NCBI GenBank assembly: GCA_964489705.1
Contig: CAZAZQ010000015.1
Location: 3,393-67,392, forward strand
DNA length: 64,000 nucleotides
From: an uncultured Ignavibacteriales bacterium
GTDB taxonomy: Bacteria; Zixibacteria; MSB-5A5; GN15; FEB-12
Direction: 5' to 3'
Shown: positions 1 through 64,000 of the stretch, piece by piece
How positions within the stretch are numbered: position 1 is the stretch's first letter
Layout of the letters: the number at the start of each line of letters is the position of its first letter
Notes under the pieces: generated by a model
The model's database searches: none
What the model saw: the letters and a program-made list of their open reading frames with translations, nothing else
Told to the model about the DNA's origin: nothing
Program-made: the position numbers and the translations under genes

Positions 1-925
1 TGAGAAGTTGACAGTTTTTGCCGAATTTCGACGGGGCACCCTCGAGGAAAATATTAAACGCCTTTTCATGCGGAGCGGGATAACGATAAGAGAAATGATT
101 GATAAATTCTTCCACCCGTACCGCATCTTCGGGAGGAAGGTAACCGCGTTCGAGGTAGGAACGGGTCATCACGTAGGAGGCGTCGTCAACGTCGATAGCG
201 AAAGTAGAGAGGTGGTCATCTTCGGTGTCGACAAAGGGATTGACACCGTAGTGTTTGAAGAACATGGCATCGAACGGTTCTCCGTTAACGATGGAAGTCC
301 CGCCATGAGAGGGAGGGTAATAAGGGGAACATTGTTTGTATGTCCCTCTCTCCCGGCTGGGAATACCGGCTTGCGGATCTCCAATCGGAGCACTCTGGGG
401 ATAGGATGAGACATTTCCCGGTGAATTGCCTGTGAGATAGATTTTTTTATGTTTGCTGCTTGTGTTGGGAGTCTGATTCACTAAATCTAGAACGGTAGTT
501 ACCGGGGTTGCCGGTATTGTCGACTCGGAAGATGTTTTTGTTCTTTTAATCGGATCGGGTTTGGCTATAACCTTGATTCTGTCAACTTGGATGGGTTTTT
601 CTTCAAGAGCGACGGAAACTTTGGTGGTTTCGTCCGCTTTTACTTCGACGTTGTCGATAGTCACTTCCTCGTAGTGGAGATGAGTAATTCTAAGCTGGTA
701 GGTTCCCGGTTCGAGGTTTGAGATGAAGTATTTTCCGTCCCAATCGGTTTTGGCTCCGCGGGTTGTACCGACAACAAGAACCGAGGCTCCGACGACCGGT
801 TTGCCGGTGGCTTTGTCGGTGATAATCCCCTTGATATTGCCGGTTGTTCCGGCACCGACCAAGGCGTGAGTCACCAGAAATGCGCTCATCAGAACCGCTG
901 CCGCTAAGATTTTCTTGAAGTTCAT
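1..925 (-). CDS. Secreted YfbK-like von Willebrand factor type A protein, N-terminal part (3' end lies beyond the left edge)
   Basis: Minus-strand ORF with ATG at 923-925 preceded by GGAGGTG. It is missing from the ORF track because it has no in-window stop. It has a signal peptide (MNFKKILAAAVLMSAFLV) and a carboxypeptidase-regulatory-like beta-sandwich (GIITDKATGKPVVGASV..GKYFISNLEPGTYQL). STFAIDVDDASY..LPPEDAVRVEEFINHFSYRYP then matches the N-terminal signature of E. coli YfbK-type vWA proteins. Confidence 0.8.
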   Translation of the reverse strand, partial: MNFKKILAAAVLMSAFLVTHALVGAGTTGNIKGIITDKATGKPVVGASVLVVGTTRGAKTDWDGKYFISNLEPGTYQLRITHLHYEEVTIDNVEVKADETTKVSVALEEKPIQVDRIKVIAKPDPIKRTKTSSESTIPATPVTTVLDLVNQTPNTSSKHKKIYLTGNSPGNVSSYPQSAPIGDPQAGIPSRERGTYKQCSPYYPPSHGGTSIVNGEPFDAMFFKHYGVNPFVDTEDDHLSTFAIDVDDASYVMTRSYLERGYLPPEDAVRVEEFINHFSYRYPAPHEKAFNIFLEGAPSKFGKNCQLL

Positions 926-1046
926 AATATCACCTCCAGGATTTGTTGTTATCAGCCTGTCGGTGGGGATTACAAAATAAAGACGAGTTTCTTCCCGAAA
1001 TTATTTAGTCGAAAGAGAATTTTGTCGGAAAGAAGAAAGAAGGTAT

Positions 1047-2516
1047 CTACCGGGTCGGAACATAAATGACTATTTTGTCATTTCGAGTGTACGTCTTCAG
1101 TTGAAAGACGGCTTTAAGCGAATCGGACAAACTGTCGGTAGTGGCGCTCATAAGGTAGACAAAATCCGGGTTGCTTCTCAAAGAGTCTATCGCTGTTTCC
1201 ACGTTGCCTACCTCCAATATGTCGGAGCGCCAGTACCAATTGGTTTTGGCGATGTAATCCCATTGGGGCTCGCCTAGGTGGATGAAGAGTCCGTTCCGAT
1301 GAGGGGAGTTATCAAGAAGAGTATTCATGGGTGCCTGTAACGAATAGATTTCGGGCGAGCGGATTTCGTGGATGCGTATCCCTGCCGCCGTGACCCCAAT
1401 AGCTGCCGTCAACCAGAGAATAAAGAACCACACCTCTATTTTCCGGAGAGTGGTTTCTTTGAGCATTCTCACGACGGGCAGGGCGGCAAAGGGAGCCGCA
1501 AGAGCGTAGGCTGGGACGAAATAGTGATAGTAAAGTTTGGCAGCCGAGGAATAAAAGATACCGTAGAGAAAAAGAGTGAGGAGAACAGGGAAAAGAGATG
1601 CTGTTTTTTCCTTGAAGGCAAGGTAAAAGCCAAAAGGTACGAAAAGGATGAACGGCAGGTATAGTTTTGCAAAACGGTAACTGAACTCATACCACTCAGT
1701 GTGGATTCGGGATCCTTCGTGAAGAAAACGCTGCGGGATTTGAGTGAAAAAATAGTACCGGGTGAAATGCCCGTCGTTATACAGATAATCCAGCAGGAGA
1801 AAAGCGCCAATCAATCCCAAAGCCGTCGCAGGAATTAGCCACATTCTCGGCTCGTTGCGCCATTTTCTCCGCCGGATAAAAGCCATTACGACAAACGTTA
1901 TCCATATCGGCGCCGAAACCACCCCTTTGCTGAGGAAAGAACACCCCAGCGCAATCCCCGTGATAAAAAAAACGCTGAGCGCTTGATGCCTCTTTTCCGT
2001 TTGATACAGCTTGGTCATTCCCCAGAGCGTCACGAGGATAAAAAAGGTCATCGGCATGTCGAGAAGGGTGGAATTGCCAAGGTGCATGAAGTTGTACGTC
2101 AAAAGCAGGATAATAGCGCTGAGGTAGCCGAAGTGTTTTCCCTTGATTTCTTTTCCCAGGAGATACACGAACACTACCGCGCCAAGGGTGCACACGGCGC
2201 CGAACAATCGAGCCGTACTGTCGTTGGCACCGAACAGGAGGAAAATGATTCCCTGTAACCACATGACCAACGGCGGGTGTTCGGCGAAGTGAGGGTGATA
2301 ATAGGGGGTATACGTCGGAGTAAGCCAACTCCCGTGCTCAGCCATGTTGCGGGCGATGACAGAATACGTGGTCGAGTCGAGGTTGATGCCGTCTTGACCC
2401 CAGCCGAGGGCAAGAAAGACGACGGCTGCTACAGCCAAGACCGGCAGGGGGCGGTTGACGATGAAAGAAGATATACGCTGGAACGCTGCTCCCGTCTTGG
2501 CTTTCCCGTTTTGCAT
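1047..2516 (-). CDS. ArnT/PMT-like (GT39/GT83) polyprenyl-phosphate-dependent glycosyltransferase, multi-TM
   Basis: 489-aa ORF with about 12 hydrophobic segments. The N-terminal region (DSTTYSVIARNMAEHGSWLTP..HPPLVMWLQG..FG) is typical of ArnT/PMT_2 family membrane glycosyltransferases. Confidence 0.7.
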   Translation of the reverse strand: MQNGKAKTGAAFQRISSFIVNRPLPVLAVAAVVFLALGWGQDGINLDSTTYSVIARNMAEHGSWLTPTYTPYYHPHFAEHPPLVMWLQGIIFLLFGANDSTARLFGAVCTLGAVVFVYLLGKEIKGKHFGYLSAIILLLTYNFMHLGNSTLLDMPMTFFILVTLWGMTKLYQTEKRHQALSVFFITGIALGCSFLSKGVVSAPIWITFVVMAFIRRRKWRNEPRMWLIPATALGLIGAFLLLDYLYNDGHFTRYYFFTQIPQRFLHEGSRIHTEWYEFSYRFAKLYLPFILFVPFGFYLAFKEKTASLFPVLLTLFLYGIFYSSAAKLYYHYFVPAYALAAPFAALPVVRMLKETTLRKIEVWFFILWLTAAIGVTAAGIRIHEIRSPEIYSLQAPMNTLLDNSPHRNGLFIHLGEPQWDYIAKTNWYWRSDILEVGNVETAIDSLRSNPDFVYLMSATTDSLSDSLKAVFQLKTYTRNDKIVIYVPTR

Positions 2517-2613
2517 GTGACGAATTTACGGCGTGATGGCGGAGAAACAACGTTAATTTTTGCCCCTCAAATCACGTTGACACTCTGAGAGATGGACTAT
2601 ACCTTGTGCTTCT

Positions 2614-3201
2614 ATGAATACGCCGAATAAACTGACGCTTCTGAGGATTATCATCGCTCCGATATTTATGTACTTTTTCATCCTTGACAACTTCTACTTA
2701 CGGTTGGTTTCCCTCTTTTTGTTTATCGTGGCGGCGCTGACCGACTTGGCGGACGGTTACTATGCCCGGAAATACGGCATCGTCACGGGCTTCGGGAAAT
2801 TTATGGATCCGCTGGCGGACAAGGTGCTGGTCTCGTCGGCGTTGATTTCGTTTATTGCGCTGGGGTATGTCTCCCCTCTGCCGGTGATGTTGATAATCGG
2901 GCGGGAGTTTTTCATCACCGGTATCCGGTTGCTGGCGGCGTATCGGGGGGTCGTAATCATGCCGAGCTGGTGGGCGAAAGTGAAGACCTTTCTCCAGCTC
3001 AGCGTGGTGGGAATTGTGCTGGCGTATATCAACCTTGTCAAAGCGCTTGAGCATTTCAACAGCCCGTTGTTGTCGTACTTTGAATTCGATTATCCTTTCT
3101 ATTTCAATGCCTTGCTCTGGTTGACGGCGGTCATTACGGTGTGGACGGGGATTAACTATATCGTGAAGTACTTTTACATGATTAAAACGGTTCTGAAATA
3201 A
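2614..3201 (+). CDS. pgsA: CDP-diacylglycerol--glycerol-3-phosphate 3-phosphatidyltransferase
   Basis: Carries the CDP-alcohol phosphatidyltransferase motif DLADGYYARKYGIVTGFGKFMDPLADKV. The N-terminus NKLTLLRI and the 195-aa multi-TM layout also fit. Confidence 0.9.
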   Translation: MNTPNKLTLLRIIIAPIFMYFFILDNFYLRLVSLFLFIVAALTDLADGYYARKYGIVTGFGKFMDPLADKVLVSSALISFIALGYVSPLPVMLIIGREFFITGIRLLAAYRGVVIMPSWWAKVKTFLQLSVVGIVLAYINLVKALEHFNSPLLSYFEFDYPFYFNALLWLTAVITVWTGINYIVKYFYMIKTVLK

Positions 3202-3214
3202 GGTTTACGAAAGA

Positions 3215-3688
3215 ATGAAAGATAAACTGGTCTTGCTGTTTGCGACGGGGCTTTATTCGGGGTATTCACCGTTGATTCCGGGAACGACCGGCTCAATTCC
3301 GGCGTGGCTGATAGCTTTTTTCTTGCTCAAAGATACTCTCTGGCTGCTTTTGCCGGTAACGGTCATCACAATAGCTCTATCCGTTTGGCTTTCGGGAGAA
3401 GCGGAACAATTGTTGGGACACGATGCCAAAAAAATTGTGATTGACGAATGGGCGGGAATGTTTTTGAGTGTGTTGTTCGTGCCGTATTCGCTCAACAACT
3501 ATTTGATTGCGTTTGTGGCGTTTCGGTTCTTTGATGTGGTGAAGATTTTCCCCGCCGCGCAAGCGGAGCGGCTGCCCGGCGGTTGGGGAGTGACGATGGA
3601 TGATGTGGTTGCCGGGATACAGGCGAATCTGGCGACCCATCTGGTGATTTACGTTACGGCAAGATGTTTCCCGGGAGTCCTCGGGTAA
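3215..3688 (+). CDS. pgpA: Phosphatidylglycerophosphatase A
   Basis: PgpA hallmarks are present: GLYSGYSPLIPGTTGS, FRFFDVVKIFPA, GGWGVTMDDVVAGI. It sits directly downstream of pgsA. Confidence 0.85.
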   Translation: MKDKLVLLFATGLYSGYSPLIPGTTGSIPAWLIAFFLLKDTLWLLLPVTVITIALSVWLSGEAEQLLGHDAKKIVIDEWAGMFLSVLFVPYSLNNYLIAFVAFRFFDVVKIFPAAQAERLPGGWGVTMDDVVAGIQANLATHLVIYVTARCFPGVLG

Positions 3689-3744
3689 GGTATGTATGAT
3701 AACTTTTTCGTTCTCTTGGTGGAGAAGTTCAAGGCGGGTACAAA

Positions 3745-4986
3745 ATGGATATAGAGATTATAACCATCGGGGATGAGATAATCACCGGTCATACGGTCAA
3801 CACCAACGCCGCCCATATTGCACAGCAGTTGACCGGCTCGGGGTTCAATGTCAAGTACATCAGCGCCGTCGGGGACTCACTTGAGATGATGCAGGAGGCA
3901 TTCCGGCTGGCGTTGAAGCGTGCCCAGGTGGTCATTACGACCGGCGGGTTGGGTCCGACCGATGATGACATTACCAAGAAAGCGATTGTCAAGCTGTTCA
4001 AGCGGAATTTGATTTTCCATGAGGAGGTGCTGGAAGACATCAAAAAGCGCTATGAACAGCGCGGGGTGGAGATGCCGCCGATTGCCCAAAACCAAGCGTT
4101 GCTGCCGCAGGGGGCAATATTCTTCCCCAACAAAATCGGCTCGGCGGTTGGGATTTGCATTGAAGAAAAAGGGAAGATTTTCATCTCTCTCCCCGGTGTC
4201 CCCGCCGAAATGGAACAGATTCTCAAAGAAAGTGTTCTCCCGCATTTGGAAAAGAAAAGAACCGGCAAACTCTTGAAGGTCGTCAAACTTCGCACTACCG
4301 GTATTATCGAGTCCAAACTGGCGGAGCTTATCACCCCGAACCTGAAATTGGACAACGGCGTTAAGTTAGCCTACCTGCCCGCGTACGGCGGTATCGATTT
4401 GCGAGTGATGGCGGCGGGGGAGAGCGAAGAAGAAGCCGATGCGAAAGCTCGGGAGGTCGTGCGCTATCTCGAGTCGGTGTGCGGCAAATATATCTACGGT
4501 CGTGACGATGACACGCTCGAGGGGGTAGTCGGGCAGCTTTTGAAAGACAATGATAAGACCTTGGCGGTGGCGGAGTCGTGTACCGGTGGACAGTTGGGGA
4601 TGTTGATTACCTCCGTTTCCGGCTCCTCGGCATATTTCCTCGGTGGGATAATCGCTTACGATAACGAAGTAAAAATCAACCAGCTTTCCGTCGAGGCGGA
4701 ACTTATCGAAAAGCATGGTGCCGTCTCCGAGGAATGCGCCAAAGCGATGGCATCGGGGTGCCGCAAGCTTTTGGGAAGCGATTATGCTCTTGCCATTACC
4801 GGCATTGCCGGACCGACGGGAGGAACCGAGGAAAAACCGGTCGGAACCACCTTTGTCGGTCTTTCCTCGGTGCATACGACCTACGCGCGGAAATTCAACT
4901 TCGGCGTCTACCGGGAGAGTAATCGTGCCCGCGCCGTCTATGCCGCTTTGGAACTGTTGCGAAGGGAGATTTTGGATATATCATGA
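3745..4986 (+). CDS. cinA: CinA family protein (MoCF-binding domain plus NMN amidohydrolase PncC domain)
   Basis: The N-terminus IITIGDEIITGHTVNTNAAHIAQQL..TTGGLGPTDDDITK is a MoaB/MogA-like domain. The C-terminal half (AVAESCTGGQLG..ITGIAGPTGG) is a CinA/PncC domain. Confidence 0.9.
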   Translation: MDIEIITIGDEIITGHTVNTNAAHIAQQLTGSGFNVKYISAVGDSLEMMQEAFRLALKRAQVVITTGGLGPTDDDITKKAIVKLFKRNLIFHEEVLEDIKKRYEQRGVEMPPIAQNQALLPQGAIFFPNKIGSAVGICIEEKGKIFISLPGVPAEMEQILKESVLPHLEKKRTGKLLKVVKLRTTGIIESKLAELITPNLKLDNGVKLAYLPAYGGIDLRVMAAGESEEEADAKAREVVRYLESVCGKYIYGRDDDTLEGVVGQLLKDNDKTLAVAESCTGGQLGMLITSVSGSSAYFLGGIIAYDNEVKINQLSVEAELIEKHGAVSEECAKAMASGCRKLLGSDYALAITGIAGPTGGTEEKPVGTTFVGLSSVHTTYARKFNFGVYRESNRARAVYAALELLRREILDIS

Positions 4987-5546
4987 TGCGTTTGTTTATT
5001 GCCTTCCCGCTGGCGGAAGAGGTCGAAGAAAGGTTAGGCGGAATCATTGATGACCTGAAAAGCCGCGGCGGCAGAATCAAGTGGGTCGAGCCGAAAAACA
5101 TTCACTTAACGGCGCGGTTTTTGGGCGATACGCAAGAGGCTCTGGTTGGGAAGCTCTCCGAGTTGCTTGATTCCGTAGCAGCCGAACATCAAACGGTCAG
5201 CACTACGATAAACGGTTTGGGCGCTTTCCCTCATTTGTCCCGCCCGCGGGTGATTTGGGCAGGATTGGGCGAGAACACCGAGAGCCTTGCCAAGATTGCC
5301 GGCGACGTGGAGATAGGAGTCCGCCAGTTGCGATTCAAAAAAGAGCCCAAACGGTTCAAGCCGCATTTGACCTTGGGGAGGGTGAAAGACCCGTCGGGAT
5401 TGCAAGAGCTTATCGCATATATTGAATCGTACACCGTCGAAGAAATCCCCGTCCTCTTCGACCGCTTGGTGCTTTTCAAATCAACCCTTACCCCTCAAGG
5501 ACCCATCTACGAGCGATTGCACGAGGCAATGCTGAAAAATGATTGA
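4983..5546 (+). CDS. thpR: RNA 2',3'-cyclic phosphodiesterase (2H phosphoesterase, LigT/ThpR)
   Basis: Two H-x-T/S motifs (NIHLTARFLG and KPHLTLGRV) are spaced as in ThpR. The ATGA start overlaps the cinA stop. Confidence 0.85.
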   Translation: MMRLFIAFPLAEEVEERLGGIIDDLKSRGGRIKWVEPKNIHLTARFLGDTQEALVGKLSELLDSVAAEHQTVSTTINGLGAFPHLSRPRVIWAGLGENTESLAKIAGDVEIGVRQLRFKKEPKRFKPHLTLGRVKDPSGLQELIAYIESYTVEEIPVLFDRLVLFKSTLTPQGPIYERLHEAMLKND

Positions 5547-5610
5547 CTTTGCGGATGGCTGAGCCATCGGCTTTCGGCGCCGTCTGCCGGAAGGGCGGGT
5601 CTCGGAGAGA

Positions 5611-5790
5611 CCTGCCATGAACGAGTTTGAAAATGGCAAATCCGTCCCGGATTTGCCCTACTGAAACTCAGTAGGGGATGGTTTCGAAAGAGATCTGCCA
5701 CAGAAAATTGGCAGATCCGTTCCGGATCTACCCTACAGATTTTTCTAAGGAAAATTGTCAAATCCCTACGAATTTTTGCTAAGGCTGTGC
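5611..5790. repeat. Cluster of 2-3 imperfect direct repeat units, each built of short perfect hairpins
   Basis: Unit 1 is 5612-5677, unit 2 is 5695-5750 and a partial unit 3 is 5751-5784. They share ctgcca..(a)aat(t)ggcaRatccgtYccggat..ccctacWga. Hairpins include ggcaaatccg/cggatttgcc (5635-5657, 10 bp) and ccctactga/tcagtaggg (5656-5676, 9 bp). Confidence 0.6.
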
Positions 5791-5830
5791 TCTACCGTTT
5801 GCGGTTGTATTTTTGCGGCGAATAGAGCAG

Positions 5831-5859
5831 TTGACAAACAAACTCCGGCGGCGTAAATT
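5831..5859 (+). promoter_or_regulatory. Candidate sigma70-type promoter for tRNA-Gly
   Basis: TTGACA (5831-5836), a 17-nt spacer and TAAATT (5854-5859), about 22 nt upstream of the mature tRNA 5' end. Confidence 0.45.
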
Positions 5860-5881
5860 AATGTAAAATAGTTCGGAACCA

Positions 5882-5953
5882 GCGGGCGTAATTCAGTGGT
5901 AGAATGCAAGCTTCCCAAGCTTGACGTCGTGGGTTCGAGTCCCATCGCCCGCT
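5882..5953 (+). tRNA. tRNA-Gly (anticodon CCC)
   Basis: Cloverleaf read by hand. The acceptor stem is GCGGGCG/CGCCCGC. The anticodon stem is CAAGC/GCTTG with loop TTCCCAA. The T-arm GGGTTCGAGTCCC is present and no CCA is encoded. Confidence 0.9.
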
Positions 5954-5978
5954 TTTTTATTGGGGTGTGGACGCATAG

Positions 5979-7262
5979 ATGAAAATTGCTGCCGTCGAGC
6001 CATATTCACCGCTGCGCGGTTCGGTGTTCCCCGGTGACGAGTTGGTCTCTCTCAACGGTCAGCCGGTACTGGATGTCCTTGATTTCCAATACCGGCTTAC
6101 TGATGAAGAAGTGGTGTTGCGCTTTGCCGGTGAAAACGGGAAAGAGAAAGAGTTTCGGTTTGACAGTGTGAGCGTCGGCGAATTGGGCTTGACGTTCGAG
6201 GAGGACAAAGTACGGCGGTGCCGGTGTCATTGTATTTTCTGCTTTGTTCACCAGCAGCCGAAAGGGATGCGCCGGAGTTTGTATATAAAAGACGACGACT
6301 ATCGTCTGTCGTTTACCCACGGTAACTTCATCACTCTTTCCAATCTGACGGAAGAGGATACCACCAGAATTATCCGTCAGCGGCTTTCGCCGTTGTATGT
6401 TTCCGTCCATGCTACCGATGACGCCCTCCGTCGCTCGATGCTGGGAAATGAAAAGCTTGCTCCTATCCTGCCGCAGTTACGTCGCTTTGCCGAAAACGGC
6501 ATTACTCTCCATACTCAGGTAGTTCTCTGTCCCGGGGTAAACGACGGCAAACAGTTGGAAAAGACCATCGACGATTTGAGCGCCCTTTCCCCGGCTGTGG
6601 AAACGTTGGCAATCGTGCCGGTCGGTTTGACCAAGTATCGTGAGCGATTGACCGCTTTGCGTACGTATACTTCCGAAGAGGCACAGGCTATCCTTTCTTT
6701 CGTGGAGAAGCGACAGAGAGAGTTTCTGAAAAAAATGGGCACCCGTTTTGTGTGGGCGGCGGATGAATTTTATATTCTTGCCAAACGGGAGTTTCCCTCT
6801 CGGAGCTCCTATGAGGAGATGGCACAGTTTGAAAACGGGGTCGGCATGGCGCGGGAGTTTATCACACAGTTCAACCGACGTCGGCGGGCGCTGAAAAAAG
6901 AGATGACCCGACGAAAGTTGCTGTTTATTACCGGTTATTCGGCACAACCTTTTTGGCGGCGACACATTTTGCCGTACCTTAAAGAGAAACTTCACATGCA
7001 AATATCAATTCTCCCGATTCGCAACGAGTTTTGGGGCGAAAGCGTTACCGTTTCAGGGCTTTTGACCGGCAAAGATATCCTGACGCAGGCGGCTCCAAAG
7101 GCGTCGGAATTTGATGTGGTTATTTTGCCTCCCAACTGTCTCAATACGGACAAGCTTTTTTTGGATGATATGTCGCTGGCGCACTTTGAACAGAGTCTCG
7201 GGAAGCGGGTGGTGGTCGGGAAGTATGATTTGGTAGCGACCCTCAAGGAGGTGGCGGCGTGA
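5979..7262 (+). CDS. DUF512-type Fe-S oxidoreductase (N-terminal PDZ-like domain plus radical-SAM-like core)
   Basis: The N-terminal PDZ-like segment is GDELVSLNGQPVLDVLDF. The Cys cluster is RRCRCHCIFCFV. The 427-aa length and position directly upstream of der fit this family. Confidence 0.65.
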   Translation: MKIAAVEPYSPLRGSVFPGDELVSLNGQPVLDVLDFQYRLTDEEVVLRFAGENGKEKEFRFDSVSVGELGLTFEEDKVRRCRCHCIFCFVHQQPKGMRRSLYIKDDDYRLSFTHGNFITLSNLTEEDTTRIIRQRLSPLYVSVHATDDALRRSMLGNEKLAPILPQLRRFAENGITLHTQVVLCPGVNDGKQLEKTIDDLSALSPAVETLAIVPVGLTKYRERLTALRTYTSEEAQAILSFVEKRQREFLKKMGTRFVWAADEFYILAKREFPSRSSYEEMAQFENGVGMAREFITQFNRRRRALKKEMTRRKLLFITGYSAQPFWRRHILPYLKEKLHMQISILPIRNEFWGESVTVSGLLTGKDILTQAAPKASEFDVVILPPNCLNTDKLFLDDMSLAHFEQSLGKRVVVGKYDLVATLKEVAA

Positions 7263-8572
7263 GAATACCGACCGTTGCCATCGTGGGACGGCCTAATGTG
7301 GGGAAGTCGTCGCTTTTCAACCGGATGATAAAAAAGAAGATGGCGGTGGTACACGAGCAACCGGGCATCACGCGGGATCGCAATTATGCCGTCTGCGAGT
7401 GGAACGGGGTACGCTTTCAACTGGTCGACACCGGCGGCATCGTGCCTCAGTCCGACGACCTCATGGAGCAGTTGATATTCGACCAAACCGAGTTCGCCAT
7501 CAACGAGTCGGATGTGACTCTTTTTGTCGTCGATGCCCACATCGGCGTCGATCCGGTAGACCGTCTGATTGCCAAGCGGCTGCAACAGGGAGGGAAGAAA
7601 TTCCTCCTGGTTGCCAACAAGGTCGACAGCGACGAGTTGGAAATGGAGATATACCAGTTTTTGTCGCTTGGTTTGGGTGAGCCGTTAGCGGTTTCCGCAA
7701 TGGGTGGGCGGGGCATCGGGGATTTGATGGACAGAGTCGTTTCGTTGTTGCCGTCATTGGCGCCGGACGAGGAAGAAGATAAGGAAATTATCAAGATTGC
7801 CTTGGTGGGCCGTCCCAACGTGGGAAAGTCTTCTTTTATAAATAAGCTGGTCGGCGAGCAACGCTTGTTGGTCACGCCGATAGCGGGGACGACCCGTGAT
7901 GCTGTCGATACGCCCTTCGAGTTGGAGGGGCAGAAATATATCCTCATCGATACCGCCGGTTTGCGGCGAAAGTACAAGGTACGTGAAAATGTCGAATTTT
8001 ACACCACCCTCCGCACCATCAACGCCATCGAGCGGTGCGATGTGGCGATTGTTTTGGTCGATGCCGTGGATGGGCTAAAGACTCAAGACCAGCGGGTGCT
8101 GGAACAGGTCGTAACGAGACGTCGGGGAGTGGTTTTGGCGGTCAACAAATGGGACCTGGTAGAGAAAGACACCAAGACGGCGGATGCCTACACCAAGGCG
8201 CTCAACAAGATGTTAGCCAAGTATGCTTACGTGCCGGTGATATATGTCTCGGCGTTGACCGGTCAACGCCTGCCGAAAGTGCTTGCTCTTGCCAAGCAGG
8301 TCTATGCCGAATCGCGCAAACGAATCCCCACCGCGCAGCTCAACGATTTTTTACAAAAGGTAATTCAACGTCGTCATCCTCCCGCCCGTGAGGGGAAGTT
8401 CATCAGGATAAAATATGTCGCTCAAACCGAGATAGCGCCGCCGACGTTTGTCTTTTTCACCAGCCATCCCCGCTTGATTGACAAGTCGTACATCAGCTAT
8501 CTCGGCAACCAAATTCGTGAGGCGTTCGGATTCGAAGGAGTCCCCATACGGATAAAGTTCCGGAAAAAGTGA
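7259..8572 (+). CDS. der: Ribosome-associated GTPase Der (EngA), two GTPase domains plus KH-like domain
   Basis: Two P-loops are present (GRPNVGKSSLFN and GRPNVGKSSFIN), with DTGG/DTAG and NKVD/NKWD motifs. The C-terminal tail is typical of Der. The GTGA start overlaps the preceding stop. Confidence 0.95.
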   Translation: MRIPTVAIVGRPNVGKSSLFNRMIKKKMAVVHEQPGITRDRNYAVCEWNGVRFQLVDTGGIVPQSDDLMEQLIFDQTEFAINESDVTLFVVDAHIGVDPVDRLIAKRLQQGGKKFLLVANKVDSDELEMEIYQFLSLGLGEPLAVSAMGGRGIGDLMDRVVSLLPSLAPDEEEDKEIIKIALVGRPNVGKSSFINKLVGEQRLLVTPIAGTTRDAVDTPFELEGQKYILIDTAGLRRKYKVRENVEFYTTLRTINAIERCDVAIVLVDAVDGLKTQDQRVLEQVVTRRRGVVLAVNKWDLVEKDTKTADAYTKALNKMLAKYAYVPVIYVSALTGQRLPKVLALAKQVYAESRKRIPTAQLNDFLQKVIQRRHPPAREGKFIRIKYVAQTEIAPPTFVFFTSHPRLIDKSYISYLGNQIREAFGFEGVPIRIKFRKK

Positions 8573-8638
8573 CTCTTTCGGTAATAATTTCCTCTATCCC
8601 CTCAAAAGAGCTTCTCTTTCTGTCGATACAGTGGGTAT

Positions 8639-9931
8639 ATGACGACCGACTTCGACATAGACGAGAAGCTGAACGAACTCGAAGCCAAACTTGAGTTTAC
8701 CAAAGCCCAGTTGCGCGATATGGCGACGATGGGCGCGGTTATTACCTCGATTCAGGAAATCGACGCCGTTCTCTCCGTGGTCATGGATATGGCAATCCGT
8801 CTGGTCGACGGGGAAGTCGGGTTGATTATGCTGGAGGAGGGAGGGGAGCTCAAGGTCAAAATCAACTGGGGGATAAGCGAGGAATTCGTTCGGCTGCTTC
8901 GCTACGAAGATGATATGGACCTCGCCAGCTACTGCTTCAAGGAGCGGCAGGCGATTATCTTGAATGACCTCGGCATCAAAGACGAAAGCGGCGTAACGGT
9001 GCAGTCGATTATCAGTTTGCCCATCCAGAATGCCAATACCTGTCATGGGGTGATGCTGATTATCAATAAGGCGACCGGTGAAGGCTACCACGAAGAAGAC
9101 CAAGAAATCTTGGAAATGCTGTTGAATTTCGTTGCCGTCGCCATCGATAATTCCAAGCTCTTGAAAGCTAAACTGAAACAGCAGAAGGTCGAACAGGAAA
9201 TGTCCATCGCTCGGCAGATTCAAGAGACCATCCTGCCGCAAAACGTCGACAATATCTCCGGGGTCGAGATTGGCGCCGTGTACTTCCCCGCTCGGGAAGT
9301 GGGGGGAGATTTTTACAATATTTATCCGTTGGACGACAAGCGCTTTTTTGTCGCTTTGGGAGATGTTTCCAACAAGGGCGTCCCGGCGGCGTTGGTTATG
9401 TCGGCGGCGTCAGGGATAATCAGCTCATTGTTGACAGCCGATCCTCATATTGAAGTATCACTTTTGGCGGAGCGGCTGAACGACTTGCTGGTCAACGAGA
9501 TAATTAAAGAGCGGGAGATGTTCGTCACGCTCTTTTTGTGTAAGTTTGACCTGGAAAAATCGGTGCTGACCTATTGTAACGCCGGACATATTCCGGGGCT
9601 TTTCTGGGACAGCGCCAAGGAAGAAATTTGCGAGTTGCCGGTGGGTGGTCCTATCGTCGGGCAGTTCGGGGGGATTCCGTTCAAGCAGGGTGAGCGGTCT
9701 CTCGGGTCGGGCGACCGGCTCTTCCTTTTTACCGACGGGCTGACGGAAGCGGCTGATGCGGACAATAATCTCTTCGGTCGGGAACGGGTGGAGCAGGTTT
9801 TTTCAGCGGAAGTCGGGTTGCCGCCGAAGGAATTTTGTTTGAAAGTCAAAGAGTGGGTTGACCGCTTTACCGAAGGCGCCCCGGAAGAAACCCACGACGA
9901 CTTTACCATCCTCCAAATCAAGGTGAAGTAA
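8639..9931 (+). CDS. GAF-domain PP2C (SpoIIE/RsbU-type) serine phosphatase
   Basis: The N-terminal half is GAF-like. The C-terminal half carries the PP2C/SpoIIE pattern (ARQIQETILP, VGGDFYN, GDVSNKGVPAAL, NAGHIPG, LFTDGLTEA, DDFTIL). Confidence 0.85.
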   Translation: MTTDFDIDEKLNELEAKLEFTKAQLRDMATMGAVITSIQEIDAVLSVVMDMAIRLVDGEVGLIMLEEGGELKVKINWGISEEFVRLLRYEDDMDLASYCFKERQAIILNDLGIKDESGVTVQSIISLPIQNANTCHGVMLIINKATGEGYHEEDQEILEMLLNFVAVAIDNSKLLKAKLKQQKVEQEMSIARQIQETILPQNVDNISGVEIGAVYFPAREVGGDFYNIYPLDDKRFFVALGDVSNKGVPAALVMSAASGIISSLLTADPHIEVSLLAERLNDLLVNEIIKEREMFVTLFLCKFDLEKSVLTYCNAGHIPGLFWDSAKEEICELPVGGPIVGQFGGIPFKQGERSLGSGDRLFLFTDGLTEAADADNNLFGRERVEQVFSAEVGLPPKEFCLKVKEWVDRFTEGAPEETHDDFTILQIKVK

Positions 9932-9932
9932 G

Positions 9933-10358
9933 ATGCCGCGGTATGAATTGACGTATCCTTCCCGGACGGCATCCGAAGGGGAGATGTACGAGCAGGTGCT
10001 GGGACTGCTTCGTAAGCACGGTCTTTCCCCGCACGTGGAAAATCGAATCATGCTGGCAATTTCCGAGGCGTTTACCAACGCCTTGGTCCACGGCAATCGT
10101 CGGGAGGCAAAAAAAGAGATAAAATTGATAATCAATATAAATGAGAAAGAAGTTACTGCCGATGTAATGGATGAAGGAGAGGGGGGGCTTGAGCGGATAA
10201 ACCGGCGTTTGCCTCCGACGGTTCACTCAGAAGGAGGACGAGGAATTGATCTTATTCGGCATTATTCCGACGACGTTCGTTTCGAAGAAAAGGAGCAGGG
10301 AGGCTTACGGGTCTCTATGCGATTTGACGTACAGAAGAAAAACAGCGTGATGTATTGA
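9933..10358 (+). CDS. RsbW/SpoIIAB-like anti-sigma factor serine kinase (HATPase_c_2)
   Basis: 141 aa with the N-box EAFTNALVHGN and the G-box DEGEGG..GGRGIDLIR. It lies between a PP2C phosphatase gene and a STAS gene. Confidence 0.8.
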   Translation: MPRYELTYPSRTASEGEMYEQVLGLLRKHGLSPHVENRIMLAISEAFTNALVHGNRREAKKEIKLIININEKEVTADVMDEGEGGLERINRRLPPTVHSEGGRGIDLIRHYSDDVRFEEKEQGGLRVSMRFDVQKKNSVMY

Positions 10359-10381
10359 GAGAAATAGAAGTGGAGGAAATC

Positions 10382-10732
10382 ATGGAAATTACCGTCAGAG
10401 AAGATTCGCATGTCACCATCCTCAATCTGAAAGGACGGTTGGACTTGGCGACAGGTTCCGCGCTGAAAGAGCAAATCAAGAAGCTGTTTGAGCAAGAGAA
10501 GACCGCCATCCATCTCAATTTGGGCGATGTCGAGTTCATCAACAGTTCCGGATTGGGTGCTTTGGTGTCTATCATGAAAGAGGTGCGCTTGCGCAAAGGA
10601 CGCCTGACGCTGTCGAATTTGGCGAGCTACGTTCAGGAGATTTTTGAAATTACGCAGCTTTCGCATATTTTTGAAATCTTCCCAACCGAAGAAGAAGCCC
10701 TGAACTCCTATCAGCCGGTTGCGACGAAGTAA
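10382..10732 (+). CDS. STAS-domain anti-anti-sigma factor (RsbV/SpoIIAA-like)
   Basis: MEITVRED..ILNLKGRLD..FINSSGLGAL contains the phosphorylatable Ser context (INSSGLG). I chose ATG 10382 because GGAGG lies 6 nt upstream. The ORF track's TTG at 10355 is the alternative start. Confidence 0.8.
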   Translation: MEITVREDSHVTILNLKGRLDLATGSALKEQIKKLFEQEKTAIHLNLGDVEFINSSGLGALVSIMKEVRLRKGRLTLSNLASYVQEIFEITQLSHIFEIFPTEEEALNSYQPVATK

Positions 10733-10773
10733 CCTCGTCGTGTCCCGAACATTAAAATGGAGGGGTGTAGCTC

Positions 10774-12684
10774 ATGAATAGTGTTACGGATCGGATTGGG
10801 CAGCTTTTGGCGCAGTTGCAGTCGCCGGACTTCTTTGAGCGGGAAGAAGCGGTCAAGGAACTGGGAACGTTCAGCGAGGATGAAGCGGTCGCGGGGCTCG
10901 TTTTAGCGCTGGAGGATTCCGACCTCGGTATCCGGGAGTTGGCGGCTGAGTTCTTGGGGAAGATGAAAGGGGAAATCACCGCCCAGCTTCTCATCCGTTT
11001 TCTCAGCCACGAAGATATCGGCACCCGCAACTTGGCGGCGGAAATTCTGGTGCGTATCGGCACTCCGGCTGTGGCGCCGTTGGTGGAAGCGTTGCAGAGC
11101 GACGACCACGACGTGCGAAAGTTTGCGGCGGATATCCTGGGTTTAATCAAAGACGAAGCCGCCGTCGATGCTTTGTGTCGGGCGCTTGAAGATGAAAATG
11201 CCAACGTGGTGTGCTCCGCCGCCGAAGCGTTGGGGGAGATCGGCTCTCCGAAAGCTATTCCGGCGTTGGTGGCGGCGTACGACCGGGTCGAAGACGTGCG
11301 ACTGCAAGCCGTCGAGGCGCTCGGAAAAATCGGGGAACCGTCGACCATCGATACCTTGTGGGGATATCTGAAGACCGACGATCCCATAATTCTGTATGCC
11401 ACCATCGAAGCCATCGGCAATATCGGGCTGCAAGATTCCGTCTGCCATCTGCGGGAATTTTTAGACCATGCCGACAGCACCATCGCCGAAGCGGCGTTGG
11501 CGGCGATTATCAATATCGCTTTGAAGCACGGAATTAAAGAGGACTGCGACCTCCCGTTGGATAAATTTACGGCTTTCTTGTTTGACGGCATCAAGAAACG
11601 CGACCCGAAAATCACGCAGTTTACGCTTACCCGGATGAAAACCTGGCATCCGAAAGAAGCCCTGGAGCAAGCCCTGGATATTCTCGAATATGTCGATGAA
11701 GAGGTCTTCGAGCAGCTTTCTCAGATTTTTCAGCAGATTCACGATGAAGCGACGCCGCTTATTCTGGAGAAATTTGCCCGCTCGCAGTCGTCGACCCGTT
11801 CGGTCTTGTTGGATGTGTTGAAGAATTTCGCCGACGAGCGCATCGCCCAGGCGTTGGAGAAATTCATCGACGATCCCGATCCGGAGGTCCGGAGGAAGAT
11901 CGCCCATGTGCTGGGCTTGTCCAACTACGCGGGAGCGGTTCCTTCTCTGAAAAAATTGGCGGGGGACGAAGTCGGGCATGTCCGCTCGGCGGCGTTCGGC
12001 GCTTTGGGATGGCTCTGCGGCGAAGAGGATGTCGATTTCCTCTTTACCGGTTTGCAGGATAAATACGCCGATGTTCGAGAAGCTTCGATGGGAGCGCTCG
12101 TCATTATCAGCGGACCCAAAGTGATTGCCAAATTTACGGCGGATCTCTACCATCCCGATGTCGAACGGCAGCGTTTGGCGGTAACGGCGTTGGGCTTCAT
12201 CGGCGAATCCGATGTCGTCGATCCGCTGATTAAAGCGGTGAACCATCCCGACGCTTCGATTCGGAAATCCGCCATCAATTCGCTGGTGCGGATCGGGGAA
12301 GTCACCCAGATCGAACCGCTGGTATTGGCGCTCAACGACGAAAACAGCAGCGTGCGCAAGGCGGCGATTTCGGCGTTGGTGGCACTTCAGGGTGAAAAAG
12401 CGATTTCCGAGATTCGCTTCTTGCTCGATGACGAGGATGTTTGGGTACGGTACCATACCATCAATGTTATCGGGGAGCTCGGCAACGAGAAGTACAGCGA
12501 GTACCTCCTGCCGTACCTCGATGATGAGCAGGACATCATCAAGATCGCCGTGACGAAGGCTTTGGCGCAGATGGGGTGCAAACGCGCTCTGCCGAAGTTG
12601 GAACAGCTTCGCCGAGAGAAGAATAAGGATCTCGTGCAGGCAGTGGAGATGGCGGTCTCAAGTCTGGAAGGGGCGCCGTCGTGA
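10774..12684 (+). CDS. HEAT-repeat (PBS-lyase-like) protein, roughly 18 repeats
   Basis: The 636-aa protein is almost entirely about 31-aa repeats of the type D..VR..AA.ALG.IG...A...L...L.D. A GGAGGGG RBS precedes the start. Confidence 0.85.
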   Translation: MNSVTDRIGQLLAQLQSPDFFEREEAVKELGTFSEDEAVAGLVLALEDSDLGIRELAAEFLGKMKGEITAQLLIRFLSHEDIGTRNLAAEILVRIGTPAVAPLVEALQSDDHDVRKFAADILGLIKDEAAVDALCRALEDENANVVCSAAEALGEIGSPKAIPALVAAYDRVEDVRLQAVEALGKIGEPSTIDTLWGYLKTDDPIILYATIEAIGNIGLQDSVCHLREFLDHADSTIAEAALAAIINIALKHGIKEDCDLPLDKFTAFLFDGIKKRDPKITQFTLTRMKTWHPKEALEQALDILEYVDEEVFEQLSQIFQQIHDEATPLILEKFARSQSSTRSVLLDVLKNFADERIAQALEKFIDDPDPEVRRKIAHVLGLSNYAGAVPSLKKLAGDEVGHVRSAAFGALGWLCGEEDVDFLFTGLQDKYADVREASMGALVIISGPKVIAKFTADLYHPDVERQRLAVTALGFIGESDVVDPLIKAVNHPDASIRKSAINSLVRIGEVTQIEPLVLALNDENSSVRKAAISALVALQGEKAISEIRFLLDDEDVWVRYHTINVIGELGNEKYSEYLLPYLDDEQDIIKIAVTKALAQMGCKRALPKLEQLRREKNKDLVQAVEMAVSSLEGAPS

Positions 12685-13061
12685 GTACCCATACGATTTT
12701 AGTTGTGGACGATGAGCTGTTGATTCGGGATTTGCTCTATGATTTTTTTCAAGGGCAAGGCTGGGAAATAGCGGTGGCGGAGAACGGGGAAAAAGCTCTG
12801 GAAATTCTTCGCTCCCGCCAGATTGACCTAGTGCTTACCGACATCAAAATGCCGCACATGGACGGCTTGACTTTGACCTCCGAGATGCGGGAGTCGTATC
12901 CCGACATTCCGGTGGTGCTCATGACGGGATATCCCTCGGTCGAGTCAGCCGTGACGGCATTGCGGAACAAAGCCGCCGATTACATCACCAAGCCGTTTAA
13001 TATCAACCAGCTCTATAAGGTAGTGGAAGCCAAGGTAAAGGAAAAGGAAGCGGGGGCGTAA
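12681..13061 (+). CDS. Single-domain response regulator (receiver only)
   Basis: It has a canonical REC layout: ILVVDDE, LVLTDIKMPHMDG, MTGY, ITKPF. The GTGA start overlaps the HEAT gene stop. Confidence 0.9.
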   Translation: MSTHTILVVDDELLIRDLLYDFFQGQGWEIAVAENGEKALEILRSRQIDLVLTDIKMPHMDGLTLTSEMRESYPDIPVVLMTGYPSVESAVTALRNKAADYITKPFNINQLYKVVEAKVKEKEAGA

Positions 13062-13065
13062 CATC

Positions 13066-13539
13066 ATGTTTCAAGTGGAAAAAAGAGTGTTGATTGCGGA
13101 AAAGGACACGGAGACCCGACAGAAACTATCGAGCTTCCTTCGAGAGATCGGTTTTCAAACAGAGACGGTTTCAGATGCTGACCAAGTAAGAGCTACTCTT
13201 GCCGACCATGACTACGCCGTCGTCCTTTTGGATTGTCGTCTTGCCGAGGATAAGAGCCTGAGTATGCTGGGTGATTTGACCGCTCGATATCCGGAAGTTT
13301 CCGTCATTATGATGAGCGGTAATCCTTCCTTGGAGGTGGTTATCTCGGCAATGAGAAACGGCGCCTACGATTTTGTCATCAAGCCGTTTGATTTGAGCGA
13401 ATTGGGCGGCATCATCCGCAAGGCATACGACCGCTTTGAGTTGATGAAGATGTATCGTGCCATGTCCGAAAATATGCGCCGTGAAGGGGTGACGGAGGAA
13501 GGAAGCTATGCCTCCGTTGCCGCAACCACCGGGCAGTAG
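13066..13539 (+). CDS. Response regulator receiver protein with a short C-terminal tail, atypical acidic pocket
   Basis: The REC fold pattern is present (VVLLDCRL, MMSGN, VIKPF). The N-terminal acidic pair is replaced by IAEKD. Confidence 0.75.
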   Translation: MFQVEKRVLIAEKDTETRQKLSSFLREIGFQTETVSDADQVRATLADHDYAVVLLDCRLAEDKSLSMLGDLTARYPEVSVIMMSGNPSLEVVISAMRNGAYDFVIKPFDLSELGGIIRKAYDRFELMKMYRAMSENMRREGVTEEGSYASVAATTGQ

Positions 13540-13688
13540 GCGGAAGGTGAGGATAAGAAAACGCTGTCGGGAGGCAGCGAAGAGATAGATGGGAGCAAGA
13601 TAAAGTAACCGGTAAACTGAACTATGAGGGCGATCCCGGTCCCATAAAAATAAAAGAGGGTGAAGAACGTGCCTTCAGGGGGAAACGA

Positions 13689-14699
13689 ATGCTGACAAAG
13701 CCACTTGAAGAACTCAACATGACCAAAGAAGAGTTTGAGATGATCCGCGATTTCATCCATGAAAAGAGCGGAATCTTCTTTGCCGAGAACAAAATGTACC
13801 TGGTGAAAAACCGCCTCATCAAGCGGATGGAAGAGCTGGGGATTACCACCTTTCGGGATTACTTCTACCATGTGAAGTACGATACCTCCCTGAAAGAATT
13901 TCAGAAGCTCATGAATCTGATTACCACCAACGAGACGAGTTTCTTTCGGAATGAACCGCAGCTTCTTTCCTTCGCCGACGAGGTGCTTCCCTTACTGATT
14001 GAAAAGAAAAATCAGGAGGGGGGAATAAAAAGCCTGCGGATTTGGTCGGCAGGCTGTTCCACCGGGGAAGAACCGTACACCATCGCCATGATTATCTTGG
14101 AGAAACTTCCTTCCTTGGCAGGGTGGAAGGTGGAAATTATCGCCAACGATATTTCCGAGCATGCGCTCCAACAGGCGCGGAAAGGCGAGTACGCCGGAGT
14201 GACGCTTCGGAATGTCTCTCCGCAACGCTTGAATCGCTTTTTCACCAAGGTCGGGGATGTCTATCAGGTGAAGCCGGAAGTCAAAGCGCTGGTGAAATTC
14301 TCGCACATGAACCTCAACGACCCGCGCAAGATTTCCATGCATTCGAACTTTGACGTCATCTTCTGCCGGAACGTGATGATATACTTCTCCGACGAAGTGA
14401 AAAAGCAACTGGTGCGGGGCTTCTTTAATGTGCTCAAGCCGGGGGGCTATCTCTACATCGGTCACTCGGAAACCTTGCACGGCATTTCGAAAGCCTTCAA
14501 GCTGGTGTATTTCAAAAATGCGTTGGTGTATCAAAAGGAAGCCACCTCCGTTCCCACCGGGAGCGCCGCCAAGCCGTCCAAGCCGTCGTCGACAACGGCG
14601 AAAAGCCGGACACTGAAAGCCACCTCCTCGGCTTCCGACAGCGCCCGGCGGGCGATGGACCTTTTGAGCAAAATAAAACCGATGGCAGTGAACAAATAG
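13689..14699 (+). CDS. cheR: Chemotaxis protein methyltransferase CheR with a Ser/Pro/Ala-rich C-terminal tail
   Basis: CheR N-terminal helical domain (FEMIRDFIHEKSGIFF, ETSFFRN) followed by a SAM-MTase core (IWSAGCSTGEEPYTIAM, IFCRNVMIYF, PGGYLYIGHSE). Confidence 0.9.
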   Translation: MLTKPLEELNMTKEEFEMIRDFIHEKSGIFFAENKMYLVKNRLIKRMEELGITTFRDYFYHVKYDTSLKEFQKLMNLITTNETSFFRNEPQLLSFADEVLPLLIEKKNQEGGIKSLRIWSAGCSTGEEPYTIAMIILEKLPSLAGWKVEIIANDISEHALQQARKGEYAGVTLRNVSPQRLNRFFTKVGDVYQVKPEVKALVKFSHMNLNDPRKISMHSNFDVIFCRNVMIYFSDEVKKQLVRGFFNVLKPGGYLYIGHSETLHGISKAFKLVYFKNALVYQKEATSVPTGSAAKPSKPSSTTAKSRTLKATSSASDSARRAMDLLSKIKPMAVNK

Positions 14700-14727
14700 G
14701 GCAATCCAAATAGACAGGGTATCTGGT

Positions 14728-15099
14728 ATGGCACAAACAATTTTAGTCGTAGATGATTCTCCGACCGTCGTGAAGTTCGTTTCCTTCTCTTTGAAGAACG
14801 GGGGGTACAACGTCGTAACCGCCTGTGACGGGATGGATGCGATAGAAAAAATATCGAATATGTCGGAGAATGTGGACTTGGTAATTACCGATCTCAACAT
14901 GCCCAACCTCGATGGCTACGGATTGATTGACACCTTGCGACAGAACGAAAAACATCAACACACCCCTATCATTATCCTTTCTTCGGAATCCGAAGAAGAA
15001 GATAGAGAGCGCGGGTTGGAGGTTGGGGCGAACTCGTATCTGGTAAAGCCGTTTAAGTCTTCGCTGTTGCTGAGTGAAGTGGCAAAGTATTTGAAGTGA
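14728..15099 (+). CDS. CheY-like single-domain response regulator
   Basis: ILVVDDSPTV, LVITDLNMPNLDG, LSSE, LVKPF. Confidence 0.85.
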   Translation: MAQTILVVDDSPTVVKFVSFSLKNGGYNVVTACDGMDAIEKISNMSENVDLVITDLNMPNLDGYGLIDTLRQNEKHQHTPIIILSSESEEEDRERGLEVGANSYLVKPFKSSLLLSEVAKYLK

Positions 15100-15124
15100 G
15101 TTGAGGAAATTTTTGGGAGGCAGT

Positions 15125-15499
15125 ATGTCGAATCTTAAGATACTCGCCGTCGATGATAGCCCGACCATGCGGCGGATCATCATCAACACCTTGAAACGGG
15201 CAGGGTATGAGAACGTCGTCGAAGCGAGTGACGGCAAGGACGCCATGGCAAAGTTGAAGGTCGAAGACATCAACTTTGTCATCACCGATTGGAACATGCC
15301 GGAAATGGACGGATTGACGTTCGTCACGACCATTCGGGCGATGGACGAATACAAGAACCTGCCGATTTTGATGGTAACCACCCGTTCCGTCAAGGATGAT
15401 ATTGTGGAGGCATTGAAAGCGGGGGTGAACAATTACATCGTCAAGCCGTTTACCCCTGACACCCTCAAGCAAAAGATAGAACAGGTGCTGGCGGGATAG
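15125..15499 (+). CDS. cheY: Chemotaxis response regulator CheY
   Basis: Classical CheY pattern: KILAVDDSPTMRRI, FVITDWNMPEMDG, MVTT, NNYIVKPFT. I chose ATG 15125 because GGGAGG lies 4 nt upstream. The track's TTG at 15101 is unlikely. Confidence 0.9.
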   Translation: MSNLKILAVDDSPTMRRIIINTLKRAGYENVVEASDGKDAMAKLKVEDINFVITDWNMPEMDGLTFVTTIRAMDEYKNLPILMVTTRSVKDDIVEALKAGVNNYIVKPFTPDTLKQKIEQVLAG

Positions 15500-15533
15500 C
15501 AGGCGGAGCACAACATAGGAAAGGAGCCGTGGA

Positions 15534-16130
15534 ATGTCCAAGTCTGAGGAAGTCCGGATACAACTGGAGAAGGAAATCGTCGAGCTTACCCAGGCGATTA
15601 ACGAGATTGTATGTAAGTTCAAAAAAATGCGCCATCCGCTAGCCGAGTCCCGCAAGCAAGTACCGAAGGCAACCGAGCAACTCGATAAAATCACCCAGCA
15701 AACCGAAGCCGCCACTCACCGAATGCTTGATGTCGTGGAACAGATTACCCAGCGGGAGGAGGAGGTTGTCAAGGGATTGACTGAAATCTCCGCCTGGGCT
15801 GAGAAGGGACGGGTTGCCGATATCCAAACGTTGTCCCAAACCTTGAAAGAGCATGCCGAAGCGACCATTGCGGATACCTACACCATTTTGGATGCGTTGC
15901 AGTTTCAAGATATTACCTCCCAACAGATGAACCATGCCGCTTCACTCTTGGAAGAGATAGAAGAGAAATTGCACCAGATTGTGACGGTGTTGCACGGCAA
16001 GGAAGTCCCGCCGACGGGAGGGAAGAAAGCCAAAAAAGAGCGGGCGTATGATCCCCACGCCGACCTGTTCGAGAAAAAGACGAATCAGGCGGAGGTGGAT
16101 AGCCTTATCGCCAACAAAGCTCAAATGTGA
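15534..16130 (+). CDS. CheZ-like CheY-P phosphatase
   Basis: 198-aa helical protein located between cheY and cheA. Its motif LQFQDITSQQMNH resembles the CheZ active-site region (D..Q, FQDLTGQ in E. coli). Confidence 0.6.
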   Translation: MSKSEEVRIQLEKEIVELTQAINEIVCKFKKMRHPLAESRKQVPKATEQLDKITQQTEAATHRMLDVVEQITQREEEVVKGLTEISAWAEKGRVADIQTLSQTLKEHAEATIADTYTILDALQFQDITSQQMNHAASLLEEIEEKLHQIVTVLHGKEVPPTGGKKAKKERAYDPHADLFEKKTNQAEVDSLIANKAQM

Positions 16131-16142
16131 TGGAAAGAAGCG

Positions 16143-18014
16143 ATGTCTGAAGATACCGGGATTCAGCAAGATGAGATGCGGGAAATCATCGAGGATTTCC
16201 TGGTCGAAGCGGAAGAACTCATCAATTCATTGGACAATAATTTCGTCAAGCTCGAATCGTCGCCGAATGATTTGGATCTCTTGAACGAAATTTTCCGTGC
16301 CATCCACACGATTAAAGGAACGTCGAGTTTTCTCGGTTTCGAGCAGGTGACGACGCTGTCCCACCGCATGGAGGATATCCTCAACAAGCTTCGGAAATCC
16401 GAGATGGTCGTGACGCCCGATGTGATGGATCTGCTTTTGGAATCGCTGGATATTTTGAAAGGCTTGCTGGAAAATGTTCATGCCGGTTCTTCGGAAGAGG
16501 TAGACCTCGACGATATCCTCGCCCGTTTGACGGCAGCGTTGACCAGTCAAGACGGAGAAGCCTCGGCTGCTTCTTCCGACTCTTCTGAAAGCGCTCCCGT
16601 CTCTTCACCTTCCGTGGCTGAAACTTCCCCGGAGAAGGCTACGGTAGAAGAGTTCTCGTCCCCATCGGCGGAAGGAAAAGAGCCTCAGCCGCAAGAAGCG
16701 GCTTCCTCGTCCCCTGCTCCAGAAACGTCGCAGCCTTCGCCAGCAGAAACAACCGCTGCTGCTCCCCAAGCAAAAACAGCACCCAAGGAGAAACCGACGC
16801 CCAAAGAGAAGAAGCATGTCGTCGAACAGACGATTCGCGTCGATGTAGAACGGCTTGATACCTTGATGAATATGATGGGCGAGCTGGTGCTGGGTCGCAA
16901 CAGCCTGGTGCAAAGTGTCAACAAGCTGAATACGGAGCACGAAAGCGATTACAACTTGGAGCAGTTGAACAAGGCGACTACGGCAGTCAACTTCATCACC
17001 ACCGAGTTGCAAATGGCGGTGATGAAAATGCGCATGCAGCCCATCAGCAAGGTGTTCAACCGCTTTCCTCGCCTGGTGCGGGATCTGGCGCGCGAGACGA
17101 AAAAACAAATCGAATTGAAGCTGGCGGGAGAAACGACCGAGCTCGATAAGTCCGTCATCGAGGAGATCGGCGACCCGCTGGTGCATATCATCCGCAACGC
17201 GTGTGACCATGGGCTGGAATCTCCGGAAGAGCGAATCGCCAAAGGAAAGCCGCCCACCGGTACGGTGAAGTTGACCGCCAGCCAGGAGGGCTCAAATATC
17301 GTCATAAAAATCGAAGACGACGGACGGGGCTTCGACGTCGAAGCGATCCGTGCCAAGGCGGTCGAGCGCGGCTTGGCGACCCAGCAGGATGTCGACAAGA
17401 TGACCGACCCGGAAGTTTTTCGGTTTGTCTTCGAGCCGGGATTCTCGACGGCGAAGGTGATAACTGACGTCTCCGGGCGCGGAGTGGGGATGGACGTCGT
17501 TCGCTCCAACATTGAAAAGCTCAACGGCTTGATCGAGCTGGCGTCGGAGAAAGATGTCGGCACCACGATTACAATTAAATTGCCGCTCACCCTGGCGATT
17601 GTTCAGGGATTGTTGGTGGAATCGGACGGCGAAATCTTCATTCTTCCGCTCGCCTCGGTATTGGAGACGGTCAAAACCGAGCAGTCGGAGATTTACTTTG
17701 TTAATCAACGTCCCATTCTCAAACTTCGTGACAGTATCATTCCTATCGTAAACTTAGTCGAAGTTCTCCATGCCCGACCGTCCAGCTTCGAGCTGACGGA
17801 AAAACCGTACATTGTTGTCGTCGGCTTGGCGGACAAGAAGTTGGGGTTGATAGTCGATAGGTTCCTCGGGCAGGAGGAAGTCGTTATCAAATCACTCGGA
17901 AGTTACTTGGGAACGACCGAGGGAATAGCGGGGGCAACTATCCTCGGCGATGGGCGGATTCGTCTTATTGTCGATCTTATCGGTCTTTTCAACATTGCCA
18001 AGCGGCTGACCTAA
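16143..18014 (+). CDS. cheA: Chemotaxis histidine kinase CheA (P1-linker-P3-P4-P5; no recognisable P2)
   Basis: Hpt domain with IFRAIHTIKGTSSFLG, dimerisation region TIRVDVERLDTLMNMMGELV, HATPase boxes (HIIRNACDHG, DDGRGF, GFST..SGRGVGMDVV) and a C-terminal CheW-like domain. Confidence 0.95.
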   Translation: MSEDTGIQQDEMREIIEDFLVEAEELINSLDNNFVKLESSPNDLDLLNEIFRAIHTIKGTSSFLGFEQVTTLSHRMEDILNKLRKSEMVVTPDVMDLLLESLDILKGLLENVHAGSSEEVDLDDILARLTAALTSQDGEASAASSDSSESAPVSSPSVAETSPEKATVEEFSSPSAEGKEPQPQEAASSSPAPETSQPSPAETTAAAPQAKTAPKEKPTPKEKKHVVEQTIRVDVERLDTLMNMMGELVLGRNSLVQSVNKLNTEHESDYNLEQLNKATTAVNFITTELQMAVMKMRMQPISKVFNRFPRLVRDLARETKKQIELKLAGETTELDKSVIEEIGDPLVHIIRNACDHGLESPEERIAKGKPPTGTVKLTASQEGSNIVIKIEDDGRGFDVEAIRAKAVERGLATQQDVDKMTDPEVFRFVFEPGFSTAKVITDVSGRGVGMDVVRSNIEKLNGLIELASEKDVGTTITIKLPLTLAIVQGLLVESDGEIFILPLASVLETVKTEQSEIYFVNQRPILKLRDSIIPIVNLVEVLHARPSSFELTEKPYIVVVGLADKKLGLIVDRFLGQEEVVIKSLGSYLGTTEGIAGATILGDGRIRLIVDLIGLFNIAKRLT

Positions 18015-18026
18015 GGGGAAGCGTCA

Positions 18027-19151
18027 ATGGCTCTTATGTCCGAACAACAGATACGCATTCTTGTGGTGGACGACTCGGCGTTCATGCGCAAAGCATTGAG
18101 CATGATGCTCGAATCCGATCCGAGCATCAAGGTCGTCGGCACCGCCCGCGACGGAGCCGAAGGAGTCGAGAAAGTCAAGCTCCTCAAGCCGGACTTGGTC
18201 ACCATGGACATCGAAATGCCGCGCATGGACGGCTTAGCCGCCTTGCGGGAGATTATGACCACCAACCCGGTGCCGGTCATGATGGTTTCCTCTTTGACGA
18301 CGGAAGGGGCGGATGCCACCATGAAGGCGCTGGAAATGGGCGCGGTGGATTTCATCCCCAAGCAGTTGTCATACGTAAGCCTCGATATCGTCAAAATCAA
18401 AGAAGAACTGCTGGCGAAAATAAAGGATATTGTTCGGCGCAAGAATATCCTGATGGCGCGGTATAAAGTTCGCGCTCTCGGTTCTCCAAAACAAGCTGCG
18501 ACGACACCGACAGCTTCCCGTCCCACCACACCCTCAACGCGGGTGCCGACTGCCGGAGGCAAAACCGCCGCCAAAAAACATCATGTCATCAACATTATCA
18601 GTATAGGTTCTTCGACAGGAGGACCGCTGGCGCTTCAGACGGTTATTGCCAACCTGCCGCGGAACTTGCCGGTGCCGATTCTCATCGCTCAGCACATGCC
18701 GCCGATGTTCACCAAGTCGCTTGCCGAGCGGTTGGACGCCCTCGCCCAGTTGAAGGTGAAGGAAGCCGAAGACGGGGAGTGGACTCAACCCGGAAGCGTC
18801 TATATTGCTCCCGGCGGCAAGCACTTGACGGTACGGAAGGTGGGCTCTCGTAGTCAACTGATGGTGTCGCCGGAGCCGAAAGATACGTTGTATCATCCCT
18901 GCGTCGATATCCTGATGCTTTCTGTCGCCGAGGCGTTCGGCGGCTTTGCCATGGGGGTTATTCTGACCGGCATGGGAGATAACGGCGTCGTGGGATTAAA
19001 AAAGCTTAAAGAAAAGGGCGGCGTGGTTATCGCCCAAGATGAAGCATCCAGCGTCGTCTATGGGATGCCTCGTGCGGTGGTGGAAGCAAAGCTGCCGGAT
19101 GCGGTAGCGTCTCTTGAGGACATTCCCGCCGAAATTGCCAGCTACTTTTAA
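18027..19151 (+). CDS. cheB: Protein-glutamate methylesterase/glutaminase CheB (REC plus esterase)
   Basis: REC domain (ILVVDDSAFMR, LVTMDIEMPRMDG), a Pro/Thr-rich linker, and an esterase domain (IGSSTGGP, QHMP, GMGDNG, VYGMP). Confidence 0.95.
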   Translation: MALMSEQQIRILVVDDSAFMRKALSMMLESDPSIKVVGTARDGAEGVEKVKLLKPDLVTMDIEMPRMDGLAALREIMTTNPVPVMMVSSLTTEGADATMKALEMGAVDFIPKQLSYVSLDIVKIKEELLAKIKDIVRRKNILMARYKVRALGSPKQAATTPTASRPTTPSTRVPTAGGKTAAKKHHVINIISIGSSTGGPLALQTVIANLPRNLPVPILIAQHMPPMFTKSLAERLDALAQLKVKEAEDGEWTQPGSVYIAPGGKHLTVRKVGSRSQLMVSPEPKDTLYHPCVDILMLSVAEAFGGFAMGVILTGMGDNGVVGLKKLKEKGGVVIAQDEASSVVYGMPRAVVEAKLPDAVASLEDIPAEIASYF

Positions 19152-19322
19152 GTTTTTTCGTTACTTCCTGCTTTCCTTGCTATCTTCTTTCCCTTGTATA
19201 TATTTATATTGTAGGTCTCTAAAATCGACAAAAAGTTGTCGGAATGTGATATACTTTTTGTTTCATCGTCCGTATAAAAAAACAGGTCACAGTGAAACTC
19301 TACATTGGGAAAGGAAAGAAGA

Positions 19323-19712
19323 ATGTCAAACGGGAAGCCCGCTCATGGGATGTTTTGTTGGAATGAATTGCTTACCCGGGATGTGGAAAGCGCCACCGCA
19401 TTTTATACGAAGCTTCTGGGTTGGAACGCCGCAGACAGCGGTATACCGGGAATGAAGTATACCGTTCTTCGGGTGGATGACAAGGATGCCGGGGGATTGA
19501 TGGCGATGCCGCCGGAGGTCCCCGCGGAAGTGCCGTCTCATTGGCTCTCGTACATTGCAGTCGATGATGTCGATGCCATGGCAAAGAAGACCGAGGAACT
19601 GGGAGGAAAAGTGATTACTCCCCCGCGGGATATTCCTAACATTGGAAGGCATTGTCTTATTCAAGATCCCACCGGGGCGGTGGTGGCGTTGATTACATTT
19701 ACTACTCATTGA
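19323..19712 (+). CDS. VOC (glyoxalase/bleomycin-resistance fold) family protein
   Basis: GMFCWNELLT..A..FY..LLGW and a C-terminal G..GG.......IP.IGR...IQDP.GA pattern typical of small VOC proteins. I chose ATG 19323, which follows AAGGAAAG. Confidence 0.7.
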   Translation: MSNGKPAHGMFCWNELLTRDVESATAFYTKLLGWNAADSGIPGMKYTVLRVDDKDAGGLMAMPPEVPAEVPSHWLSYIAVDDVDAMAKKTEELGGKVITPPRDIPNIGRHCLIQDPTGAVVALITFTTH

Positions 19713-19885
19713 GGGTTGAAAGAGCATAGCTGGACGGTTTCTTGCGGAACAAATCGTCGGCAAAATATGTCTATCTTATTGTATGGAAACTGCCGACAAA
19801 GGAACGAGACGTGAAAAGAATTGTTTTACTTGCCATAGGGTGGGTGTTACTTGTCGCGGTAAGCGGATGGTCTCAGGAGAAGAAA

Positions 19886-20737
19886 ATGGCATACCATGAG
19901 TTGAGCCCGGAAGAAGAACGGGTTATTATCCATAAAGGAACCGAGCCCCCTTTCAGTGGGGAATACTATTTGCATAGTGAGAAGGGTACCTATGTATGCA
20001 AACGATGTGGGACGCCGTTGTTTCGCTCTGACGACAAATTCGATGCCGGGTGCGGCTGGCCTAGTTTTGACGATGCGTTGCCCGGGGCTGTCAAACAAGT
20101 GCCGGATGCCGATGGCAGGCGGATGGAAATTGTCTGTGCCCGCTGTGGGGCACACTTGGGACATGTGTTCACAGGTGAAGGATTTACGGAGAAAAATGTC
20201 CGTCACTGCGTCAATTCCATTTCGTTGAATTTTATTCCTTCTGAAGAGAAAGTGAAAATGAAAAAAGCGTATTTTGCCGGAGGGTGTTTTTGGGGGGTGG
20301 AGTACTATTTTCAGCAGGTTCCGGGAGTGCTCTCGACACAGGTGGGATATATGGGCGGAAAGGTCGAAAATCCGACATACCATCAAGTTTGTACGGGGAA
20401 AACGGGGCATGTGGAAACCGTCGAGGTTACTTTCGACCCGGCTCAGGTTACCTATGAGGAACTGGCAAAGCTGTTTTTTGAAATTCACGACCCGACCCAA
20501 GAGGATCGACAAGGTCCCGACATCGGCGAGCAGTACCGTTCCGTTGTTTTTTGTGTAGACGACGAGCAACGCGAAACCGCCGAACGGCTGATTCATATCC
20601 TCAAGGAAAAGGGGTACGACGTGGTGACGAAGGTTGAACCTGCTCAGACCTTTTGGGAAGCGGAAGACTATCATCAAGAGTATTACAGAAAAAATCACGG
20701 ACAGCCGTATTGCCATTTCCGACAGAAGAAGTTTTAA
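19886..20737 (+). CDS. msrAB: Bifunctional methionine sulfoxide reductase MsrB-MsrA fusion
   Basis: MsrB half: CxxC pair, GWPSF and RHCVNS. MsrA half: GGCFWGVEYYF, GHVE.V.V.FDP and YHQEYY. ATG 19886 has AGGAG 7 nt upstream. In-frame upstream starts (GTG 19811, TTG 19742) would add a signal-like segment. Confidence 0.85.
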   Translation: MAYHELSPEEERVIIHKGTEPPFSGEYYLHSEKGTYVCKRCGTPLFRSDDKFDAGCGWPSFDDALPGAVKQVPDADGRRMEIVCARCGAHLGHVFTGEGFTEKNVRHCVNSISLNFIPSEEKVKMKKAYFAGGCFWGVEYYFQQVPGVLSTQVGYMGGKVENPTYHQVCTGKTGHVETVEVTFDPAQVTYEELAKLFFEIHDPTQEDRQGPDIGEQYRSVVFCVDDEQRETAERLIHILKEKGYDVVTKVEPAQTFWEAEDYHQEYYRKNHGQPYCHFRQKKF

Positions 20738-20933
20738 GAAACCCGTCAAGGTGTAAATGCCACGACATTTTCCTTACTTTATTCTGTCCCTTATCGTGTC
20801 GTTAAGATAAAGGGGAGGAATTTTTTATTTGCTCTTGAAAAGGGAACTCCGTAAACGTCTTTATGTTGCATAGCGAAAAGTGCAAAAACATATGGGGGCG
20901 CCGATAATTTCCCCAGCTCGTTGAGGAGTAGCT

Positions 20934-21803
20934 ATGAAAAAGAGCACATTTAATGCCAGAGGCTTGACTTCCTTTTTTATGACGTTCGGTTTCTTGGTCA
21001 TGTCCGTTACCGGTATCATTTTGTATTTTGAACCACAGGGGCGGGTCGCCTATTGGGTGACCTGGAGATTCCTTGGATTGACAAAAACGGATTGGGACAA
21101 TATTCATATTCTCTCCAGTCTTCTTTTCGTGGTGGCGGGTATTTTTCACCTCTATTTTAATTGGAAACCTCTCATGCACTACTTACGAGACAAAGTTGCC
21201 GGCGGTATTAGATTGAAACGAGAGTTTGCCGTGAGTATTGCCGGGTTGCTCATTGTTGTGGTGAGTGCGCTCTATCATGTTCCGCCGGTGGGGTATTTGC
21301 TTGACTTTAACGAATATCTCAAAGGGCTGTGGGTGTTTTCGCCCGAATATGAACCCCCCTTCGGTCATGCGGAGTTACTTTCGTTGAAAGTGTTTACCAA
21401 AAAGATGGATATTGACCTGACGAAAGCAAAGGCGGAGCTGAATAAGAACGGCATTAAAATAGTGAGCGATACCCTTTCCCTTGAAGAAATCGCCAGAGCC
21501 AACAATGTTTCACCGAAGGACTTGTATATGATAATAAAAAAGTACGAGTCTGTCCCAAATGGAGAATTTCCTCGGAGCTATACGCCGGAGGAGGTCGAGT
21601 TGGAGTTTGCCGGTTCCAACTTGGGAAGCAAGACGCTGAAAGTAATGTGCGCTAAAACCGGCGTGGATATGGAAACGGCACAAAAGCGATTGGCGGTGAA
21701 GGGATATGAAATGAGTGAAGATGATACTTTCAAAAAAGTTGCCGATAGGTATGGGGTTACGCCGATGGATATCTTGAAGACGGTGTTGGTTGCTGAGAAG
21801 TAA
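20934..21803 (+). CDS. Membrane protein: three N-terminal TM helices with conserved His (tentatively DUF4405-like) plus a duplicated soluble C-terminal module
   Basis: GAGGAG RBS upstream. TM segments with NIHILSSLLFVVAGIFHLYFNW. The C-terminal half contains two roughly 55-aa repeats (149-203 and 233-285). The family assignment is from memory only. Confidence 0.45.
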   Translation: MKKSTFNARGLTSFFMTFGFLVMSVTGIILYFEPQGRVAYWVTWRFLGLTKTDWDNIHILSSLLFVVAGIFHLYFNWKPLMHYLRDKVAGGIRLKREFAVSIAGLLIVVVSALYHVPPVGYLLDFNEYLKGLWVFSPEYEPPFGHAELLSLKVFTKKMDIDLTKAKAELNKNGIKIVSDTLSLEEIARANNVSPKDLYMIIKKYESVPNGEFPRSYTPEEVELEFAGSNLGSKTLKVMCAKTGVDMETAQKRLAVKGYEMSEDDTFKKVADRYGVTPMDILKTVLVAEK

Positions 21804-21927
21804 CCGCACCGTTTTCTTCCTTTTTTCTCCACTATCCACTAAAGTATCGCATGATGCGAAAAAGGCATTTTCTTTTTTAGCCGTCCCATATCTATTAATG
21901 AGAGAAAAAAGCGGGAAGTTTTTTCGC

Positions 21928-21956
21928 TTGACTTGATTTGTCACGGGGCATACATT
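21928..21956 (+). promoter_or_regulatory. Candidate sigma70-type promoter of the 12-gene cassette operon
   Basis: TTGACT (21928-21933), a 17-nt spacer and TACATT (21951-21956). This is the only good -35/-10 pair I see in the 288-bp gap upstream of 22092. Confidence 0.35.
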
Positions 21957-22091
21957 CACAAAAGTTATGTGAAGTTGGTTTTGAAGTACCAACGTGCCTA
22001 TTTCTGATAAACAGGTGAATTGCCTTGTGAGTGTTATACGGTTTTGCCTGTCCAGGCGGCGCTCATAGGGGAAACGTGAGGATAGTGCAAC

Positions 22092-23354
22092 TTGAAGTAT
22101 TTCACGTACACAACCAAACGACAGAGAGTTGGTTGGGGTTGTCTCTTGCTTATCGCTCTTTCCCTTTTTCCTTTTTCTTTCCTTCACGCCCAAGACGATA
22201 CGACGAAAACACAAGCGGTCGTCATTCCTCCGGACAGTATCCCTGAAGAATATTATCCTTTGCCGCCCACTAACGTCCGGGTAAAAGACGCCCCCAACGA
22301 CGCCGGTGGAACAGTGATTATCAGTTGGGATTTGTCGCCGGATGATTCTCTCGGCGGGAAAGTGATGGAATATGTCGTCATGCGGAGCACCTCACCCGAC
22401 GGTCCTTTTGAAGAGTTGGGCCGCACGGTACGTGGAAACAGCAATTTTACCGATAAGCAAGCCACGACGGGGGTGAAATTTTACTATAAAGTAGTTGCCC
22501 AGAATTTTGAAAAGAAGGACAGCGAGTATCTCTGGCGGGCTTCCAGCGAATCGGAGGTGGTCGGTCCGGTGACCTCCAAGCAGCAATGGTTCAACACCCA
22601 ACGGCTGAACATCCTGATCGGCATTCTTATCTTATGCGGTGCTATTATATACTTCATCTGGGCGGCGAAATCGGGGAAAGATTTTTACATTCGCAAAATC
22701 GCCGGTATTGAAGAAGTGGAAAACGCCGTGGGGCGCGCCACGGAAATGGGCAGCACTATTTATTATATTCCCGGCATCAACGACATGGACGACGTCCAAA
22801 CGTTAGCCAGTATGACTATTCTCGGGAAGGTTGCTGCCATTGCGGCGGAAAACGGCACCCGCATCGATGTGCCGGTTGCCCGCTCGATGGTTATGGTGAC
22901 GGCGAAAGAGACGGTCAAAGAAGCCTACAGCCGGGTGGGACGGCCGGATTCGTTCCAAGAAGACCAGGTACGCTATCTCACTGACGACCAATTCGGTTAT
23001 GCGGCTGCTATCGACGGCTTGTTCGTGCGGGAAAAACCGGCGACGATTTTCCTCATCGGGGCGTTCTTTGCCGAGTCGTTGATTATGGCGGAAACCGGGA
23101 ACAGTATCGGCGCTATTCAAATCGCCGGAACGGCGATGCCGGCACAGTTGCCGTTCTTTATCGCCGCCTGCGACTACACCCTCATCGGGGAAGAGCTGTT
23201 CGCTGCTTCGGCGTATCTCTCTCGGGAGCCGAAATTGCTCGGTTCTTTGAAAGGGCAGGACGTAGGAAAGGCGGTTTTCTTGCTGGCGATTCTTATTGGA
23301 GTGGTGTTGGAGCTTTTTGGCGTGGAAGTCCACCGACTGTTTTCAGCGCAATGA
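22092..23354 (+). CDS. Cassette 1 subunit A: signal peptide, Fn3-like ectodomain, TM anchor, conserved ~230-aa partly hydrophobic C-terminal domain; function unknown
   Basis: TTG start. Signal peptide GCLLLIALSLFPFSFLHAQ. Fn3 pattern (GGTVIISWDLSPDD..YVVMR..FYYKVVAQN). TM helix LNILIGILILCGAIIYFIW. The conserved block RKIAG..GRATEMG..DDVQTLA..FFAESLIMAETG..IQIAGT..QLPFFIAACDYTLIGEELFAASAYL is shared with 25687 and 29402. Confidence 0.75.
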   Translation: MKYFTYTTKRQRVGWGCLLLIALSLFPFSFLHAQDDTTKTQAVVIPPDSIPEEYYPLPPTNVRVKDAPNDAGGTVIISWDLSPDDSLGGKVMEYVVMRSTSPDGPFEELGRTVRGNSNFTDKQATTGVKFYYKVVAQNFEKKDSEYLWRASSESEVVGPVTSKQQWFNTQRLNILIGILILCGAIIYFIWAAKSGKDFYIRKIAGIEEVENAVGRATEMGSTIYYIPGINDMDDVQTLASMTILGKVAAIAAENGTRIDVPVARSMVMVTAKETVKEAYSRVGRPDSFQEDQVRYLTDDQFGYAAAIDGLFVREKPATIFLIGAFFAESLIMAETGNSIGAIQIAGTAMPAQLPFFIAACDYTLIGEELFAASAYLSREPKLLGSLKGQDVGKAVFLLAILIGVVLELFGVEVHRLFSAQ

Positions 23355-23367
23355 GAAGGACTGAAGG

Positions 23368-24042
23368 ATGAAACGAGAAATTCCTCTGGCAATAACGTTT
23401 ATAGCAGGTATTTCCTTTGCCATTGCCTATTTTATTCCTCATTGGCCCTTTGGAAAGCTGGAAAAGTGGTTCAACGATTGGCTGGTAATTGTCTTTGCCT
23501 TTGCCATTTGGCTGGGCGCGCTGAACTTGCTGAAAATATCGTTTATGAAAATTATCAATAAGAAGTCCGATTGGCCTCATGCGGCGCTTATTATCATCTC
23601 ATTTTTCGTTATTGTCATAATCGGATTTTATGAGGGGTATCGCGGTTTGTATGCCAATCCGCCTTTTTCCTTCCGTGATCCCGGCACCGGTTTCGATTGG
23701 CTCTATGTCAACGTCTATTCGCCGCTGTCGGCAACAATGTTCGCCCTCTTGGCGTTCTTTGTCGCTTCGGCGTCGTACCGGGCTTTCCGGGCACGGAATT
23801 TCGAAGCGACCTTGCTTTTGCTCGCCGCCTTTTTCGTCATGTTGGGCCGGGTGCCTATCGGAGATTTGCTGACCTCGTGGTTGCCGAAAAGTTACCAGAT
23901 GTCTCAGTGGGCGACGTGGATTATGAACGTGTTGAATACCGCCGGTCAACGGGCGATTATGATAGGTATTGCTTTGGGGCTGGTGTCTACGTCCCTCCGA
24001 ATCATCTTGGGTCTTGAGCGTTCATACTTGGGAGGCGACTGA
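23368..24042 (+). CDS. Cassette 1 subunit B: ~220-aa polytopic membrane protein; function unknown
   Basis: About six hydrophobic segments. The motifs TMFALLAFFVASASYRAFRARN.EATLLL, GQRAIMIGI.LG and LRIILG.ERSYLG are shared with 26948 and 30936. Confidence 0.75.
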   Translation: MKREIPLAITFIAGISFAIAYFIPHWPFGKLEKWFNDWLVIVFAFAIWLGALNLLKISFMKIINKKSDWPHAALIIISFFVIVIIGFYEGYRGLYANPPFSFRDPGTGFDWLYVNVYSPLSATMFALLAFFVASASYRAFRARNFEATLLLLAAFFVMLGRVPIGDLLTSWLPKSYQMSQWATWIMNVLNTAGQRAIMIGIALGLVSTSLRIILGLERSYLGGD

Positions 24043-25025
24043 TGAATAAGAAAGAGCTTATCGCAACAATTGCCATTATTCTCTTTTTCTTGTTCTGTTA
24101 TTTTATCCTGCCGAAGCCGGTGTCGTTTTCTCCCACGGTGTCGGTCATTATCATCATCCTGATGCTCGGGGTTTTGGGTATTATCTTTGTCCGCACCGTC
24201 GCCGGTCGGTTTGTCAGTCGCCGGATGGTTTTCTTGTTGGTCGGTGTGGCGTTGTTGTTGCCGTTCTTTATGAAGTTCCCTCTGCCGATTCAAGTGTCGC
24301 CGGAAGTGCAGTCGATTTACGATGCGCTGGAAAAACTTCCGCCGGGCTCCAAGGTACTGGCGTCGTTCGACTATGATCCTCCCTCGGCGCCGGAGCTTCA
24401 ACCGATGGCGGATGCTTTTATGAAGTATGCGTTCGAACATGGGTTGAAGGTCATCATCATGGGTTTATGGCCCCAAGGTCCTCAGCAAGCGGATCAGGCG
24501 GTGCAAGCAGCGTTTGCGGAAGACCCGGAGTTGAGAAAGAAAATCAAGTACGGCGTAGACTACGTTAACTTAGGTTTCCAATCGGGGAATGAGTTCGTCA
24601 TCCTGCGGATGGGGGAAAATTTCAAGGCTATGTTCCCAACCGACTTGTATAATACTCCCTACGATTCCATTCCGTTGTTGAAAAACGTGACCAGTTTTTC
24701 CAACGTTGACTTCGGTATCAACTTCTCCGCCGGTAAGCCGGGGACGGTCGAATGGGTACAGATTGCCGTCGACCGTTACAATCTACCCATTGCGGCGGGC
24801 AATACGGCGGTGCAGGCGCCGATGGCGTATCCGTACCTGAAAGCCAATCAGTTGGTCGGGTTGATGGGAGGAATGGCTGGAGGGGCGGAATTTGAAAAAG
24901 CTACCGGTAAGATCGGAAAAGCAACGACCTATCTTCTCTCGCAGTCGTTTGCCCATATGGTAGTCATAATTTTTATCATCATCGGTAATGTTGCCTTCTT
25001 ACGTGAAAAGAGGGAGAAGTTATAA
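24042..25025 (+). CDS. Cassette 1 subunit C: membrane-anchored protein with an alpha/beta-looking soluble domain flanked by N- and C-terminal TM helices; function unknown
   Basis: Shares the motifs L.PGS.VL.SFDYDP....EL.PM, GLKVI, DYVNLG, FPTD....P.DS.P and the C-terminal TM AHMVVIIFIIIGN with 27612 and 31608. The start overlaps the B1 stop (TGATG). Confidence 0.75.
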   Translation: MNKKELIATIAIILFFLFCYFILPKPVSFSPTVSVIIIILMLGVLGIIFVRTVAGRFVSRRMVFLLVGVALLLPFFMKFPLPIQVSPEVQSIYDALEKLPPGSKVLASFDYDPPSAPELQPMADAFMKYAFEHGLKVIIMGLWPQGPQQADQAVQAAFAEDPELRKKIKYGVDYVNLGFQSGNEFVILRMGENFKAMFPTDLYNTPYDSIPLLKNVTSFSNVDFGINFSAGKPGTVEWVQIAVDRYNLPIAAGNTAVQAPMAYPYLKANQLVGLMGGMAGGAEFEKATGKIGKATTYLLSQSFAHMVVIIFIIIGNVAFLREKREKL

Positions 25026-25669
25026 TGGGTTTTTGGGATGTCTTCGGGGTCTGGTTGGCGGCGGCGCTGACGTTGGGTATTATCTCTTTTTTATATAAAG
25101 ACAACATCTTTTACAAGGCGTGTGAGGCAATCTTCGTCGGTATATCAGCCGGGTATTGGTTTATTGTCTTCTATTGGGATAACCTGTACAAAAAGTTTTG
25201 GGTGCAGGTAACCGACCCGACCAACCCGGAATGGTACGTCCCGTGGTTCGGGTTTATCCTGGGTATCTTAATGTTGACCCGGCTTTTCGGAAAAATCGGG
25301 TGGTTGTCTCGCTGGCCTCTCGCCTTTATTGTCGGGGCGGTTGCAGGCTTGTATATGATGATTTACTTCGTCTCCAACGCCATGGTACAAATCGCCGCCA
25401 CCATCGAACCATTCAGTCCGGCTCTGCTTGGCGGTTGGCAGGATATCGTCGCCAATGCGTTCATCGCCGTCGGCACTTTCTGCGGCTTGGTCTATTTCTT
25501 TTTCTCCAAGGAGCATCGTGGTTTCTTCGGAGGTGCAGCCCGCATCGGTATCTGGTTTTTGATGATTACTTTCGGTGCTTCTTTCGGATACACGGTGATG
25601 AGCCGTATGTCGCTGATGATAGGCAGGCTGGATTTCCTGTTTGGAACCTGGTTGGGAATGATAAAATAG
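25025..25669 (+). CDS. Cassette 1 subunit D: polytopic membrane protein; function unknown
   Basis: Shares the motifs SFLYKDN.FYK..E..FVG.SAGYW, LSRWPLAFIVG and YFFFSKEH.G.FG...RIGIW.LMITFGASFGYTVM.R.SL with 28533 and 32495. The start overlaps the C1 stop (TAATG). Confidence 0.75.
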   Translation: MGFWDVFGVWLAAALTLGIISFLYKDNIFYKACEAIFVGISAGYWFIVFYWDNLYKKFWVQVTDPTNPEWYVPWFGFILGILMLTRLFGKIGWLSRWPLAFIVGAVAGLYMMIYFVSNAMVQIAATIEPFSPALLGGWQDIVANAFIAVGTFCGLVYFFFSKEHRGFFGGAARIGIWFLMITFGASFGYTVMSRMSLMIGRLDFLFGTWLGMIK

Positions 25670-25686
25670 TGCTTCCGTTCAATTGG

Positions 25687-26937
25687 ATGAGTATACTTCA
25701 GAGAATTCGACTTCCCGTGTGTTTTATCGGTATTGTCTTCTTACTGCTTCCGCTGGTGGGGTGGGCGCAGGGACAACCTCCCGTCGGTGATAGCGACTCT
25801 CTCTCCCAAGATACTACTCAGGTTCTCGTCGAACCGGTAACCTCTCTGATTGCCGCCAATCACGTCTATGACGACGGGAAAATTATCGACCTGTCGTGGG
25901 TACCTTCCATTGACGATCAACCGGTCGGCGGGAAAGTGCTCGGCTACAAAGTATATAGGGTCGAAAAAGGGCGCGAGCCGGTGCTTATCGCCGAGCTTCC
26001 ACCCGGCGCCAACAGCTATCAAGACCAAACGGTGGAGCGGGAGAAAGAATATCGCTACTATGTTTCCGCTGTCTCTACGGACAACACCGAAGTGCCCTCG
26101 CGGATGACGGAATGGGTACAGGCAAAGCGGGAGTGGATAAATTTTGACAGAAAGTACCTTTTCTTGATGGCGGTGATTATCTCAGCGGCGGTCATCTATT
26201 TTGTCGAGACGGCAAAGCGGGGGAAAAAGCTTTTTGTACGGAAAATTGCCGGATTGGAAGCCATCGATGACGCCGTCGGCAGAGCGACGGAAATGGGGCG
26301 GCCGGTCTTGTTCATTCCCGGTATCCATGACATGGATGATGTCCAGACGTTGGCGGCATTGACTATCTTGGGAAGAGTTTCGCGAACCATCGCTGATTAC
26401 GACACCAAAATTTTCATGCCGGTGGCGCGTTCGCTGGTAATGACGGCGGCGCGGGAAACGATTAAAGCCTCGTACCAGGCGGCGGGACGACCGGACGCTT
26501 ATTCCGACGATATGGTCAACTATGTGACCGACGAGCAATTCGGCTATGTCGCCGCTGTGGACGGCATCATGGTGCGGGAGCGACCGGCGACCGTTTTTCT
26601 TTTAGGCGCTTTCTTTGCCGAATCGCTGATTCTGGCGGAAACCGGCAACTCGGTCGGAGCCATCCAGATTGCCGGCACGGCTCGTCCGGCGCAGTTGCCC
26701 TTTTTCATCGCCGCCTGTGATTTTACTCTCATCGGCGAGGAGTTGTTTGCCGCCTCCGCTTATTTATCGGGAGAGCCGCGGTTGTTGGGTTCTTTGAAAG
26801 GGCAGGATGTCGGGAAGGCGATTGCCATGATTGTCATAGTTCTTGGTGTGCTTGCCGTGACGGCGGCGGAAGCCTGGCATATCGGCTTCATGCAAGATAT
26901 ATACCATTGGCTGAACCAAGTATTTTCAACGAACTGA
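25687..26937 (+). CDS. Cassette 2 subunit A (paralogue of 22092..23354)
   Basis: Signal peptide LPVCFIGIVFLLLPLVGWAQG, an Fn3-like domain, a TM helix and the conserved C-terminal domain, with 139/194 identical residues to A1 by hand count. I chose ATG 25687. GTG 25669, overlapping the D1 stop, is an alternative. The track's 25198 start runs through D1 in another frame. Confidence 0.75.
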   Translation: MSILQRIRLPVCFIGIVFLLLPLVGWAQGQPPVGDSDSLSQDTTQVLVEPVTSLIAANHVYDDGKIIDLSWVPSIDDQPVGGKVLGYKVYRVEKGREPVLIAELPPGANSYQDQTVEREKEYRYYVSAVSTDNTEVPSRMTEWVQAKREWINFDRKYLFLMAVIISAAVIYFVETAKRGKKLFVRKIAGLEAIDDAVGRATEMGRPVLFIPGIHDMDDVQTLAALTILGRVSRTIADYDTKIFMPVARSLVMTAARETIKASYQAAGRPDAYSDDMVNYVTDEQFGYVAAVDGIMVRERPATVFLLGAFFAESLILAETGNSVGAIQIAGTARPAQLPFFIAACDFTLIGEELFAASAYLSGEPRLLGSLKGQDVGKAIAMIVIVLGVLAVTAAEAWHIGFMQDIYHWLNQVFSTN

Positions 26938-26947
26938 CGGGGAAACG

Positions 26948-27625
26948 ATGAGACGCTTTGTACCATTGATGATAACTTTTGTGGTCGGGACGGTATTAAT
27001 CGTCTCGGTGTTCATCCCCCCCTTTGAAAACTTGGAGCGCACCTTTACGCTCTTTTTCGATATTATCGCCGTCTTTGCGTTCTTTCTCGGCGGCGGCAAT
27101 CTCTTACGGGTGCATATCAACAAACTGCGCTACCGCAAACGGGATTGGGGCTATTCCATTGTCACGGTGCTCGGCTTTACGGTGATGTTGGTTATCGGGT
27201 TGGGGAAATTGGGAGCGCCGGGGGATATTTCCACCGCCGTTGACAACCCTGACTCGCTTTTCTATACGATTTTTGAGACGGTTCTCGTACCGTTGCAGTC
27301 GACGATGTATTCGTTGCTGGCGTTCTTTGTCGCGTCCGCGTCGTATCGCGCCTTTCGCGCCAAAAACAAAGAAGCGACGCTGCTGTTGGTGGCGGCATTT
27401 ATCATCTTGTTGGGACGGACTCCGTTCGGAACCTTGGTGACCGGCTGGATCCCCGAATCGTTTTCCCTTCTCCAAATCCCCAACCTTGCCATCTGGATTT
27501 TGAACTCTCCGAATCTTGCCGGACAACGAGCGATTATGATAGGCATCGGTCTGGGGGTGATTTCCATGTCCTTGCGGTTAATCCTCGGCGTGGAACGCTC
27601 TTACTTGGGAGATGACAATGCCTAA
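26948..27625 (+). CDS. Cassette 2 subunit B
   Basis: Colinear with B1 and B3 and carries the same motifs (STMYSLLAFFVASASYRAFRAKNKEATLLL, GQRAIMIGIGLG, LRLILGVERSYLG). Confidence 0.75.
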   Translation: MRRFVPLMITFVVGTVLIVSVFIPPFENLERTFTLFFDIIAVFAFFLGGGNLLRVHINKLRYRKRDWGYSIVTVLGFTVMLVIGLGKLGAPGDISTAVDNPDSLFYTIFETVLVPLQSTMYSLLAFFVASASYRAFRAKNKEATLLLVAAFIILLGRTPFGTLVTGWIPESFSLLQIPNLAIWILNSPNLAGQRAIMIGIGLGVISMSLRLILGVERSYLGDDNA

Positions 27626-28532
27626 CCTGGGAGTCATCATATCCTTGGGAATTGTCGTGGGCGGCTTGCTGTGGCTGCTCATCCGTTCTCTCAGCGGCAA
27701 GGAAGTGGAGCGGCGGGTGATATTCTTGTTCATCTTCGTGGCGGTGGCGGCTCCCATTCTTTTCCCCATAACTTTTCAAGAACACGCTACCCCTATCGTC
27801 AAGCGGCTCTTCGAGCGGATTGAAACTTTGCCGCCGGGCTCGCACATTCTCATCTCTTTCGATTACGACCCCGCCATGGCGCCGGAAGTGCAGCCGATGG
27901 CGAACGCTCTGTCGCGACATTGTTTGGCGAAGGGGCATAAAGTGGTCTTTATGTGCCTGTGGGCGACGGGGCAGTCGTTGTTAATGAACACCTTGGAGCA
28001 GGTAATAAAGCCGGACTTTCCGGATCTCCGTGAGGGGGTCGACTACGTCAACGTCGGCTACAAAGCAGGGAACGAAGGGGTGCTGAATGTGATTGTCTCC
28101 GATTTCAAAAAGATGTTTCCGACCGACGTGAACGGCGTGCCCTTGGATAGCGTCCCGATATTCAATGATATCAAGTCGTGCAAGGATTTTGACCTTATCC
28201 TCGCTATTGGCGGAGGGCGACCCGGACCCAAGGAGTGGGTGCTCTTTGTCGGCGATCCCGGCGGCGTGCCTATCGGTGCCGGGGTAGCGGCGGTGGTGGC
28301 GCCTCAGTTGTATCCGTATTTTCCCCGACAGGTCATCGGAATCCTCGGCGGGGTGAAAGGGGCGGCGGAATACGAGTCGGAGTTGGCACATACCTATGAG
28401 CGTTTTGCGGATATGGACAAACCCGGCTTGCGAATGATGGGACCCCAGACGCTGGCGCATATCGTCATCATGGCGTTCATACTTATCGGTAATATCGCTT
28501 TCTTCCGGAGACGAAAGAAAGGTGAAAAGTAG
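27612..28532 (+). CDS. Cassette 2 subunit C
   Basis: Colinear with C1 and C3 (LPPGSHILISFDYDPAMAPEVQPM, DYVNVGYKAGNEG, MFPTDVNGVPLDSVP, C-terminal TM AHIVIMAFILIGN). It overlaps B2 by 14 nt. Confidence 0.75.
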   Translation: MTMPNLGVIISLGIVVGGLLWLLIRSLSGKEVERRVIFLFIFVAVAAPILFPITFQEHATPIVKRLFERIETLPPGSHILISFDYDPAMAPEVQPMANALSRHCLAKGHKVVFMCLWATGQSLLMNTLEQVIKPDFPDLREGVDYVNVGYKAGNEGVLNVIVSDFKKMFPTDVNGVPLDSVPIFNDIKSCKDFDLILAIGGGRPGPKEWVLFVGDPGGVPIGAGVAAVVAPQLYPYFPRQVIGILGGVKGAAEYESELAHTYERFADMDKPGLRMMGPQTLAHIVIMAFILIGNIAFFRRRKKGEK

Positions 28533-29375
28533 GTGCGGCGCTCAACGTACATAGTGGTGGGAGTTATCGTCGTTCTCTTTGTGGCGATATGGATTTACCG
28601 GGCGATGACGCTTTCCGGAGTCGTCGAACATAACGTCCAAAAGGCGTTCTTGTTGACGGTCTCGGCGTTTTTAACGCTGTCCATCTTTTCGTTCCTCTAC
28701 AAAGACAATCCGTTTTACAAATTTGCCGAGCATCTGTTTGTCGGCGTTTCGGCGGCATACTGGATGAGCCTGGGATTTTGGTCGACGTTGGTAGGAAACC
28801 TCATCCCGCGGATTTCCGACGGTTTGTCGAACTTTTTCCGGCAGCCCATTCAACCCAGTCATAAGATTGTCGGTCCCATAGATGTCAACATCTTCTATTG
28901 GATACCGGTGGTATTGGGGTTGATGCTGTTGATGCGTCTTTCGCGGCAATACGGATGGCTCTCGCGATGGCCTCTGGCGTTCATTGTCGGCACCACCGCG
29001 GGGTTGAACTTTGTCCGCTACCTGCGGTCGGATTTTATCGTTCAGGTCTCGTCGACGTTCGTGCCTTTGCTCGGACGGGAGCCGCATCCGTGGCGGGGAA
29101 TCGGAGATTTTATTGCTCATTTAGACTTGTCGGCGACCGGACAGTTGGCGGCGATTCTTTCCAACTGGGTGATATTCTTCGGGGTGATTTGCGGGATAAT
29201 CTATTTCTTCTTTTCCAAAGAACATACCGGAATTTTCGGGCGGGCGTCCCGCATCGGTATCTGGATTCTCATGATTACCTTCGGCGCCTCGTTCGGCTAT
29301 ACCGTGATGGGGCGTATTTCTCTGTTGGTCGGGCGGATTACGTTTCTGTTCGGCGATTGGTTGGGATTGCTCTGA
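28533..29375 (+). CDS. Cassette 2 subunit D
   Basis: Colinear with D1 and D3. The GTG start abuts the C2 TAG stop. An internal ATG about 24 codons in would give an N-terminus matching D1 and D3 in length, so the extra N-terminal TM helix is uncertain. Confidence 0.7.
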   Translation: MRRSTYIVVGVIVVLFVAIWIYRAMTLSGVVEHNVQKAFLLTVSAFLTLSIFSFLYKDNPFYKFAEHLFVGVSAAYWMSLGFWSTLVGNLIPRISDGLSNFFRQPIQPSHKIVGPIDVNIFYWIPVVLGLMLLMRLSRQYGWLSRWPLAFIVGTTAGLNFVRYLRSDFIVQVSSTFVPLLGREPHPWRGIGDFIAHLDLSATGQLAAILSNWVIFFGVICGIIYFFFSKEHTGIFGRASRIGIWILMITFGASFGYTVMGRISLLVGRITFLFGDWLGLL

Positions 29376-29401
29376 GTGATTTAATATAAAGGGAGAATGG
29401 T

Positions 29402-30922
29402 ATGAAATATAAGTTCTTGATGGTGTTTCTCTTCCTTCTTGGGTGGGCGTTCTCGGTGGGGAACGCACAAGAAGCCGAGCCGGCAGCGCCCGCGGCTGCG
29501 GAAGATAGCCTGGCGACGGATTCAATCCCTCCGCCGAGGCCGGTCTCGAATCTTCAGGCGCGCGACAAGGAAAACGACCACGGCCATGCCATAGTTCTCA
29601 CATGGACCCCTTCTCCTGATGACGGCACCGGAGCCAAGACGGTTATGATGTACGAAATCTTTCGCTGGGTGCCGTACTTTATGGATACCTTGAGTGCCAT
29701 TCGAGACAGCGTCTCCCAGATGCGGGAGTATATTGCCGATATCGAAGCGTTTCTCCCGCGGGCGGAGAAACGACTCAAACGGTATCAAAAAAAGGAGGGA
29801 GAGGGTTTTGCCGATTCGGTTACGTTTTATGCCGATACGATAGCGTCATGCGAACGGTTGTTGCCGCAGTACCGAAGAAATTTGAAGATGTGGCTTAAGA
29901 AGAGAGAGGAAGCGATTGAGCATATTCCTGTTGCTCACAAGAGCTATCCGAACCAGGGGGAGTGGCGAAAAATCGGTACCGCTCTGAGCGGAGCCACAGA
30001 ATATGTGGACATCGGTTCCAAGGAGAAATCGTCCGGCGATTATCTGGCAGACTATACCGATTATTACTACCGGGTGGATGCCGTTACTTCCGATCCTGCG
30101 ATTCGTGCTTCTTCCGAGATCGCCGGTCCGGTGCAATCATACGGGCAGTTGTACCACACGGGACGAACGCCGGTGCTGGTAGCGGTGCTTATCTTTGCCG
30201 TCTTGACGATTTACTTTATCTCCAAGGCGAGACGGGGTATCGACCTGTATGTACGTCCTTTACCCGGCATTCAGGCGGTGGATGACGCTATCGGGCGCGC
30301 TACCGAGATGGGCAAGCCGATTCTGTACGTCCTCGGGTTGGGTTCCGCCGCCGATATTGCAACCATCGCTTCGTTTACAATCTTAGGGCGAGTGGCTCGC
30401 AAGGTCGCCGAGTATCAAACGAAGTTGATTGTTCCGTGTTACGATCCGATTGTCATGACGGTAGCGCAGGAAACGGTCAAAGCCGCCTATTCCGATGCGG
30501 GCCGTCCGGATGATTATGATGAAGACATCGTCTACTTCGTTACCCAATCCCAGTTTGCGTACGTGGCGGCGGTCAACGGAACGATGCTTCGGGAACGGCC
30601 TGCCACCAACATTTACATGGGAATATTCTACGCCGAGTCGCTTATCTTGGCGGAGACCGGTGCCGTGGCGGGCTCCATTCAAATTTCCGGCACCGACCAA
30701 ATCGCCCAGATTCCCTTTTTCATTGTTGCCTGCGATTATACCTTGATTGGGGAAGAGCTGTACGCCGCCTCGGCATACTTGGGGCGGGAGCCGTTGCTGC
30801 TGGGCTCATTGAAAGCACAAGACTATGCCAAAGCGTTGGTGATTATTTTGTCCATTATCGGCTTCCTTGCCGCCAACGTGGGATGGCACTCCCTCGTGAA
30901 ATTGTTCAAAGTGGTTGATTAG
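29402..30922 (+). CDS. Cassette 3 subunit A, with a ~95-aa helical insertion inside the Fn3-like ectodomain
   Basis: Signal peptide FLMVFLFLLGWAFSVGNAQ. The Fn3 strands are split by residues ~90-186 (charged, heptad-like). A TM helix follows, then the conserved C-terminal domain (GRATEMG, YAESLILAETG, IQISGT, IPFFIVACDYTLIGEELYAASAYL). Confidence 0.75.
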   Translation: MKYKFLMVFLFLLGWAFSVGNAQEAEPAAPAAAEDSLATDSIPPPRPVSNLQARDKENDHGHAIVLTWTPSPDDGTGAKTVMMYEIFRWVPYFMDTLSAIRDSVSQMREYIADIEAFLPRAEKRLKRYQKKEGEGFADSVTFYADTIASCERLLPQYRRNLKMWLKKREEAIEHIPVAHKSYPNQGEWRKIGTALSGATEYVDIGSKEKSSGDYLADYTDYYYRVDAVTSDPAIRASSEIAGPVQSYGQLYHTGRTPVLVAVLIFAVLTIYFISKARRGIDLYVRPLPGIQAVDDAIGRATEMGKPILYVLGLGSAADIATIASFTILGRVARKVAEYQTKLIVPCYDPIVMTVAQETVKAAYSDAGRPDDYDEDIVYFVTQSQFAYVAAVNGTMLRERPATNIYMGIFYAESLILAETGAVAGSIQISGTDQIAQIPFFIVACDYTLIGEELYAASAYLGREPLLLGSLKAQDYAKALVIILSIIGFLAANVGWHSLVKLFKVVD

Positions 30923-30935
30923 GAGGTGATGATAG

Positions 30936-31595
30936 ATGCGAAGACAGTTACCCCTTGCCCTGGTGTTTATTTTCGGGACGTTTATGATTTTTCAGTATTT
31001 TGTCCCTCACGAAAAGTCGGAGTGGCTTTATGAGTTCCTCTTCTCCTGGCTCTACATTATCGGGATTTTTGCGTTAGGTTTGGGAATTTGGTCGTTAGTG
31101 CGGGTTTCCGTGGGAAAAATCAAAGCTCGCGGACCGGGATGGGGCTATCCGATAGTCACGCTGGCGGGGCTTTTTCTGATGATATTTTTCGGCTTCACCG
31201 GTTACCGGGACGGCTCTTTCGGTTTTCATTTCATGACCGCCGAAGGGTTGTCGAATTATTGGTTCCGGCACTTTTTTAATTATATCCTGATTCCCATTCA
31301 GTCGACCATGTTTGCGCTGTTGGCATTCTTCATCGCTTCGGCAGCGTACCGCGCTTTCCGAGCCCGGAATATATTAGCCACGTTGCTTTTGATGTCGGCG
31401 CTGATTATGATGTTGCGCTTCAATCCGTACCTCGGACCGGTCGGTCCTATCATTGCCGATACGGCGTCGTGGTTGTTGAATGTCCCGAACTTGGCGGCGA
31501 AACGGGCGATTATTATCGGCGTCGGCTTGGGGATGGTTGCCACCGCCTTGAAAATTATTCTGGGTATCGAACGCGGTTACCTGGGGAAAGGATAA
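30936..31595 (+). CDS. Cassette 3 subunit B
   Basis: Colinear with B1 and B2 (STMFALLAFFIASAAYRAFRARN, AKRAIIIGVGLG, LKIILGIERGYLG). Confidence 0.75.
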   Translation: MRRQLPLALVFIFGTFMIFQYFVPHEKSEWLYEFLFSWLYIIGIFALGLGIWSLVRVSVGKIKARGPGWGYPIVTLAGLFLMIFFGFTGYRDGSFGFHFMTAEGLSNYWFRHFFNYILIPIQSTMFALLAFFIASAAYRAFRARNILATLLLMSALIMMLRFNPYLGPVGPIIADTASWLLNVPNLAAKRAIIIGVGLGMVATALKIILGIERGYLGKG

Positions 31596-31607
31596 GGAGG
31601 TGTCACG

Positions 31608-32489
31608 ATGAAAACGAACATCTTTGATAGAATGATGTCGCTCGACCGCCGCTGGGTCTTTCTGTTTGTTGCGGTGGTGTGCGTGGCAACCTACTTTTAT
31701 CCCTTTTCCATTCCTATCCGGGTGGATGATGAAGTAAGGTCTATCTACGAATTTATCGATACCCTCAAGCCGGGCGAGATAGTGTTTGTCGCCATCGACT
31801 ACGATCCGAATGCGTTGGCGGAGCTTCATCCGATGACTTATGCGCTGATGGAACACTGCTTTCGCAAGGACCTGAAGGTGATTATTACAGCGCTTTCGCA
31901 GAACGGTCCCGGCATGGCGGAGCAAGCTATTCTCGATATCACCGACTCTGTCCGTCAGGATAAAGAATACAACGGTGTCTTCTATAGAGGGAAAGAGATT
32001 AAGAACGGGATTGATTATACGTTCTTGGGATACAAGCCCTACTATGGGTTGGTCATTTTAGGTATGGGGCAAAACTTCCGGTTGCCTTTCCCGACCGATT
32101 ACTACGGCACTCCTCTCGATTCCATCCCCATGATGAAGGGCGTGCAAAACTACAGTCAGGTGGCGTGTGTCATCGACATTTCCGCCGGGAGCATCACCGA
32201 CGCCTGGATTTCCTACGGGCAGGGACGCTTCGGCTTCCCCTTAGCCTTGGGTTTGACCGGTGTTATGGGGGCGGATTATTACCCCTACTTGAATTCCAAA
32301 CAGGTCTTTGGAATTATGGCGGGGTTGTATGGTGCCGCCCAGTATGAGAAACTTGCCGATAATCCCGGCTTGGCGATGGACGGCATGCGGATACAAGTGT
32401 TTGCTCATATTGTGATTATCTTGTTCATTATCATGGGCAACCTGGGATTTTTCATGAGTCGGCGTGACAGAAGAAGGCTTGGGAGGTAA
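31608..32489 (+). CDS. Cassette 3 subunit C
   Basis: Colinear with C1 and C2 (LKPGEIVFVAIDYDPNALAELHPM, DYTFLGYKP, PFPTDYYGTPLDSIP, C-terminal TM AHIVIILFIIMGN). Confidence 0.75.
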   Translation: MKTNIFDRMMSLDRRWVFLFVAVVCVATYFYPFSIPIRVDDEVRSIYEFIDTLKPGEIVFVAIDYDPNALAELHPMTYALMEHCFRKDLKVIITALSQNGPGMAEQAILDITDSVRQDKEYNGVFYRGKEIKNGIDYTFLGYKPYYGLVILGMGQNFRLPFPTDYYGTPLDSIPMMKGVQNYSQVACVIDISAGSITDAWISYGQGRFGFPLALGLTGVMGADYYPYLNSKQVFGIMAGLYGAAQYEKLADNPGLAMDGMRIQVFAHIVIILFIIMGNLGFFMSRRDRRRLGR

Positions 32490-32494
32490 GTGCT

Positions 32495-33301
32495 ATGGAT
32501 TTCACGACGTTTTTATGGACAACGTTTGGGGCGTTTCTGACCCTGGCGACCTTCTCGTTCTTGTACAAGGATAATCCCTTTTACAAGTTTGCCGAGCACT
32601 TGGTGGTCGGCGTTTCCGCCGGCTATTTCGTGATTATTCTCTGGCACAACGGTTTGGTCCCGAACCTGTTTCAACGCTTAGCCGACGGCGATTGGTACTT
32701 CCTGTGGTTAAATTCTTCGGAGCCGTGGTACCTGATTCCGGCGATTCTCGGAGCGATGATGTTTACCCGTTTCTCTCGGAACTATGCGTGGGTCTCTCGT
32801 TGGCCGTTGGCACTTTATATCGGGATTGCCATGGGGGTGGGGGTGCCGCTGGTAATGGCAAACAACGTCAACCGCCAGCTCGTGGCGAGCATGAATCCCA
32901 TCGACTGGCACAACTTCTGGGGACATGGGTTCCTTGACAGCTCCGCAGGTTTTTCCCAGGCTATTATTTTCGCCGGCGCCGTTGCCGCGTTGATATATTT
33001 CTTCTTCTCCAAGGAGCATACCGGAGCCTTCGGCGCCGTTGCGAAGTTCGGCATTTGGATTTTGATGATTGGCTTCGGAGCGTCGTTCGGCTATACGGTG
33101 ATGGGGCGTATTTCCCTGTTCATCAACCGTATCCAGGATCTCAGTTTTTGGGGAACGGCGGCTTTCGACAAAACCAATCCGAATTATTCTTCCGGTTTCC
33201 TGATTGTGTTCTGGTTGGTGATTGCCGCTATCGTGGTGTATATCATTTCGGAGCTTGTCAGATTCCTTCGGCGTCCCCCGGAGCAGGAATCGACCACGTA
33301 A
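32495..33301 (+). CDS. Cassette 3 subunit D
   Basis: Colinear with D1 and D2 (FSFLYKDNPFYKFAEHLVVGVSAGYF, VSRWPLALYIG, YFFFSKEHTGAFG..FGIWILMIGFGASFGYTVMGRISL), plus an extra C-terminal TM helix. Confidence 0.75.
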   Translation: MDFTTFLWTTFGAFLTLATFSFLYKDNPFYKFAEHLVVGVSAGYFVIILWHNGLVPNLFQRLADGDWYFLWLNSSEPWYLIPAILGAMMFTRFSRNYAWVSRWPLALYIGIAMGVGVPLVMANNVNRQLVASMNPIDWHNFWGHGFLDSSAGFSQAIIFAGAVAALIYFFFSKEHTGAFGAVAKFGIWILMIGFGASFGYTVMGRISLFINRIQDLSFWGTAAFDKTNPNYSSGFLIVFWLVIAAIVVYIISELVRFLRRPPEQESTT

Positions 33302-33337
33302 AGGGAACGTGAGTTAATACTGACGATAGAACAAAAA

Positions 33338-33370
33338 GGAGCCCGCGTGAAAACGTGGGCTCCTTTTCTC
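33338..33370 (+). terminator. Rho-independent terminator closing the cassette operon
   Basis: ggagcccgcgt (33338-33348), loop gaaa, acgtgggctcc (33353-33363). The stem is 11 bp with one G-U pair and is followed by ttttctc. It lies 37 nt after the D3 stop. Confidence 0.8.
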
Positions 33371-33817
33371 TATATTTTCAGGGTTTCGCCCAGGCTGTTC
33401 CGGTTTGCCTTCAGTTTTTTTCGATTTTTTGTTTTTTTCTCTCACTTTCCTCTCACTCGGAGGAAAAATCTCCTCGGTTTGAAATAAACTTTTTCAGGGG
33501 ATGAAGGGTACAAAAAGTGATACCGGCAATAAATATGGATAGTCACGCTGTATGTTTGCAAGAAAGAAAAAATCAGCGTTCTCATTGAGCCACATGTAGT
33601 TAACAGATACATGTCTTCTCTTTATAATTCCTTATAACTCCGCAAACTAAAAGCCGATAAAAAATCGATAATAGTAACTCCTTAGTACCCCTATAATTAT
33701 AAAAATTATTTTTCATTTTTTTGAAAAAAATACTTGACATACAGCAAATTTTTCCCAATGGTTGGGTTGTTGGAGGTAGCCACCAAGGAAACACAGGGAA
33801 AGTGAGGTTAAACGAGT

Positions 33818-34165
33818 ATGGCACGGCAGAAGAGAGAATCTACTGCAACAAAAACAACTACGCAAAGCGAAACCAAGCAGGGCAAAGAGAAGAAAAAGGG
33901 GAAGCTCTCCACCGCTGAGGCGCGTCGGGAATACCAACGCCGGTATTACCAGATGCACAAGGAAAAAGCGAAAGAGTACCAACGCCAGTACAATCTCACC
34001 CACAAGAAAAAACTGCGCAGCGGGCGTGGAAAATCGGGACAGTTGGCGCCGCGGGAAGTAGTGCGGACAACCTTTAATACCGCTGACATCATGCACGCTC
34101 CGGTTGAGAAGACCATTCGGATTCTGGAAAAAATCATCAAGGGAGAACGGTTCTTTACCATGTAG
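33818..34165 (+). CDS. Small highly basic hypothetical protein (115 aa)
   Basis: GTGAGGT RBS 9 nt upstream. The N-terminal half is Lys/Thr/Gln-rich (KTTTQSETKQGKEKKKGK; REYQRRYYQMHKEKAKEYQRQY). I recognise no family. Its coding status rests on the RBS and ORF length only. Confidence 0.45.
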   Translation: MARQKRESTATKTTTQSETKQGKEKKKGKLSTAEARREYQRRYYQMHKEKAKEYQRQYNLTHKKKLRSGRGKSGQLAPREVVRTTFNTADIMHAPVEKTIRILEKIIKGERFFTM

Positions 34166-34317
34166 TCTTAGCTTGGTCTCCCTCCGGTGGGGGCGCTTTC
34201 GGCGGAAAAAAAATAATCTTCTGATTTGGTCGGCTTTTATATTGCCCCGGGCTTCTTTTTTTGATAGATTCGTCCCAAGTGTGAGTTGAGTATTTAGATT
34301 TTTGAGAGGGTAGACAT

Positions 34318-37119
34318 ATGTCTGCAAAAAAAACAGTACGTTCGAAAAAATCGACTTCCCCTAAAGCCACCAAGACGAAAAAGACTTCCGCGAAATCTTC
34401 AGAGAAAAAGACCAAAAAGTCCTCTCGGAAGTATTACTACTTTTTCGGAATGGGGAAAGCCGACGGCGATGCCTCCATGCGGGATCTCTTAGGAGGCAAA
34501 GGAGCCAACTTGGCGGAAATGAGCCGAGCCGGGATGCCGGTTCCGCCGGGGTTTACCATCACGACCGAGGTCTGTCGGTTGTATTATGAAAATTCTCTCA
34601 CGGTGCCGGATTACATCGACCGCGAGCTCGAGAAATACATGGCAATGATAGAAAAAGCGGTCGGTAAAAAGTTCGGTGATCCGTCCGACCCGCTGTTGGT
34701 TTCCGTTCGTTCCGGGGCGAAGTTTTCCATGCCGGGAATGATGGACACGATTCTCAATCTTGGGTTGAACCCCGAATCGGTGGAAGGTTTGGCGGCGAAG
34801 ACGGGGGATATGCGTTTTGCCCTCGACAATTACCGGCGGTTTATCGCCATGTTCGGAAACGTCGTATTGGGTATCGATAAAGAGCTTTTCGAAAACGTCA
34901 TTACCAAGATGAAAGCGGAGCGGCGAGTCAAGCAAGACAGCTCCCTTCAAGAAAACGACCTCAAGGCGATTATCAAGAAATTCAAGCAAATCATCAAACG
35001 GAAATCAGGTGAGGACTTCCCTGATGATCCCTATACCCAACTGCGGATGGCTCGCGACGCCGTCTTTCGGAGTTGGAACAACCCACGGGCGATTTCCTAT
35101 CGCCGTATGAACAACATCCCCTCGGACTTGGGGACCGCCGTGACGGTGCAGGCAATGGTGTTCGGCAATATGGGCAACCATTCCGCCACCGGGGTCGGCT
35201 TTACCCGGAACCCTTCGACTGGTGAGAAGGAATTCTACGGCGAGTATCTCGTGAACGCCCAGGGAGAAGATGTCGTCGCCGGGATTCGGACGCCGCAGCC
35301 GATCAGCGAGTTGGCAAACGAGATGCCGGAAGCCTACAAGCAGTTGAAGAGCATCACGACCCGCTTGGAGAAGCACTACCGCGACATGCAGGATTTCGAG
35401 TTTACCATCCAGGAGAACAAGCTCTATATGCTCCAGACCCGCAACGGCAAGCGGACGGTGCAGGCGGCGATTAAAATCGCCGTTGACATGGTAAAAGAAA
35501 AGCTAATTACCAAAGAAGAAGCCCTTATGCGCTTGAATCCGCAAGACCTCGACAATCTGCTGCACCCACGTTTGGACCCGAAAGCGAAGTACGAAGTGAT
35601 TGCCAAAGGGTTACCGGCATCGCCGGGCGCCGTTTCCGGGAAAGTGTATTTCACCGCTGATGACGTGGTCAAATATGGCGCCAAAGAACCGGCTATTTTG
35701 GTGCGAGAAGAAACGAACCCCGACGACATCGAAGGGATGAACGTCGCGGTGGGGATTTTGACTTCCCGGGGCGGGATGACCTCCCACGCTGCCGTAGTTG
35801 CCCGCGGGATGGGCAAATGCTGCGTCTCCGGCGCCGAAGCGGTGCGGGTGAATACCGTCAAGAAACAGTTCCAAGTCGGGAAATTGATTATCAAAGAAGG
35901 GGAAGTCATTACCCTCAACGGTTCCACCGGAGAAGTCATTCTCGGGGAAGTCCCGACTATCGAACCGGAGTTGTCGGGCGAGTTTTCCCAGTTTATGAAG
36001 TGGGCGGATGAAGTGCGGCGGTTGAAAGTGCGTACCAACGCCGACACTCCACGAGATTCCGAGCAGGCGTTGAAATTCGGCGCGGAAGGAATCGGCTTGT
36101 GCCGCACCGAGCACATGTTCTTTGCCGAAGAGCGAATCCCGATTGTGCAGGAGATGATTCTTGCCGACTCGCCCGAAGAGCGGCAGATGGCTCTGGAGAA
36201 GTTGCTTTCCTTCCAGAAAAAGGATTTCAAGAAGATTCTCGATGTTATGAAAGGATTGCCGGTAACCATCCGGACCCTCGATCCGCCTTTGCATGAGTTC
36301 CTGCCGCGGAAGGAAGAGATTCAGGCAAAGATTGAAGAGCTTGATCCCAAGAGTGAAGATTACGAAGAAGATCTGGCGAAGTTGAACAAAATTATCCGCC
36401 GTATCGACGAGCTGACGGAGCTGAACCCGATGTTGGGACACCGCGGTTGTCGGTTGGGAATTGTCTACCCGGAAATTACCGAGATGCAGGTACGGGCGAT
36501 TATCCAAGCGGCGTGTGAGTTGGTCAAGGACAAGAAGAAAGTCTACCCGGAGATTATGATACCGCTGGTGGGGCATGTGAACGAATTCCGTCATCAGAAG
36601 GAAGTCGTCGTTCGGGTTGCCAACGAAGTTATTGCGAAAAACCGGGTAAAAAATCTGCCGTACCAAATCGGCACTATGGTGGAGATTCCGCGGGCGGCAC
36701 TGACGGCTGACGAAATCGCCGAGGAAGCGGAGTTCTTCAGTTTCGGCACCAATGACCTCACCCAGATGACGATGGGCTTTTCGCGGGACGATGCCGGGAA
36801 GTTCTTGGGCTTCTACTTGGAGCATGGAATTTTGCCGCAAGACCCATTTGTCACCATCGACCAAGACGGAGTCGGACAGCTAATCCGCATGGGTACGGAA
36901 AAGGGCAGAAAGACCCGACCCGATTTGAAAGTCGGCATCTGCGGCGAGCACGGCGGCGATCCGGCGTCGATTCGCTTCTGCCATGAAATCGGCTTGGACT
37001 ACGTCTCTTGCTCCCCGTACCGGGTGCCGATTGCGCGCCTTGCCGCAGCGCAAGCGGTCTTGTTGGAAAAAGACAAGAAAAAATCGAAAAAGTCCTTCAC
37101 CCATGCCGGGACGGTATAG
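34318..37119 (+). CDS. ppdK: Pyruvate, phosphate dikinase with a ~37-aa Lys/Ser/Thr-rich N-terminal extension
   Basis: GGKGANLAEM, the catalytic-His region TSRGGMTSHAAVVARGMG, and the PEP-utilising C-terminal domain (GLCRTEHMF, FFSFGTNDLTQ, GICGEHGGDP). GAGAGGG RBS 7 nt before ATG 34318. Confidence 0.95.
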   Translation: MSAKKTVRSKKSTSPKATKTKKTSAKSSEKKTKKSSRKYYYFFGMGKADGDASMRDLLGGKGANLAEMSRAGMPVPPGFTITTEVCRLYYENSLTVPDYIDRELEKYMAMIEKAVGKKFGDPSDPLLVSVRSGAKFSMPGMMDTILNLGLNPESVEGLAAKTGDMRFALDNYRRFIAMFGNVVLGIDKELFENVITKMKAERRVKQDSSLQENDLKAIIKKFKQIIKRKSGEDFPDDPYTQLRMARDAVFRSWNNPRAISYRRMNNIPSDLGTAVTVQAMVFGNMGNHSATGVGFTRNPSTGEKEFYGEYLVNAQGEDVVAGIRTPQPISELANEMPEAYKQLKSITTRLEKHYRDMQDFEFTIQENKLYMLQTRNGKRTVQAAIKIAVDMVKEKLITKEEALMRLNPQDLDNLLHPRLDPKAKYEVIAKGLPASPGAVSGKVYFTADDVVKYGAKEPAILVREETNPDDIEGMNVAVGILTSRGGMTSHAAVVARGMGKCCVSGAEAVRVNTVKKQFQVGKLIIKEGEVITLNGSTGEVILGEVPTIEPELSGEFSQFMKWADEVRRLKVRTNADTPRDSEQALKFGAEGIGLCRTEHMFFAEERIPIVQEMILADSPEERQMALEKLLSFQKKDFKKILDVMKGLPVTIRTLDPPLHEFLPRKEEIQAKIEELDPKSEDYEEDLAKLNKIIRRIDELTELNPMLGHRGCRLGIVYPEITEMQVRAIIQAACELVKDKKKVYPEIMIPLVGHVNEFRHQKEVVVRVANEVIAKNRVKNLPYQIGTMVEIPRAALTADEIAEEAEFFSFGTNDLTQMTMGFSRDDAGKFLGFYLEHGILPQDPFVTIDQDGVGQLIRMGTEKGRKTRPDLKVGICGEHGGDPASIRFCHEIGLDYVSCSPYRVPIARLAAAQAVLLEKDKKKSKKSFTHAGTV

Positions 37120-37158
37120 CGGCTTTTCGTGACCCTTTGAGATAACGAAAAGAAGAAA

Positions 37159-37188
37159 GCGGGCGTAGCAAAGAGCGCCCGTTTTTTT
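37159..37188 (+). terminator. Rho-independent terminator after ppdK
   Basis: gcgggcg (37159-37165), a 10-nt loop, cgcccgt (37176-37182), running into a T7 tract (37182-37188). It lies 40 nt after the stop. Confidence 0.6.
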
Positions 37189-37383
37189 CGGCGCATTTGT
37201 AGATAACATTCCCCGACAAAGACATGATGGATAGGCACCCGGCTAAAGGGTTGAGCGGCAAGGTAAAAAAGGATGGAAACAGTTTCGCTTGACTTTTGTT
37301 TGAGAATACGTTGATTCACCTTTGGCTTGTATGAGCCGATAAAAAGAACACGGTGAGCTGAGATAACGAAGAGAGAGCAAAGC

Positions 37384-39498
37384 ATGAGACAATCATTGAA
37401 AGCGATATTCGAACCGAAATCGGTTGCGGTTATCGGAGCGTCGACCCGGCGAGGTACCATCGGACGGGAAACGCTTCACAATATTTTGATAGCGGAGTTC
37501 AACGGAAAAGTCTTCCCGGTAAATCCCAAAGCCTCCGTCATTCACTCGATAAAAGCCTACTCGACGATTCTGGATGTCCCCGATGCGGTGGATTTGGCGA
37601 TTATCATCGTTCGGAAAGAGTTTGTCAAGGACGTGGTGGCGCAGTGTGGAGAGAAGGGGGTCAAGGGGTTGGTCGTTATCTCAGCCGGTTTTTCCGAGGT
37701 GGGCCCCGAAGGGAAAAAACGGGAGCAGGAAGTTCTCCAGGTTGTCCAAGAATACGGTATGCGGATGATAGGACCGAACTGCTTTGGGGTAGTGAATACC
37801 GATCCGAACGTCAGCCTCAACGCCACCTTCGGGAAAGTTTACCCCAAATGCGGGCGCATCGGCTTTATCACCCAGTCGGGTGCCATGGGGGAGGCGATTA
37901 TGAACCACGCCAAGGAATTGGGGATTGGGTTTTCGATTGTCGCCTCCATCGGCAACAAGGCTGATATTTCTTCAAACGATATCTTAGCGTACTTGAAGGA
38001 CGACCCTCGCACCGACATCATCTTGATGTACCTGGAGAACTTCGGTAACCCTCGCCACTTTACTCAAATCGCCCGAGAAGTATCACGGACGAAGCCGATT
38101 GTGGTGGTCAAGTCGGGACGAACCAAGCTGGGGGCAAAAGCGGCATCGTCGCATACCGGAGCGTTAGCGGGACTTGATGTCGGGGTGGATGCACTCTTTT
38201 ATCAGACCGGCGTGATGCGGGTCGATACCGTGGAAGAGTTGTTCGACGTTGCCAAAGCTCTCTCGACGCAGCCGGTGCCGAAAGGACGACGCGTCATGGT
38301 GGTGACGAATGCCGGCGGTCCCGGCATTTTGGCGACCGATGCTCTTATCAACAACGGCTTGGAGATGCCGGCGCTTTCACCGGCGACGATAAAAAAGCTG
38401 AAGAAGTTCATCTCATCCGAGGCTTCTTTTTCCAATCCCTTGGATATGGTCGCCGGGGCGGGACCGAAAGAGTTCAAACTCACGCTCAATACCGTTAAAC
38501 ATGACACCCACTACGATGCCATCGTGCCTATTTTTGTTCCTCCCGTGACGGTTGACCAGTTGGAGGTAGCGAAAAATATCCATGAGTCGCTGGCGGATTG
38601 TAAGCGGACGGTGCTGGCGTGCTTTATGGGAGCGGGGAGAGGCTCGGAAGGTATCGAGTATTTGAAAGAACACAATATCCCCGTCTATATTTACCCGGAA
38701 GCGATCGCCAAGACGCTTGCGACGATATGCCAGTACCGGGAGCGTATCTCTCAACCGCGCGGTAAGGTGCGAACGTTCGAGGTCAACTCCGACAAGGTGC
38801 GAAAAATAATCGACAAGACTATCCAAGAAGGCAACAACGCCATAGTCGGAGAACAAGCCATCGAGATTCTCAAAGCCTACGGCATTCCCGCGGCGGGCTA
38901 CGTTTACGCCTATTCCGCCGAGGAAGCGGCGGAAAAAGCCAAAGAGGTCGGCTATCCGGTCGTGATGAAAATCAGTACCCCCACCGTTCTGCACAAGACC
39001 GAGATGGGCGGCGTGAAGGTCGATTTGCGTACCGACAAAGAAGTTGTGGAAGCGTTTCGCGAGCTGCGGAAGCGGGTCGGTAAGATTCCGGAGGGAGAGA
39101 AGTTTTCGGTGGCAATGCAGAAGATGATTTCCGGCGGCATCGAGACGGTCATGGGCATGACGACCGATCCCTCGTTCGGTCCGCTCATCATGTTCGGTTT
39201 GGGCGGGATATACGTCGAGGTGATGAAAGATGTTTCCTTCCGGATTAACCCCTTGACCGACGAGGGAGCCAAGGAAATGATTCGCTCGGTGCGTTCCTAC
39301 CCGTTGCTGACCGGTTTTCGCGGCGCTCAGCCGGTCGACTTGGAAACGGTCGAGGAAGCCTTGCTGCGTTTGTCCCAACTGGTGAAAGACTTTGATTGCT
39401 TCTCGGAAATAGACATCAACCCGTTCATTGCTTCTCCTTCGAAGTCAAAATGCAAGGCGGTGGATGCCCGCTTCATTATTAAGACCAAGCAGGAATAA
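37384..39498 (+). CDS. ADP-forming acetyl-CoA synthetase (fused alpha-beta; CoA-binding, CoA-ligase and ATP-grasp domains)
   Basis: N-terminal CoA-binding domain (PKSVAVIGAS..G, VNPK), the phospho-His loop GHTGALAG-type (SSHTGALAG), and a C-terminal ATP-grasp domain (GYPVVMKI..HKTE.GGV). Confidence 0.85.
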   Translation: MRQSLKAIFEPKSVAVIGASTRRGTIGRETLHNILIAEFNGKVFPVNPKASVIHSIKAYSTILDVPDAVDLAIIIVRKEFVKDVVAQCGEKGVKGLVVISAGFSEVGPEGKKREQEVLQVVQEYGMRMIGPNCFGVVNTDPNVSLNATFGKVYPKCGRIGFITQSGAMGEAIMNHAKELGIGFSIVASIGNKADISSNDILAYLKDDPRTDIILMYLENFGNPRHFTQIAREVSRTKPIVVVKSGRTKLGAKAASSHTGALAGLDVGVDALFYQTGVMRVDTVEELFDVAKALSTQPVPKGRRVMVVTNAGGPGILATDALINNGLEMPALSPATIKKLKKFISSEASFSNPLDMVAGAGPKEFKLTLNTVKHDTHYDAIVPIFVPPVTVDQLEVAKNIHESLADCKRTVLACFMGAGRGSEGIEYLKEHNIPVYIYPEAIAKTLATICQYRERISQPRGKVRTFEVNSDKVRKIIDKTIQEGNNAIVGEQAIEILKAYGIPAAGYVYAYSAEEAAEKAKEVGYPVVMKISTPTVLHKTEMGGVKVDLRTDKEVVEAFRELRKRVGKIPEGEKFSVAMQKMISGGIETVMGMTTDPSFGPLIMFGLGGIYVEVMKDVSFRINPLTDEGAKEMIRSVRSYPLLTGFRGAQPVDLETVEEALLRLSQLVKDFDCFSEIDINPFIASPSKSKCKAVDARFIIKTKQE

Positions 39499-39683
39499 TT
39501 GCGGTAATTGACTTGAATTTTTCAAGTGGTGAGCTATTTTTTCCTCGAGGTTTCCGCGGAAACCGTAGAATGGGATGAATTGGTGTTGAAATCGCCGAAC
39601 ATCAGTGATGCAACAAAAGGAATTGAGCCGGTTTTCTTCAAAGAAAGTGACGGCGGGAGCAATACCGAAAATTGAGGATAGCT

Positions 39684-40220
39684 ATGCGGTATGAAATCAA
39701 ATCATTGGGTATATGGTCCCTGGTAAAGGTCTCGTTCTTTTTTAATATCATCTTTGGCTTTATCATCGGGTTACTGTATGCGGTTTTGATGTCTTTTATT
39801 ATGGCGCTGTTTTCCAACTATCCCGGCTTCGGTCCCGCCGATTTTGAGGCGGAGATGGAGGGGATGTCCCTTGGAGTGATGATTCTTGTTTTCCCTTTTA
39901 TGTTTGCAATTATGGGAGCGTTGTTCAATACCGTTATTGCGGCGATTGTGGCGGCGGTCTATAATTTGATTGCGCGGTTCGTGGGCGGTTTCGAGCTCAA
40001 TTTAGCGCCAGTCGAAGGTGAAACTACCCCCGGTCCCCCGCCGACTTCTCCCCACCAGACAGCATCGTATTCGCAATCTCCACCCCCTCCTCCTTCCGAG
40101 CCACCCCCGTCACCTCCCTCATTACCTCCCCATCCACCGGAAACACCTCCTCCTTCGTCGCCACCGACACCGCCACCACCTTCCCAGGAAGAGCCTCCGC
40201 CGCCGCGACAGCCGGAGTAA
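39684..40220 (+). CDS. Small membrane protein (two TM helices, tentatively DUF3566-like) with a Pro-rich C-terminal tail
   Basis: ATG 39684 follows GAGGA. The TM segments are FFFNIIFGFIIGLLYAVLMSFIMALF and LGVMILVFPFMFAIMGALFNTVIAAIVAAV. The last ~67 residues are about half proline. Confidence 0.55.
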   Translation: MRYEIKSLGIWSLVKVSFFFNIIFGFIIGLLYAVLMSFIMALFSNYPGFGPADFEAEMEGMSLGVMILVFPFMFAIMGALFNTVIAAIVAAVYNLIARFVGGFELNLAPVEGETTPGPPPTSPHQTASYSQSPPPPPSEPPPSPPSLPPHPPETPPPSSPPTPPPPSQEEPPPPRQPE

Positions 40221-40235
40221 GAAAGAGGACGTTTT

Positions 40236-41714
40236 ATGGATACGGAAACAGTCAGAGTTCGCATCGCTCCGTCACCGACGGGGTACTTGCATGTCGGCAC
40301 TGCCCGAACGGCGATTTTCAACTACCTGTTTGCCCGCCACTTTGGCGGAAAGTTCTTGGTGCGGATAGAGGATACCGATACCGAGCGCTCCGACGCTTCT
40401 CTTATCGAGCCTATTTTGGAAGGTATGAAATGGTTGGGGATATCGTGGGATGAGGAGATTGTCTATCAGTCCCGGCGTCTCGAGTGCTATGCCCTTTTTG
40501 CCCGGCAAATTTTGGAATCAGGGTACGGCTACCGCTGCTTTTGCACTCCCGAGCAGTTGGAAGAAGATAGACAAAAAGCCCGCGCCGAGAAAAAGCCGTT
40601 GCAATACAACCGGCGTTGTTTGCATTTGTCCGATGAGGAAATTCAAAGAAAACTTGAAGCCGGAGAAAAGTTTACCATCCGCTTGAAAATCCCTGACGGC
40701 GTCTCGACCTTCCGCGATATGATAGCCGGTGAGATTTCCCGCCAAAACAGTGAAATTGAAGATTTCATTATCGCCCGCTCCGACGGCTCCGCCACCTACA
40801 ATCTGGCAGTGGTGGTCGACGATCACGAAATGGGCATTACCCATGTTATTCGGGGAAACGACCACATTACCAACACCTTCAAGCAGCTTCACATTTATCA
40901 TGCCCTTGGCTGGAGGCCGCCGGAGTTTGGCCATATCTCTCTGACCTTGCGCCCGGACAAGAGAAAAGTTTCCAAGCGGCTTGGCGATAAAGACATCAAC
41001 GAGTACAGCCGTGAGGGGATTCTTCCCGAAGCAATGTTCAACTACCTGTGCTTGCTCGGTTGGTCGCCGAAGACCGATAGGGAAATTTATACCCCGAACG
41101 AGCTTATTGAAATTTTCGACCCGAAAAACTTCAACCAGTCCAACGCTATTTTTGACGAAGAAAAGTTGCTTGCTTTCAACAAGGCACACATTGCCAAAAA
41201 AAGCGACCATGAGTTGGCGGTGGAGGTGGCGCCGCTGTTGGTGGAAGCCGGGTTGACGACAAAATACTGGCTGGAAACGCGGTGGGAATATCTCCGGGCG
41301 GTAATTCATCTTTTGAAAGAGCGGGTGAAGCGCATTCCGGATTTCGTGACGCACGGCGGCTACTTTTTCTCGTTCGATTATACGTACGATCCCAAAGCCG
41401 CTCAGAAGCAGTTTACTCCCGAAAACGCCGAGCTGCTGGAAGAACTGGCAAACCGCTTTGACAAGCTGCCGGAATTTACTCTCGAGAACACCGAGCAGAC
41501 ACTCAGCGAATTGGCGGAAGAGCGGGGCATCAAGCGAGCCAAGCTGATTCATCCGACGCGGTTGGCGGTTACGGGGATGCCTGCCGGTCCCGGTTTGTTT
41601 GACGTGTTGGTGCTTTTGACCAAGCGGGTGGTGGTCGAGCGAATGCGCAAGGCGGTGGAATACATTAGGACTATGGAGACGAAAGGCGAACAAACACCTT
41701 CGCAAGAAGGATAA
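40236..41714 (+). CDS. gltX: Glutamate--tRNA ligase
   Basis: RIAPSPTGYLHVGTARTA (HIGH motif), KVSKRLG (KMSKS variant), and a typical GluRS catalytic core and anticodon-binding tail. Confidence 0.95.
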   Translation: MDTETVRVRIAPSPTGYLHVGTARTAIFNYLFARHFGGKFLVRIEDTDTERSDASLIEPILEGMKWLGISWDEEIVYQSRRLECYALFARQILESGYGYRCFCTPEQLEEDRQKARAEKKPLQYNRRCLHLSDEEIQRKLEAGEKFTIRLKIPDGVSTFRDMIAGEISRQNSEIEDFIIARSDGSATYNLAVVVDDHEMGITHVIRGNDHITNTFKQLHIYHALGWRPPEFGHISLTLRPDKRKVSKRLGDKDINEYSREGILPEAMFNYLCLLGWSPKTDREIYTPNELIEIFDPKNFNQSNAIFDEEKLLAFNKAHIAKKSDHELAVEVAPLLVEAGLTTKYWLETRWEYLRAVIHLLKERVKRIPDFVTHGGYFFSFDYTYDPKAAQKQFTPENAELLEELANRFDKLPEFTLENTEQTLSELAEERGIKRAKLIHPTRLAVTGMPAGPGLFDVLVLLTKRVVVERMRKAVEYIRTMETKGEQTPSQEG

Positions 41715-41727
41715 AGGAAATAATACG

Positions 41728-42225
41728 GTGGATACAAAACAGAAAGTAGCAGAGACGCTGAAAAGGGCTATCAAGGGAGAAGAAGACGGCTATAAATTTT
41801 ATGACCTTCTCTCGAAAAAAGTGGCGAACGAAGATGCGCGACGCAAGCTGGAAAACCTGCGTGACGACGAGAAACGCCACAAAGAAACCTTGATTGAGAT
41901 TTTCCATAAACATATCGGTGGTGAAATTGGCGAACTCCCGGAGAAAGGTATCAATGTTTTGGCGGAAGTCTTTCGGAAGGGGCATCTGGAAGAGCGGAAA
42001 ACCGAGATGGAATTCCTTGACTTGGCGATTGATGCCGAGTTGGCGGCGACAAAGTATTATCGCGAGGAAAGAGACCTGGTAGACGACGAGGATTTCAAAA
42101 AGATTTTCGACCAACTTGCCGATGAAGAACACCGTCATTATGAGTTATTGATGTCGGAGCGGGAGGCGCTATCGGGAAATTACTTTTGGTTTGCCTATGA
42201 CGATTCTTCACCGATGGAGCACTGA
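41728..42225 (+). CDS. Ferritin-like diiron protein (rubrerythrin N-terminal-domain type, lacking the rubredoxin domain)
   Basis: Two E..H metal motifs in four-helix spacing (DDEKRHKETL and ADEEHRHYELL). GTG start after AAAGGAAA. Confidence 0.7.
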   Translation: MDTKQKVAETLKRAIKGEEDGYKFYDLLSKKVANEDARRKLENLRDDEKRHKETLIEIFHKHIGGEIGELPEKGINVLAEVFRKGHLEERKTEMEFLDLAIDAELAATKYYREERDLVDDEDFKKIFDQLADEEHRHYELLMSEREALSGNYFWFAYDDSSPMEH

Positions 42226-42360
42226 GGAATCGGGTGGGCGGACAAAATGCTTTTGCGGAAATAATGTCGTGCATATTTTTGTTGAGAAAACCTTGACGGG
42301 ACAATGGTATAATACTCATGCGCGGAAGCCGTTGGAAAACGGAGAGGTGATGGACAAACC

Positions 42361-42573
42361 TTGAAGGGGATGACGACCATGCAGTTGGAGTGTGAAGTCT
42401 GCGGATATATTCATGATGACAGTGAGTTGCCGGAAGTCTGTCCTATCTGCGGGGCACCCAAAAGCAAATTTTTCGAGCGGTATGACGACGAAAATGCCTT
42501 GTTGGATGACGCCTTGATGCAGGAAGAGAGAGACGACCGCGACGATTTCTACTATGGAGAGTATGATGAGTGA
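42361..42573 (+). CDS. Stand-alone rubredoxin-like Cys4 zinc-ribbon/iron-binding protein with an acidic tail
   Basis: CEVCGY..(12 aa)..CPICGAPK matches the C-terminal rubredoxin-like domain of rubrerythrins. The start codon is uncertain (TTG 42361, ATG 42370 or ATG 42379). Confidence 0.6.
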   Translation: MKGMTTMQLECEVCGYIHDDSELPEVCPICGAPKSKFFERYDDENALLDDALMQEERDDRDDFYYGEYDE

Positions 42574-43096
42574 GCATTCGGGCGACGTATCCATAACGGA
42601 AGACCATCGCAGCGCCCCGCAACTCTTGCACATCGGCGATGAGGCGCCGGATTTTACCCTGCCGACCCATAACGAAGGGGAGTTGAACTTGCGGTGGTAT
42701 CGCGGTCGGAAGAACGTGGTGCTGGCATTCTACCCGGGCGATTTTACCCCGGTCTGCGCTACGCAAGTACCGGGCTATCAACCGTTGCTTAACAAGTTTG
42801 AGCAGTACAACACCCAACTTCTGGCGATTTCGGTTGATTCCATTGCCTGCCATGCCGCCTGGGCGCGCTCGTTGGGAGGGCTCTCGTTCCCCCTGATGTC
42901 GGATTACTACCCCCACGGGGAAGTCGCCAAAAAGTACGGGGTCCTGAATCGAAAAGGCTATGCCGAGCGGACGATATTTCTCATCGACATCGAAGGCAGA
43001 ATCCGCTGGATTGAGCTTTTGGAACCGTACGACTTGCCCAATAACGACGAGCTTTTCCGGCAGTTGGCGCTGGTTTATCGGGAGCAGGCTGGCTGA
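42554..43096 (+). CDS. Peroxiredoxin (AhpC/TSA family, Cys-type)
   Basis: VVLAFYPGDFTPVCATQ contains the peroxidatic Cys. A thioredoxin-fold remainder follows (LLAISVDS, FPLMSD). Confidence 0.85.
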   Translation: MESMMSEHSGDVSITEDHRSAPQLLHIGDEAPDFTLPTHNEGELNLRWYRGRKNVVLAFYPGDFTPVCATQVPGYQPLLNKFEQYNTQLLAISVDSIACHAAWARSLGGLSFPLMSDYYPHGEVAKKYGVLNRKGYAERTIFLIDIEGRIRWIELLEPYDLPNNDELFRQLALVYREQAG

Positions 43097-43306
43097 AGCA
43101 GAGTAGGCGATGAGAAGGAAAGCGGCATCCTTTTGAATGCCGGGACGGCAAGAACCTCTTGCCGAGACAGCAGGGAAAGTGGGTCTTTTTTTATCCCTTT
43201 CAGCAGGAAAGTTTTTCTCCTTTCAGGCGGATAATTGTCCGATTTGGTGAACCGGTTCGGGGATTTCTTTGTTAGGGTACACAAGACATAACAAAGGAGG
43301 TACAAT

Positions 43307-43750
43307 TTGTTGACTATCGGTTCGAGCGCTCCTTCTTTCGATCTGGAATCTTCCGACGGAGGACGGTTGTCGCTGAAAGACTTGCGCGGCAAGTACGCTG
43401 TGATTGTCTTTTATCCCAAGAACAATACCCCCGGTTGAAACCGCCAGCTCTCCGGTCTGGAGGCGATGAAGGCTCAGTTTGAGTCGGCAGGAGCAAGAGT
43501 GTTGGCGATAAATCCGGCGTCGGTCAAGTCTCATCAGAACTATCGGGATAAGAAAGGGTTTACATTTCCGCTCTTGTCCGATGAAGGCTCGAAAGTCGTC
43601 AAAGCGTATGACTGCTTGAAACCGACCGGCAAAGGGGTCTTGCGGACCGTCTATGCGCTTGATCCTTCCGGAAAAGTTATTTTCGCCGAGCGGGGTCATG
43701 CGGATTTGAACAAGGTGTTGGCGACTATCGAGCAGCATAAGAAAGGCTGA
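43307..43750 (+). CDS. Bcp-type peroxiredoxin with in-frame TGA (43436-43438) at the peroxidatic Cys position; probable selenoprotein
   Basis: AAGGAGG RBS (43294-43300), then TTG at 43307 or 43310. The translation APSFDLESSDGGRLSLKDLRGKYAVIVFYPKNNTPG[TGA]NRQLSGL..FPLLSDEGSKV..YALDPSGKV aligns with E. coli Bcp (FYPKAMTPGCT), with TGA at the Cys. The frame stays open to 43750. Confidence 0.75.
43445..43465 (+). promoter_or_regulatory. Candidate bacterial SECIS hairpin
   Basis: It starts 7 nt after the TGA. Pairs are C45-G65, G47-C64, C48-G63, C50-G62, U51-A61, C52-G60 and C53-G59, with A46 and U49 bulged. The apical loop GGUCU (43454-43458) resembles the loop I recall for the E. coli fdhF SECIS. 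Confidence 0.5.
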
Positions 43751-43972
43751 GTTGCTTGCGGTATTTGCCGGAAACGCAACGATGCGTCTTCTTCGGGCAA
43801 ACCGGTTTGATGTCGTCGGGGGAAATTTCAGGAAGTGGCTCTTGCTGTGGGTGATGGGAAAGGCTATATTGGAATGACAAGTGGAGGAAATGCCGCCGGT
43901 AAGCGAGAGGAGATGGTATCTGCATCGCCAGCCTCAGCGACCGGTGGAAGAGCGAGAAGGAAAAGAGGATAG

Positions 43973-45052
43973 ATGTATTTTTCTTTGCCCAAAGAATATC
44001 GGGAAGCCACCACAGACGAATTGCGGGAACGAATCGTCGCCGCCAAGAAAAAGCTGGGGGAGAGGCTCTGCATTTTGACCCATCATTACCAACGTCGCGA
44101 AGTTGTCGCCCTCGGTGATTACGTCGGGGACAGCTATGGGTTGTCGAAGCTCGCCGCCGAGCACAAGGAAGCGGAGATTATCGTTTTCTGCGGCGTGCAC
44201 TTCATGGCGGAGTCGGCAGATATTTTGACGGCGGAACATCAGACCGTTTTTCTCCCCAATCCTTTGGCGGGCTGTCCGATGGCTGACATGGCGGAAATGG
44301 CGGATGTCATGGAAGCCTGGGAATACCTGAAGCAATTCGGGGCGGAGAAGAATGTTATGCCCATTTCTTACATGAACACTACGGCGGGCTTGAAAGCCTT
44401 TACCGGTAGATACGGCGGCGTCATTTGCACTTCCTCGAATGCGGTGAAGGCATTTGCCTACGGCTTTGAGCGCAAAGAAAAAATCTTTTTCTTCCCCGAT
44501 GAAAATTTGGGCTACAATACCGGCTTGAAGTTCGGACTCTCCCCGGAGGAGATGGTTGTCTGGGACTTTTCACGGGAGCGAGGCGGTTTGACGGAAGAAC
44601 AAATCAAGCGTGCCAAACTCATCCTCTGGAAGGGACACTGCCATGTCCATACCAACTTCAAACCGGAGCATGTCCACCAGGTCCGACAACAATATCCCGA
44701 TGCCAAAATCGTCGTGCACCCGGAGTGTATCCCCGAAGTGGTGGCGTTGGCGGATGCCCACGGCTCGACCAGCTTCATCGTGAAATTCTGCGCCGATGCG
44801 CCGCCGGGTTCGGTTATTGCCATCGGGACGGAAATAAATCTTATCAACCGCATGGCACATCAATATCCCGATAAAAAGATTTTCGAACTTTCCGGGCAGA
44901 CTTGTCCGGTATGCGCCAATATGTACCGCACCACCTTGAACGATTTGGCATATACCCTGGAGCACTGGCAGGACATCAAGCCGATTCGGGTGGAGGAACC
45001 GACGCGCAGTGAAGCATTGCTGGCACTGGAGAAAATGCTGGAGATAAGTTAG
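43973..45052 (+). CDS. nadA: Quinolinate synthase
   Basis: GDSYGLSK, FCGVHFMAESA, the three Cys ligand regions (GCPMA, GHCHVH, CPVCANM), and GTE.N.I. Confidence 0.9.
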   Translation: MYFSLPKEYREATTDELRERIVAAKKKLGERLCILTHHYQRREVVALGDYVGDSYGLSKLAAEHKEAEIIVFCGVHFMAESADILTAEHQTVFLPNPLAGCPMADMAEMADVMEAWEYLKQFGAEKNVMPISYMNTTAGLKAFTGRYGGVICTSSNAVKAFAYGFERKEKIFFFPDENLGYNTGLKFGLSPEEMVVWDFSRERGGLTEEQIKRAKLILWKGHCHVHTNFKPEHVHQVRQQYPDAKIVVHPECIPEVVALADAHGSTSFIVKFCADAPPGSVIAIGTEINLINRMAHQYPDKKIFELSGQTCPVCANMYRTTLNDLAYTLEHWQDIKPIRVEEPTRSEALLALEKMLEIS

Positions 45053-45171
45053 CGGCGGCGGGGCGATACTTGACAACGTAGATATAGAATTATTATTATT
45101 AATCATACGAGAACAATGGGACGCTGCGGCGTTTCCGATTCATGAGTGAACAAAAGGAAGGTTAGTTTTAT

Positions 45172-46539
45172 ATGCCGGTAGATGTGCTCGTTCCCCAGAT
45201 GGGAGAGTCGGTTCTCGAAGGAACCGTTTTGGAATGGAAAGTGAAGGTCGGTGAAAGGGTCAAAGTCAACCAGCCGCTGGTGGAGTTGATGACCGACAAG
45301 GTAAATATCGAGATTCCTGCCGAGGTGGAAGGGGTATTGACTCACCAGTACGTCAAGGAAGGTGACGTGGTCGCCGTCGGCGCGAAAATTGCTACCATTG
45401 ACGACGGCGGCAAAGCGGTGTCAACCCAAAAGGAAGAAGCGCCACAAGCTGCCCCTCCGCCGAAAGCCGAAGCACCTGCGACGTCGCCTCCTTCCGCGTC
45501 TGCCGCACCGCCTGCCGCTGAGGTAAAAGCGACGGCGGCAAAGGGGAAAGGGAAGATGTCGCCCAAGGTACGGATGCTCCTCCGAGAGTATTCTTTAGAC
45601 CCGGCGGACGTGGCCCCGACCGGCAAGGAAGGGTTGGTAACGGTCGATGACGTCATGCGGGCGGTCGAGTCTCGTTCCCGTCAAGCCGGTTTTACCTTGG
45701 GACAAATTCCGCCGCCTCCGTTGCCGACATCGGCGACGCCTACCTCCCAATCGGCAACCGGCGCTCCTCCTGCCGCTGAGCCTCCCAAGCCAAGGGTCAC
45801 AGTGGAAATTCCTACCTTCGAACCGCTCCCCGAAGGACAGCGGGAGACCCGTTTGCCTTTGAAGGGAGTGCGGAAGATGATTTCCGACCACATGGTCAAG
45901 TCGGTGCGTACCTCGCCCCATGTAACGACCTTTGAAGATCTTGATTTGACCGAGCTGGTAGCTTTTCGGAAGCGTCTGAAAAAGGAATTCATGGACACCT
46001 ACGGTGTGAACATTACCTATATGCCCTTTATCGTGAAAGCGGTCTGTTTGGCGTTGCATGAATTTCCTTTGCTGAACGCCTCGATGACCGAGAGCGAGAT
46101 AATTCTGAAAAACTACTACAATATCGGTATAGCCGTTGCCCGCGAAGAAGGATTGATAGTGCCGGTGATTAAAGACGCCGACAAAAAGACCATCGTCGAG
46201 CTGGCGGTGGAGATGTCGCAACTTGGCGAGAAAGCCCGTGAAAACCGGTTGACTCCGGACGATGTCAGCGGCGGAACGTTTTCGTTGACCAACGCCGGAA
46301 TGTTCGGGGCTACTGCTTCCACCCCGATTATCAACCAGCCGCAGGTCGCCATTTTGGGTATTCATGCCATCGTCAAAAAGCCGTGGGTGGTAAATGGGGA
46401 GATAGTTGTCCGGGATATCTCGACCTTCGGGCTCTCCTTTGATCATCGTTTGATAGACGGCCATGTGGCGGTACAGTTCCTCCATCGGGTGCATGAGTAC
46501 CTCTCGGATATTCCCAAGATGCTGTTGTATCTTCGATAG
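45172..46539 (+). CDS. 2-oxoacid dehydrogenase E2 acyltransferase (lipoyl domain, E3/E1-binding domain, catalytic domain)
   Basis: Lipoyl-Lys context VELMTDKVNIEIPA, Ala/Pro linkers, a PSBD (SPKVRMLLREYSLDP) and the catalytic DHRLIDG. Confidence 0.9.
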   Translation: MPVDVLVPQMGESVLEGTVLEWKVKVGERVKVNQPLVELMTDKVNIEIPAEVEGVLTHQYVKEGDVVAVGAKIATIDDGGKAVSTQKEEAPQAAPPPKAEAPATSPPSASAAPPAAEVKATAAKGKGKMSPKVRMLLREYSLDPADVAPTGKEGLVTVDDVMRAVESRSRQAGFTLGQIPPPPLPTSATPTSQSATGAPPAAEPPKPRVTVEIPTFEPLPEGQRETRLPLKGVRKMISDHMVKSVRTSPHVTTFEDLDLTELVAFRKRLKKEFMDTYGVNITYMPFIVKAVCLALHEFPLLNASMTESEIILKNYYNIGIAVAREEGLIVPVIKDADKKTIVELAVEMSQLGEKARENRLTPDDVSGGTFSLTNAGMFGATASTPIINQPQVAILGIHAIVKKPWVVNGEIVVRDISTFGLSFDHRLIDGHVAVQFLHRVHEYLSDIPKMLLYLR

Positions 46540-46541
46540 CA

Positions 46542-47243
46542 ATGGAGAATTTTGAACGGAAACGCTACGGGTGGGTGCTCGAACTGGGCGAAGTCGATTA
46601 CGAGCGGATTCATCGCTGGCAGCGCGGTTTGGTCACTATGCGTCGAGAAGGGCTGGCGCGGGATACCATCATCTTGGTCGAACATCCCCCGGTAATTACG
46701 GTCGGTAAAGACGGTCATCCGGAGCACTTTGCCAATCTCGAGGTCCAACCCATCTTTGTCGAACGGGGAGGTGATGTGACCTATCACGGACCCGGGCAGT
46801 TGGTGGTGTACTTTATTTTCGATTTGACCCGCCGAGGCAGAGACCTTCACCGGTTTATCCGTGATGTTCAAGAAGGCATTATCCGTACCCTTCAGGTTTG
46901 GGGAATCTCCGCTCGGCGCGACCGAGAGCATACAGGCGTGTGGGTGGAAGACAAGAAAATCGCCTCTTTGGGCATCGCTGTCAAACAATGGGTGACGTTT
47001 CATGGAGTCGCTATAAATCTCAATACCGCCTTGGAAGAGTTCCGCAAGATTAACCCGTGCGGACTGGAACCGGCGGTCATGACCTCGGTACGACAACTCA
47101 CCGGAAAGAGCGTTGACCGGAAAGTGTTCGGGGCTCGTTTGGTGGAAGCATATAAGGATATTTTCCAAACGGAGTTTACTCCCATTGCCTTGGAAGAGAT
47201 AGCGGAAGAGTTGGAATCGCAAGCCGGCGGCTACACTATTTAG
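46542..47243 (+). CDS. lipB: Octanoyltransferase (lipoyl(octanoyl) transferase)
   Basis: HPPVITVG, RGGDVTYHGPGQLV.Y, KIASLG..V, and NPCG containing the catalytic Cys. Confidence 0.9.
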   Translation: MENFERKRYGWVLELGEVDYERIHRWQRGLVTMRREGLARDTIILVEHPPVITVGKDGHPEHFANLEVQPIFVERGGDVTYHGPGQLVVYFIFDLTRRGRDLHRFIRDVQEGIIRTLQVWGISARRDREHTGVWVEDKKIASLGIAVKQWVTFHGVAINLNTALEEFRKINPCGLEPAVMTSVRQLTGKSVDRKVFGARLVEAYKDIFQTEFTPIALEEIAEELESQAGGYTI

Positions 47244-47278
47244 GGTCGTCGGAAGGGTAAGAAAAGTAAGGAAGGAAA

Positions 47279-48034
47279 ATGGAAGAAAAGGAATTGAAAG
47301 GAAAGGTTGCTTTTGTCTCGGGAGGGACGCGGGGAATCGGTTTGGAAGTGGCAAAGAAACTGGCGCAGCAAGGAGCGGATGTCGTCATCAGTTATTTCCG
47401 AAGTCGCCAGAATGCCAAGGAGGCACAAGATATCATCGAGAGTCACGGGGTGCAGTGCGTCACGTACCGCGTGAATATGGCGAACTCGGAACAGGTGCCG
47501 ACTATTTTTCAAGGCATCCGGGAAAAGTTTGGGAAGTTGGACATTTTGATTTCCAACGCCGCTCTCGGGACGTACACCGATATGCTCAATATCGACCGCA
47601 AGTCGTGGGAGTTGTCCATGCACACCAACGCCCGGGCATTTCTCATGTGTATCCAGTTGGGAGTACCGATGATGCCGGAAGGGGGACGTATTGTGGCGCT
47701 TTCCTCGCTGGGTTCCACCCGCTACATCCCCGGCTACGCCGCCATCGGCGTTTCCAAAGCCGCCATCGAGAACATGGTGCGCTACTCGGCGATTGAGCTG
47801 GCGTCGCGCGGCATTACGGTCAATTGCGTTTCCGGCGGGTTCATCGATACCAATGCTCTCAAGGTCTTTCCCAATTATCAGGAGCTCCTCGACGAAGTTA
47901 TCGCCCGCACGCCGTTCAAGCGGGTCGGCAAGCCGGAAGAAGTAGCCGACGTAGTGCTGTTTTTAGCCGGTCCGCATTCCAGTTGGATTACGGGTCAGAC
48001 CATTGTCGTCGACGGGGGGTACTCATTGACGTAA
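47279..48034 (+). CDS. SDR family oxidoreductase, FabL-like (probable enoyl-ACP reductase III)
   Basis: [12 protein letters not shown], and [21 protein letters not shown]. The C-terminal [21 protein letters not shown] closely parallels B. subtilis FabL as I recall it. Confidence 0.65.
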
Positions 48035-48101
48035 AGCGAGTGAGTGAGTGGCTTGTCACCTCTTTGACGTTTCGTTGCTTATAAGGAAGTAAAGTGGACC
48101 G

Positions 48102-48467
48102 CTACCAGATGCCGAGCACGTCCTTGGCGTAATCGGAGCACATTTCTTTCGGGTTCCACGGTGGATCCCACACCAACGTCAGCTCGACATCCTTGACGCC
48201 TTCCAAAGAGGCAACCGCCCGCTGAGCTTGCATGAGCAACATTTCCCCGTAGGGGCACGCCGGAGTGGTAAGGGTCATCTTGATTTGGACTTTTCCTTCC
48301 GGCGTGATGTTGATGTCGTACACCAGCCCCAGATCAACGATGCCCAAACCGATTTCCGGGTCTTGCACCGGTTTGAGAACTTCGAGGATGCGCTCCTTGG
48401 TCAGCCCTTCCGCCGGTTTCTTTTCGGCGTCTTTGTTATTATCACTTGCTTGCTGATTGTTCATCAT
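48102..48467 (-). CDS. sufT: DUF59/MIP18-family Fe-S assembly protein (SufT-like)
   Basis: ILEVLKPVQDPEIGLGIVDLGLVY..V.MTLTTPACP..V.L.WDPPW. I chose ATG 48465-48467. The upstream extension in the track overlaps sufU in another frame. Confidence 0.8.
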   Translation of the reverse strand: MMNNQQASDNNKDAEKKPAEGLTKERILEVLKPVQDPEIGLGIVDLGLVYDINITPEGKVQIKMTLTTPACPYGEMLLMQAQRAVASLEGVKDVELTLVWDPPWNPKEMCSDYAKDVLGIW

Positions 48468-48942
48468 CGCTGTCTTCCGTCGAAACACGGGTGGGGGTAT
48501 CCCCTTTCCCTTCTTCGTGGTTTTTGAGCCCTTCCATGAAGGTAATCCATGCCAACAGGGCACACTTAATCCGCACCGGAAAATTGCGGACGCCCTGAAG
48601 AGCGTCGAGATCACCCAAGTCGTCGGGGATTTCGGTTTCTTCCCCTTTGAGCATTTTCTTGACGATCTGGGCGATTCGTTTGGCATCTTCTATCGACTTT
48701 CCCTTGATGACTTCCGCCAACATAGAGCCGGAAGCCACCGAGATAGCGCAGCCGTGGCAGTCGACGTGGACATCCTTTACCGTGCCGTTCTCCAGTTCCA
48801 CTTGCAGATGGACTTCATCGCCGCAGGAGGGGTTGGTTCCGTCGGAAATGACATCCGCATTTTTGAGCGGTTTTTTCCCGCGAGGGGAACGGTAGTGATC
48901 CAGAATTATATCCCGGTACATGTCGTCAAGCGGTTCATTCAT
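48442..48942 (-). CDS. sufU: SUF-type Fe-S scaffold/sulfur acceptor SufU (IscU-like)
   Basis: YRDIILDHYRSPRGK, NPSCGDEV, GCAIS.AS and ALLAW. Confidence 0.85.
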   Translation of the reverse strand: MNEPLDDMYRDIILDHYRSPRGKKPLKNADVISDGTNPSCGDEVHLQVELENGTVKDVHVDCHGCAISVASGSMLAEVIKGKSIEDAKRIAQIVKKMLKGEETEIPDDLGDLDALQGVRNFPVRIKCALLAWITFMEGLKNHEEGKGDTPTRVSTEDSDDEQSASK

Positions 48943-50213
48943 ACGCCAAAATATCTCCTCATCTCTTTTAATGCGTCAACCAGAGCATCGATATCGGACG
49001 GGTCGTTGTAAATATACAGCGAAGCGCGGGCGGTGGCAATCTTTCCGAGAATTCTCACCAACGGTTGGGCGCAGTGGTGACCGGCGCGAATGGCGATACC
49101 TTTCGAATCCAGAAAAGTGCTGATATCGTGCGGGTGGATATCTTTATCCGTAAATGAGATGGTGCCGCCGCGTTGGGTGAACTCTTGCGGTCCCTGCACT
49201 TCGATGCCGTCAATTTCCAAGAGCCGCTCCATGGCATAGGTCGTCAGACTGATTTCGTGTTGGCGGATATTCTCCATGCCGATTGATTCCAAGTAGGTCA
49301 GAGCGGCGTCGAAAGCAATCACGTCAGCGATGTTCGGTGTCCCGCCTTCGAACTTGTGCGGCAGATCCGCCCAGGTTACTTTGTCGAAACGAACTTCCCG
49401 AATCATTTCTCCACCCATGTTGAACGGCGGCATTGCTTCCAAAAGCTCACGCTTGCCGTACAGTACCCCCACGCCGGTAGGTCCGAGCATCTTATGGGCG
49501 GAAAAGGCATAAAAATCAGCTCCTAACGAAGGGATGTCGACGGGCATGTGAGGCGCCGCCTGGGCACCGTCGACCAGCACCACGGCGCCGACTTTTTTAG
49601 CGCGCTCGGCTAGCTCCGCCACCGGGTTGATGGTGCCCAACACATTCGACATGTGGGTAACGGCAAGGAGCTTGGTGCGCGAGGTCAGCAAGTTATCCAG
49701 GTTACTCAAATCCAAATGTCCGCACAAGGTGATGGGGATGCGCTTGAGAATCGCCTTCTTTTTCCGAGCGAGAATCACCCACGGGACGAGGTTGGCGTGG
49801 TGTTCCATTTCGGTGATGAGGATTTCGTCGCCTTCGGAGATGTTTTGTTCTCCCCACGTGTATACCACCAAGTTGATTGCTTCGGTCGTGCCGCGGGTAA
49901 AAATAATCTCGTGTGCATCCACGCCGCCGACAAATTTCGCCACATGTTCCCGAGTGTGTTCGTAAGCGGTGGTAGCCCGTTCGGCAAGGGTATGCAAGCC
50001 GCGGTGGATATTGGCGTTGGTCTTTCGGTAGTATTCTATAAGGGCATTGATGACGGCGCGCGGTTTCTGGGTCGTGGCGGCATTATCCAGGTAGACCAGA
50101 CGATGACCGTTGATGGTTTCATTGAGAATGGGAAAATCGGCTTTGATCTTCTCGTGGTCCAAAAGACAGGCGTCGATATGCTTGGCAAACTGTTTTTTCG
50201 TGTTTAGTTCCAT
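48939..50213 (-). CDS. sufS: Cysteine desulfurase, SufS class II
   Basis: FPIL...INGH.LVYLDNAATTQKP, the PLP Lys in FSAHKMLGPTG, and the active-site loop RAGHHCAQP. Confidence 0.95.
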   Translation of the reverse strand: MELNTKKQFAKHIDACLLDHEKIKADFPILNETINGHRLVYLDNAATTQKPRAVINALIEYYRKTNANIHRGLHTLAERATTAYEHTREHVAKFVGGVDAHEIIFTRGTTEAINLVVYTWGEQNISEGDEILITEMEHHANLVPWVILARKKKAILKRIPITLCGHLDLSNLDNLLTSRTKLLAVTHMSNVLGTINPVAELAERAKKVGAVVLVDGAQAAPHMPVDIPSLGADFYAFSAHKMLGPTGVGVLYGKRELLEAMPPFNMGGEMIREVRFDKVTWADLPHKFEGGTPNIADVIAFDAALTYLESIGMENIRQHEISLTTYAMERLLEIDGIEVQGPQEFTQRGGTISFTDKDIHPHDISTFLDSKGIAIRAGHHCAQPLVRILGKIATARASLYIYNDPSDIDALVDALKEMRRYFGV

Positions 50214-50246
50214 CCTTTGTCCCTTTGTCTTCTCTCTGTTTCCGTA

Positions 50247-50558
50247 TTACCCCAGACGAACATAGATATCCTCGCCTTCCACTTTGACTTCATACGTTTC
50301 CAAGGGCACCAGTGCCGGGGGGGCTTTGACACTCCCGTCCCGGATGTCGAAGCGGGCGCCGTGCCGCGGGCAGACGACCTCGTGGTCACGAAGTTCGCCG
50401 TTGCTGATCGGTTCATTGTCGTGGGTGCAGGTATCCTCGACGGCAAAGAACCCGTCGTCGGTATGGCAGAGCACAAATCGGTCGTGGCCGATTTCAAACG
50501 GCTTCATTGTTCCGCTTGGTATCTCTTTCACGGTTGCAACTTTGACAAAATCCGCCAT
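50247..50558 (-). CDS. Rieske [2Fe-2S] ferredoxin-like protein embedded in the suf operon
   Basis: The CTH..(x16)..CPRHG Rieske ligand pattern in a 103-aa protein. Confidence 0.85.
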   Translation of the reverse strand: MADFVKVATVKEIPSGTMKPFEIGHDRFVLCHTDDGFFAVEDTCTHDNEPISNGELRDHEVVCPRHGARFDIRDGSVKAPPALVPLETYEVKVEGEDIYVRLG

Positions 50559-50560
50559 AG

Positions 50561-51883
50561 TTAGATTCCCTCCAAGCTGGTCGTGACAAATTCTCTCACT
50601 CGTTCCTTGAGGTTTTCCGGTATTTGCGTCAGGGTCGTTTCAACGAAACCGGAGACCACCATCTTCACGGCTTCCGACGGTTCTATGCCGCGGGAGGTCA
50701 GGTAGAAAATCTGCATTGGGTCAATAGGTCCGATGGTGGCGCCGTGGGTGCATTGCACATCTTCGTTGAGGATTTCCAGTTCGGGGATAGTTTCCGCTTT
50801 CGTGCCGGGATTCAAAAGGAGGTTTCGGTTTTCCTGATACGCTTCACAGCCGCGGGCGGATTTTTCAATCCGAATCAAACCGGTGTATGCCGACTCGGCG
50901 CGGTCACGGAGGGCTACCTTGAAGTCGATGTTTGAAGATGTATGAGAAGCAAGGTGGTGGTGGAGGGTATGATTGTCAAAATGCTGGCGGTCGGCACCAA
51001 AAAGCAAACCATAGGTGTTGCTTTGCGCTCCTTCGCCGTTAAGGAGAACGCCGAAATTTTGTTTGGAAACCGCCCCGCCGAAAGAAAGGGAAATTGTTAC
51101 CATCTCGGCATCGGCTTCGATGCGGGAGCGATGGGTAAGGTAGACTGCTGCGGCAGGGTTGAGTTGTTGGAGTGGGACATAGCTGGTCCGGCTGTTTTCC
51201 GCCCCGAAAATTTCCACCATGCTGTTGGTGTAGCTGGAGCCCTGGTCGAGGTCGGACGCTCCGCCGCGATATTCGTCGATAATTACGGCTTCCGCTTCTT
51301 TCCCGACGACAACCAGCAAGCGGGGGAAATGTACCGAATGTTCTTTTCCGCTAATCCGAACCAGATGAATCGGGTGAGCTATTTTAACCCGATCGGGGAT
51401 GTAAAGGAAGATGCCTTCGTTAAAAAGGGCGCTGTTGAGGGCTTCGAATTTTCCTGTCTCGCTGTTGATTAATTGGTACAAGTAGGGTTCGATCAGTTCT
51501 CGATGGCTGTTCACCGCTTCCGAAAGCGTCGATATGATAACTCCCTCTTTCTCTGACTCCGGTTGCCGATGGATTTTTACTTCCTTACCGCCTTGATCGA
51601 TGACCACTCCCGCCAAGAGGCTTTGTTCCAAATCTCTTAAAACTTCTTGAGTTGCTCTCCGGTAATCTTCGGGCGAGAGAAAATCTTTCGTTGTCTGTTG
51701 ATCGACGAGGAACTTTTTCGGGTCGGTATAGCGCCAGAGGTGAAGTCCGCGGCGGGGAAGAGGAGCATGGTTGAATGCTTCCCGAGCGGCGTGACGCCGA
51801 CGGCGCAACCATTCGGGACCCCGTTCCAAGGCAGGGGAGAGCTTGTCTATCGTATACTGCGATTGGGTCGTTGTCGTATTCAT
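50561..51883 (-). CDS. sufD: Fe-S cluster assembly protein SufD
   Basis: Beta-helix family member following sufB, with a C-terminal F.L.SRGI....A......GF. Confidence 0.85.
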   Translation of the reverse strand: MNTTTTQSQYTIDKLSPALERGPEWLRRRRHAAREAFNHAPLPRRGLHLWRYTDPKKFLVDQQTTKDFLSPEDYRRATQEVLRDLEQSLLAGVVIDQGGKEVKIHRQPESEKEGVIISTLSEAVNSHRELIEPYLYQLINSETGKFEALNSALFNEGIFLYIPDRVKIAHPIHLVRISGKEHSVHFPRLLVVVGKEAEAVIIDEYRGGASDLDQGSSYTNSMVEIFGAENSRTSYVPLQQLNPAAAVYLTHRSRIEADAEMVTISLSFGGAVSKQNFGVLLNGEGAQSNTYGLLFGADRQHFDNHTLHHHLASHTSSNIDFKVALRDRAESAYTGLIRIEKSARGCEAYQENRNLLLNPGTKAETIPELEILNEDVQCTHGATIGPIDPMQIFYLTSRGIEPSEAVKMVVSGFVETTLTQIPENLKERVREFVTTSLEGI

Positions 51884-51885
51884 AG

Positions 51886-53319
51886 TTATCCTACCGAGCC
51901 TTCCATTTCAAGTTCGATTAAACGGTTCAACTCCACCGCATACTCCATGGGGAGTTCTTTCGTGAACGGTTCCATAAAACCGTTGACGATGAGCAGCCGG
52001 GCTTCATCTTCGGTCAACCCGCGGCTGGTCAGGTAGAACAGTTGTTCTTCAGCGACCTTGGATACCCGGGCTTCGTGCTCCACCCGAACTTGGTCGTTGT
52101 CGATTTCCATAGTGGGGTACGTATCGGAGCGGGCTTCCTCACCTATGAGGAGGGCGTCGCATTCCACCGAGGCTTTGGCGTTGACGGCGTTCTTGTAGAT
52201 TTTCACTAGACCCCGATACGACGCTCTGCCATTATCTTTCGAGATGGACTTGGAGGTTATGCGGGAAGAAGTGTTGGGAGCGGCATGAATCATTTTCGCT
52301 CCCGCATCCTGGTGCTGGTCGATGCCTGCAAACGCCACCGACAAAATTTCCCCCCGCGCTCCTTCTCCCACCAGTTGGATACACGGGTATTTCATCGAAA
52401 GCCGCGAGCCGATGTTGCCGTCCACCCATTCGACGGTGGCGTTCCGAAACGCCGAGGCCCGCTTGGTCACCAAGTTGAAGATATTACGCGCCCAGTTCTG
52501 AATGGTGGTATAGCGAATATACGCATCTTCAAGAGCGATGACCTCCACCACGGCGGCATGCAGCGAATCGGTCGAATAGACCGGTGCGGTGCAGCCTTCA
52601 ATATAATGAACCCGCGAGCCTTTATCGGCGATGATAAGAGTGCGTTCGAACTGCCCCATATTTTCGGCGTTGATGCGGAAGTATGCCTGCAAGGGAACCT
52701 TCACATCGATTCCCGGCGGGACGTAGATAAACGAACCGCCCGACCAAACGGCCGTGTTGAGCGCCGCAAACTTGTTGTCGGTCGCCGGTACGACGGTGCC
52801 GAAGTATTTTCGCACGATGTCAGGGTGGTCGCGCAAGGCGCTGTCCATATCGAGGAAAATGATGCCTTGCTTGGTCAGCTCTTCTTTCATGGAGTGGTAG
52901 ACCACTTCGGATTCATATTGCGCCGACACTCCGCCGAGGAATTTCTTTTCCGCTTCCGGGATGCCCAAACGGTCGAAAGTCTTTTTGATATACTCCGGGA
53001 CATCATCCCAGCTTTTGCTTTGCTCTTCGACCGGTTTCATGAAGTAGTAAATGTCCGAAAAGTCGATTTCACCGAGCAGTGCGGTGTTCCCCCATTGCGG
53101 CATCGGCTTGCTAAGGAAAATATCCAGCGCTTCATGGCGGATTTCGGTCATCCACTGGGGTTCTTTTTTCATGCGGGAAATCATCTCCACCACTTCGTGG
53201 TTGATTCCCTTTACCCCTTTGTGGAAATAGTCGACCGGGTCGCGAAAGCCATACTTAGACGTGTAGTCGGCGTTGATCGAGGCAAGGTCGCGCTCATGCT
53301 GATTGGATGATTGTGTCAT
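51886..53319 (-). CDS. sufB: Fe-S cluster assembly scaffold SufB
   Basis: 477 aa, highly conserved SufB sequence (KYGF, EPQWM...[24 protein letters not shown]). Confidence 0.95.
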
Positions 53320-53322
53320 ACC

Positions 53323-54093
53323 TTATACCCCTAACTGTTCCTTGACTTCCTGTTCCACCCAATCGTAGCCCTTCTCTTCCAGTTTGAGGGCTAACTCCGG
53401 TCCGCCGGACTTGACGAATTTCCCCTGCATCATCACATGCACGTATTGCGGCTTGATGTAGTTCAAAAGCCGTTGGTAGTGGGTCACCAACAGAAGGCCG
53501 TTGTTTTCGTTGTGGTAGCGGTTAATTCCCTCGGAGACGGTCTTCAAGGCGTCGATATCCAACCCGGAGTCGGTTTCGTCAAGAAGCGCCATTTTCGGTT
53601 TGAGCATGGAGAGTTGCAAAATTTCAATGCGTTTCTTTTCGCCGCCGGAGAAGCCGTCGTTGAGGTAACGGGTGGCGAAGGAACGGTCAATCGAAAGAGC
53701 ATCCATTTCCCGGAGGAAGAATTTCCGGAAATCCGACATGTCGGCATCTTTTCCGCGGTGGGCTTTCACCGCCGTGCGCAAGAAATTTGCCACCGTGACA
53801 CCGGGAATGGCGAGGGGATATTGGAAAGCCAGAAACAAACCGGCGCGCGAACGCTCGTCGGCGCTCATACCAAGCAAGTCCTGCCCGTCCAGGTATACTT
53901 CCCCTTTCGTGATGCGGTAACTGGGATGTCCCATGAGGGCGTTGGAGAGGGAGGACTTGCCGGAGCCGTTGGGTCCCATGATGGCATGAATCTCTCCGGG
54001 ATACACCGTCAGAGACACTCCTTTGACGACCTCGTTCCCTTCGACTTCCACATGTATATCTTTGAATTCAAAAAGCGGTTTTTGGTCGGTCAT
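53323..54093 (-). CDS. sufC: Fe-S cluster assembly ATPase SufC
   Basis: Walker [13 protein letters not shown] signature FSGGEKKR, Walker [12 protein letters not shown] chose ATG 54091-54093 (AAGGA 8 nt upstream) over the track's TTG at 54108. Confidence 0.95.
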
Positions 54094-54097
54094 ATCT

Positions 54098-54637
54098 CTA
54101 TCCTTCAATCATGATTGTTTGCTTATCAAGTCCGTTATGGTTATCGTCTTTCGATTTGCCGGCGGACGGGACATTACCGGAGGGGATGAACGACGACGGA
54201 GAGGACGCTTTCGGCGTGGGGTTTTGTTGGTCGATAATATCCTGCAAGCTCGTCCGGGTGAGAAATTGCTCCAGGTGAGCGGCAAGAGCGTCCAGAACGT
54301 CGTGCACCGAACAGTTGTCACCGTGGACGCATCGTTCCAATTGTCCGGTAAAGTGAGCACAGTGATCCGGCTCGAGAAAAGGACCGCCCAGCACCGTCAG
54401 CACATCCAAGAGGCTGATTTCTTTCGGCGGTCGGGTAATGCAAAAGCCGCCTTTTCGTCCCCTTACCGCTTTGACCAGTCCGGCTTTCTTGAGAATTGAA
54501 AGGAGCTTGGATGTATAAGCGGTTGATAAGCCTTCCAGTTCGGCTATTTCCGGGATGGAAATATGCCCTTTTTCTCCTTGCCGGGCTATGGAAATAAGGC
54601 ATCTCAAGCCGTATTCTTCCGCCGATGAAATTCTCAT
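54098..54637 (-). CDS. Rrf2-family (IscR/SufR-like) transcriptional regulator with Cys/His cluster ligands and a long Ser/Pro-rich tail
   Basis: N-terminal wHTH (EYGLRCL..IA......SI.EIA..EGLS.AY..K.L..L.KAGLV...RG..GG) and [19 protein letters not shown]. It is the first gene of the suf operon. Confidence 0.85.
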
Positions 54638-54696
54638 TGTTCTTTCAATCTCTTTTCTATCACCGTCATTTCAATCCGTCCAGCCTAATAAATAAT

Positions 54697-54716
54697 ACTT
54701 TACTAATTTGTAAAGT
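54697..54716. promoter_or_regulatory. Perfect 7-6-7 inverted repeat, candidate Rrf2 operator in the suf promoter region
   Basis: ACTTTAC-taattt-GTAAAGT lies 60-80 bp upstream of the Rrf2 start codon (54637) in an AT-rich tract. Confidence 0.4.
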
Positions 54717-54895
54717 TTTTTGTTAAACATTTGGGAAAATAATTTGGTTCCGCAGATTTCGGTCTTTCTTTGTCCCGTATGTTAGGTTATTTCCTGATTG
54801 TTTTCGGTAGCGATGAAATTATATAACTTTGTTGTGCACTTATGGTTGCGCCAAAATGTCAGTTTCCTCGGCTTCTTGTTTACGTTCTGTCCATT

Positions 54896-54929
54896 AAAAA
54901 AGCAGGCATCGGATGATACCTGCTTTTTC
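54896..54929 (-). terminator. Rho-independent (bidirectional-looking) terminator after the cytochrome gene
   Basis: AGCAGG (54901-54906) pairs with CCTGCT (54919-54924). The stem is flanked by A5 on the left and T5 on the right. It lies about 30 nt downstream of the minus-strand stop at 54958. Confidence 0.65.
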
Positions 54930-54957
54930 CGAGAACCGTATGGGTACGTCTTTCCGT

Positions 54958-56841
54958 TTACAATTCTCTCTCTTCCTGTAAGGCTTGGGCATCTTCGTCG
55001 GAATAGCCAAGCGCTTTGAAGTCCAGTACGCCGTTGGGAGAGTGGCAGGAATTACAGTTGAGCGCTCCTTCGCGGCGAATGGCATGGCTGATTTCCATGA
55101 GCGCATCTTGGGGAATCCAGCGCGGTTCGACCTTTTTCAATTGGCTGGCGTCTTCGTACGCCTTGGTGTTCCACCCGTCGATGTCCATGAACGACATAAA
55201 CTTGTCCATCATGTAGACTTTGAACATCCAGCCGTACATCCGCTTCATCATGCTGTGCTCCATTTCCTTAGCAGCGGCTTTGTCGGGATCGCCGGTGGTG
55301 TAGTAGGTTGGGAGGTTGTACGGCAGGTACATGCCGCCGAACGGTCCGATATTCTGCAAGTCGATGTGCTGCTTCCCGTTGAACAACTTCATGGCATACA
55401 GCTTCGAGGGGCGTCCTTTCTTGGCGATAGGGCGCATGACCTTCTCGTACCACTCCTTGTAGTCGAAGTCCTTGAACTCAGGCCAGACGTGGGTGGGATT
55501 ATAAAAAGTATATAGGTCTTCGCCGTTGGGGTTGTCTCCGATGGGATTTCCCAAGAAGGTCCCATCACCGTTCCACCAAGCATAGACGATGCCTTTGCCG
55601 GGTTCGGTTTCTTTCAGGCTGTCGGAATAGACCCAAATACCGTGGTCTTCTTCGTACACCGGCTTGGAAAAGTCGCGGTAGGTGGCATTGTCGGGATGCA
55701 AGCTGGTAATGTGGCAGGTCACGCAGGCGATGGTTTCGACGTGGGCGTTGAGGTAGTCGTCGATTTCTTCGTTTTCGTCGTGCGGCTCGGCGCCGTGACA
55801 GTTTTCACACGACACCTCGACATCCGGCAGGTCATTCGACATCATAGTGGTCGTATGCGTCCCTTTGGCGATATAGTGCCCTTCCGTGGTATGGCAGTCG
55901 ATGCAGTCCAGCCCGGCGGCGGCATGGACATCCCATGAAGGCGTGAAAGGCGTCCCTCGCTTGGAACCGGGATGTTTCACCCGCGGTCGGGTGTAACCGG
56001 CGTGAACCAGACTTTCATGGTACGACATATCGGTGGAATCGATGTAAATATCCCCGCCCATATTGTGTTGGTGACACCGCAAGCAGGATTGCGCCCGCGG
56101 CTTGGTGACCGACATCGCTGCCATCATGGAGCGGTCTTGCTCCCAGCGGGCTCTGCCGTTGTCGTCGATAGTGACTTGTTTTTTGTTCATATCGTACGCC
56201 ACAGCGTGGCAGATAAGGCAGTCGATGGCGTCTTTTTCTTTATCTAAGGTTCGATAGCCGGGCATGATTTCTCCCATGGGGGCGGCGTACTGACCGCCGA
56301 TATGACATTGCCCGCACCCTTCCGAGAGGGTGTCGCCGTTTTCCAAGACAATCTGAGCCGCCCATGCCGTCATGGCAAAGGAACCCGGCTTGGGGCAGGG
56401 ACGGTTGATTTTTCCCATTGGGAAGTTGTCCGCCAGTTCACCGTTGAAGCCCCACACATTGGGATGCTTCTCGGTAAAGAAGCGGTAATGGGAGGACGTC
56501 GTCAGATTTTCCATCAGGTCGACTTTCTTCTTGGCGCCGGTGGCATGGTCTTCGACCTCGATTTCCTTATGACAGGTCAGGCATGTCTTCGGTCCTTCGT
56601 ATGCTAAAATCCCAGAGTCCCGCCAGATGTCGATATGTTTGAAGTCCACGTCGGCGTATTGCTGTTGCAATTCGACGGCGATGGTTTCAAACTGTTCCGG
56701 CGTCACTTTCTCCACGGGAAAGGCGATGTCTCCCGGGCGAACGTCCGCCGGCAGCATTCCGTTGATCAGCTTCGGCCAAGCCCCGTATACAGCCACCGCA
56801 AGAATCACCAGAATAGCCAAGATCTTGATGAGTTTTTTCAT
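54958..56841 (-). CDS. Membrane-anchored/exported octahaem cytochrome c
   Basis: N-terminal signal anchor KILAILVILAVAVYGAW and eight CxxCH motifs (CLTCH, CGQCH, CLICH, CLRCH, CIDCH, CENCH, CVTCH, CNSCH). AGGAGAG RBS upstream. Confidence 0.85.
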   Translation of the reverse strand: MKKLIKILAILVILAVAVYGAWPKLINGMLPADVRPGDIAFPVEKVTPEQFETIAVELQQQYADVDFKHIDIWRDSGILAYEGPKTCLTCHKEIEVEDHATGAKKKVDLMENLTTSSHYRFFTEKHPNVWGFNGELADNFPMGKINRPCPKPGSFAMTAWAAQIVLENGDTLSEGCGQCHIGGQYAAPMGEIMPGYRTLDKEKDAIDCLICHAVAYDMNKKQVTIDDNGRARWEQDRSMMAAMSVTKPRAQSCLRCHQHNMGGDIYIDSTDMSYHESLVHAGYTRPRVKHPGSKRGTPFTPSWDVHAAAGLDCIDCHTTEGHYIAKGTHTTTMMSNDLPDVEVSCENCHGAEPHDENEEIDDYLNAHVETIACVTCHITSLHPDNATYRDFSKPVYEEDHGIWVYSDSLKETEPGKGIVYAWWNGDGTFLGNPIGDNPNGEDLYTFYNPTHVWPEFKDFDYKEWYEKVMRPIAKKGRPSKLYAMKLFNGKQHIDLQNIGPFGGMYLPYNLPTYYTTGDPDKAAAKEMEHSMMKRMYGWMFKVYMMDKFMSFMDIDGWNTKAYEDASQLKKVEPRWIPQDALMEISHAIRREGALNCNSCHSPNGVLDFKALGYSDEDAQALQEEREL

Positions 56842-57039
56842 TCAAACAGCTCTCCTACAATCATGCTTACATCAGTACACTTAACCATATGGATACTTTT
56901 TATAGAAAACAAGGAGAGGAGGGAAAAGTTCACCTCTTTTTTCAAAGTAAGTATAAAGCCGACAAGAGATTATATGCTGTCGAGCAAGGGACGCTAAAGC
57001 GAGGGAAAAGAGCCGTTGCCAGAACTAATGCCGGGAGTT

Positions 57040-57321
57040 TTACAGCACAAATTCTTCTTTGCCTTCTTGGAGACGAACGAGCTTGAAAAATTCGCACTCA
57101 TCGCAACTGCCGATGATTTTGAGATAGTCGCAATCAGGCTCACCGTTGGTGTCGGCGTAGGTGCCGGCAACTGCCCAGCACATCCGTCCGGCATTTTCTC
57201 CATGGTTGAAGCCGTCTAACGTTTTTTCCAGAGCGGCGCTGCATTCCCCCAAGGAGCTTGCGTTTTCTCCCCCTGGCTCTCTACCGCAGTTGAAAAATTC
57301 CCAGCAATTCTTTGAAGCCAT
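57040..57321 (-). CDS. Stand-alone two-CW-domain Cys-rich protein (93 aa)
   Basis: NCWEFFNCGREPGG ... NAGRMCWAVAGT ... CDECEFF matches the two-CW domain signature (NCWE..CGRE and GR.CW..AGT) as I recall it. GAGAGGGA RBS upstream. Confidence 0.65.
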   Translation of the reverse strand: MASKNCWEFFNCGREPGGENASSLGECSAALEKTLDGFNHGENAGRMCWAVAGTYADTNGEPDCDYLKIIGSCDECEFFKLVRLQEGKEEFVL

Positions 57322-57497
57322 TGAGTGTCCCTCTCATTCGTCATATTTATCCGGCTTACGTAGTTTATCGGAGAGGTAGGAGAGTTTATTATCCTTTACG
57401 AGGAAATACCGTAAAGTTCGGACAGATTCTGTCATACTTCAAAGGGAATAGGATGTTTCAGCCCTACTTAGTTTCCAGTGTGAGTTGAAAGGAAATC

Positions 57498-57525
57498 CGC
57501 CGTCGGGAATCTTTTCCCGACGGCG
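57498..57525 (-). terminator. 12-bp perfect hairpin, possible terminator of the BNR/sortilin-like gene
   Basis: cgccgtcgggaa-tctt-ttcccgacggcg. On the minus strand it is followed by AUUUCCUUUC, which is only moderately U-rich. It lies 105 nt after the stop. Confidence 0.4.
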
Positions 57526-57629
57526 TTGAAATTCATACTGACTCGTAGGGGTGGCTCGGACGTTTGTTTCGTTTTTTTCCCGCGGGATGTGATGAAATTT
57601 CACACCCCGCGGAATTGGGTGCCGGTTGT

Positions 57630-60600
57630 TTATTGTTCGCGCTTGTCAAACTCTTCTCTGGTCAAGAGCGTCAAGGGCGCGAGCTTCGCTTTGGAGAGTT
57701 TCTTGTTTAATTTGTTCAATTCTTTTTCGGTAAGAGCGGTAAAGCGGTCTTGGGCTTTTTCAATTTCCCGCTCGAGTACGGTCATCCGTTTTAACTGGGA
57801 TTGTGTCGGCTTCCCTCCGTACGTGATGACGGCACCGTATAACTCAACCACTTTTTCTCGGAGCTTCTTTTCTCCCGAAAGGATGGTTTTCATCATCCCT
57901 TGTTTCTTTGTAATGGCTATGGTCGCGTACAAAGAATCCAATTTGTCGGCAAAAGTTGTCAGCTCTTTTTTCAGCTTGGAGCTTTTTTTGATTTCGTCTT
58001 TGCGTTGAAGGGCTTGGTCTTTCATGTCGGATATGACAGCCGCAACGTACGCCAATTCCTCTTGCATGTCATAAAGTTTCATGACCACTTCCCGACGAAA
58101 GGCGCGCTCTTCCGCCGTGTAGGGGAGAGACGGGTCGGGGATAAGCTCCAGGGTTGAGGTAACGGTATCTTCGTTTTTGATAAGGTACACGGAGTATGTC
58201 CCTTCCGGCGCCGCCGGACCGAACAGAGCATACGGCGCCAAGGCAGTGGATTTGGCGACTTTGGGCGGTTTCATCCGCATATGCCATGCCACTCGGTTAA
58301 TGCCCCGACGTTTCCCGGCAGGAAGAGTTTTCATAAGGGTACCGTCGGCATTGCGGATTTCTATGTTGAAACTACCCATCATGTGGCGTTTTTTGAGATA
58401 GTAGGTTATTTGAGCGGCGTCATCTGGGTTTTCTCCGTCAAATTCATCGTCACCGGGAAATTCCTGATGGAATATCGGCATAGTGATGGTGGTGGGGGCA
58501 GAAGGGAAAATGAAAAGGTCGGATGCCAGCACTTCGGGAGTGATATGCCGCAGCGGGGTGATGTCGTCGATGATGTAAATGCCTCGCCCGTGAGTGGCTA
58601 ACACCAGATCGGATTCTTCCGCTTGAAGAGCGATGTCCCGTACCGAGACGTTGGGAAGATTTTCTTTGAATTGCGCCCAGTGTTTGCCGCCGTCAAGACT
58701 GATAAAAAGACCAAACTCCGTCCCGACGAACAACAGGTTGGGGTTGACAAGGTCTTCTCGGATAACATAGGCGTACCCGCGAACGGAATCGGTTGCCAGC
58801 GGTTCCCATGTTTTGCCGAGATCGGTGGTGCGATAGATATATGTTTTCATGTCGCCGGTACGATGCCCGTCGAACGTGGCATAGGCGGTGGTGCGGGAGT
58901 GACGGCTGGCTTCGATACAACTGCACCAGGTACATGGGGGCAGCCCTTTGATATGTTTGACGACATTCTCCCAGCTCTTTCCGCCATCCGTAGTGATTTG
59001 AACATTGCCGTCGTCGGTTCCGACCCAGATGATATTCGAATCGAGCGGGGACTCGGAAATAGTATAGATGGTGCAATGATTTTCAGCGGTGGAGTTGTCG
59101 ATAGTCAGTCCGCCCGACTCTTTCTGCCGTTGCTTTTCCGGGTCGTCGGTCGTCAAATCGCCGGAGAGTTTCTGCCATGATTCGCCTTGGTCAGTGCTTT
59201 GAAAAAGGAACTGCGCCCCCAAATAGAGTTTTTTCGGATTGTTGGGACTGAGGACAATGGGAGTGTTCCAATTGAAGCGGTATTCCGGCTCGTCTTCGTC
59301 GGGGAAGGGGGTGATATCCTTGGTTTCGTGGGTGGTGCGATGGTAACGACGGACGTTGCCTCCTTGGTAGTCGTAGTACAGGATGTCGTTATCCAGCGGA
59401 TCAACCAGCACGTAAATTCCGTCGCCGGCACCGATGTTTTCCCAATCCTTGTTTCCAATGCCGTTGGGGCTTTCGGAAGGACCCATCCACGAGCCGTTGT
59501 CTTGCAGTCCCCCATAGACATAATACGGCTTTTGCGTGTCGCAACTGACGTGGTAGAACTGTGAAACGGGGAGGTTGTTGAGAAACCGCCAACTGTTGCC
59601 GTAGTTGAACGATTCGTAAATTCCGCCGTCAGTCCCCACCAGCATATGAGAGGGAGCATTCGGATCAATCCAGAGAGCGTGCAGGTCGGGGTGAACCCCG
59701 CCGGAAAACGAGGTGCCGAAAGTTTTGCCTCCGTCTTTACTGTAGTTGAGAACCGTCCCTGGCTTGTAGACGCGCTTGTAATCCTTCGGATCGACCACCA
59801 AGAGGCTGAAGTAAAAGGGGCGAATTTGAAGCAGCTCCATATCGTTCATCTTGATGAAGGTTTCACCCAAGTCGTCGGAACGGTAGAGAGCCGTTTCTTT
59901 CGACTCAACAAACGCATAAACGATATTCGGGCGAGACGGTGCCACTGCAACGGCGATTCGTCCCAACTCTCCTTCCGGCAAACCGTTTTCGAGCCGTTTC
60001 CATGTTTTTCCGCCGTCGGTGCTTTTGTAGAGCCCGCTGCCGGGACCGCCCGACGTAAAATGGTAGGGCAAGCGCCGGAATTGCCACATAGCGGCGTACA
60101 CGATGTCGGGTTCTTGGGGGTCGATAGCGAGGTCGGCGCAGCCGGTGTTTTCATCAACATAGAGAATCCGTTCCCATGTTTTCCCGCCGTCGGTGGTTTT
60201 GTACAAACCTCGTTCTTTGTTGGCGTTCCAAAGGTGTCCCAGGACGGCAACGTAGACGGTGTTTGAATTTCTCGGGTCGATAACGATTTTCCCGATATGC
60301 TCGGAATCTTTCAGCCCCATACACGTCCAGCTCTCGCCGCCGTCGGTGGTTTTGTAAATGCCCGTACCGACCGAGACGCTGTTTCGCACCCACGGCTCGC
60401 CGGTGCCGATCCAGACGGTGTCGGGATGTTTTTGGTCGATGGCGATGGCACCGATGGATTGGGTATACTTGTCGAAAATCGGCGTGAACGTAACTCCTCC
60501 GTTCAGGGACTTCCACACGCCGCCGCTGGCGGCGCCGACATAAATAATGCGGGGATCATCGTTGACTACATCGAGAGCGGCGATTCGTCCTCCCATGACG

Positions 60601-60752
60601 GCAGGACCGATGGAGCGTGCCCGCAGACCGCCGAACAAATATGAGCCTATCTCCATCGAGCTGTCGGTCGTCTCGTTCGCCCAGCCGAAGGGTGAAGACA
60701 GAAAAACACTTACGAATATGCCGATGATGATTCGTTGCCACACATGCTTCAT
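57630..60752 (-). CDS. Secreted BNR/Asp-box repeat, sortilin/VPS10-like beta-propeller protein with a C-terminal coiled-coil region
   Basis: Signal peptide, then at least eight Asp-box motifs (TTDGGESW, TTDGGKTW, STDGGKTW, SKDGGKTF, STDQGESW, TTDGGKSW, TTDLGKTW, SLDGGKHW). I chose ATG 60750-60752 because GGAGG lies 5 nt upstream. Confidence 0.8.
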   Translation of the reverse strand: MKHVWQRIIIGIFVSVFLSSPFGWANETTDSSMEIGSYLFGGLRARSIGPAVMGGRIAALDVVNDDPRIIYVGAASGGVWKSLNGGVTFTPIFDKYTQSIGAIAIDQKHPDTVWIGTGEPWVRNSVSVGTGIYKTTDGGESWTCMGLKDSEHIGKIVIDPRNSNTVYVAVLGHLWNANKERGLYKTTDGGKTWERILYVDENTGCADLAIDPQEPDIVYAAMWQFRRLPYHFTSGGPGSGLYKSTDGGKTWKRLENGLPEGELGRIAVAVAPSRPNIVYAFVESKETALYRSDDLGETFIKMNDMELLQIRPFYFSLLVVDPKDYKRVYKPGTVLNYSKDGGKTFGTSFSGGVHPDLHALWIDPNAPSHMLVGTDGGIYESFNYGNSWRFLNNLPVSQFYHVSCDTQKPYYVYGGLQDNGSWMGPSESPNGIGNKDWENIGAGDGIYVLVDPLDNDILYYDYQGGNVRRYHRTTHETKDITPFPDEDEPEYRFNWNTPIVLSPNNPKKLYLGAQFLFQSTDQGESWQKLSGDLTTDDPEKQRQKESGGLTIDNSTAENHCTIYTISESPLDSNIIWVGTDDGNVQITTDGGKSWENVVKHIKGLPPCTWCSCIEASRHSRTTAYATFDGHRTGDMKTYIYRTTDLGKTWEPLATDSVRGYAYVIREDLVNPNLLFVGTEFGLFISLDGGKHWAQFKENLPNVSVRDIALQAEESDLVLATHGRGIYIIDDITPLRHITPEVLASDLFIFPSAPTTITMPIFHQEFPGDDEFDGENPDDAAQITYYLKKRHMMGSFNIEIRNADGTLMKTLPAGKRRGINRVAWHMRMKPPKVAKSTALAPYALFGPAAPEGTYSVYLIKNEDTVTSTLELIPDPSLPYTAEERAFRREVVMKLYDMQEELAYVAAVISDMKDQALQRKDEIKKSSKLKKELTTFADKLDSLYATIAITKKQGMMKTILSGEKKLREKVVELYGAVITYGGKPTQSQLKRMTVLEREIEKAQDRFTALTEKELNKLNKKLSKAKLAPLTLLTREEFDKREQ

Positions 60753-60888
60753 AGTAACCTCCATATTAACCTCACAGTGTGCAAGTACGTAAAAGTATGG
60801 TGTAAGTTGCCCGGAAGGAAGGGAAACCGAAAAGAAAGTCGCGGTAAAAGAAGAGTTTTTAAGACAAAATAGCAGGCGTCATCCAGCA

Positions 60889-60922
60889 ATAAAAAAGTCA
60901 CGTTGCGAATGGCAGCGTGACT
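60889..60922 (-). terminator. Rho-independent terminator after the LolA-like gene
   Basis: AGTCACG (60896-60902) pairs with CGTGACT (60916-60922). On the minus strand the hairpin is followed by TTTTTTATT. It lies about 30 nt after the stop. Confidence 0.7.
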
Positions 60923-60952
60923 TAAAAACGGAAATCGCTTCCGTCTTGGGCG

Positions 60953-61705
60953 TTATCCTTCCGGCATCTTGAAAAGGGAGTCGGCGACATCTACGTTGAG
61001 CTCGATTTTGTCGATGACCTGTTGAGTGATGGTCTGCCCGCCGCTTTTGATTTCGATGGAGTGCGGGAGAATCAAGCCGTCCACCTTGCGATAGTCGCTC
61101 GGATAAATATCGACTTCAAATGCGTTGCCTTCCATTTCGCCGGTGATGGTCATTTTCATTTCCAGAAATGTGTCCGCATCGACGTAAATATGGGTCGTGA
61201 AATCACCATACAACGCTTTGACGGAATCGTTCTTGGGGGCGAGTTTGAGGTGGTAGACGCTGGTTCCTTCCACTTCTTCTTTCCCTACCAACTCCGCTTT
61301 GAATCCCATCTCCTTGTAGTCGACCAAGGGACCGTTGAAATTTGCTTGGTTCCTGAAGGTGGTGGCTTGAATGGGAGACATCACTTCCGCTTTACCGCCG
61401 CTTTGGGGGCTGATTTGCCAGGCGGTTTTGCCGTCGAAGGCTTGAACCACTTGAATACCCTGCACGGACACATCCACCCGAAAGAGATTCGGCGGTTTTT
61501 GCTGAACCGTGAAAGGGAACTCCATGCCTTGCATGAGAGTTCTGCCGATCATCTTTTTAGATTTGACGGCTGCCAGCTTTTCCTTTCCTCCGATTGCCTC
61601 AATACTTTTGGCGATGACTTCGTCGGCGGTCATTGCCGAAGCGGGAACACTCCCCATTACAAGCATGAGGGCACAGGAGAGGACTGCCAAACTGATTCTT
61701 TTCAT
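60953..61705 (-). CDS. Exported LolA-fold / outer-membrane lipoprotein-sorting-like protein
   Basis: Signal peptide LAVLSCALMLVMGSVPASA. The N-terminal AIGGKEKL....S....G.......G.E.PF..........R.D..........AFDG..AW pattern is typical of this family. GGAGG RBS upstream. Confidence 0.6.
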   Translation of the reverse strand: MKRISLAVLSCALMLVMGSVPASAMTADEVIAKSIEAIGGKEKLAAVKSKKMIGRTLMQGMEFPFTVQQKPPNLFRVDVSVQGIQVVQAFDGKTAWQISPQSGGKAEVMSPIQATTFRNQANFNGPLVDYKEMGFKAELVGKEEVEGTSVYHLKLAPKNDSVKALYGDFTTHIYVDADTFLEMKMTITGEMEGNAFEVDIYPSDYRKVDGLILPHSIEIKSGGQTITQQVIDKIELNVDVADSLFKMPEG

Positions 61706-61976
61706 TATTCCTCCGTTATGGTGAAATGATACATAAATAACCGAGAGTTCATGATGATATGGTATGACTACCTTCTCTGAAATCTCTATTTTGACTTTTC
61801 ATTATCCTTATCATTGACAACCTGTGGAAATTCTTCCCATAAATCAAGCTTTATCTTGTCTTTTTGCACCGGGGACGCTTGAGCGGTTCAACAGCATCTT
61901 CGGGCGCATGTTATATATACCGGGTCGAAGGGAAATTGTTTCACAAGATTGCGAAAGCGATGGGCTGAATTTTTCG

Positions 61977-62015
61977 CAAAAATAAGGCACGCCATATTCT
62001 TCGCTATGGCGTGCC
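61977..62015 (-). terminator. Strong rho-independent terminator closing the redoxin/Cys-rich-peptide operon
   Basis: GGCACGCCATA (61986-61996) pairs with TATGGCGTGCC (62005-62015) as an 11-bp perfect stem. On the minus strand it is followed by UUAUUUUUUG. It lies 50 nt after the peptide stop. Confidence 0.8.
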
Positions 62016-62064
62016 GATGAAATTTGCCTGATGAGGTTGCTCGGTGGTGTTTTTTTCTTTCCGG

Positions 62065-62256
62065 TTACGGTCCGAAAGGCGGACACGGACGGCACTCGTC
62101 CCAGCAGACTATCGGCGGGGTCGAGGTACAAACGCGTACCCAGCAGCAGTTGGCAGCCGTCGTCGTCGGGGTCGAAACGATGGTAAACGCACCGGCAAAG
62201 AGGACGATAAAGGCAAAGAGCAGCACCAGGACTTTGATGTTTCGCAACACCGTCAT
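62065..62256 (-). CDS. 63-aa exported/membrane-anchored Cys-rich peptide
   Basis: GGAGGTG lies 7 nt upstream of the ATG, which overlaps the upstream gene's stop (ATGA). It has a hydrophobic N-terminus (IKVLVLLFAFIVLFAGAF) and a Thr-rich spacer. Six Cys follow in 23 residues: NCCWVRVCTSTPPIVCWDECRPCPPFGP. Confidence 0.6.
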   Translation of the reverse strand: MTVLRNIKVLVLLFAFIVLFAGAFTIVSTPTTTAANCCWVRVCTSTPPIVCWDECRPCPPFGP

Positions 62257-62873
62257 TTTCCATCACCTCCTTTCACAGTTAAAGAGTCAAATCGAACTAA
62301 AGCAGCACGTATGCTGTCTTTTTGCATTTCTTGCAGGGTTCCATACCACGCCTCCTGTATCACCCCTTCCGGGGTGATAAGGACTGTCTGGGGAAGAATG
62401 TGCCTCTTGTACTTGTCTATCAAAACATCGTCCCGGAAGCAGACGACGGGGAATCGAACGTTATGTTCTTGTACGACCGTTTTGGCTTCCTCCGGGCTGT
62501 CGGGGCAGACGCCGACCATTCGGAGGGCGGTATGGTAGCGAACGAAGAGAGAATCCCAGAAGGGAAAGTTGTCGTCGCACGCCGAGCACGACGCCGAAAA
62601 CCAGACCATCAACGTGTAGGGTTCCTTCGGAGCGTAACGGAGCCGGAAGGGTTTGCCGTTGAGGTCGGTCGTGGTAAAGGAAGGAACGCGGTCTGAAGGA
62701 GCAAGAGGATGATATGCGCTTGAGGAGGTGCGGATGATTTCCCGAAGCTCGCTATTGCGACGCACCAGATAGAGAATCTCAACCCCCATGAGCACGATTA
62801 TCGCACTCAAGAGAATAGTCAACCAATGTTTGCGAACATGCTCTCCCACTTCGCTCCTTTTCCCGTCCTCCAA
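62253..62873 (-). CDS. Membrane-anchored TlpA/ResA-like thioredoxin-fold thiol:disulfide oxidoreductase
   Basis: One N-terminal TM helix (WLTILLSAIIVLMGVEILYLV), followed by a redoxin domain with VWFSASCSAC (CxxC) and PQTVLITPEG. Confidence 0.75.
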   Translation of the reverse strand: MEDGKRSEVGEHVRKHWLTILLSAIIVLMGVEILYLVRRNSELREIIRTSSSAYHPLAPSDRVPSFTTTDLNGKPFRLRYAPKEPYTLMVWFSASCSACDDNFPFWDSLFVRYHTALRMVGVCPDSPEEAKTVVQEHNVRFPVVCFRDDVLIDKYKRHILPQTVLITPEGVIQEAWYGTLQEMQKDSIRAALVRFDSLTVKGGDGK

Positions 62874-63241
62874 ACGGTTTCGGCTCGCACTGTGGTTGCG
62901 CTTTCCCTAAGTTGTCGCTTGTGCCGAGAATTGTTTGTGAAATTGCTTCTTCATTGATAGGAAAAGGGAGGCGGTTGTCAAGCTGTTTTATTTTTTCTTT
63001 CGAGTAGCATAGCATTGTTGTTGAACTTTGAAAGCGACCGTCAGGGGAGCGGGGCCGGTGGGCATATTGACCTTTTGATGAGGGTGTGAATGTGAAAAAA
63101 GGCAGGCTTTGGGTTTTATGTTTTTCGGCTTCACGTTCCGAGTAGGTCTGCATAAAGTTGCGGAAAATGAGCAAAGAAATTACTTAAACACTTGATTTAT
63201 GAAAGGCATTGCCGATATTATTATAAATCGGATGGTAGATT

Positions 63242-64000
63242 ATGGCTGAAGAAAAAGTGAAAATACTGGTTATCGACGACGATCCGAAAGTGTCCTGGCT
63301 GCTTTCGGAAGGGCTCTCGTCGAAATACGATTTTGTCTCCGCCCGCGACGGTTTCGAAGGGTTGCAGATGGTTTCGACCGAGAAGCCGGATTTGATTCTT
63401 TTGGATATCAAAATGCCGGGGATGAACGGTATTGAAGTACTCGAAAAGCTGAACAAGCTGGAAAGCCGCCCCGAAGTCATTATGGTTTCCGGGCATGGCG
63501 ATACCCCGCTGGTGGTCAAGTCAGTGCAGTTGGGGGCGGCGGAGTTCGTCAATAAACCGTTCGATATTCAGGAACTTGATATTCATATAGAAGGGGTTCT
63601 GGAACGCAAGCAGCTCAAACGGCAGGTCAAGGAGTTGCGTGCCGAGTTGGAGGCGAAGAGCGGCCAGACCACTTTTGTCGGCGATTCTCAAGCGATGCAA
63701 AAGGTCAAAGAAATCATCGAGCAAGTTGCCGATTCCGACCTGACGGTGCTCATTCGAGGAGAGTCAGGGACGGGGAAAGAGATTGCGGCGCGTTTGCTGC
63801 ACCAGCTTTCCAGCCGGAGGAAAAAGCCGTTTGTGAAAGTCAACTGTGCCGCCATCCCACGTGACTTGTTGGAAGCCGAATTGTTCGGCTATGAAAAGGG
63901 AGCCTTTACCGGTGCTCACAAAACCAAGCAGGGGCGCTTTGAAGTTGCGGAAAAAGGGACAATTTTCTTGGACGAAATCGGTGATTTGTCCCTTGAACTT
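63242..64000 (+). CDS. Sigma-54-dependent response regulator (NtrC family), N-terminal 253 codons; continues beyond the right edge
   Basis: REC domain ([26 protein letters not shown]) followed by an AAA+ domain ([30 protein letters not shown]). It is missing from the ORF track because it has no in-window stop. Confidence 0.9.

Follow-up and report, generated by a model that had tools for sequence, protein, structure and literature searches.

Tol-Pal and ExbBD-TonB are multi-subunit inner-membrane assemblies of diderm bacteria with domains that reach into the periplasm. The four-gene module described here, A-B-C-D, resembles them in this respect, and their genes are recurrent neighbors of the cassette in Zixibacteria, WOR-3, and Fermentibacterota. 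However, TolQ/ExbB and TolR/ExbD have no sequence or Pfam profile similarity to A-D (hhalign probability ≤1%), the Tol/Exb systems comprise two or three subunit types rather than four, and they lack the large conserved cytoplasmic α/β domain of A-D. The parallel to Nqr/Rnf is loose and concerns architecture only: the small six-TM proteins B and D resemble NqrD/E, the TM-anchored C with its periplasmic domain resembles NqrC/RnfG, and the frequent neighbor N382 carries an NqrA_N/RnfC_N-like barrel-sandwich hybrid domain. In contrast to Nqr/Rnf, A-D gave no Rnf-Nqr Pfam match and lack conserved Cys pairs, FMN-attachment motifs, and Fe-S motifs, the sole invariant Cys being C360 of A. Type VII ABC mechanotransmitters (MacB, LolCDE, FtsEX) hold a periplasmic domain between TM helices, as does C, and are also comparable in their likely envelope role and in that a possible cytoplasmic ATPase partner of A-D is encoded nearby. 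Unlike them, A-D lack an ABC nucleotide-binding domain and gave no Pfam match to FtsX/MacB_PCD, and the candidate for their ATPase partner is of the ASKHA type (GlmL family) rather than an ABC ATPase. Profile searches of A-D and structure searches led to no confident placement in a characterized transporter, secretion, or motor family, as the sequence-only reading of this DNA had anticipated, and the only named pieces were Fn3 and DUF6754. Structure models covered A and C, and B or D may yet have a remote fold relative among known transporter families. The Pfam entry of the latter (PF20539) describes a domain of unknown function and is silent on B/C/D partners, a fixed four-gene module, and copy number; in the searchable literature we found neither citations of PF20539 nor a mention of the A-B-C-D system.

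In the window, i.e., the whole stretch of 64,000 nucleotides of a Zixibacteria chromosome analyzed, twelve consecutive, tightly packed ORFs on the plus strand at positions 22092-33301 represent four membrane-protein types, A, B, C, and D, in the same order three times (Table 1). This arrangement had been proposed before; the ORFs are present at the coordinates then given, and grouping by BLASTP, which detected no similarity across types, agrees with it. The quoted junctions were also found to be right: TGATG at 24040-24044, TAATG at 25023-25027, TAG/GTG at 28530-28535, a 14-nt overlap at 27612-27625, which is that of B2 and C2, and a largest intergenic gap of 26 nt. The start assigned to A2 at position 25684 is impossible, as the codon there is TGG; of the two starts listed in Table 1, the GTG overlaps the stop codon of D1 as TAGTG and is the one used in the public gene call. 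Since reading frames in the array overlap or abut, translational coupling fits. The strong terminator noted downstream of the array was the top match of a terminator scan (33334-33367) and closes the 12-gene unit. The proposed promoter upstream of A1, however, matches the consensus at 9 of 12 positions, which is not above the shuffle background in a scan that left FCB-type promoters outside its range, and no Rfam elements were found in the 5′ region of the array. We infer that the 12 genes are cotranscribed from one promoter.

TABLE 1 Features of the threefold A-B-C-D array and its flanks in the window
Feature	Position	Strand	Description
Sigma-70-like promoter candidate, weak	21928..21956	+	TTGACT-17-TACATT, upstream of A1
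A1	22092..23354	+	420 aa, TTG start; PF20539 E 4.8e-119
B1	23368..24042	+	224 aa, six-TM, conserved LLAFFVASASYRAFRARN motif
C1	24042..25025	+	327 aa; periplasmic six-stranded Rossmann-like domain between three N-terminal TM helices and a single C-terminal one
D1	25025..25669	+	214 aa, five/six-TM; motifs SFLYKDNPFYK, SRWPLAF, YFFFSKEH, FGASFGYTVM
A2	25687..26937	+	416 aa (ATG 25687) or 422 aa (GTG 25669); PF20539 E 2.5e-121
B2	26948..27625	+	225 aa
C2	27612..28532	+	306 aa, two N-terminal TM helices
D2	28533..29375	+	280 aa, GTG start; additional N-terminal TM, longer central loop
A3	29402..30922	+	506 aa; ~90-aa helical insertion within Fn3 domain; PF20539 E 3.6e-116
B3	30936..31595	+	219 aa
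C3	31608..32489	+	293 aa, one N-terminal TM
D3	32495..33301	+	268 aa, additional C-terminal TM
Intrinsic terminator	33334..33377	+	15-bp stem, 8 G-C pairs, 4-nt loop, T-rich tail

Together, the twelve genes make up three copies of a single conserved A-B-C-D module; the copies are ancient and orthologous by position. Protein identity between copies (BLASTP) is 47-51% for A1/A2/A3, 40-48% for B, 32-41% for C, and 41-47% for D, and an earlier hand count of 139 identical residues out of 194 for A1 and A2 was reproduced exactly (residues 201-394 of A1, 185-378 of A2). At the nucleotide level the cassettes are 50-57% identical, just 37-54% of the identical residues share a codon, and the longest DNA repeats in the array are 60-80% identical. 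The copies are therefore old paralogues with the synonymous divergence previously claimed for them. That the triplication is an assembly artifact or a very recent duplication is next to impossible: besides the low nucleotide identity and the absence of long near-identical repeats from the array, a separate Logan assembly matches window positions 21117-28852 base for base, spanning the cassette 1/2 junction, and three-copy arrays with copy-by-copy orthology occur at at least 20 other MAG loci, from independent studies, and on a 2.26-Mb contig that shares the PPDK synteny downstream. Across 21 arrays, copies 1, 2, and 3 found the copy at the same position in about 90-100% of comparisons for all four types. 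Position-specific protein lengths are likewise conserved; in orthologous arrays, too, it is the A protein of copy 3 that is longer (median 466 aa).

The order A-B-C-D was constant wherever the contig allowed, in 80 genome loci anchored on A and 80 metagenome loci anchored on D, and the rare exceptions among these about 160 loci are explained by frameshifts, an insertion, a chimeric join, or a gap in the scaffold. The module occurs in Zixibacteria, WOR-3, Fermentibacterota, Eisenbacteria, Coatesbacteria, and Cloacimonadota, with one copy per locus (WOR-3, Stahlbacteria, Fermentibacterota, Cloacimonadota), two, or three (Zixibacteria). The copy numbers of A, B, C, and D were always equal to one another, and the four types were not found separately. 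Natural full-length C-D fusions are represented by three independent cluster representatives (P0369, P0412, P0459). The retention of gene order in one to three copies and these fusions lend good support to the earlier proposal that A-D form an obligate four-subunit inner-membrane complex, as judged from gene content and order, and most likely each module builds one hetero-oligomeric complex. That the four membrane proteins are simply syntenic, each with a job of its own and not part of one complex, is highly improbable; hhalign detected no relationship among the types, which would suit such a view, but order and equal copy number are held in at least six phylum-level lineages, the cassette was duplicated twice as a unit, reading frames overlap, and C and D occur fused. 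As the same gene order recurs over many bacterial phyla, the module, whose carriers belong mostly to uncultured phyla, is probably a marker of a widespread cell-envelope machine.

All three A proteins are full-length members of PF20539 (387-404 bits versus a cutoff of 27, E 1e-116 to 1e-121). The statement that no family can be named thus fails for A, although its family is itself uncharacterized, and stands for B, C, and D, which had no match among Pfam, NCBIfam, PADLOC, and PDB families. A is laid out as a cleaved signal peptide, a periplasmic Fn3 domain, which had been recognized as an extracytoplasmic Fn3-like domain, one TM helix (at about residues 173-192 in A1), the ~200-residue cytoplasmic α/β domain DUF6754, and a second, C-terminal TM helix. 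Among the paralogues the cytoplasmic part is 57-70% identical and the periplasmic part only 27-38%. Nearly all of the 53 columns that are invariant across 52 sequences lie within DUF6754, with the invariant polar residues GRATEMG, GRPD, AESL..ETG, C360-D361, and E367-E368. The AlphaFold2 model of A2 (pLDDT 74 overall) is confident for Fn3 and TM, and residues 286-343, the most conserved stretch of A, form its lowest-confidence part. Public homologues are annotated as "fibronectin type III domain-containing protein" or DUF6754. On inspection of the conserved residues of A-D we found no energy-coupling motif (Walker A, TolR/ExbD-type conserved intramembrane Asp) and no Fe-S pattern, in line with what had been read from the sequence.

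B is a six-TM protein with both termini cytoplasmic by positive-inside counts; at locus L033, B3 bears an FG-GAP/VCBS-like insert in the TM3-TM4 loop. D has a five/six-TM core, with N-terminal TM-plus-periplasmic extensions in other lineages, and both proteins contain conserved polar and charged residues. C is the mirror image of A, its periplasmic Rossmann-like domain being held between TM anchors; the AlphaFold2 model of C1 (pLDDT 92.3, pTM 0.86) and positive-inside topology agree with the α/β domain between terminal TM helices described earlier. Ligands of Rossmann-like folds are bound at the C-terminal ends of the strands, and the invariant acidic and glycine residues of C (D110, D112, E118, G146, D173, G178, G231, G253, G273/277/280, and E285) sit at these ends in the model. 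Foldseek returned only generic, weak Rossmann-like folds (best PDB matches TM ≤0.3). In total the complex would contain about 16-18 TM helices.

In Fermentibacterota, Eisenbacteria, Coatesbacteria, and some Zixibacteria, the genes s140-s141-GlmL-like-N382-A-B-C-D are codirectional with 4-nt gaps or overlaps, whereas many Zixibacteria have GlmL-like-P252-N382-TolQ-TolR-TolA-TolB-Pal-CpoB divergently oriented 300-500 nt from A1. ExbB-ExbD-ExbD-TonB lies downstream of the cassette in WOR-3 and Fermentibacterota, in the latter after a TonB-dependent-receptor-like gene 146-312 nt behind D. Of 80 loci with sufficient flanking sequence, 36 had GlmL-like/N382 ≤6 kb upstream of the cassette, and three of three N382-anchored look-ups adjoined a cassette; N382 itself is a conserved barrel-sandwich protein with weak Pfam NqrA_N and RnfC_N matches in 8 and 14 of 30 members. 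As GlmL-like, N382, and Tol-Pal genes are absent near the array in the window and in its nearest three-copy relatives, the linkage is not obligatory, and related phyla could simply have inherited it as synteny. That a genome region has one GlmL-like/N382 pair but up to three cassettes argues against a fixed stoichiometric partnership.

These neighbors in other phyla point to cell-envelope work, and our preferred, still tentative reading (probability roughly 0.45) is that the three-copy module provides inner-membrane complexes for cell-envelope upkeep with isoform-specific periplasmic partners. The cytoplasmic domain of A and the B/D membrane core would form a constant engine, and the fast-evolving periplasmic parts (Fn3, the C domain, lineage-specific B/D inserts) would set the periplasmic partner or substrate of each isoform; the three would be functionally specialized. 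Working next to Tol-Pal or ExbBD-TonB, such a complex might carry an envelope component between cytoplasm and periplasm or transmit energy or information between the two, with the GlmL-family ASKHA ATPase and N382 as likely cytoplasmic partners.

Alternatively, A-D might be the inner-membrane importer of a TonB-dependent uptake/utilization locus, in which C would be a membrane-tethered periplasmic binding domain, B and D the permease path, A the gating or coupling subunit acting through its cytoplasmic domain, and GlmL-like and N382 cytoplasmic enzymes processing the compound taken up; each of the three isoforms of Zixibacteria would then import a different substrate. The receptor-like and ExbBD-TonB genes of Fermentibacterota, the acidic residues of C along the ligand-binding edge of its sheet, two polytopic subunits with conserved polar and charged residues, the fastest divergence between isoforms in periplasmic parts, and the position of the GlmL family in the hydantoinase/oxoprolinase ATPase branch all fit. 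We nevertheless regard an importer as unlikely, because Pfam, NCBIfam, and PDB show no transporter-family similarity, C is single-lobed, unlike the two-lobe binding-protein fold, the Zixibacteria neighbor is a complete Tol-Pal operon rather than an uptake receptor, and the extreme cross-phylum conservation of the cytoplasmic domain of A fits housekeeping better than substrate-specific uptake.

Invariant polar residues are so dense in DUF6754 that the domain looks catalytic, which could indicate a membrane-bound complex synthesizing or modifying an envelope polymer or lipid; in it, DUF6754, the periplasmic C domain, or both would be catalytic, and B and D would serve as a flippase-like carrier path. 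The best Foldseek matches of C were halves of the GT-B glycosyltransferases TreT, OtsA, and WaaG (E 6e-4 to 7e-3), and the window encodes a PMT-family glycosyltransferase at 1047-2516, though 20 kb from the array. An enzyme complex is distinctly unlikely, however, since these matches are generic (TM 0.2-0.3, rmsd 14-17 Å), no glycosyltransferase, acyltransferase, or polyprenyl-phosphate motif or Pfam match was obtained, and no conserved sugar-nucleotide or lipid-carrier genes were found beside the cassette. Very unlikely in our view is a sensing or scaffolding assembly that translocates nothing, in which periplasmic Fn3, Rossmann-like, and propeller modules would monitor the envelope and signal its state to the cytoplasm via DUF6754. 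Variable periplasmic decorations (Fn3, the insert at L033, the D extensions) over a constant cytoplasmic output domain, a DUF4388/PATAN regulator gene directly 3′ of D in WOR-3, and an NfeD-SPFH scaffold pair between the cassettes of locus L035 agree with it, but kinase, cyclase, HAMP, PAS, and receiver domains are absent in or beside the cassette in most lineages, and four obligate subunits with this number of TM helices are more than known sensors need.

Twelve open reading frames that overlap or are spaced by at most 26 nt were found on the plus strand of the window, and all-versus-all BLASTP sorted the encoded proteins into four types, A to D, without any similarity across types. The four types occur as three tandem cassettes (A1-D1, A2-D2 and A3-D3), as listed in the table. 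The gene junctions quoted in an earlier sequence-only reading were each correct on recheck, and for A1 and A2 the 139 of 194 residues that it had counted by hand as identical were obtained again exactly. It had placed the start of A2 at 25684, which is wrong; the real start is the ATG at 25687 (416 aa) or the GTG at 25669 (422 aa). Its strong terminator was confirmed, whereas its candidate promoter is at background level. A search with Rfam detected no riboswitch or RNA leader upstream of A1.

Features of the window and of related loci (prefixed L) mentioned in the text
Feature	Position	Strand	Remark
Twelve-gene array	22092-33301	+	
Type A (three copies)		+	420/416/506 aa; 47-51% identity among copies (BLASTP)
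Type B (three copies)		+	224/225/219 aa; 40-48% identity among copies (BLASTP)
Type C (three copies)		+	327/306/293 aa; 32-41% identity among copies (BLASTP)
Type D (three copies)		+	214/280/268 aa; 41-47% identity among copies (BLASTP)
Promoter candidate	21928-21956		9/12 consensus match, not above background
Terminator	33334-33367		strongest in region (scan)
Conserved helix of A	23038-23078, 26585-26625, 30600-30640		DNA likeness to B helix
Conserved helix of B	23729-23769, 27297-27337		DNA likeness to A helix
Match of Logan contig	21117-28852		spans cassette 1/2 junction
Upstream flank			Che genes, MsrB-MsrA, DUF4405 protein
Downstream flank			small basic ORF, PPDK, ADP-forming acetyl-CoA synthetase
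Chemotaxis cluster	10774-19151		HEAT-repeat protein, CheR, CheA, CheB
MsrB-MsrA fusion and DUF4405 membrane protein	19742-20737 and 20934-21803		immediately before A1
Small basic ORF	33818-34165		between terminator and PPDK
Multihaem cytochrome	54958-56841	-	627 aa; c7/c3/MtrC-like matches
BNR/sortilin-repeat protein	57630-60764	-	1044 aa
Receptor-like fragment	473-919	-	near window start
Copy-3 B with insertion	L033:15349-17121		
s140, s141, GlmL-like, N382 set	L047:6099-9883; L166:7351-16359		
Stretch after the cassette, WOR-3	L042:13150-15995		
Spacer between two cassettes, Zixibacteria	L035:13947-15817		
M4 metallopeptidase region, Zixibacteria	L164:11357-13873		

The earlier reading had recognized no nameable family in the array. 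This stands for B, C and D, for which single-sequence scans of the twelve proteins with Pfam and NCBIfam gave no match, but not for A, as these scans returned DUF6754 (Pfam PF20539) and, weakly, a fibronectin type III (Fn3) domain. A1, A2 and A3 matched PF20539 with 396.6, 404.1 and 387.2 bits (gathering score 27), covering model positions 2-256 of 257 with E values of 1e-116 to 1e-121, and the model had no match in B, C or D. A signal peptide and the Fn3 domain precede DUF6754. The single-sequence Pfam score of Fn3 was under the cutoff (16.4 versus 25 bits for A2). The A family profile matched Fn3 domains of titin and neogenin among PDB sequences (single-domain E values of 2.5e-6 to 5.7e-5), and the Fn3 part of the AF2 model (pLDDT > 90) matched Fn3 structures with target-normalised TM scores of 0.7-0.8; the Foldseek list for the A model was likewise dominated by Fn3. 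By sequence profile (the titin match) as well as by modelled fold, A has an Fn3 beta-sandwich. In public records, homologues of A bear no other names than "DUF6754 domain-containing," "fibronectin type III domain-containing," or "hypothetical."

The topology of A is opposite to that of C, with Fn3 outside, followed by a transmembrane (TM) helix, a Lys/Arg-rich stretch, a cytoplasmic alpha/beta domain of ~200 residues, and a final TM helix. Nearly all of the 53 columns that are invariant in 52 A sequences from several phyla lie in the cytoplasmic domain. The most conserved stretch (residues 286-343 of A2) is the part of the AF2 model with the lowest confidence, a pattern that would be compatible with a surface folding onto partner subunits. 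The A paralogues of the window are 27-38% identical in the periplasmic part and 57-70% in the cytoplasmic part; judged by these identities, A is constant inside and variable outside. The top-conserved helix of A, PAT[IV]FL[IL]GAFFAES, has 8 of 13 residues in common with that of B, SATMFALLAFFVAS, with 63-78% DNA identity over 41 nt. This likeness could be due to chance or to a shared packing motif, the two families being otherwise unrelated.

When the family profiles were searched against all PDB sequences, A matched only Fn3, and B, C and D matched nothing. Member-by-member Pfam scans (E <= 5) of 46 proteins of type B, 47 of type C and 66 of type D yielded no recurrent weak family that could be used; the weak matches to 7TMR-DISM_7TM, TMD0_ABC, DUF3704 and Radical_SAM (6 of 47) were dismissed as hydrophobic-helix noise. 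All C homologues found are named "hypothetical protein." In the confident AF2 model of C1 (pLDDT 92, pTM 0.86), three TM helices at the N terminus are followed by a Rossmann-like domain of six strands and by a long TM helix at the C terminus, and Foldseek retrieved only generic alpha/beta matches from PDB (best E value 6e-4, TM 0.2-0.3). Positive-inside counts placed both termini of C in the cytoplasm, and its domain is therefore predicted to be periplasmic. The invariant residues of C (D110, D112, P113, E118, G146, D173, G178, G231, G253, G273/277/280, and E285) are located in the model at the C-terminal strand ends. These ends are the usual ligand-binding edge of doubly wound alpha/beta folds, and the invariants of C may thus mark such an edge.

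B has six TM helices. In the case of one Zixibacteria MAG (L033), the copy-3 B contains a TM3-TM4 insertion of ~370 residues with FG-GAP/VCBS-like repeats recognizable by eye. Such repeats are normally extracytoplasmic, and the TM3-TM4 loop of B would therefore be periplasmic. The insertion serves as a topology marker and points to periplasmic modules having been swapped into the complex. D has a core of five or six TM helices, to which other lineages have added either an N-terminal TM helix with a periplasmic extension or a central-loop insertion of 100-400 residues. No relationship of A to C or of B to D was detected with hhalign. The cytoplasmic domain of A and the periplasmic domain of C had appeared collinear by eye, but a relaxed local hhalign over 165 columns (P = 0.27) did not support this.

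To follow the module beyond the window, 185,579 species genomes were scanned with the A alignment, resulting in at least 572 loci, of which the best 80 were taken for a test of gene order. They stem from Zixibacteria (FCB group in the NCBI taxonomy), WOR-3 (now Caldifarciminota), Stahlbacteria, Fermentibacterota, Aegiribacteria, Eisenbacteria, Coatesbacteria, Cloacimonadota, and a few otherwise labelled MAGs. HMM scans revealed A-B-C-D wherever sequence was available, in one, two or three cassettes, with the four types always repeated together and in equal copy number. As this test was anchored on A, it was repeated with D-anchored metagenome contigs and had the same outcome. Apparent exceptions were traced to a 100-N scaffold gap (A only, L166), a chimeric in-frame join to an upstream stretch resembling an ABC permease fragment by eye (B-C-D only, L115), truncated genes (L027 and L011), and a 3.4-kb insertion (L132). 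The A family comprises at least 8000 clusters, and the D profile found 2379 members (E <= 1e-3) among 1.84 billion representatives of 50% identity clusters. Among the best 150 of these 2379 matches, three representatives (P0369, P0412 and P0459) are full-length C-D fusions of 579-598 aa with a linker of ~80-100 residues that contains an extra TM helix. Fixed order, equal copy number, duplication as a unit, overlapping frames, and C-D fusions are indirect evidence that A to D very probably form an obligate four-subunit complex; that they are unrelated genes in mere synteny is highly improbable and essentially excluded.

The three copies are old. Their DNA is 50-57% identical, the same codon is used at only 37-54% of the conserved residues, and identity within the longest direct repeats of the DNA is 60-80%. 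An independent Logan contig (run SRR15988951) matched the window at 100% across a cassette junction, and a 12-gene array of the same kind is present in twenty other genome loci; an assembly artefact has practically no probability and is essentially excluded. When arrays were compared with each other, copy 1 matched copy 1, copy 2 copy 2, and copy 3 copy 3 in ~90-100% of comparisons, to an equal extent in all four types. Position-specific traits are also kept across arrays, namely a long A3 (median 466 aa), a decreasing length from C1 over C2 to C3, and a short D1. From this positional orthology and these conserved traits it follows that the whole cassette underwent two duplications before these Zixibacteria radiated, with all three copies retained. 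The results confirm the earlier view of old paralogues rather than a recent duplication or an assembly echo. The single-copy cassettes found in other phyla are similar to copies 1 and 2, and only very rarely to copy 3. The closest MAG (L002, JAADHM010000212.1) has the same PPDK synteny as the window and only copies 1 and 3, and copy 2 can therefore be lost. A phage, plasmid or defence origin was rejected: tblastn with A1 against phage and plasmid collections and PADLOC-DB models for A1, B1, C1, D1, D2 and D3 gave no match, and the window context is housekeeping, with no mobile-element genes around the array.

In other lineages the cassette has recurrent neighbours. In Fermentibacterota, Eisenbacteria, Coatesbacteria and some Zixibacteria, the unannotated genes s140 and s141, a gene for a GlmL-like ASKHA ATPase, and the unannotated gene N382 precede A-B-C-D in the same direction, with 4-nt gaps or overlaps at the N382/A junction. 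In many Zixibacteria, a divergent GlmL-like-P252-N382-TolQ-TolR-TolA-TolB-Pal-CpoB operon starts 300-500 nt from A1. The s140, s141, GlmL-like and N382 set was observed either before the cassette or heading a complete TolQRAB-Pal-CpoB operon. In 36 of 80 loci with enough flank, GlmL-like/N382 genes are located no more than 6 kb upstream of the first A, and three of three N382-anchored look-ups were beside a cassette. The linkage is frequent and phylum-spanning, not universal, and it has been lost in the window and its nearest relatives. The GlmL-like protein (620 aa) matched PF13941 (E value 1.6e-129) with both phosphate-binding motifs readable; as the GlmL models of NCBIfam matched below their cutoffs, it represents a distinct subfamily of the ASKHA ATPase group. 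N382 shows extreme conservation, with a mean column identity of 68%, has a KOW-like end, and gave weak, recurrent matches to barrel-sandwich hybrid families (30 members: Biotin_lipoyl 26, RnfC_N 14, NqrA_N 8). Its family comprises at least 8000 clusters, and the public names among the matches listed are "hypothetical" or a mistaken NusG. Neither N382 nor the GlmL-like protein had an informative match in PDB. In WOR-3 and Fermentibacterota, ExbB-ExbD-ExbD-TonB genes follow ~3 kb downstream of D, separated from it by a DUF4388/PATAN gene in WOR-3 and by a gene for a TonB-dependent-receptor-like protein in Fermentibacterota. In one WOR-3 locus (L042), four small unannotated genes stand between the DUF4388/PATAN gene and ExbB, and these five genes after D have the direction of the cassette. 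Two Zixibacteria loci have further genes next to the cassettes: by eye, NfeD-like, SPFH/stomatin-like and CBS-domain genes fill a spacer in L035, and in L164 the gene of an M4 metallopeptidase with a Por_Secre_tail, a type IX secretion signal, separates N382 from the first cassette.

The best explanation, to which we assign a probability of about 0.45, is that the module forms one inner-membrane complex for cell-envelope upkeep next to Tol-Pal/Ton. DUF6754 and the B/D core would be its constant cytoplasmic engine, the periplasmic modules would vary, and the GlmL-like ATPase and N382 would perhaps take part. A weak point is that a single GlmL-like/N382 pair stands against up to three cassettes. 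Another is that B and D, which were compared by sequence and profile, may have a distant resemblance in fold to a known transporter. It is a doubtful, further-reaching idea that A to D, together with the GlmL-family ATPase and N382, are an unrecognised trans-envelope machine of FCB-type diderms, of the rank of Tol-Pal, Lol or Lpt, whose cytoplasmic engine drives periplasmic work and of which Zixibacteria run three specialised versions in parallel. No energy-coupling motif was found in A to D. A to D had no Pfam match to MotA/TolQ/ExbB (PF01618) or MotB/TolR/ExbD (PF02472), whereas their neighbours in related loci matched these stator families at E values of 1e-25 to 1e-30, and hhalign with the TolQ and TolR alignments of those related loci gave probabilities of at most 1.1% per type, so that kinship with Mot/Tol/Exb was rejected. 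Unlike TolR, ExbD and MotB, which have a conserved intramembrane acidic residue, A to D have only C, T, K, S, H, N and R as polar residues conserved at >= 90% in hydrophobic stretches, and neither Asp nor Glu.

The main rival, an importer serving a TonB-dependent uptake locus, would suit the receptor-like and TonB genes downstream of D and the modelled ligand-binding edge of C, yet is unlikely. Neither the twelve proteins nor the flanks matched ABC_tran or ABC permeases (TMD0_ABC in B, sub-threshold in 21 of 46 proteins, is consistent with helix noise), so that the absence of an ABC signature noted before was upheld. DctP/TctC, DctQ/DctM and TctB/TctA gave no match in A to D either, and C differs from TRAP/TTT binding proteins in that its model is a single Rossmann-like lobe. 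A membrane-bound enzyme of envelope biosynthesis has a small probability. In the case of a GT-B glycosyltransferase, two Rossmann-like domains with a nucleotide-sugar site between them are expected, but C has a single alpha/beta domain with a predicted periplasmic location and no glycosyltransferase Pfam match; its best Foldseek matches, TreT and OtsA (TM 0.24-0.26, rmsd ~16 A), were rejected. A sensor or scaffold is slightly less probable again. Membrane subunits of Rnf-Nqr had no Pfam or NCBIfam match in A to D, and in contrast to the flavin/Fe-S ligands expected there, the invariant residues include no Cys clusters or flavinylation motif, as the earlier reading had stated for haem and Fe-S ligands.

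The four-gene system fits no known kind, B and D being set apart by sequence and profile. The A domain is already catalogued as a DUF, and B, C and D were absent from all curated libraries searched. The searchable literature does not mention DUF6754 or PF20539, describes no A-B-C-D module, and contains nothing relevant on GlmL with Tol-Pal or on Zixibacteria membrane complexes. The family is large, and its strict organisation extends over entire candidate phyla of which the cell biology is hardly known. Dozens of residues invariant across phyla and an order kept through two unit duplications usually mark core machinery, and the recurrent placement beside an actin-fold ATPase and Tol-Pal/ExbBD-TonB suggests that a component of envelope building or upkeep in these diderms has gone unrecognised. 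Once the function of the family is worked out, thousands of "hypothetical" genes would gain an annotation at once, and a membrane complex of new architecture might come to light. WOR-3 MAGs have single-copy cassettes, and the first pure culture of this lineage, strain sy37, was reported in 2025 (PMC12285271); if the cultured strain bears the cassette, experiments become possible. One of the MAGs with a cassette has the label Calditrichaeota, and Calditrichota include a species in culture, Caldithrix abyssi.

The array of the window is flanked by housekeeping genes, which give no functional hint. The MsrB-MsrA fusion has an N-terminal hydrophobic leader and is probably exported, and the DUF4405 protein has a long soluble tail. 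The chemotaxis cluster makes it probable that the organism is capable of motility or chemotaxis. On the downstream side, a 2.26-Mb Zixibacteria contig has the same synteny. The small basic ORF encodes 115 aa, is very basic, and has no Pfam family; a related locus (L162) has a 116-aa gene at the same position. Farther downstream, the multihaem cytochrome gene lies next to that of the BNR/sortilin-repeat protein. Near the window start, the TonB-dependent-receptor-like protein of the related locus L047 matched a fragment in tblastn, with 32% identity over 154 aa.
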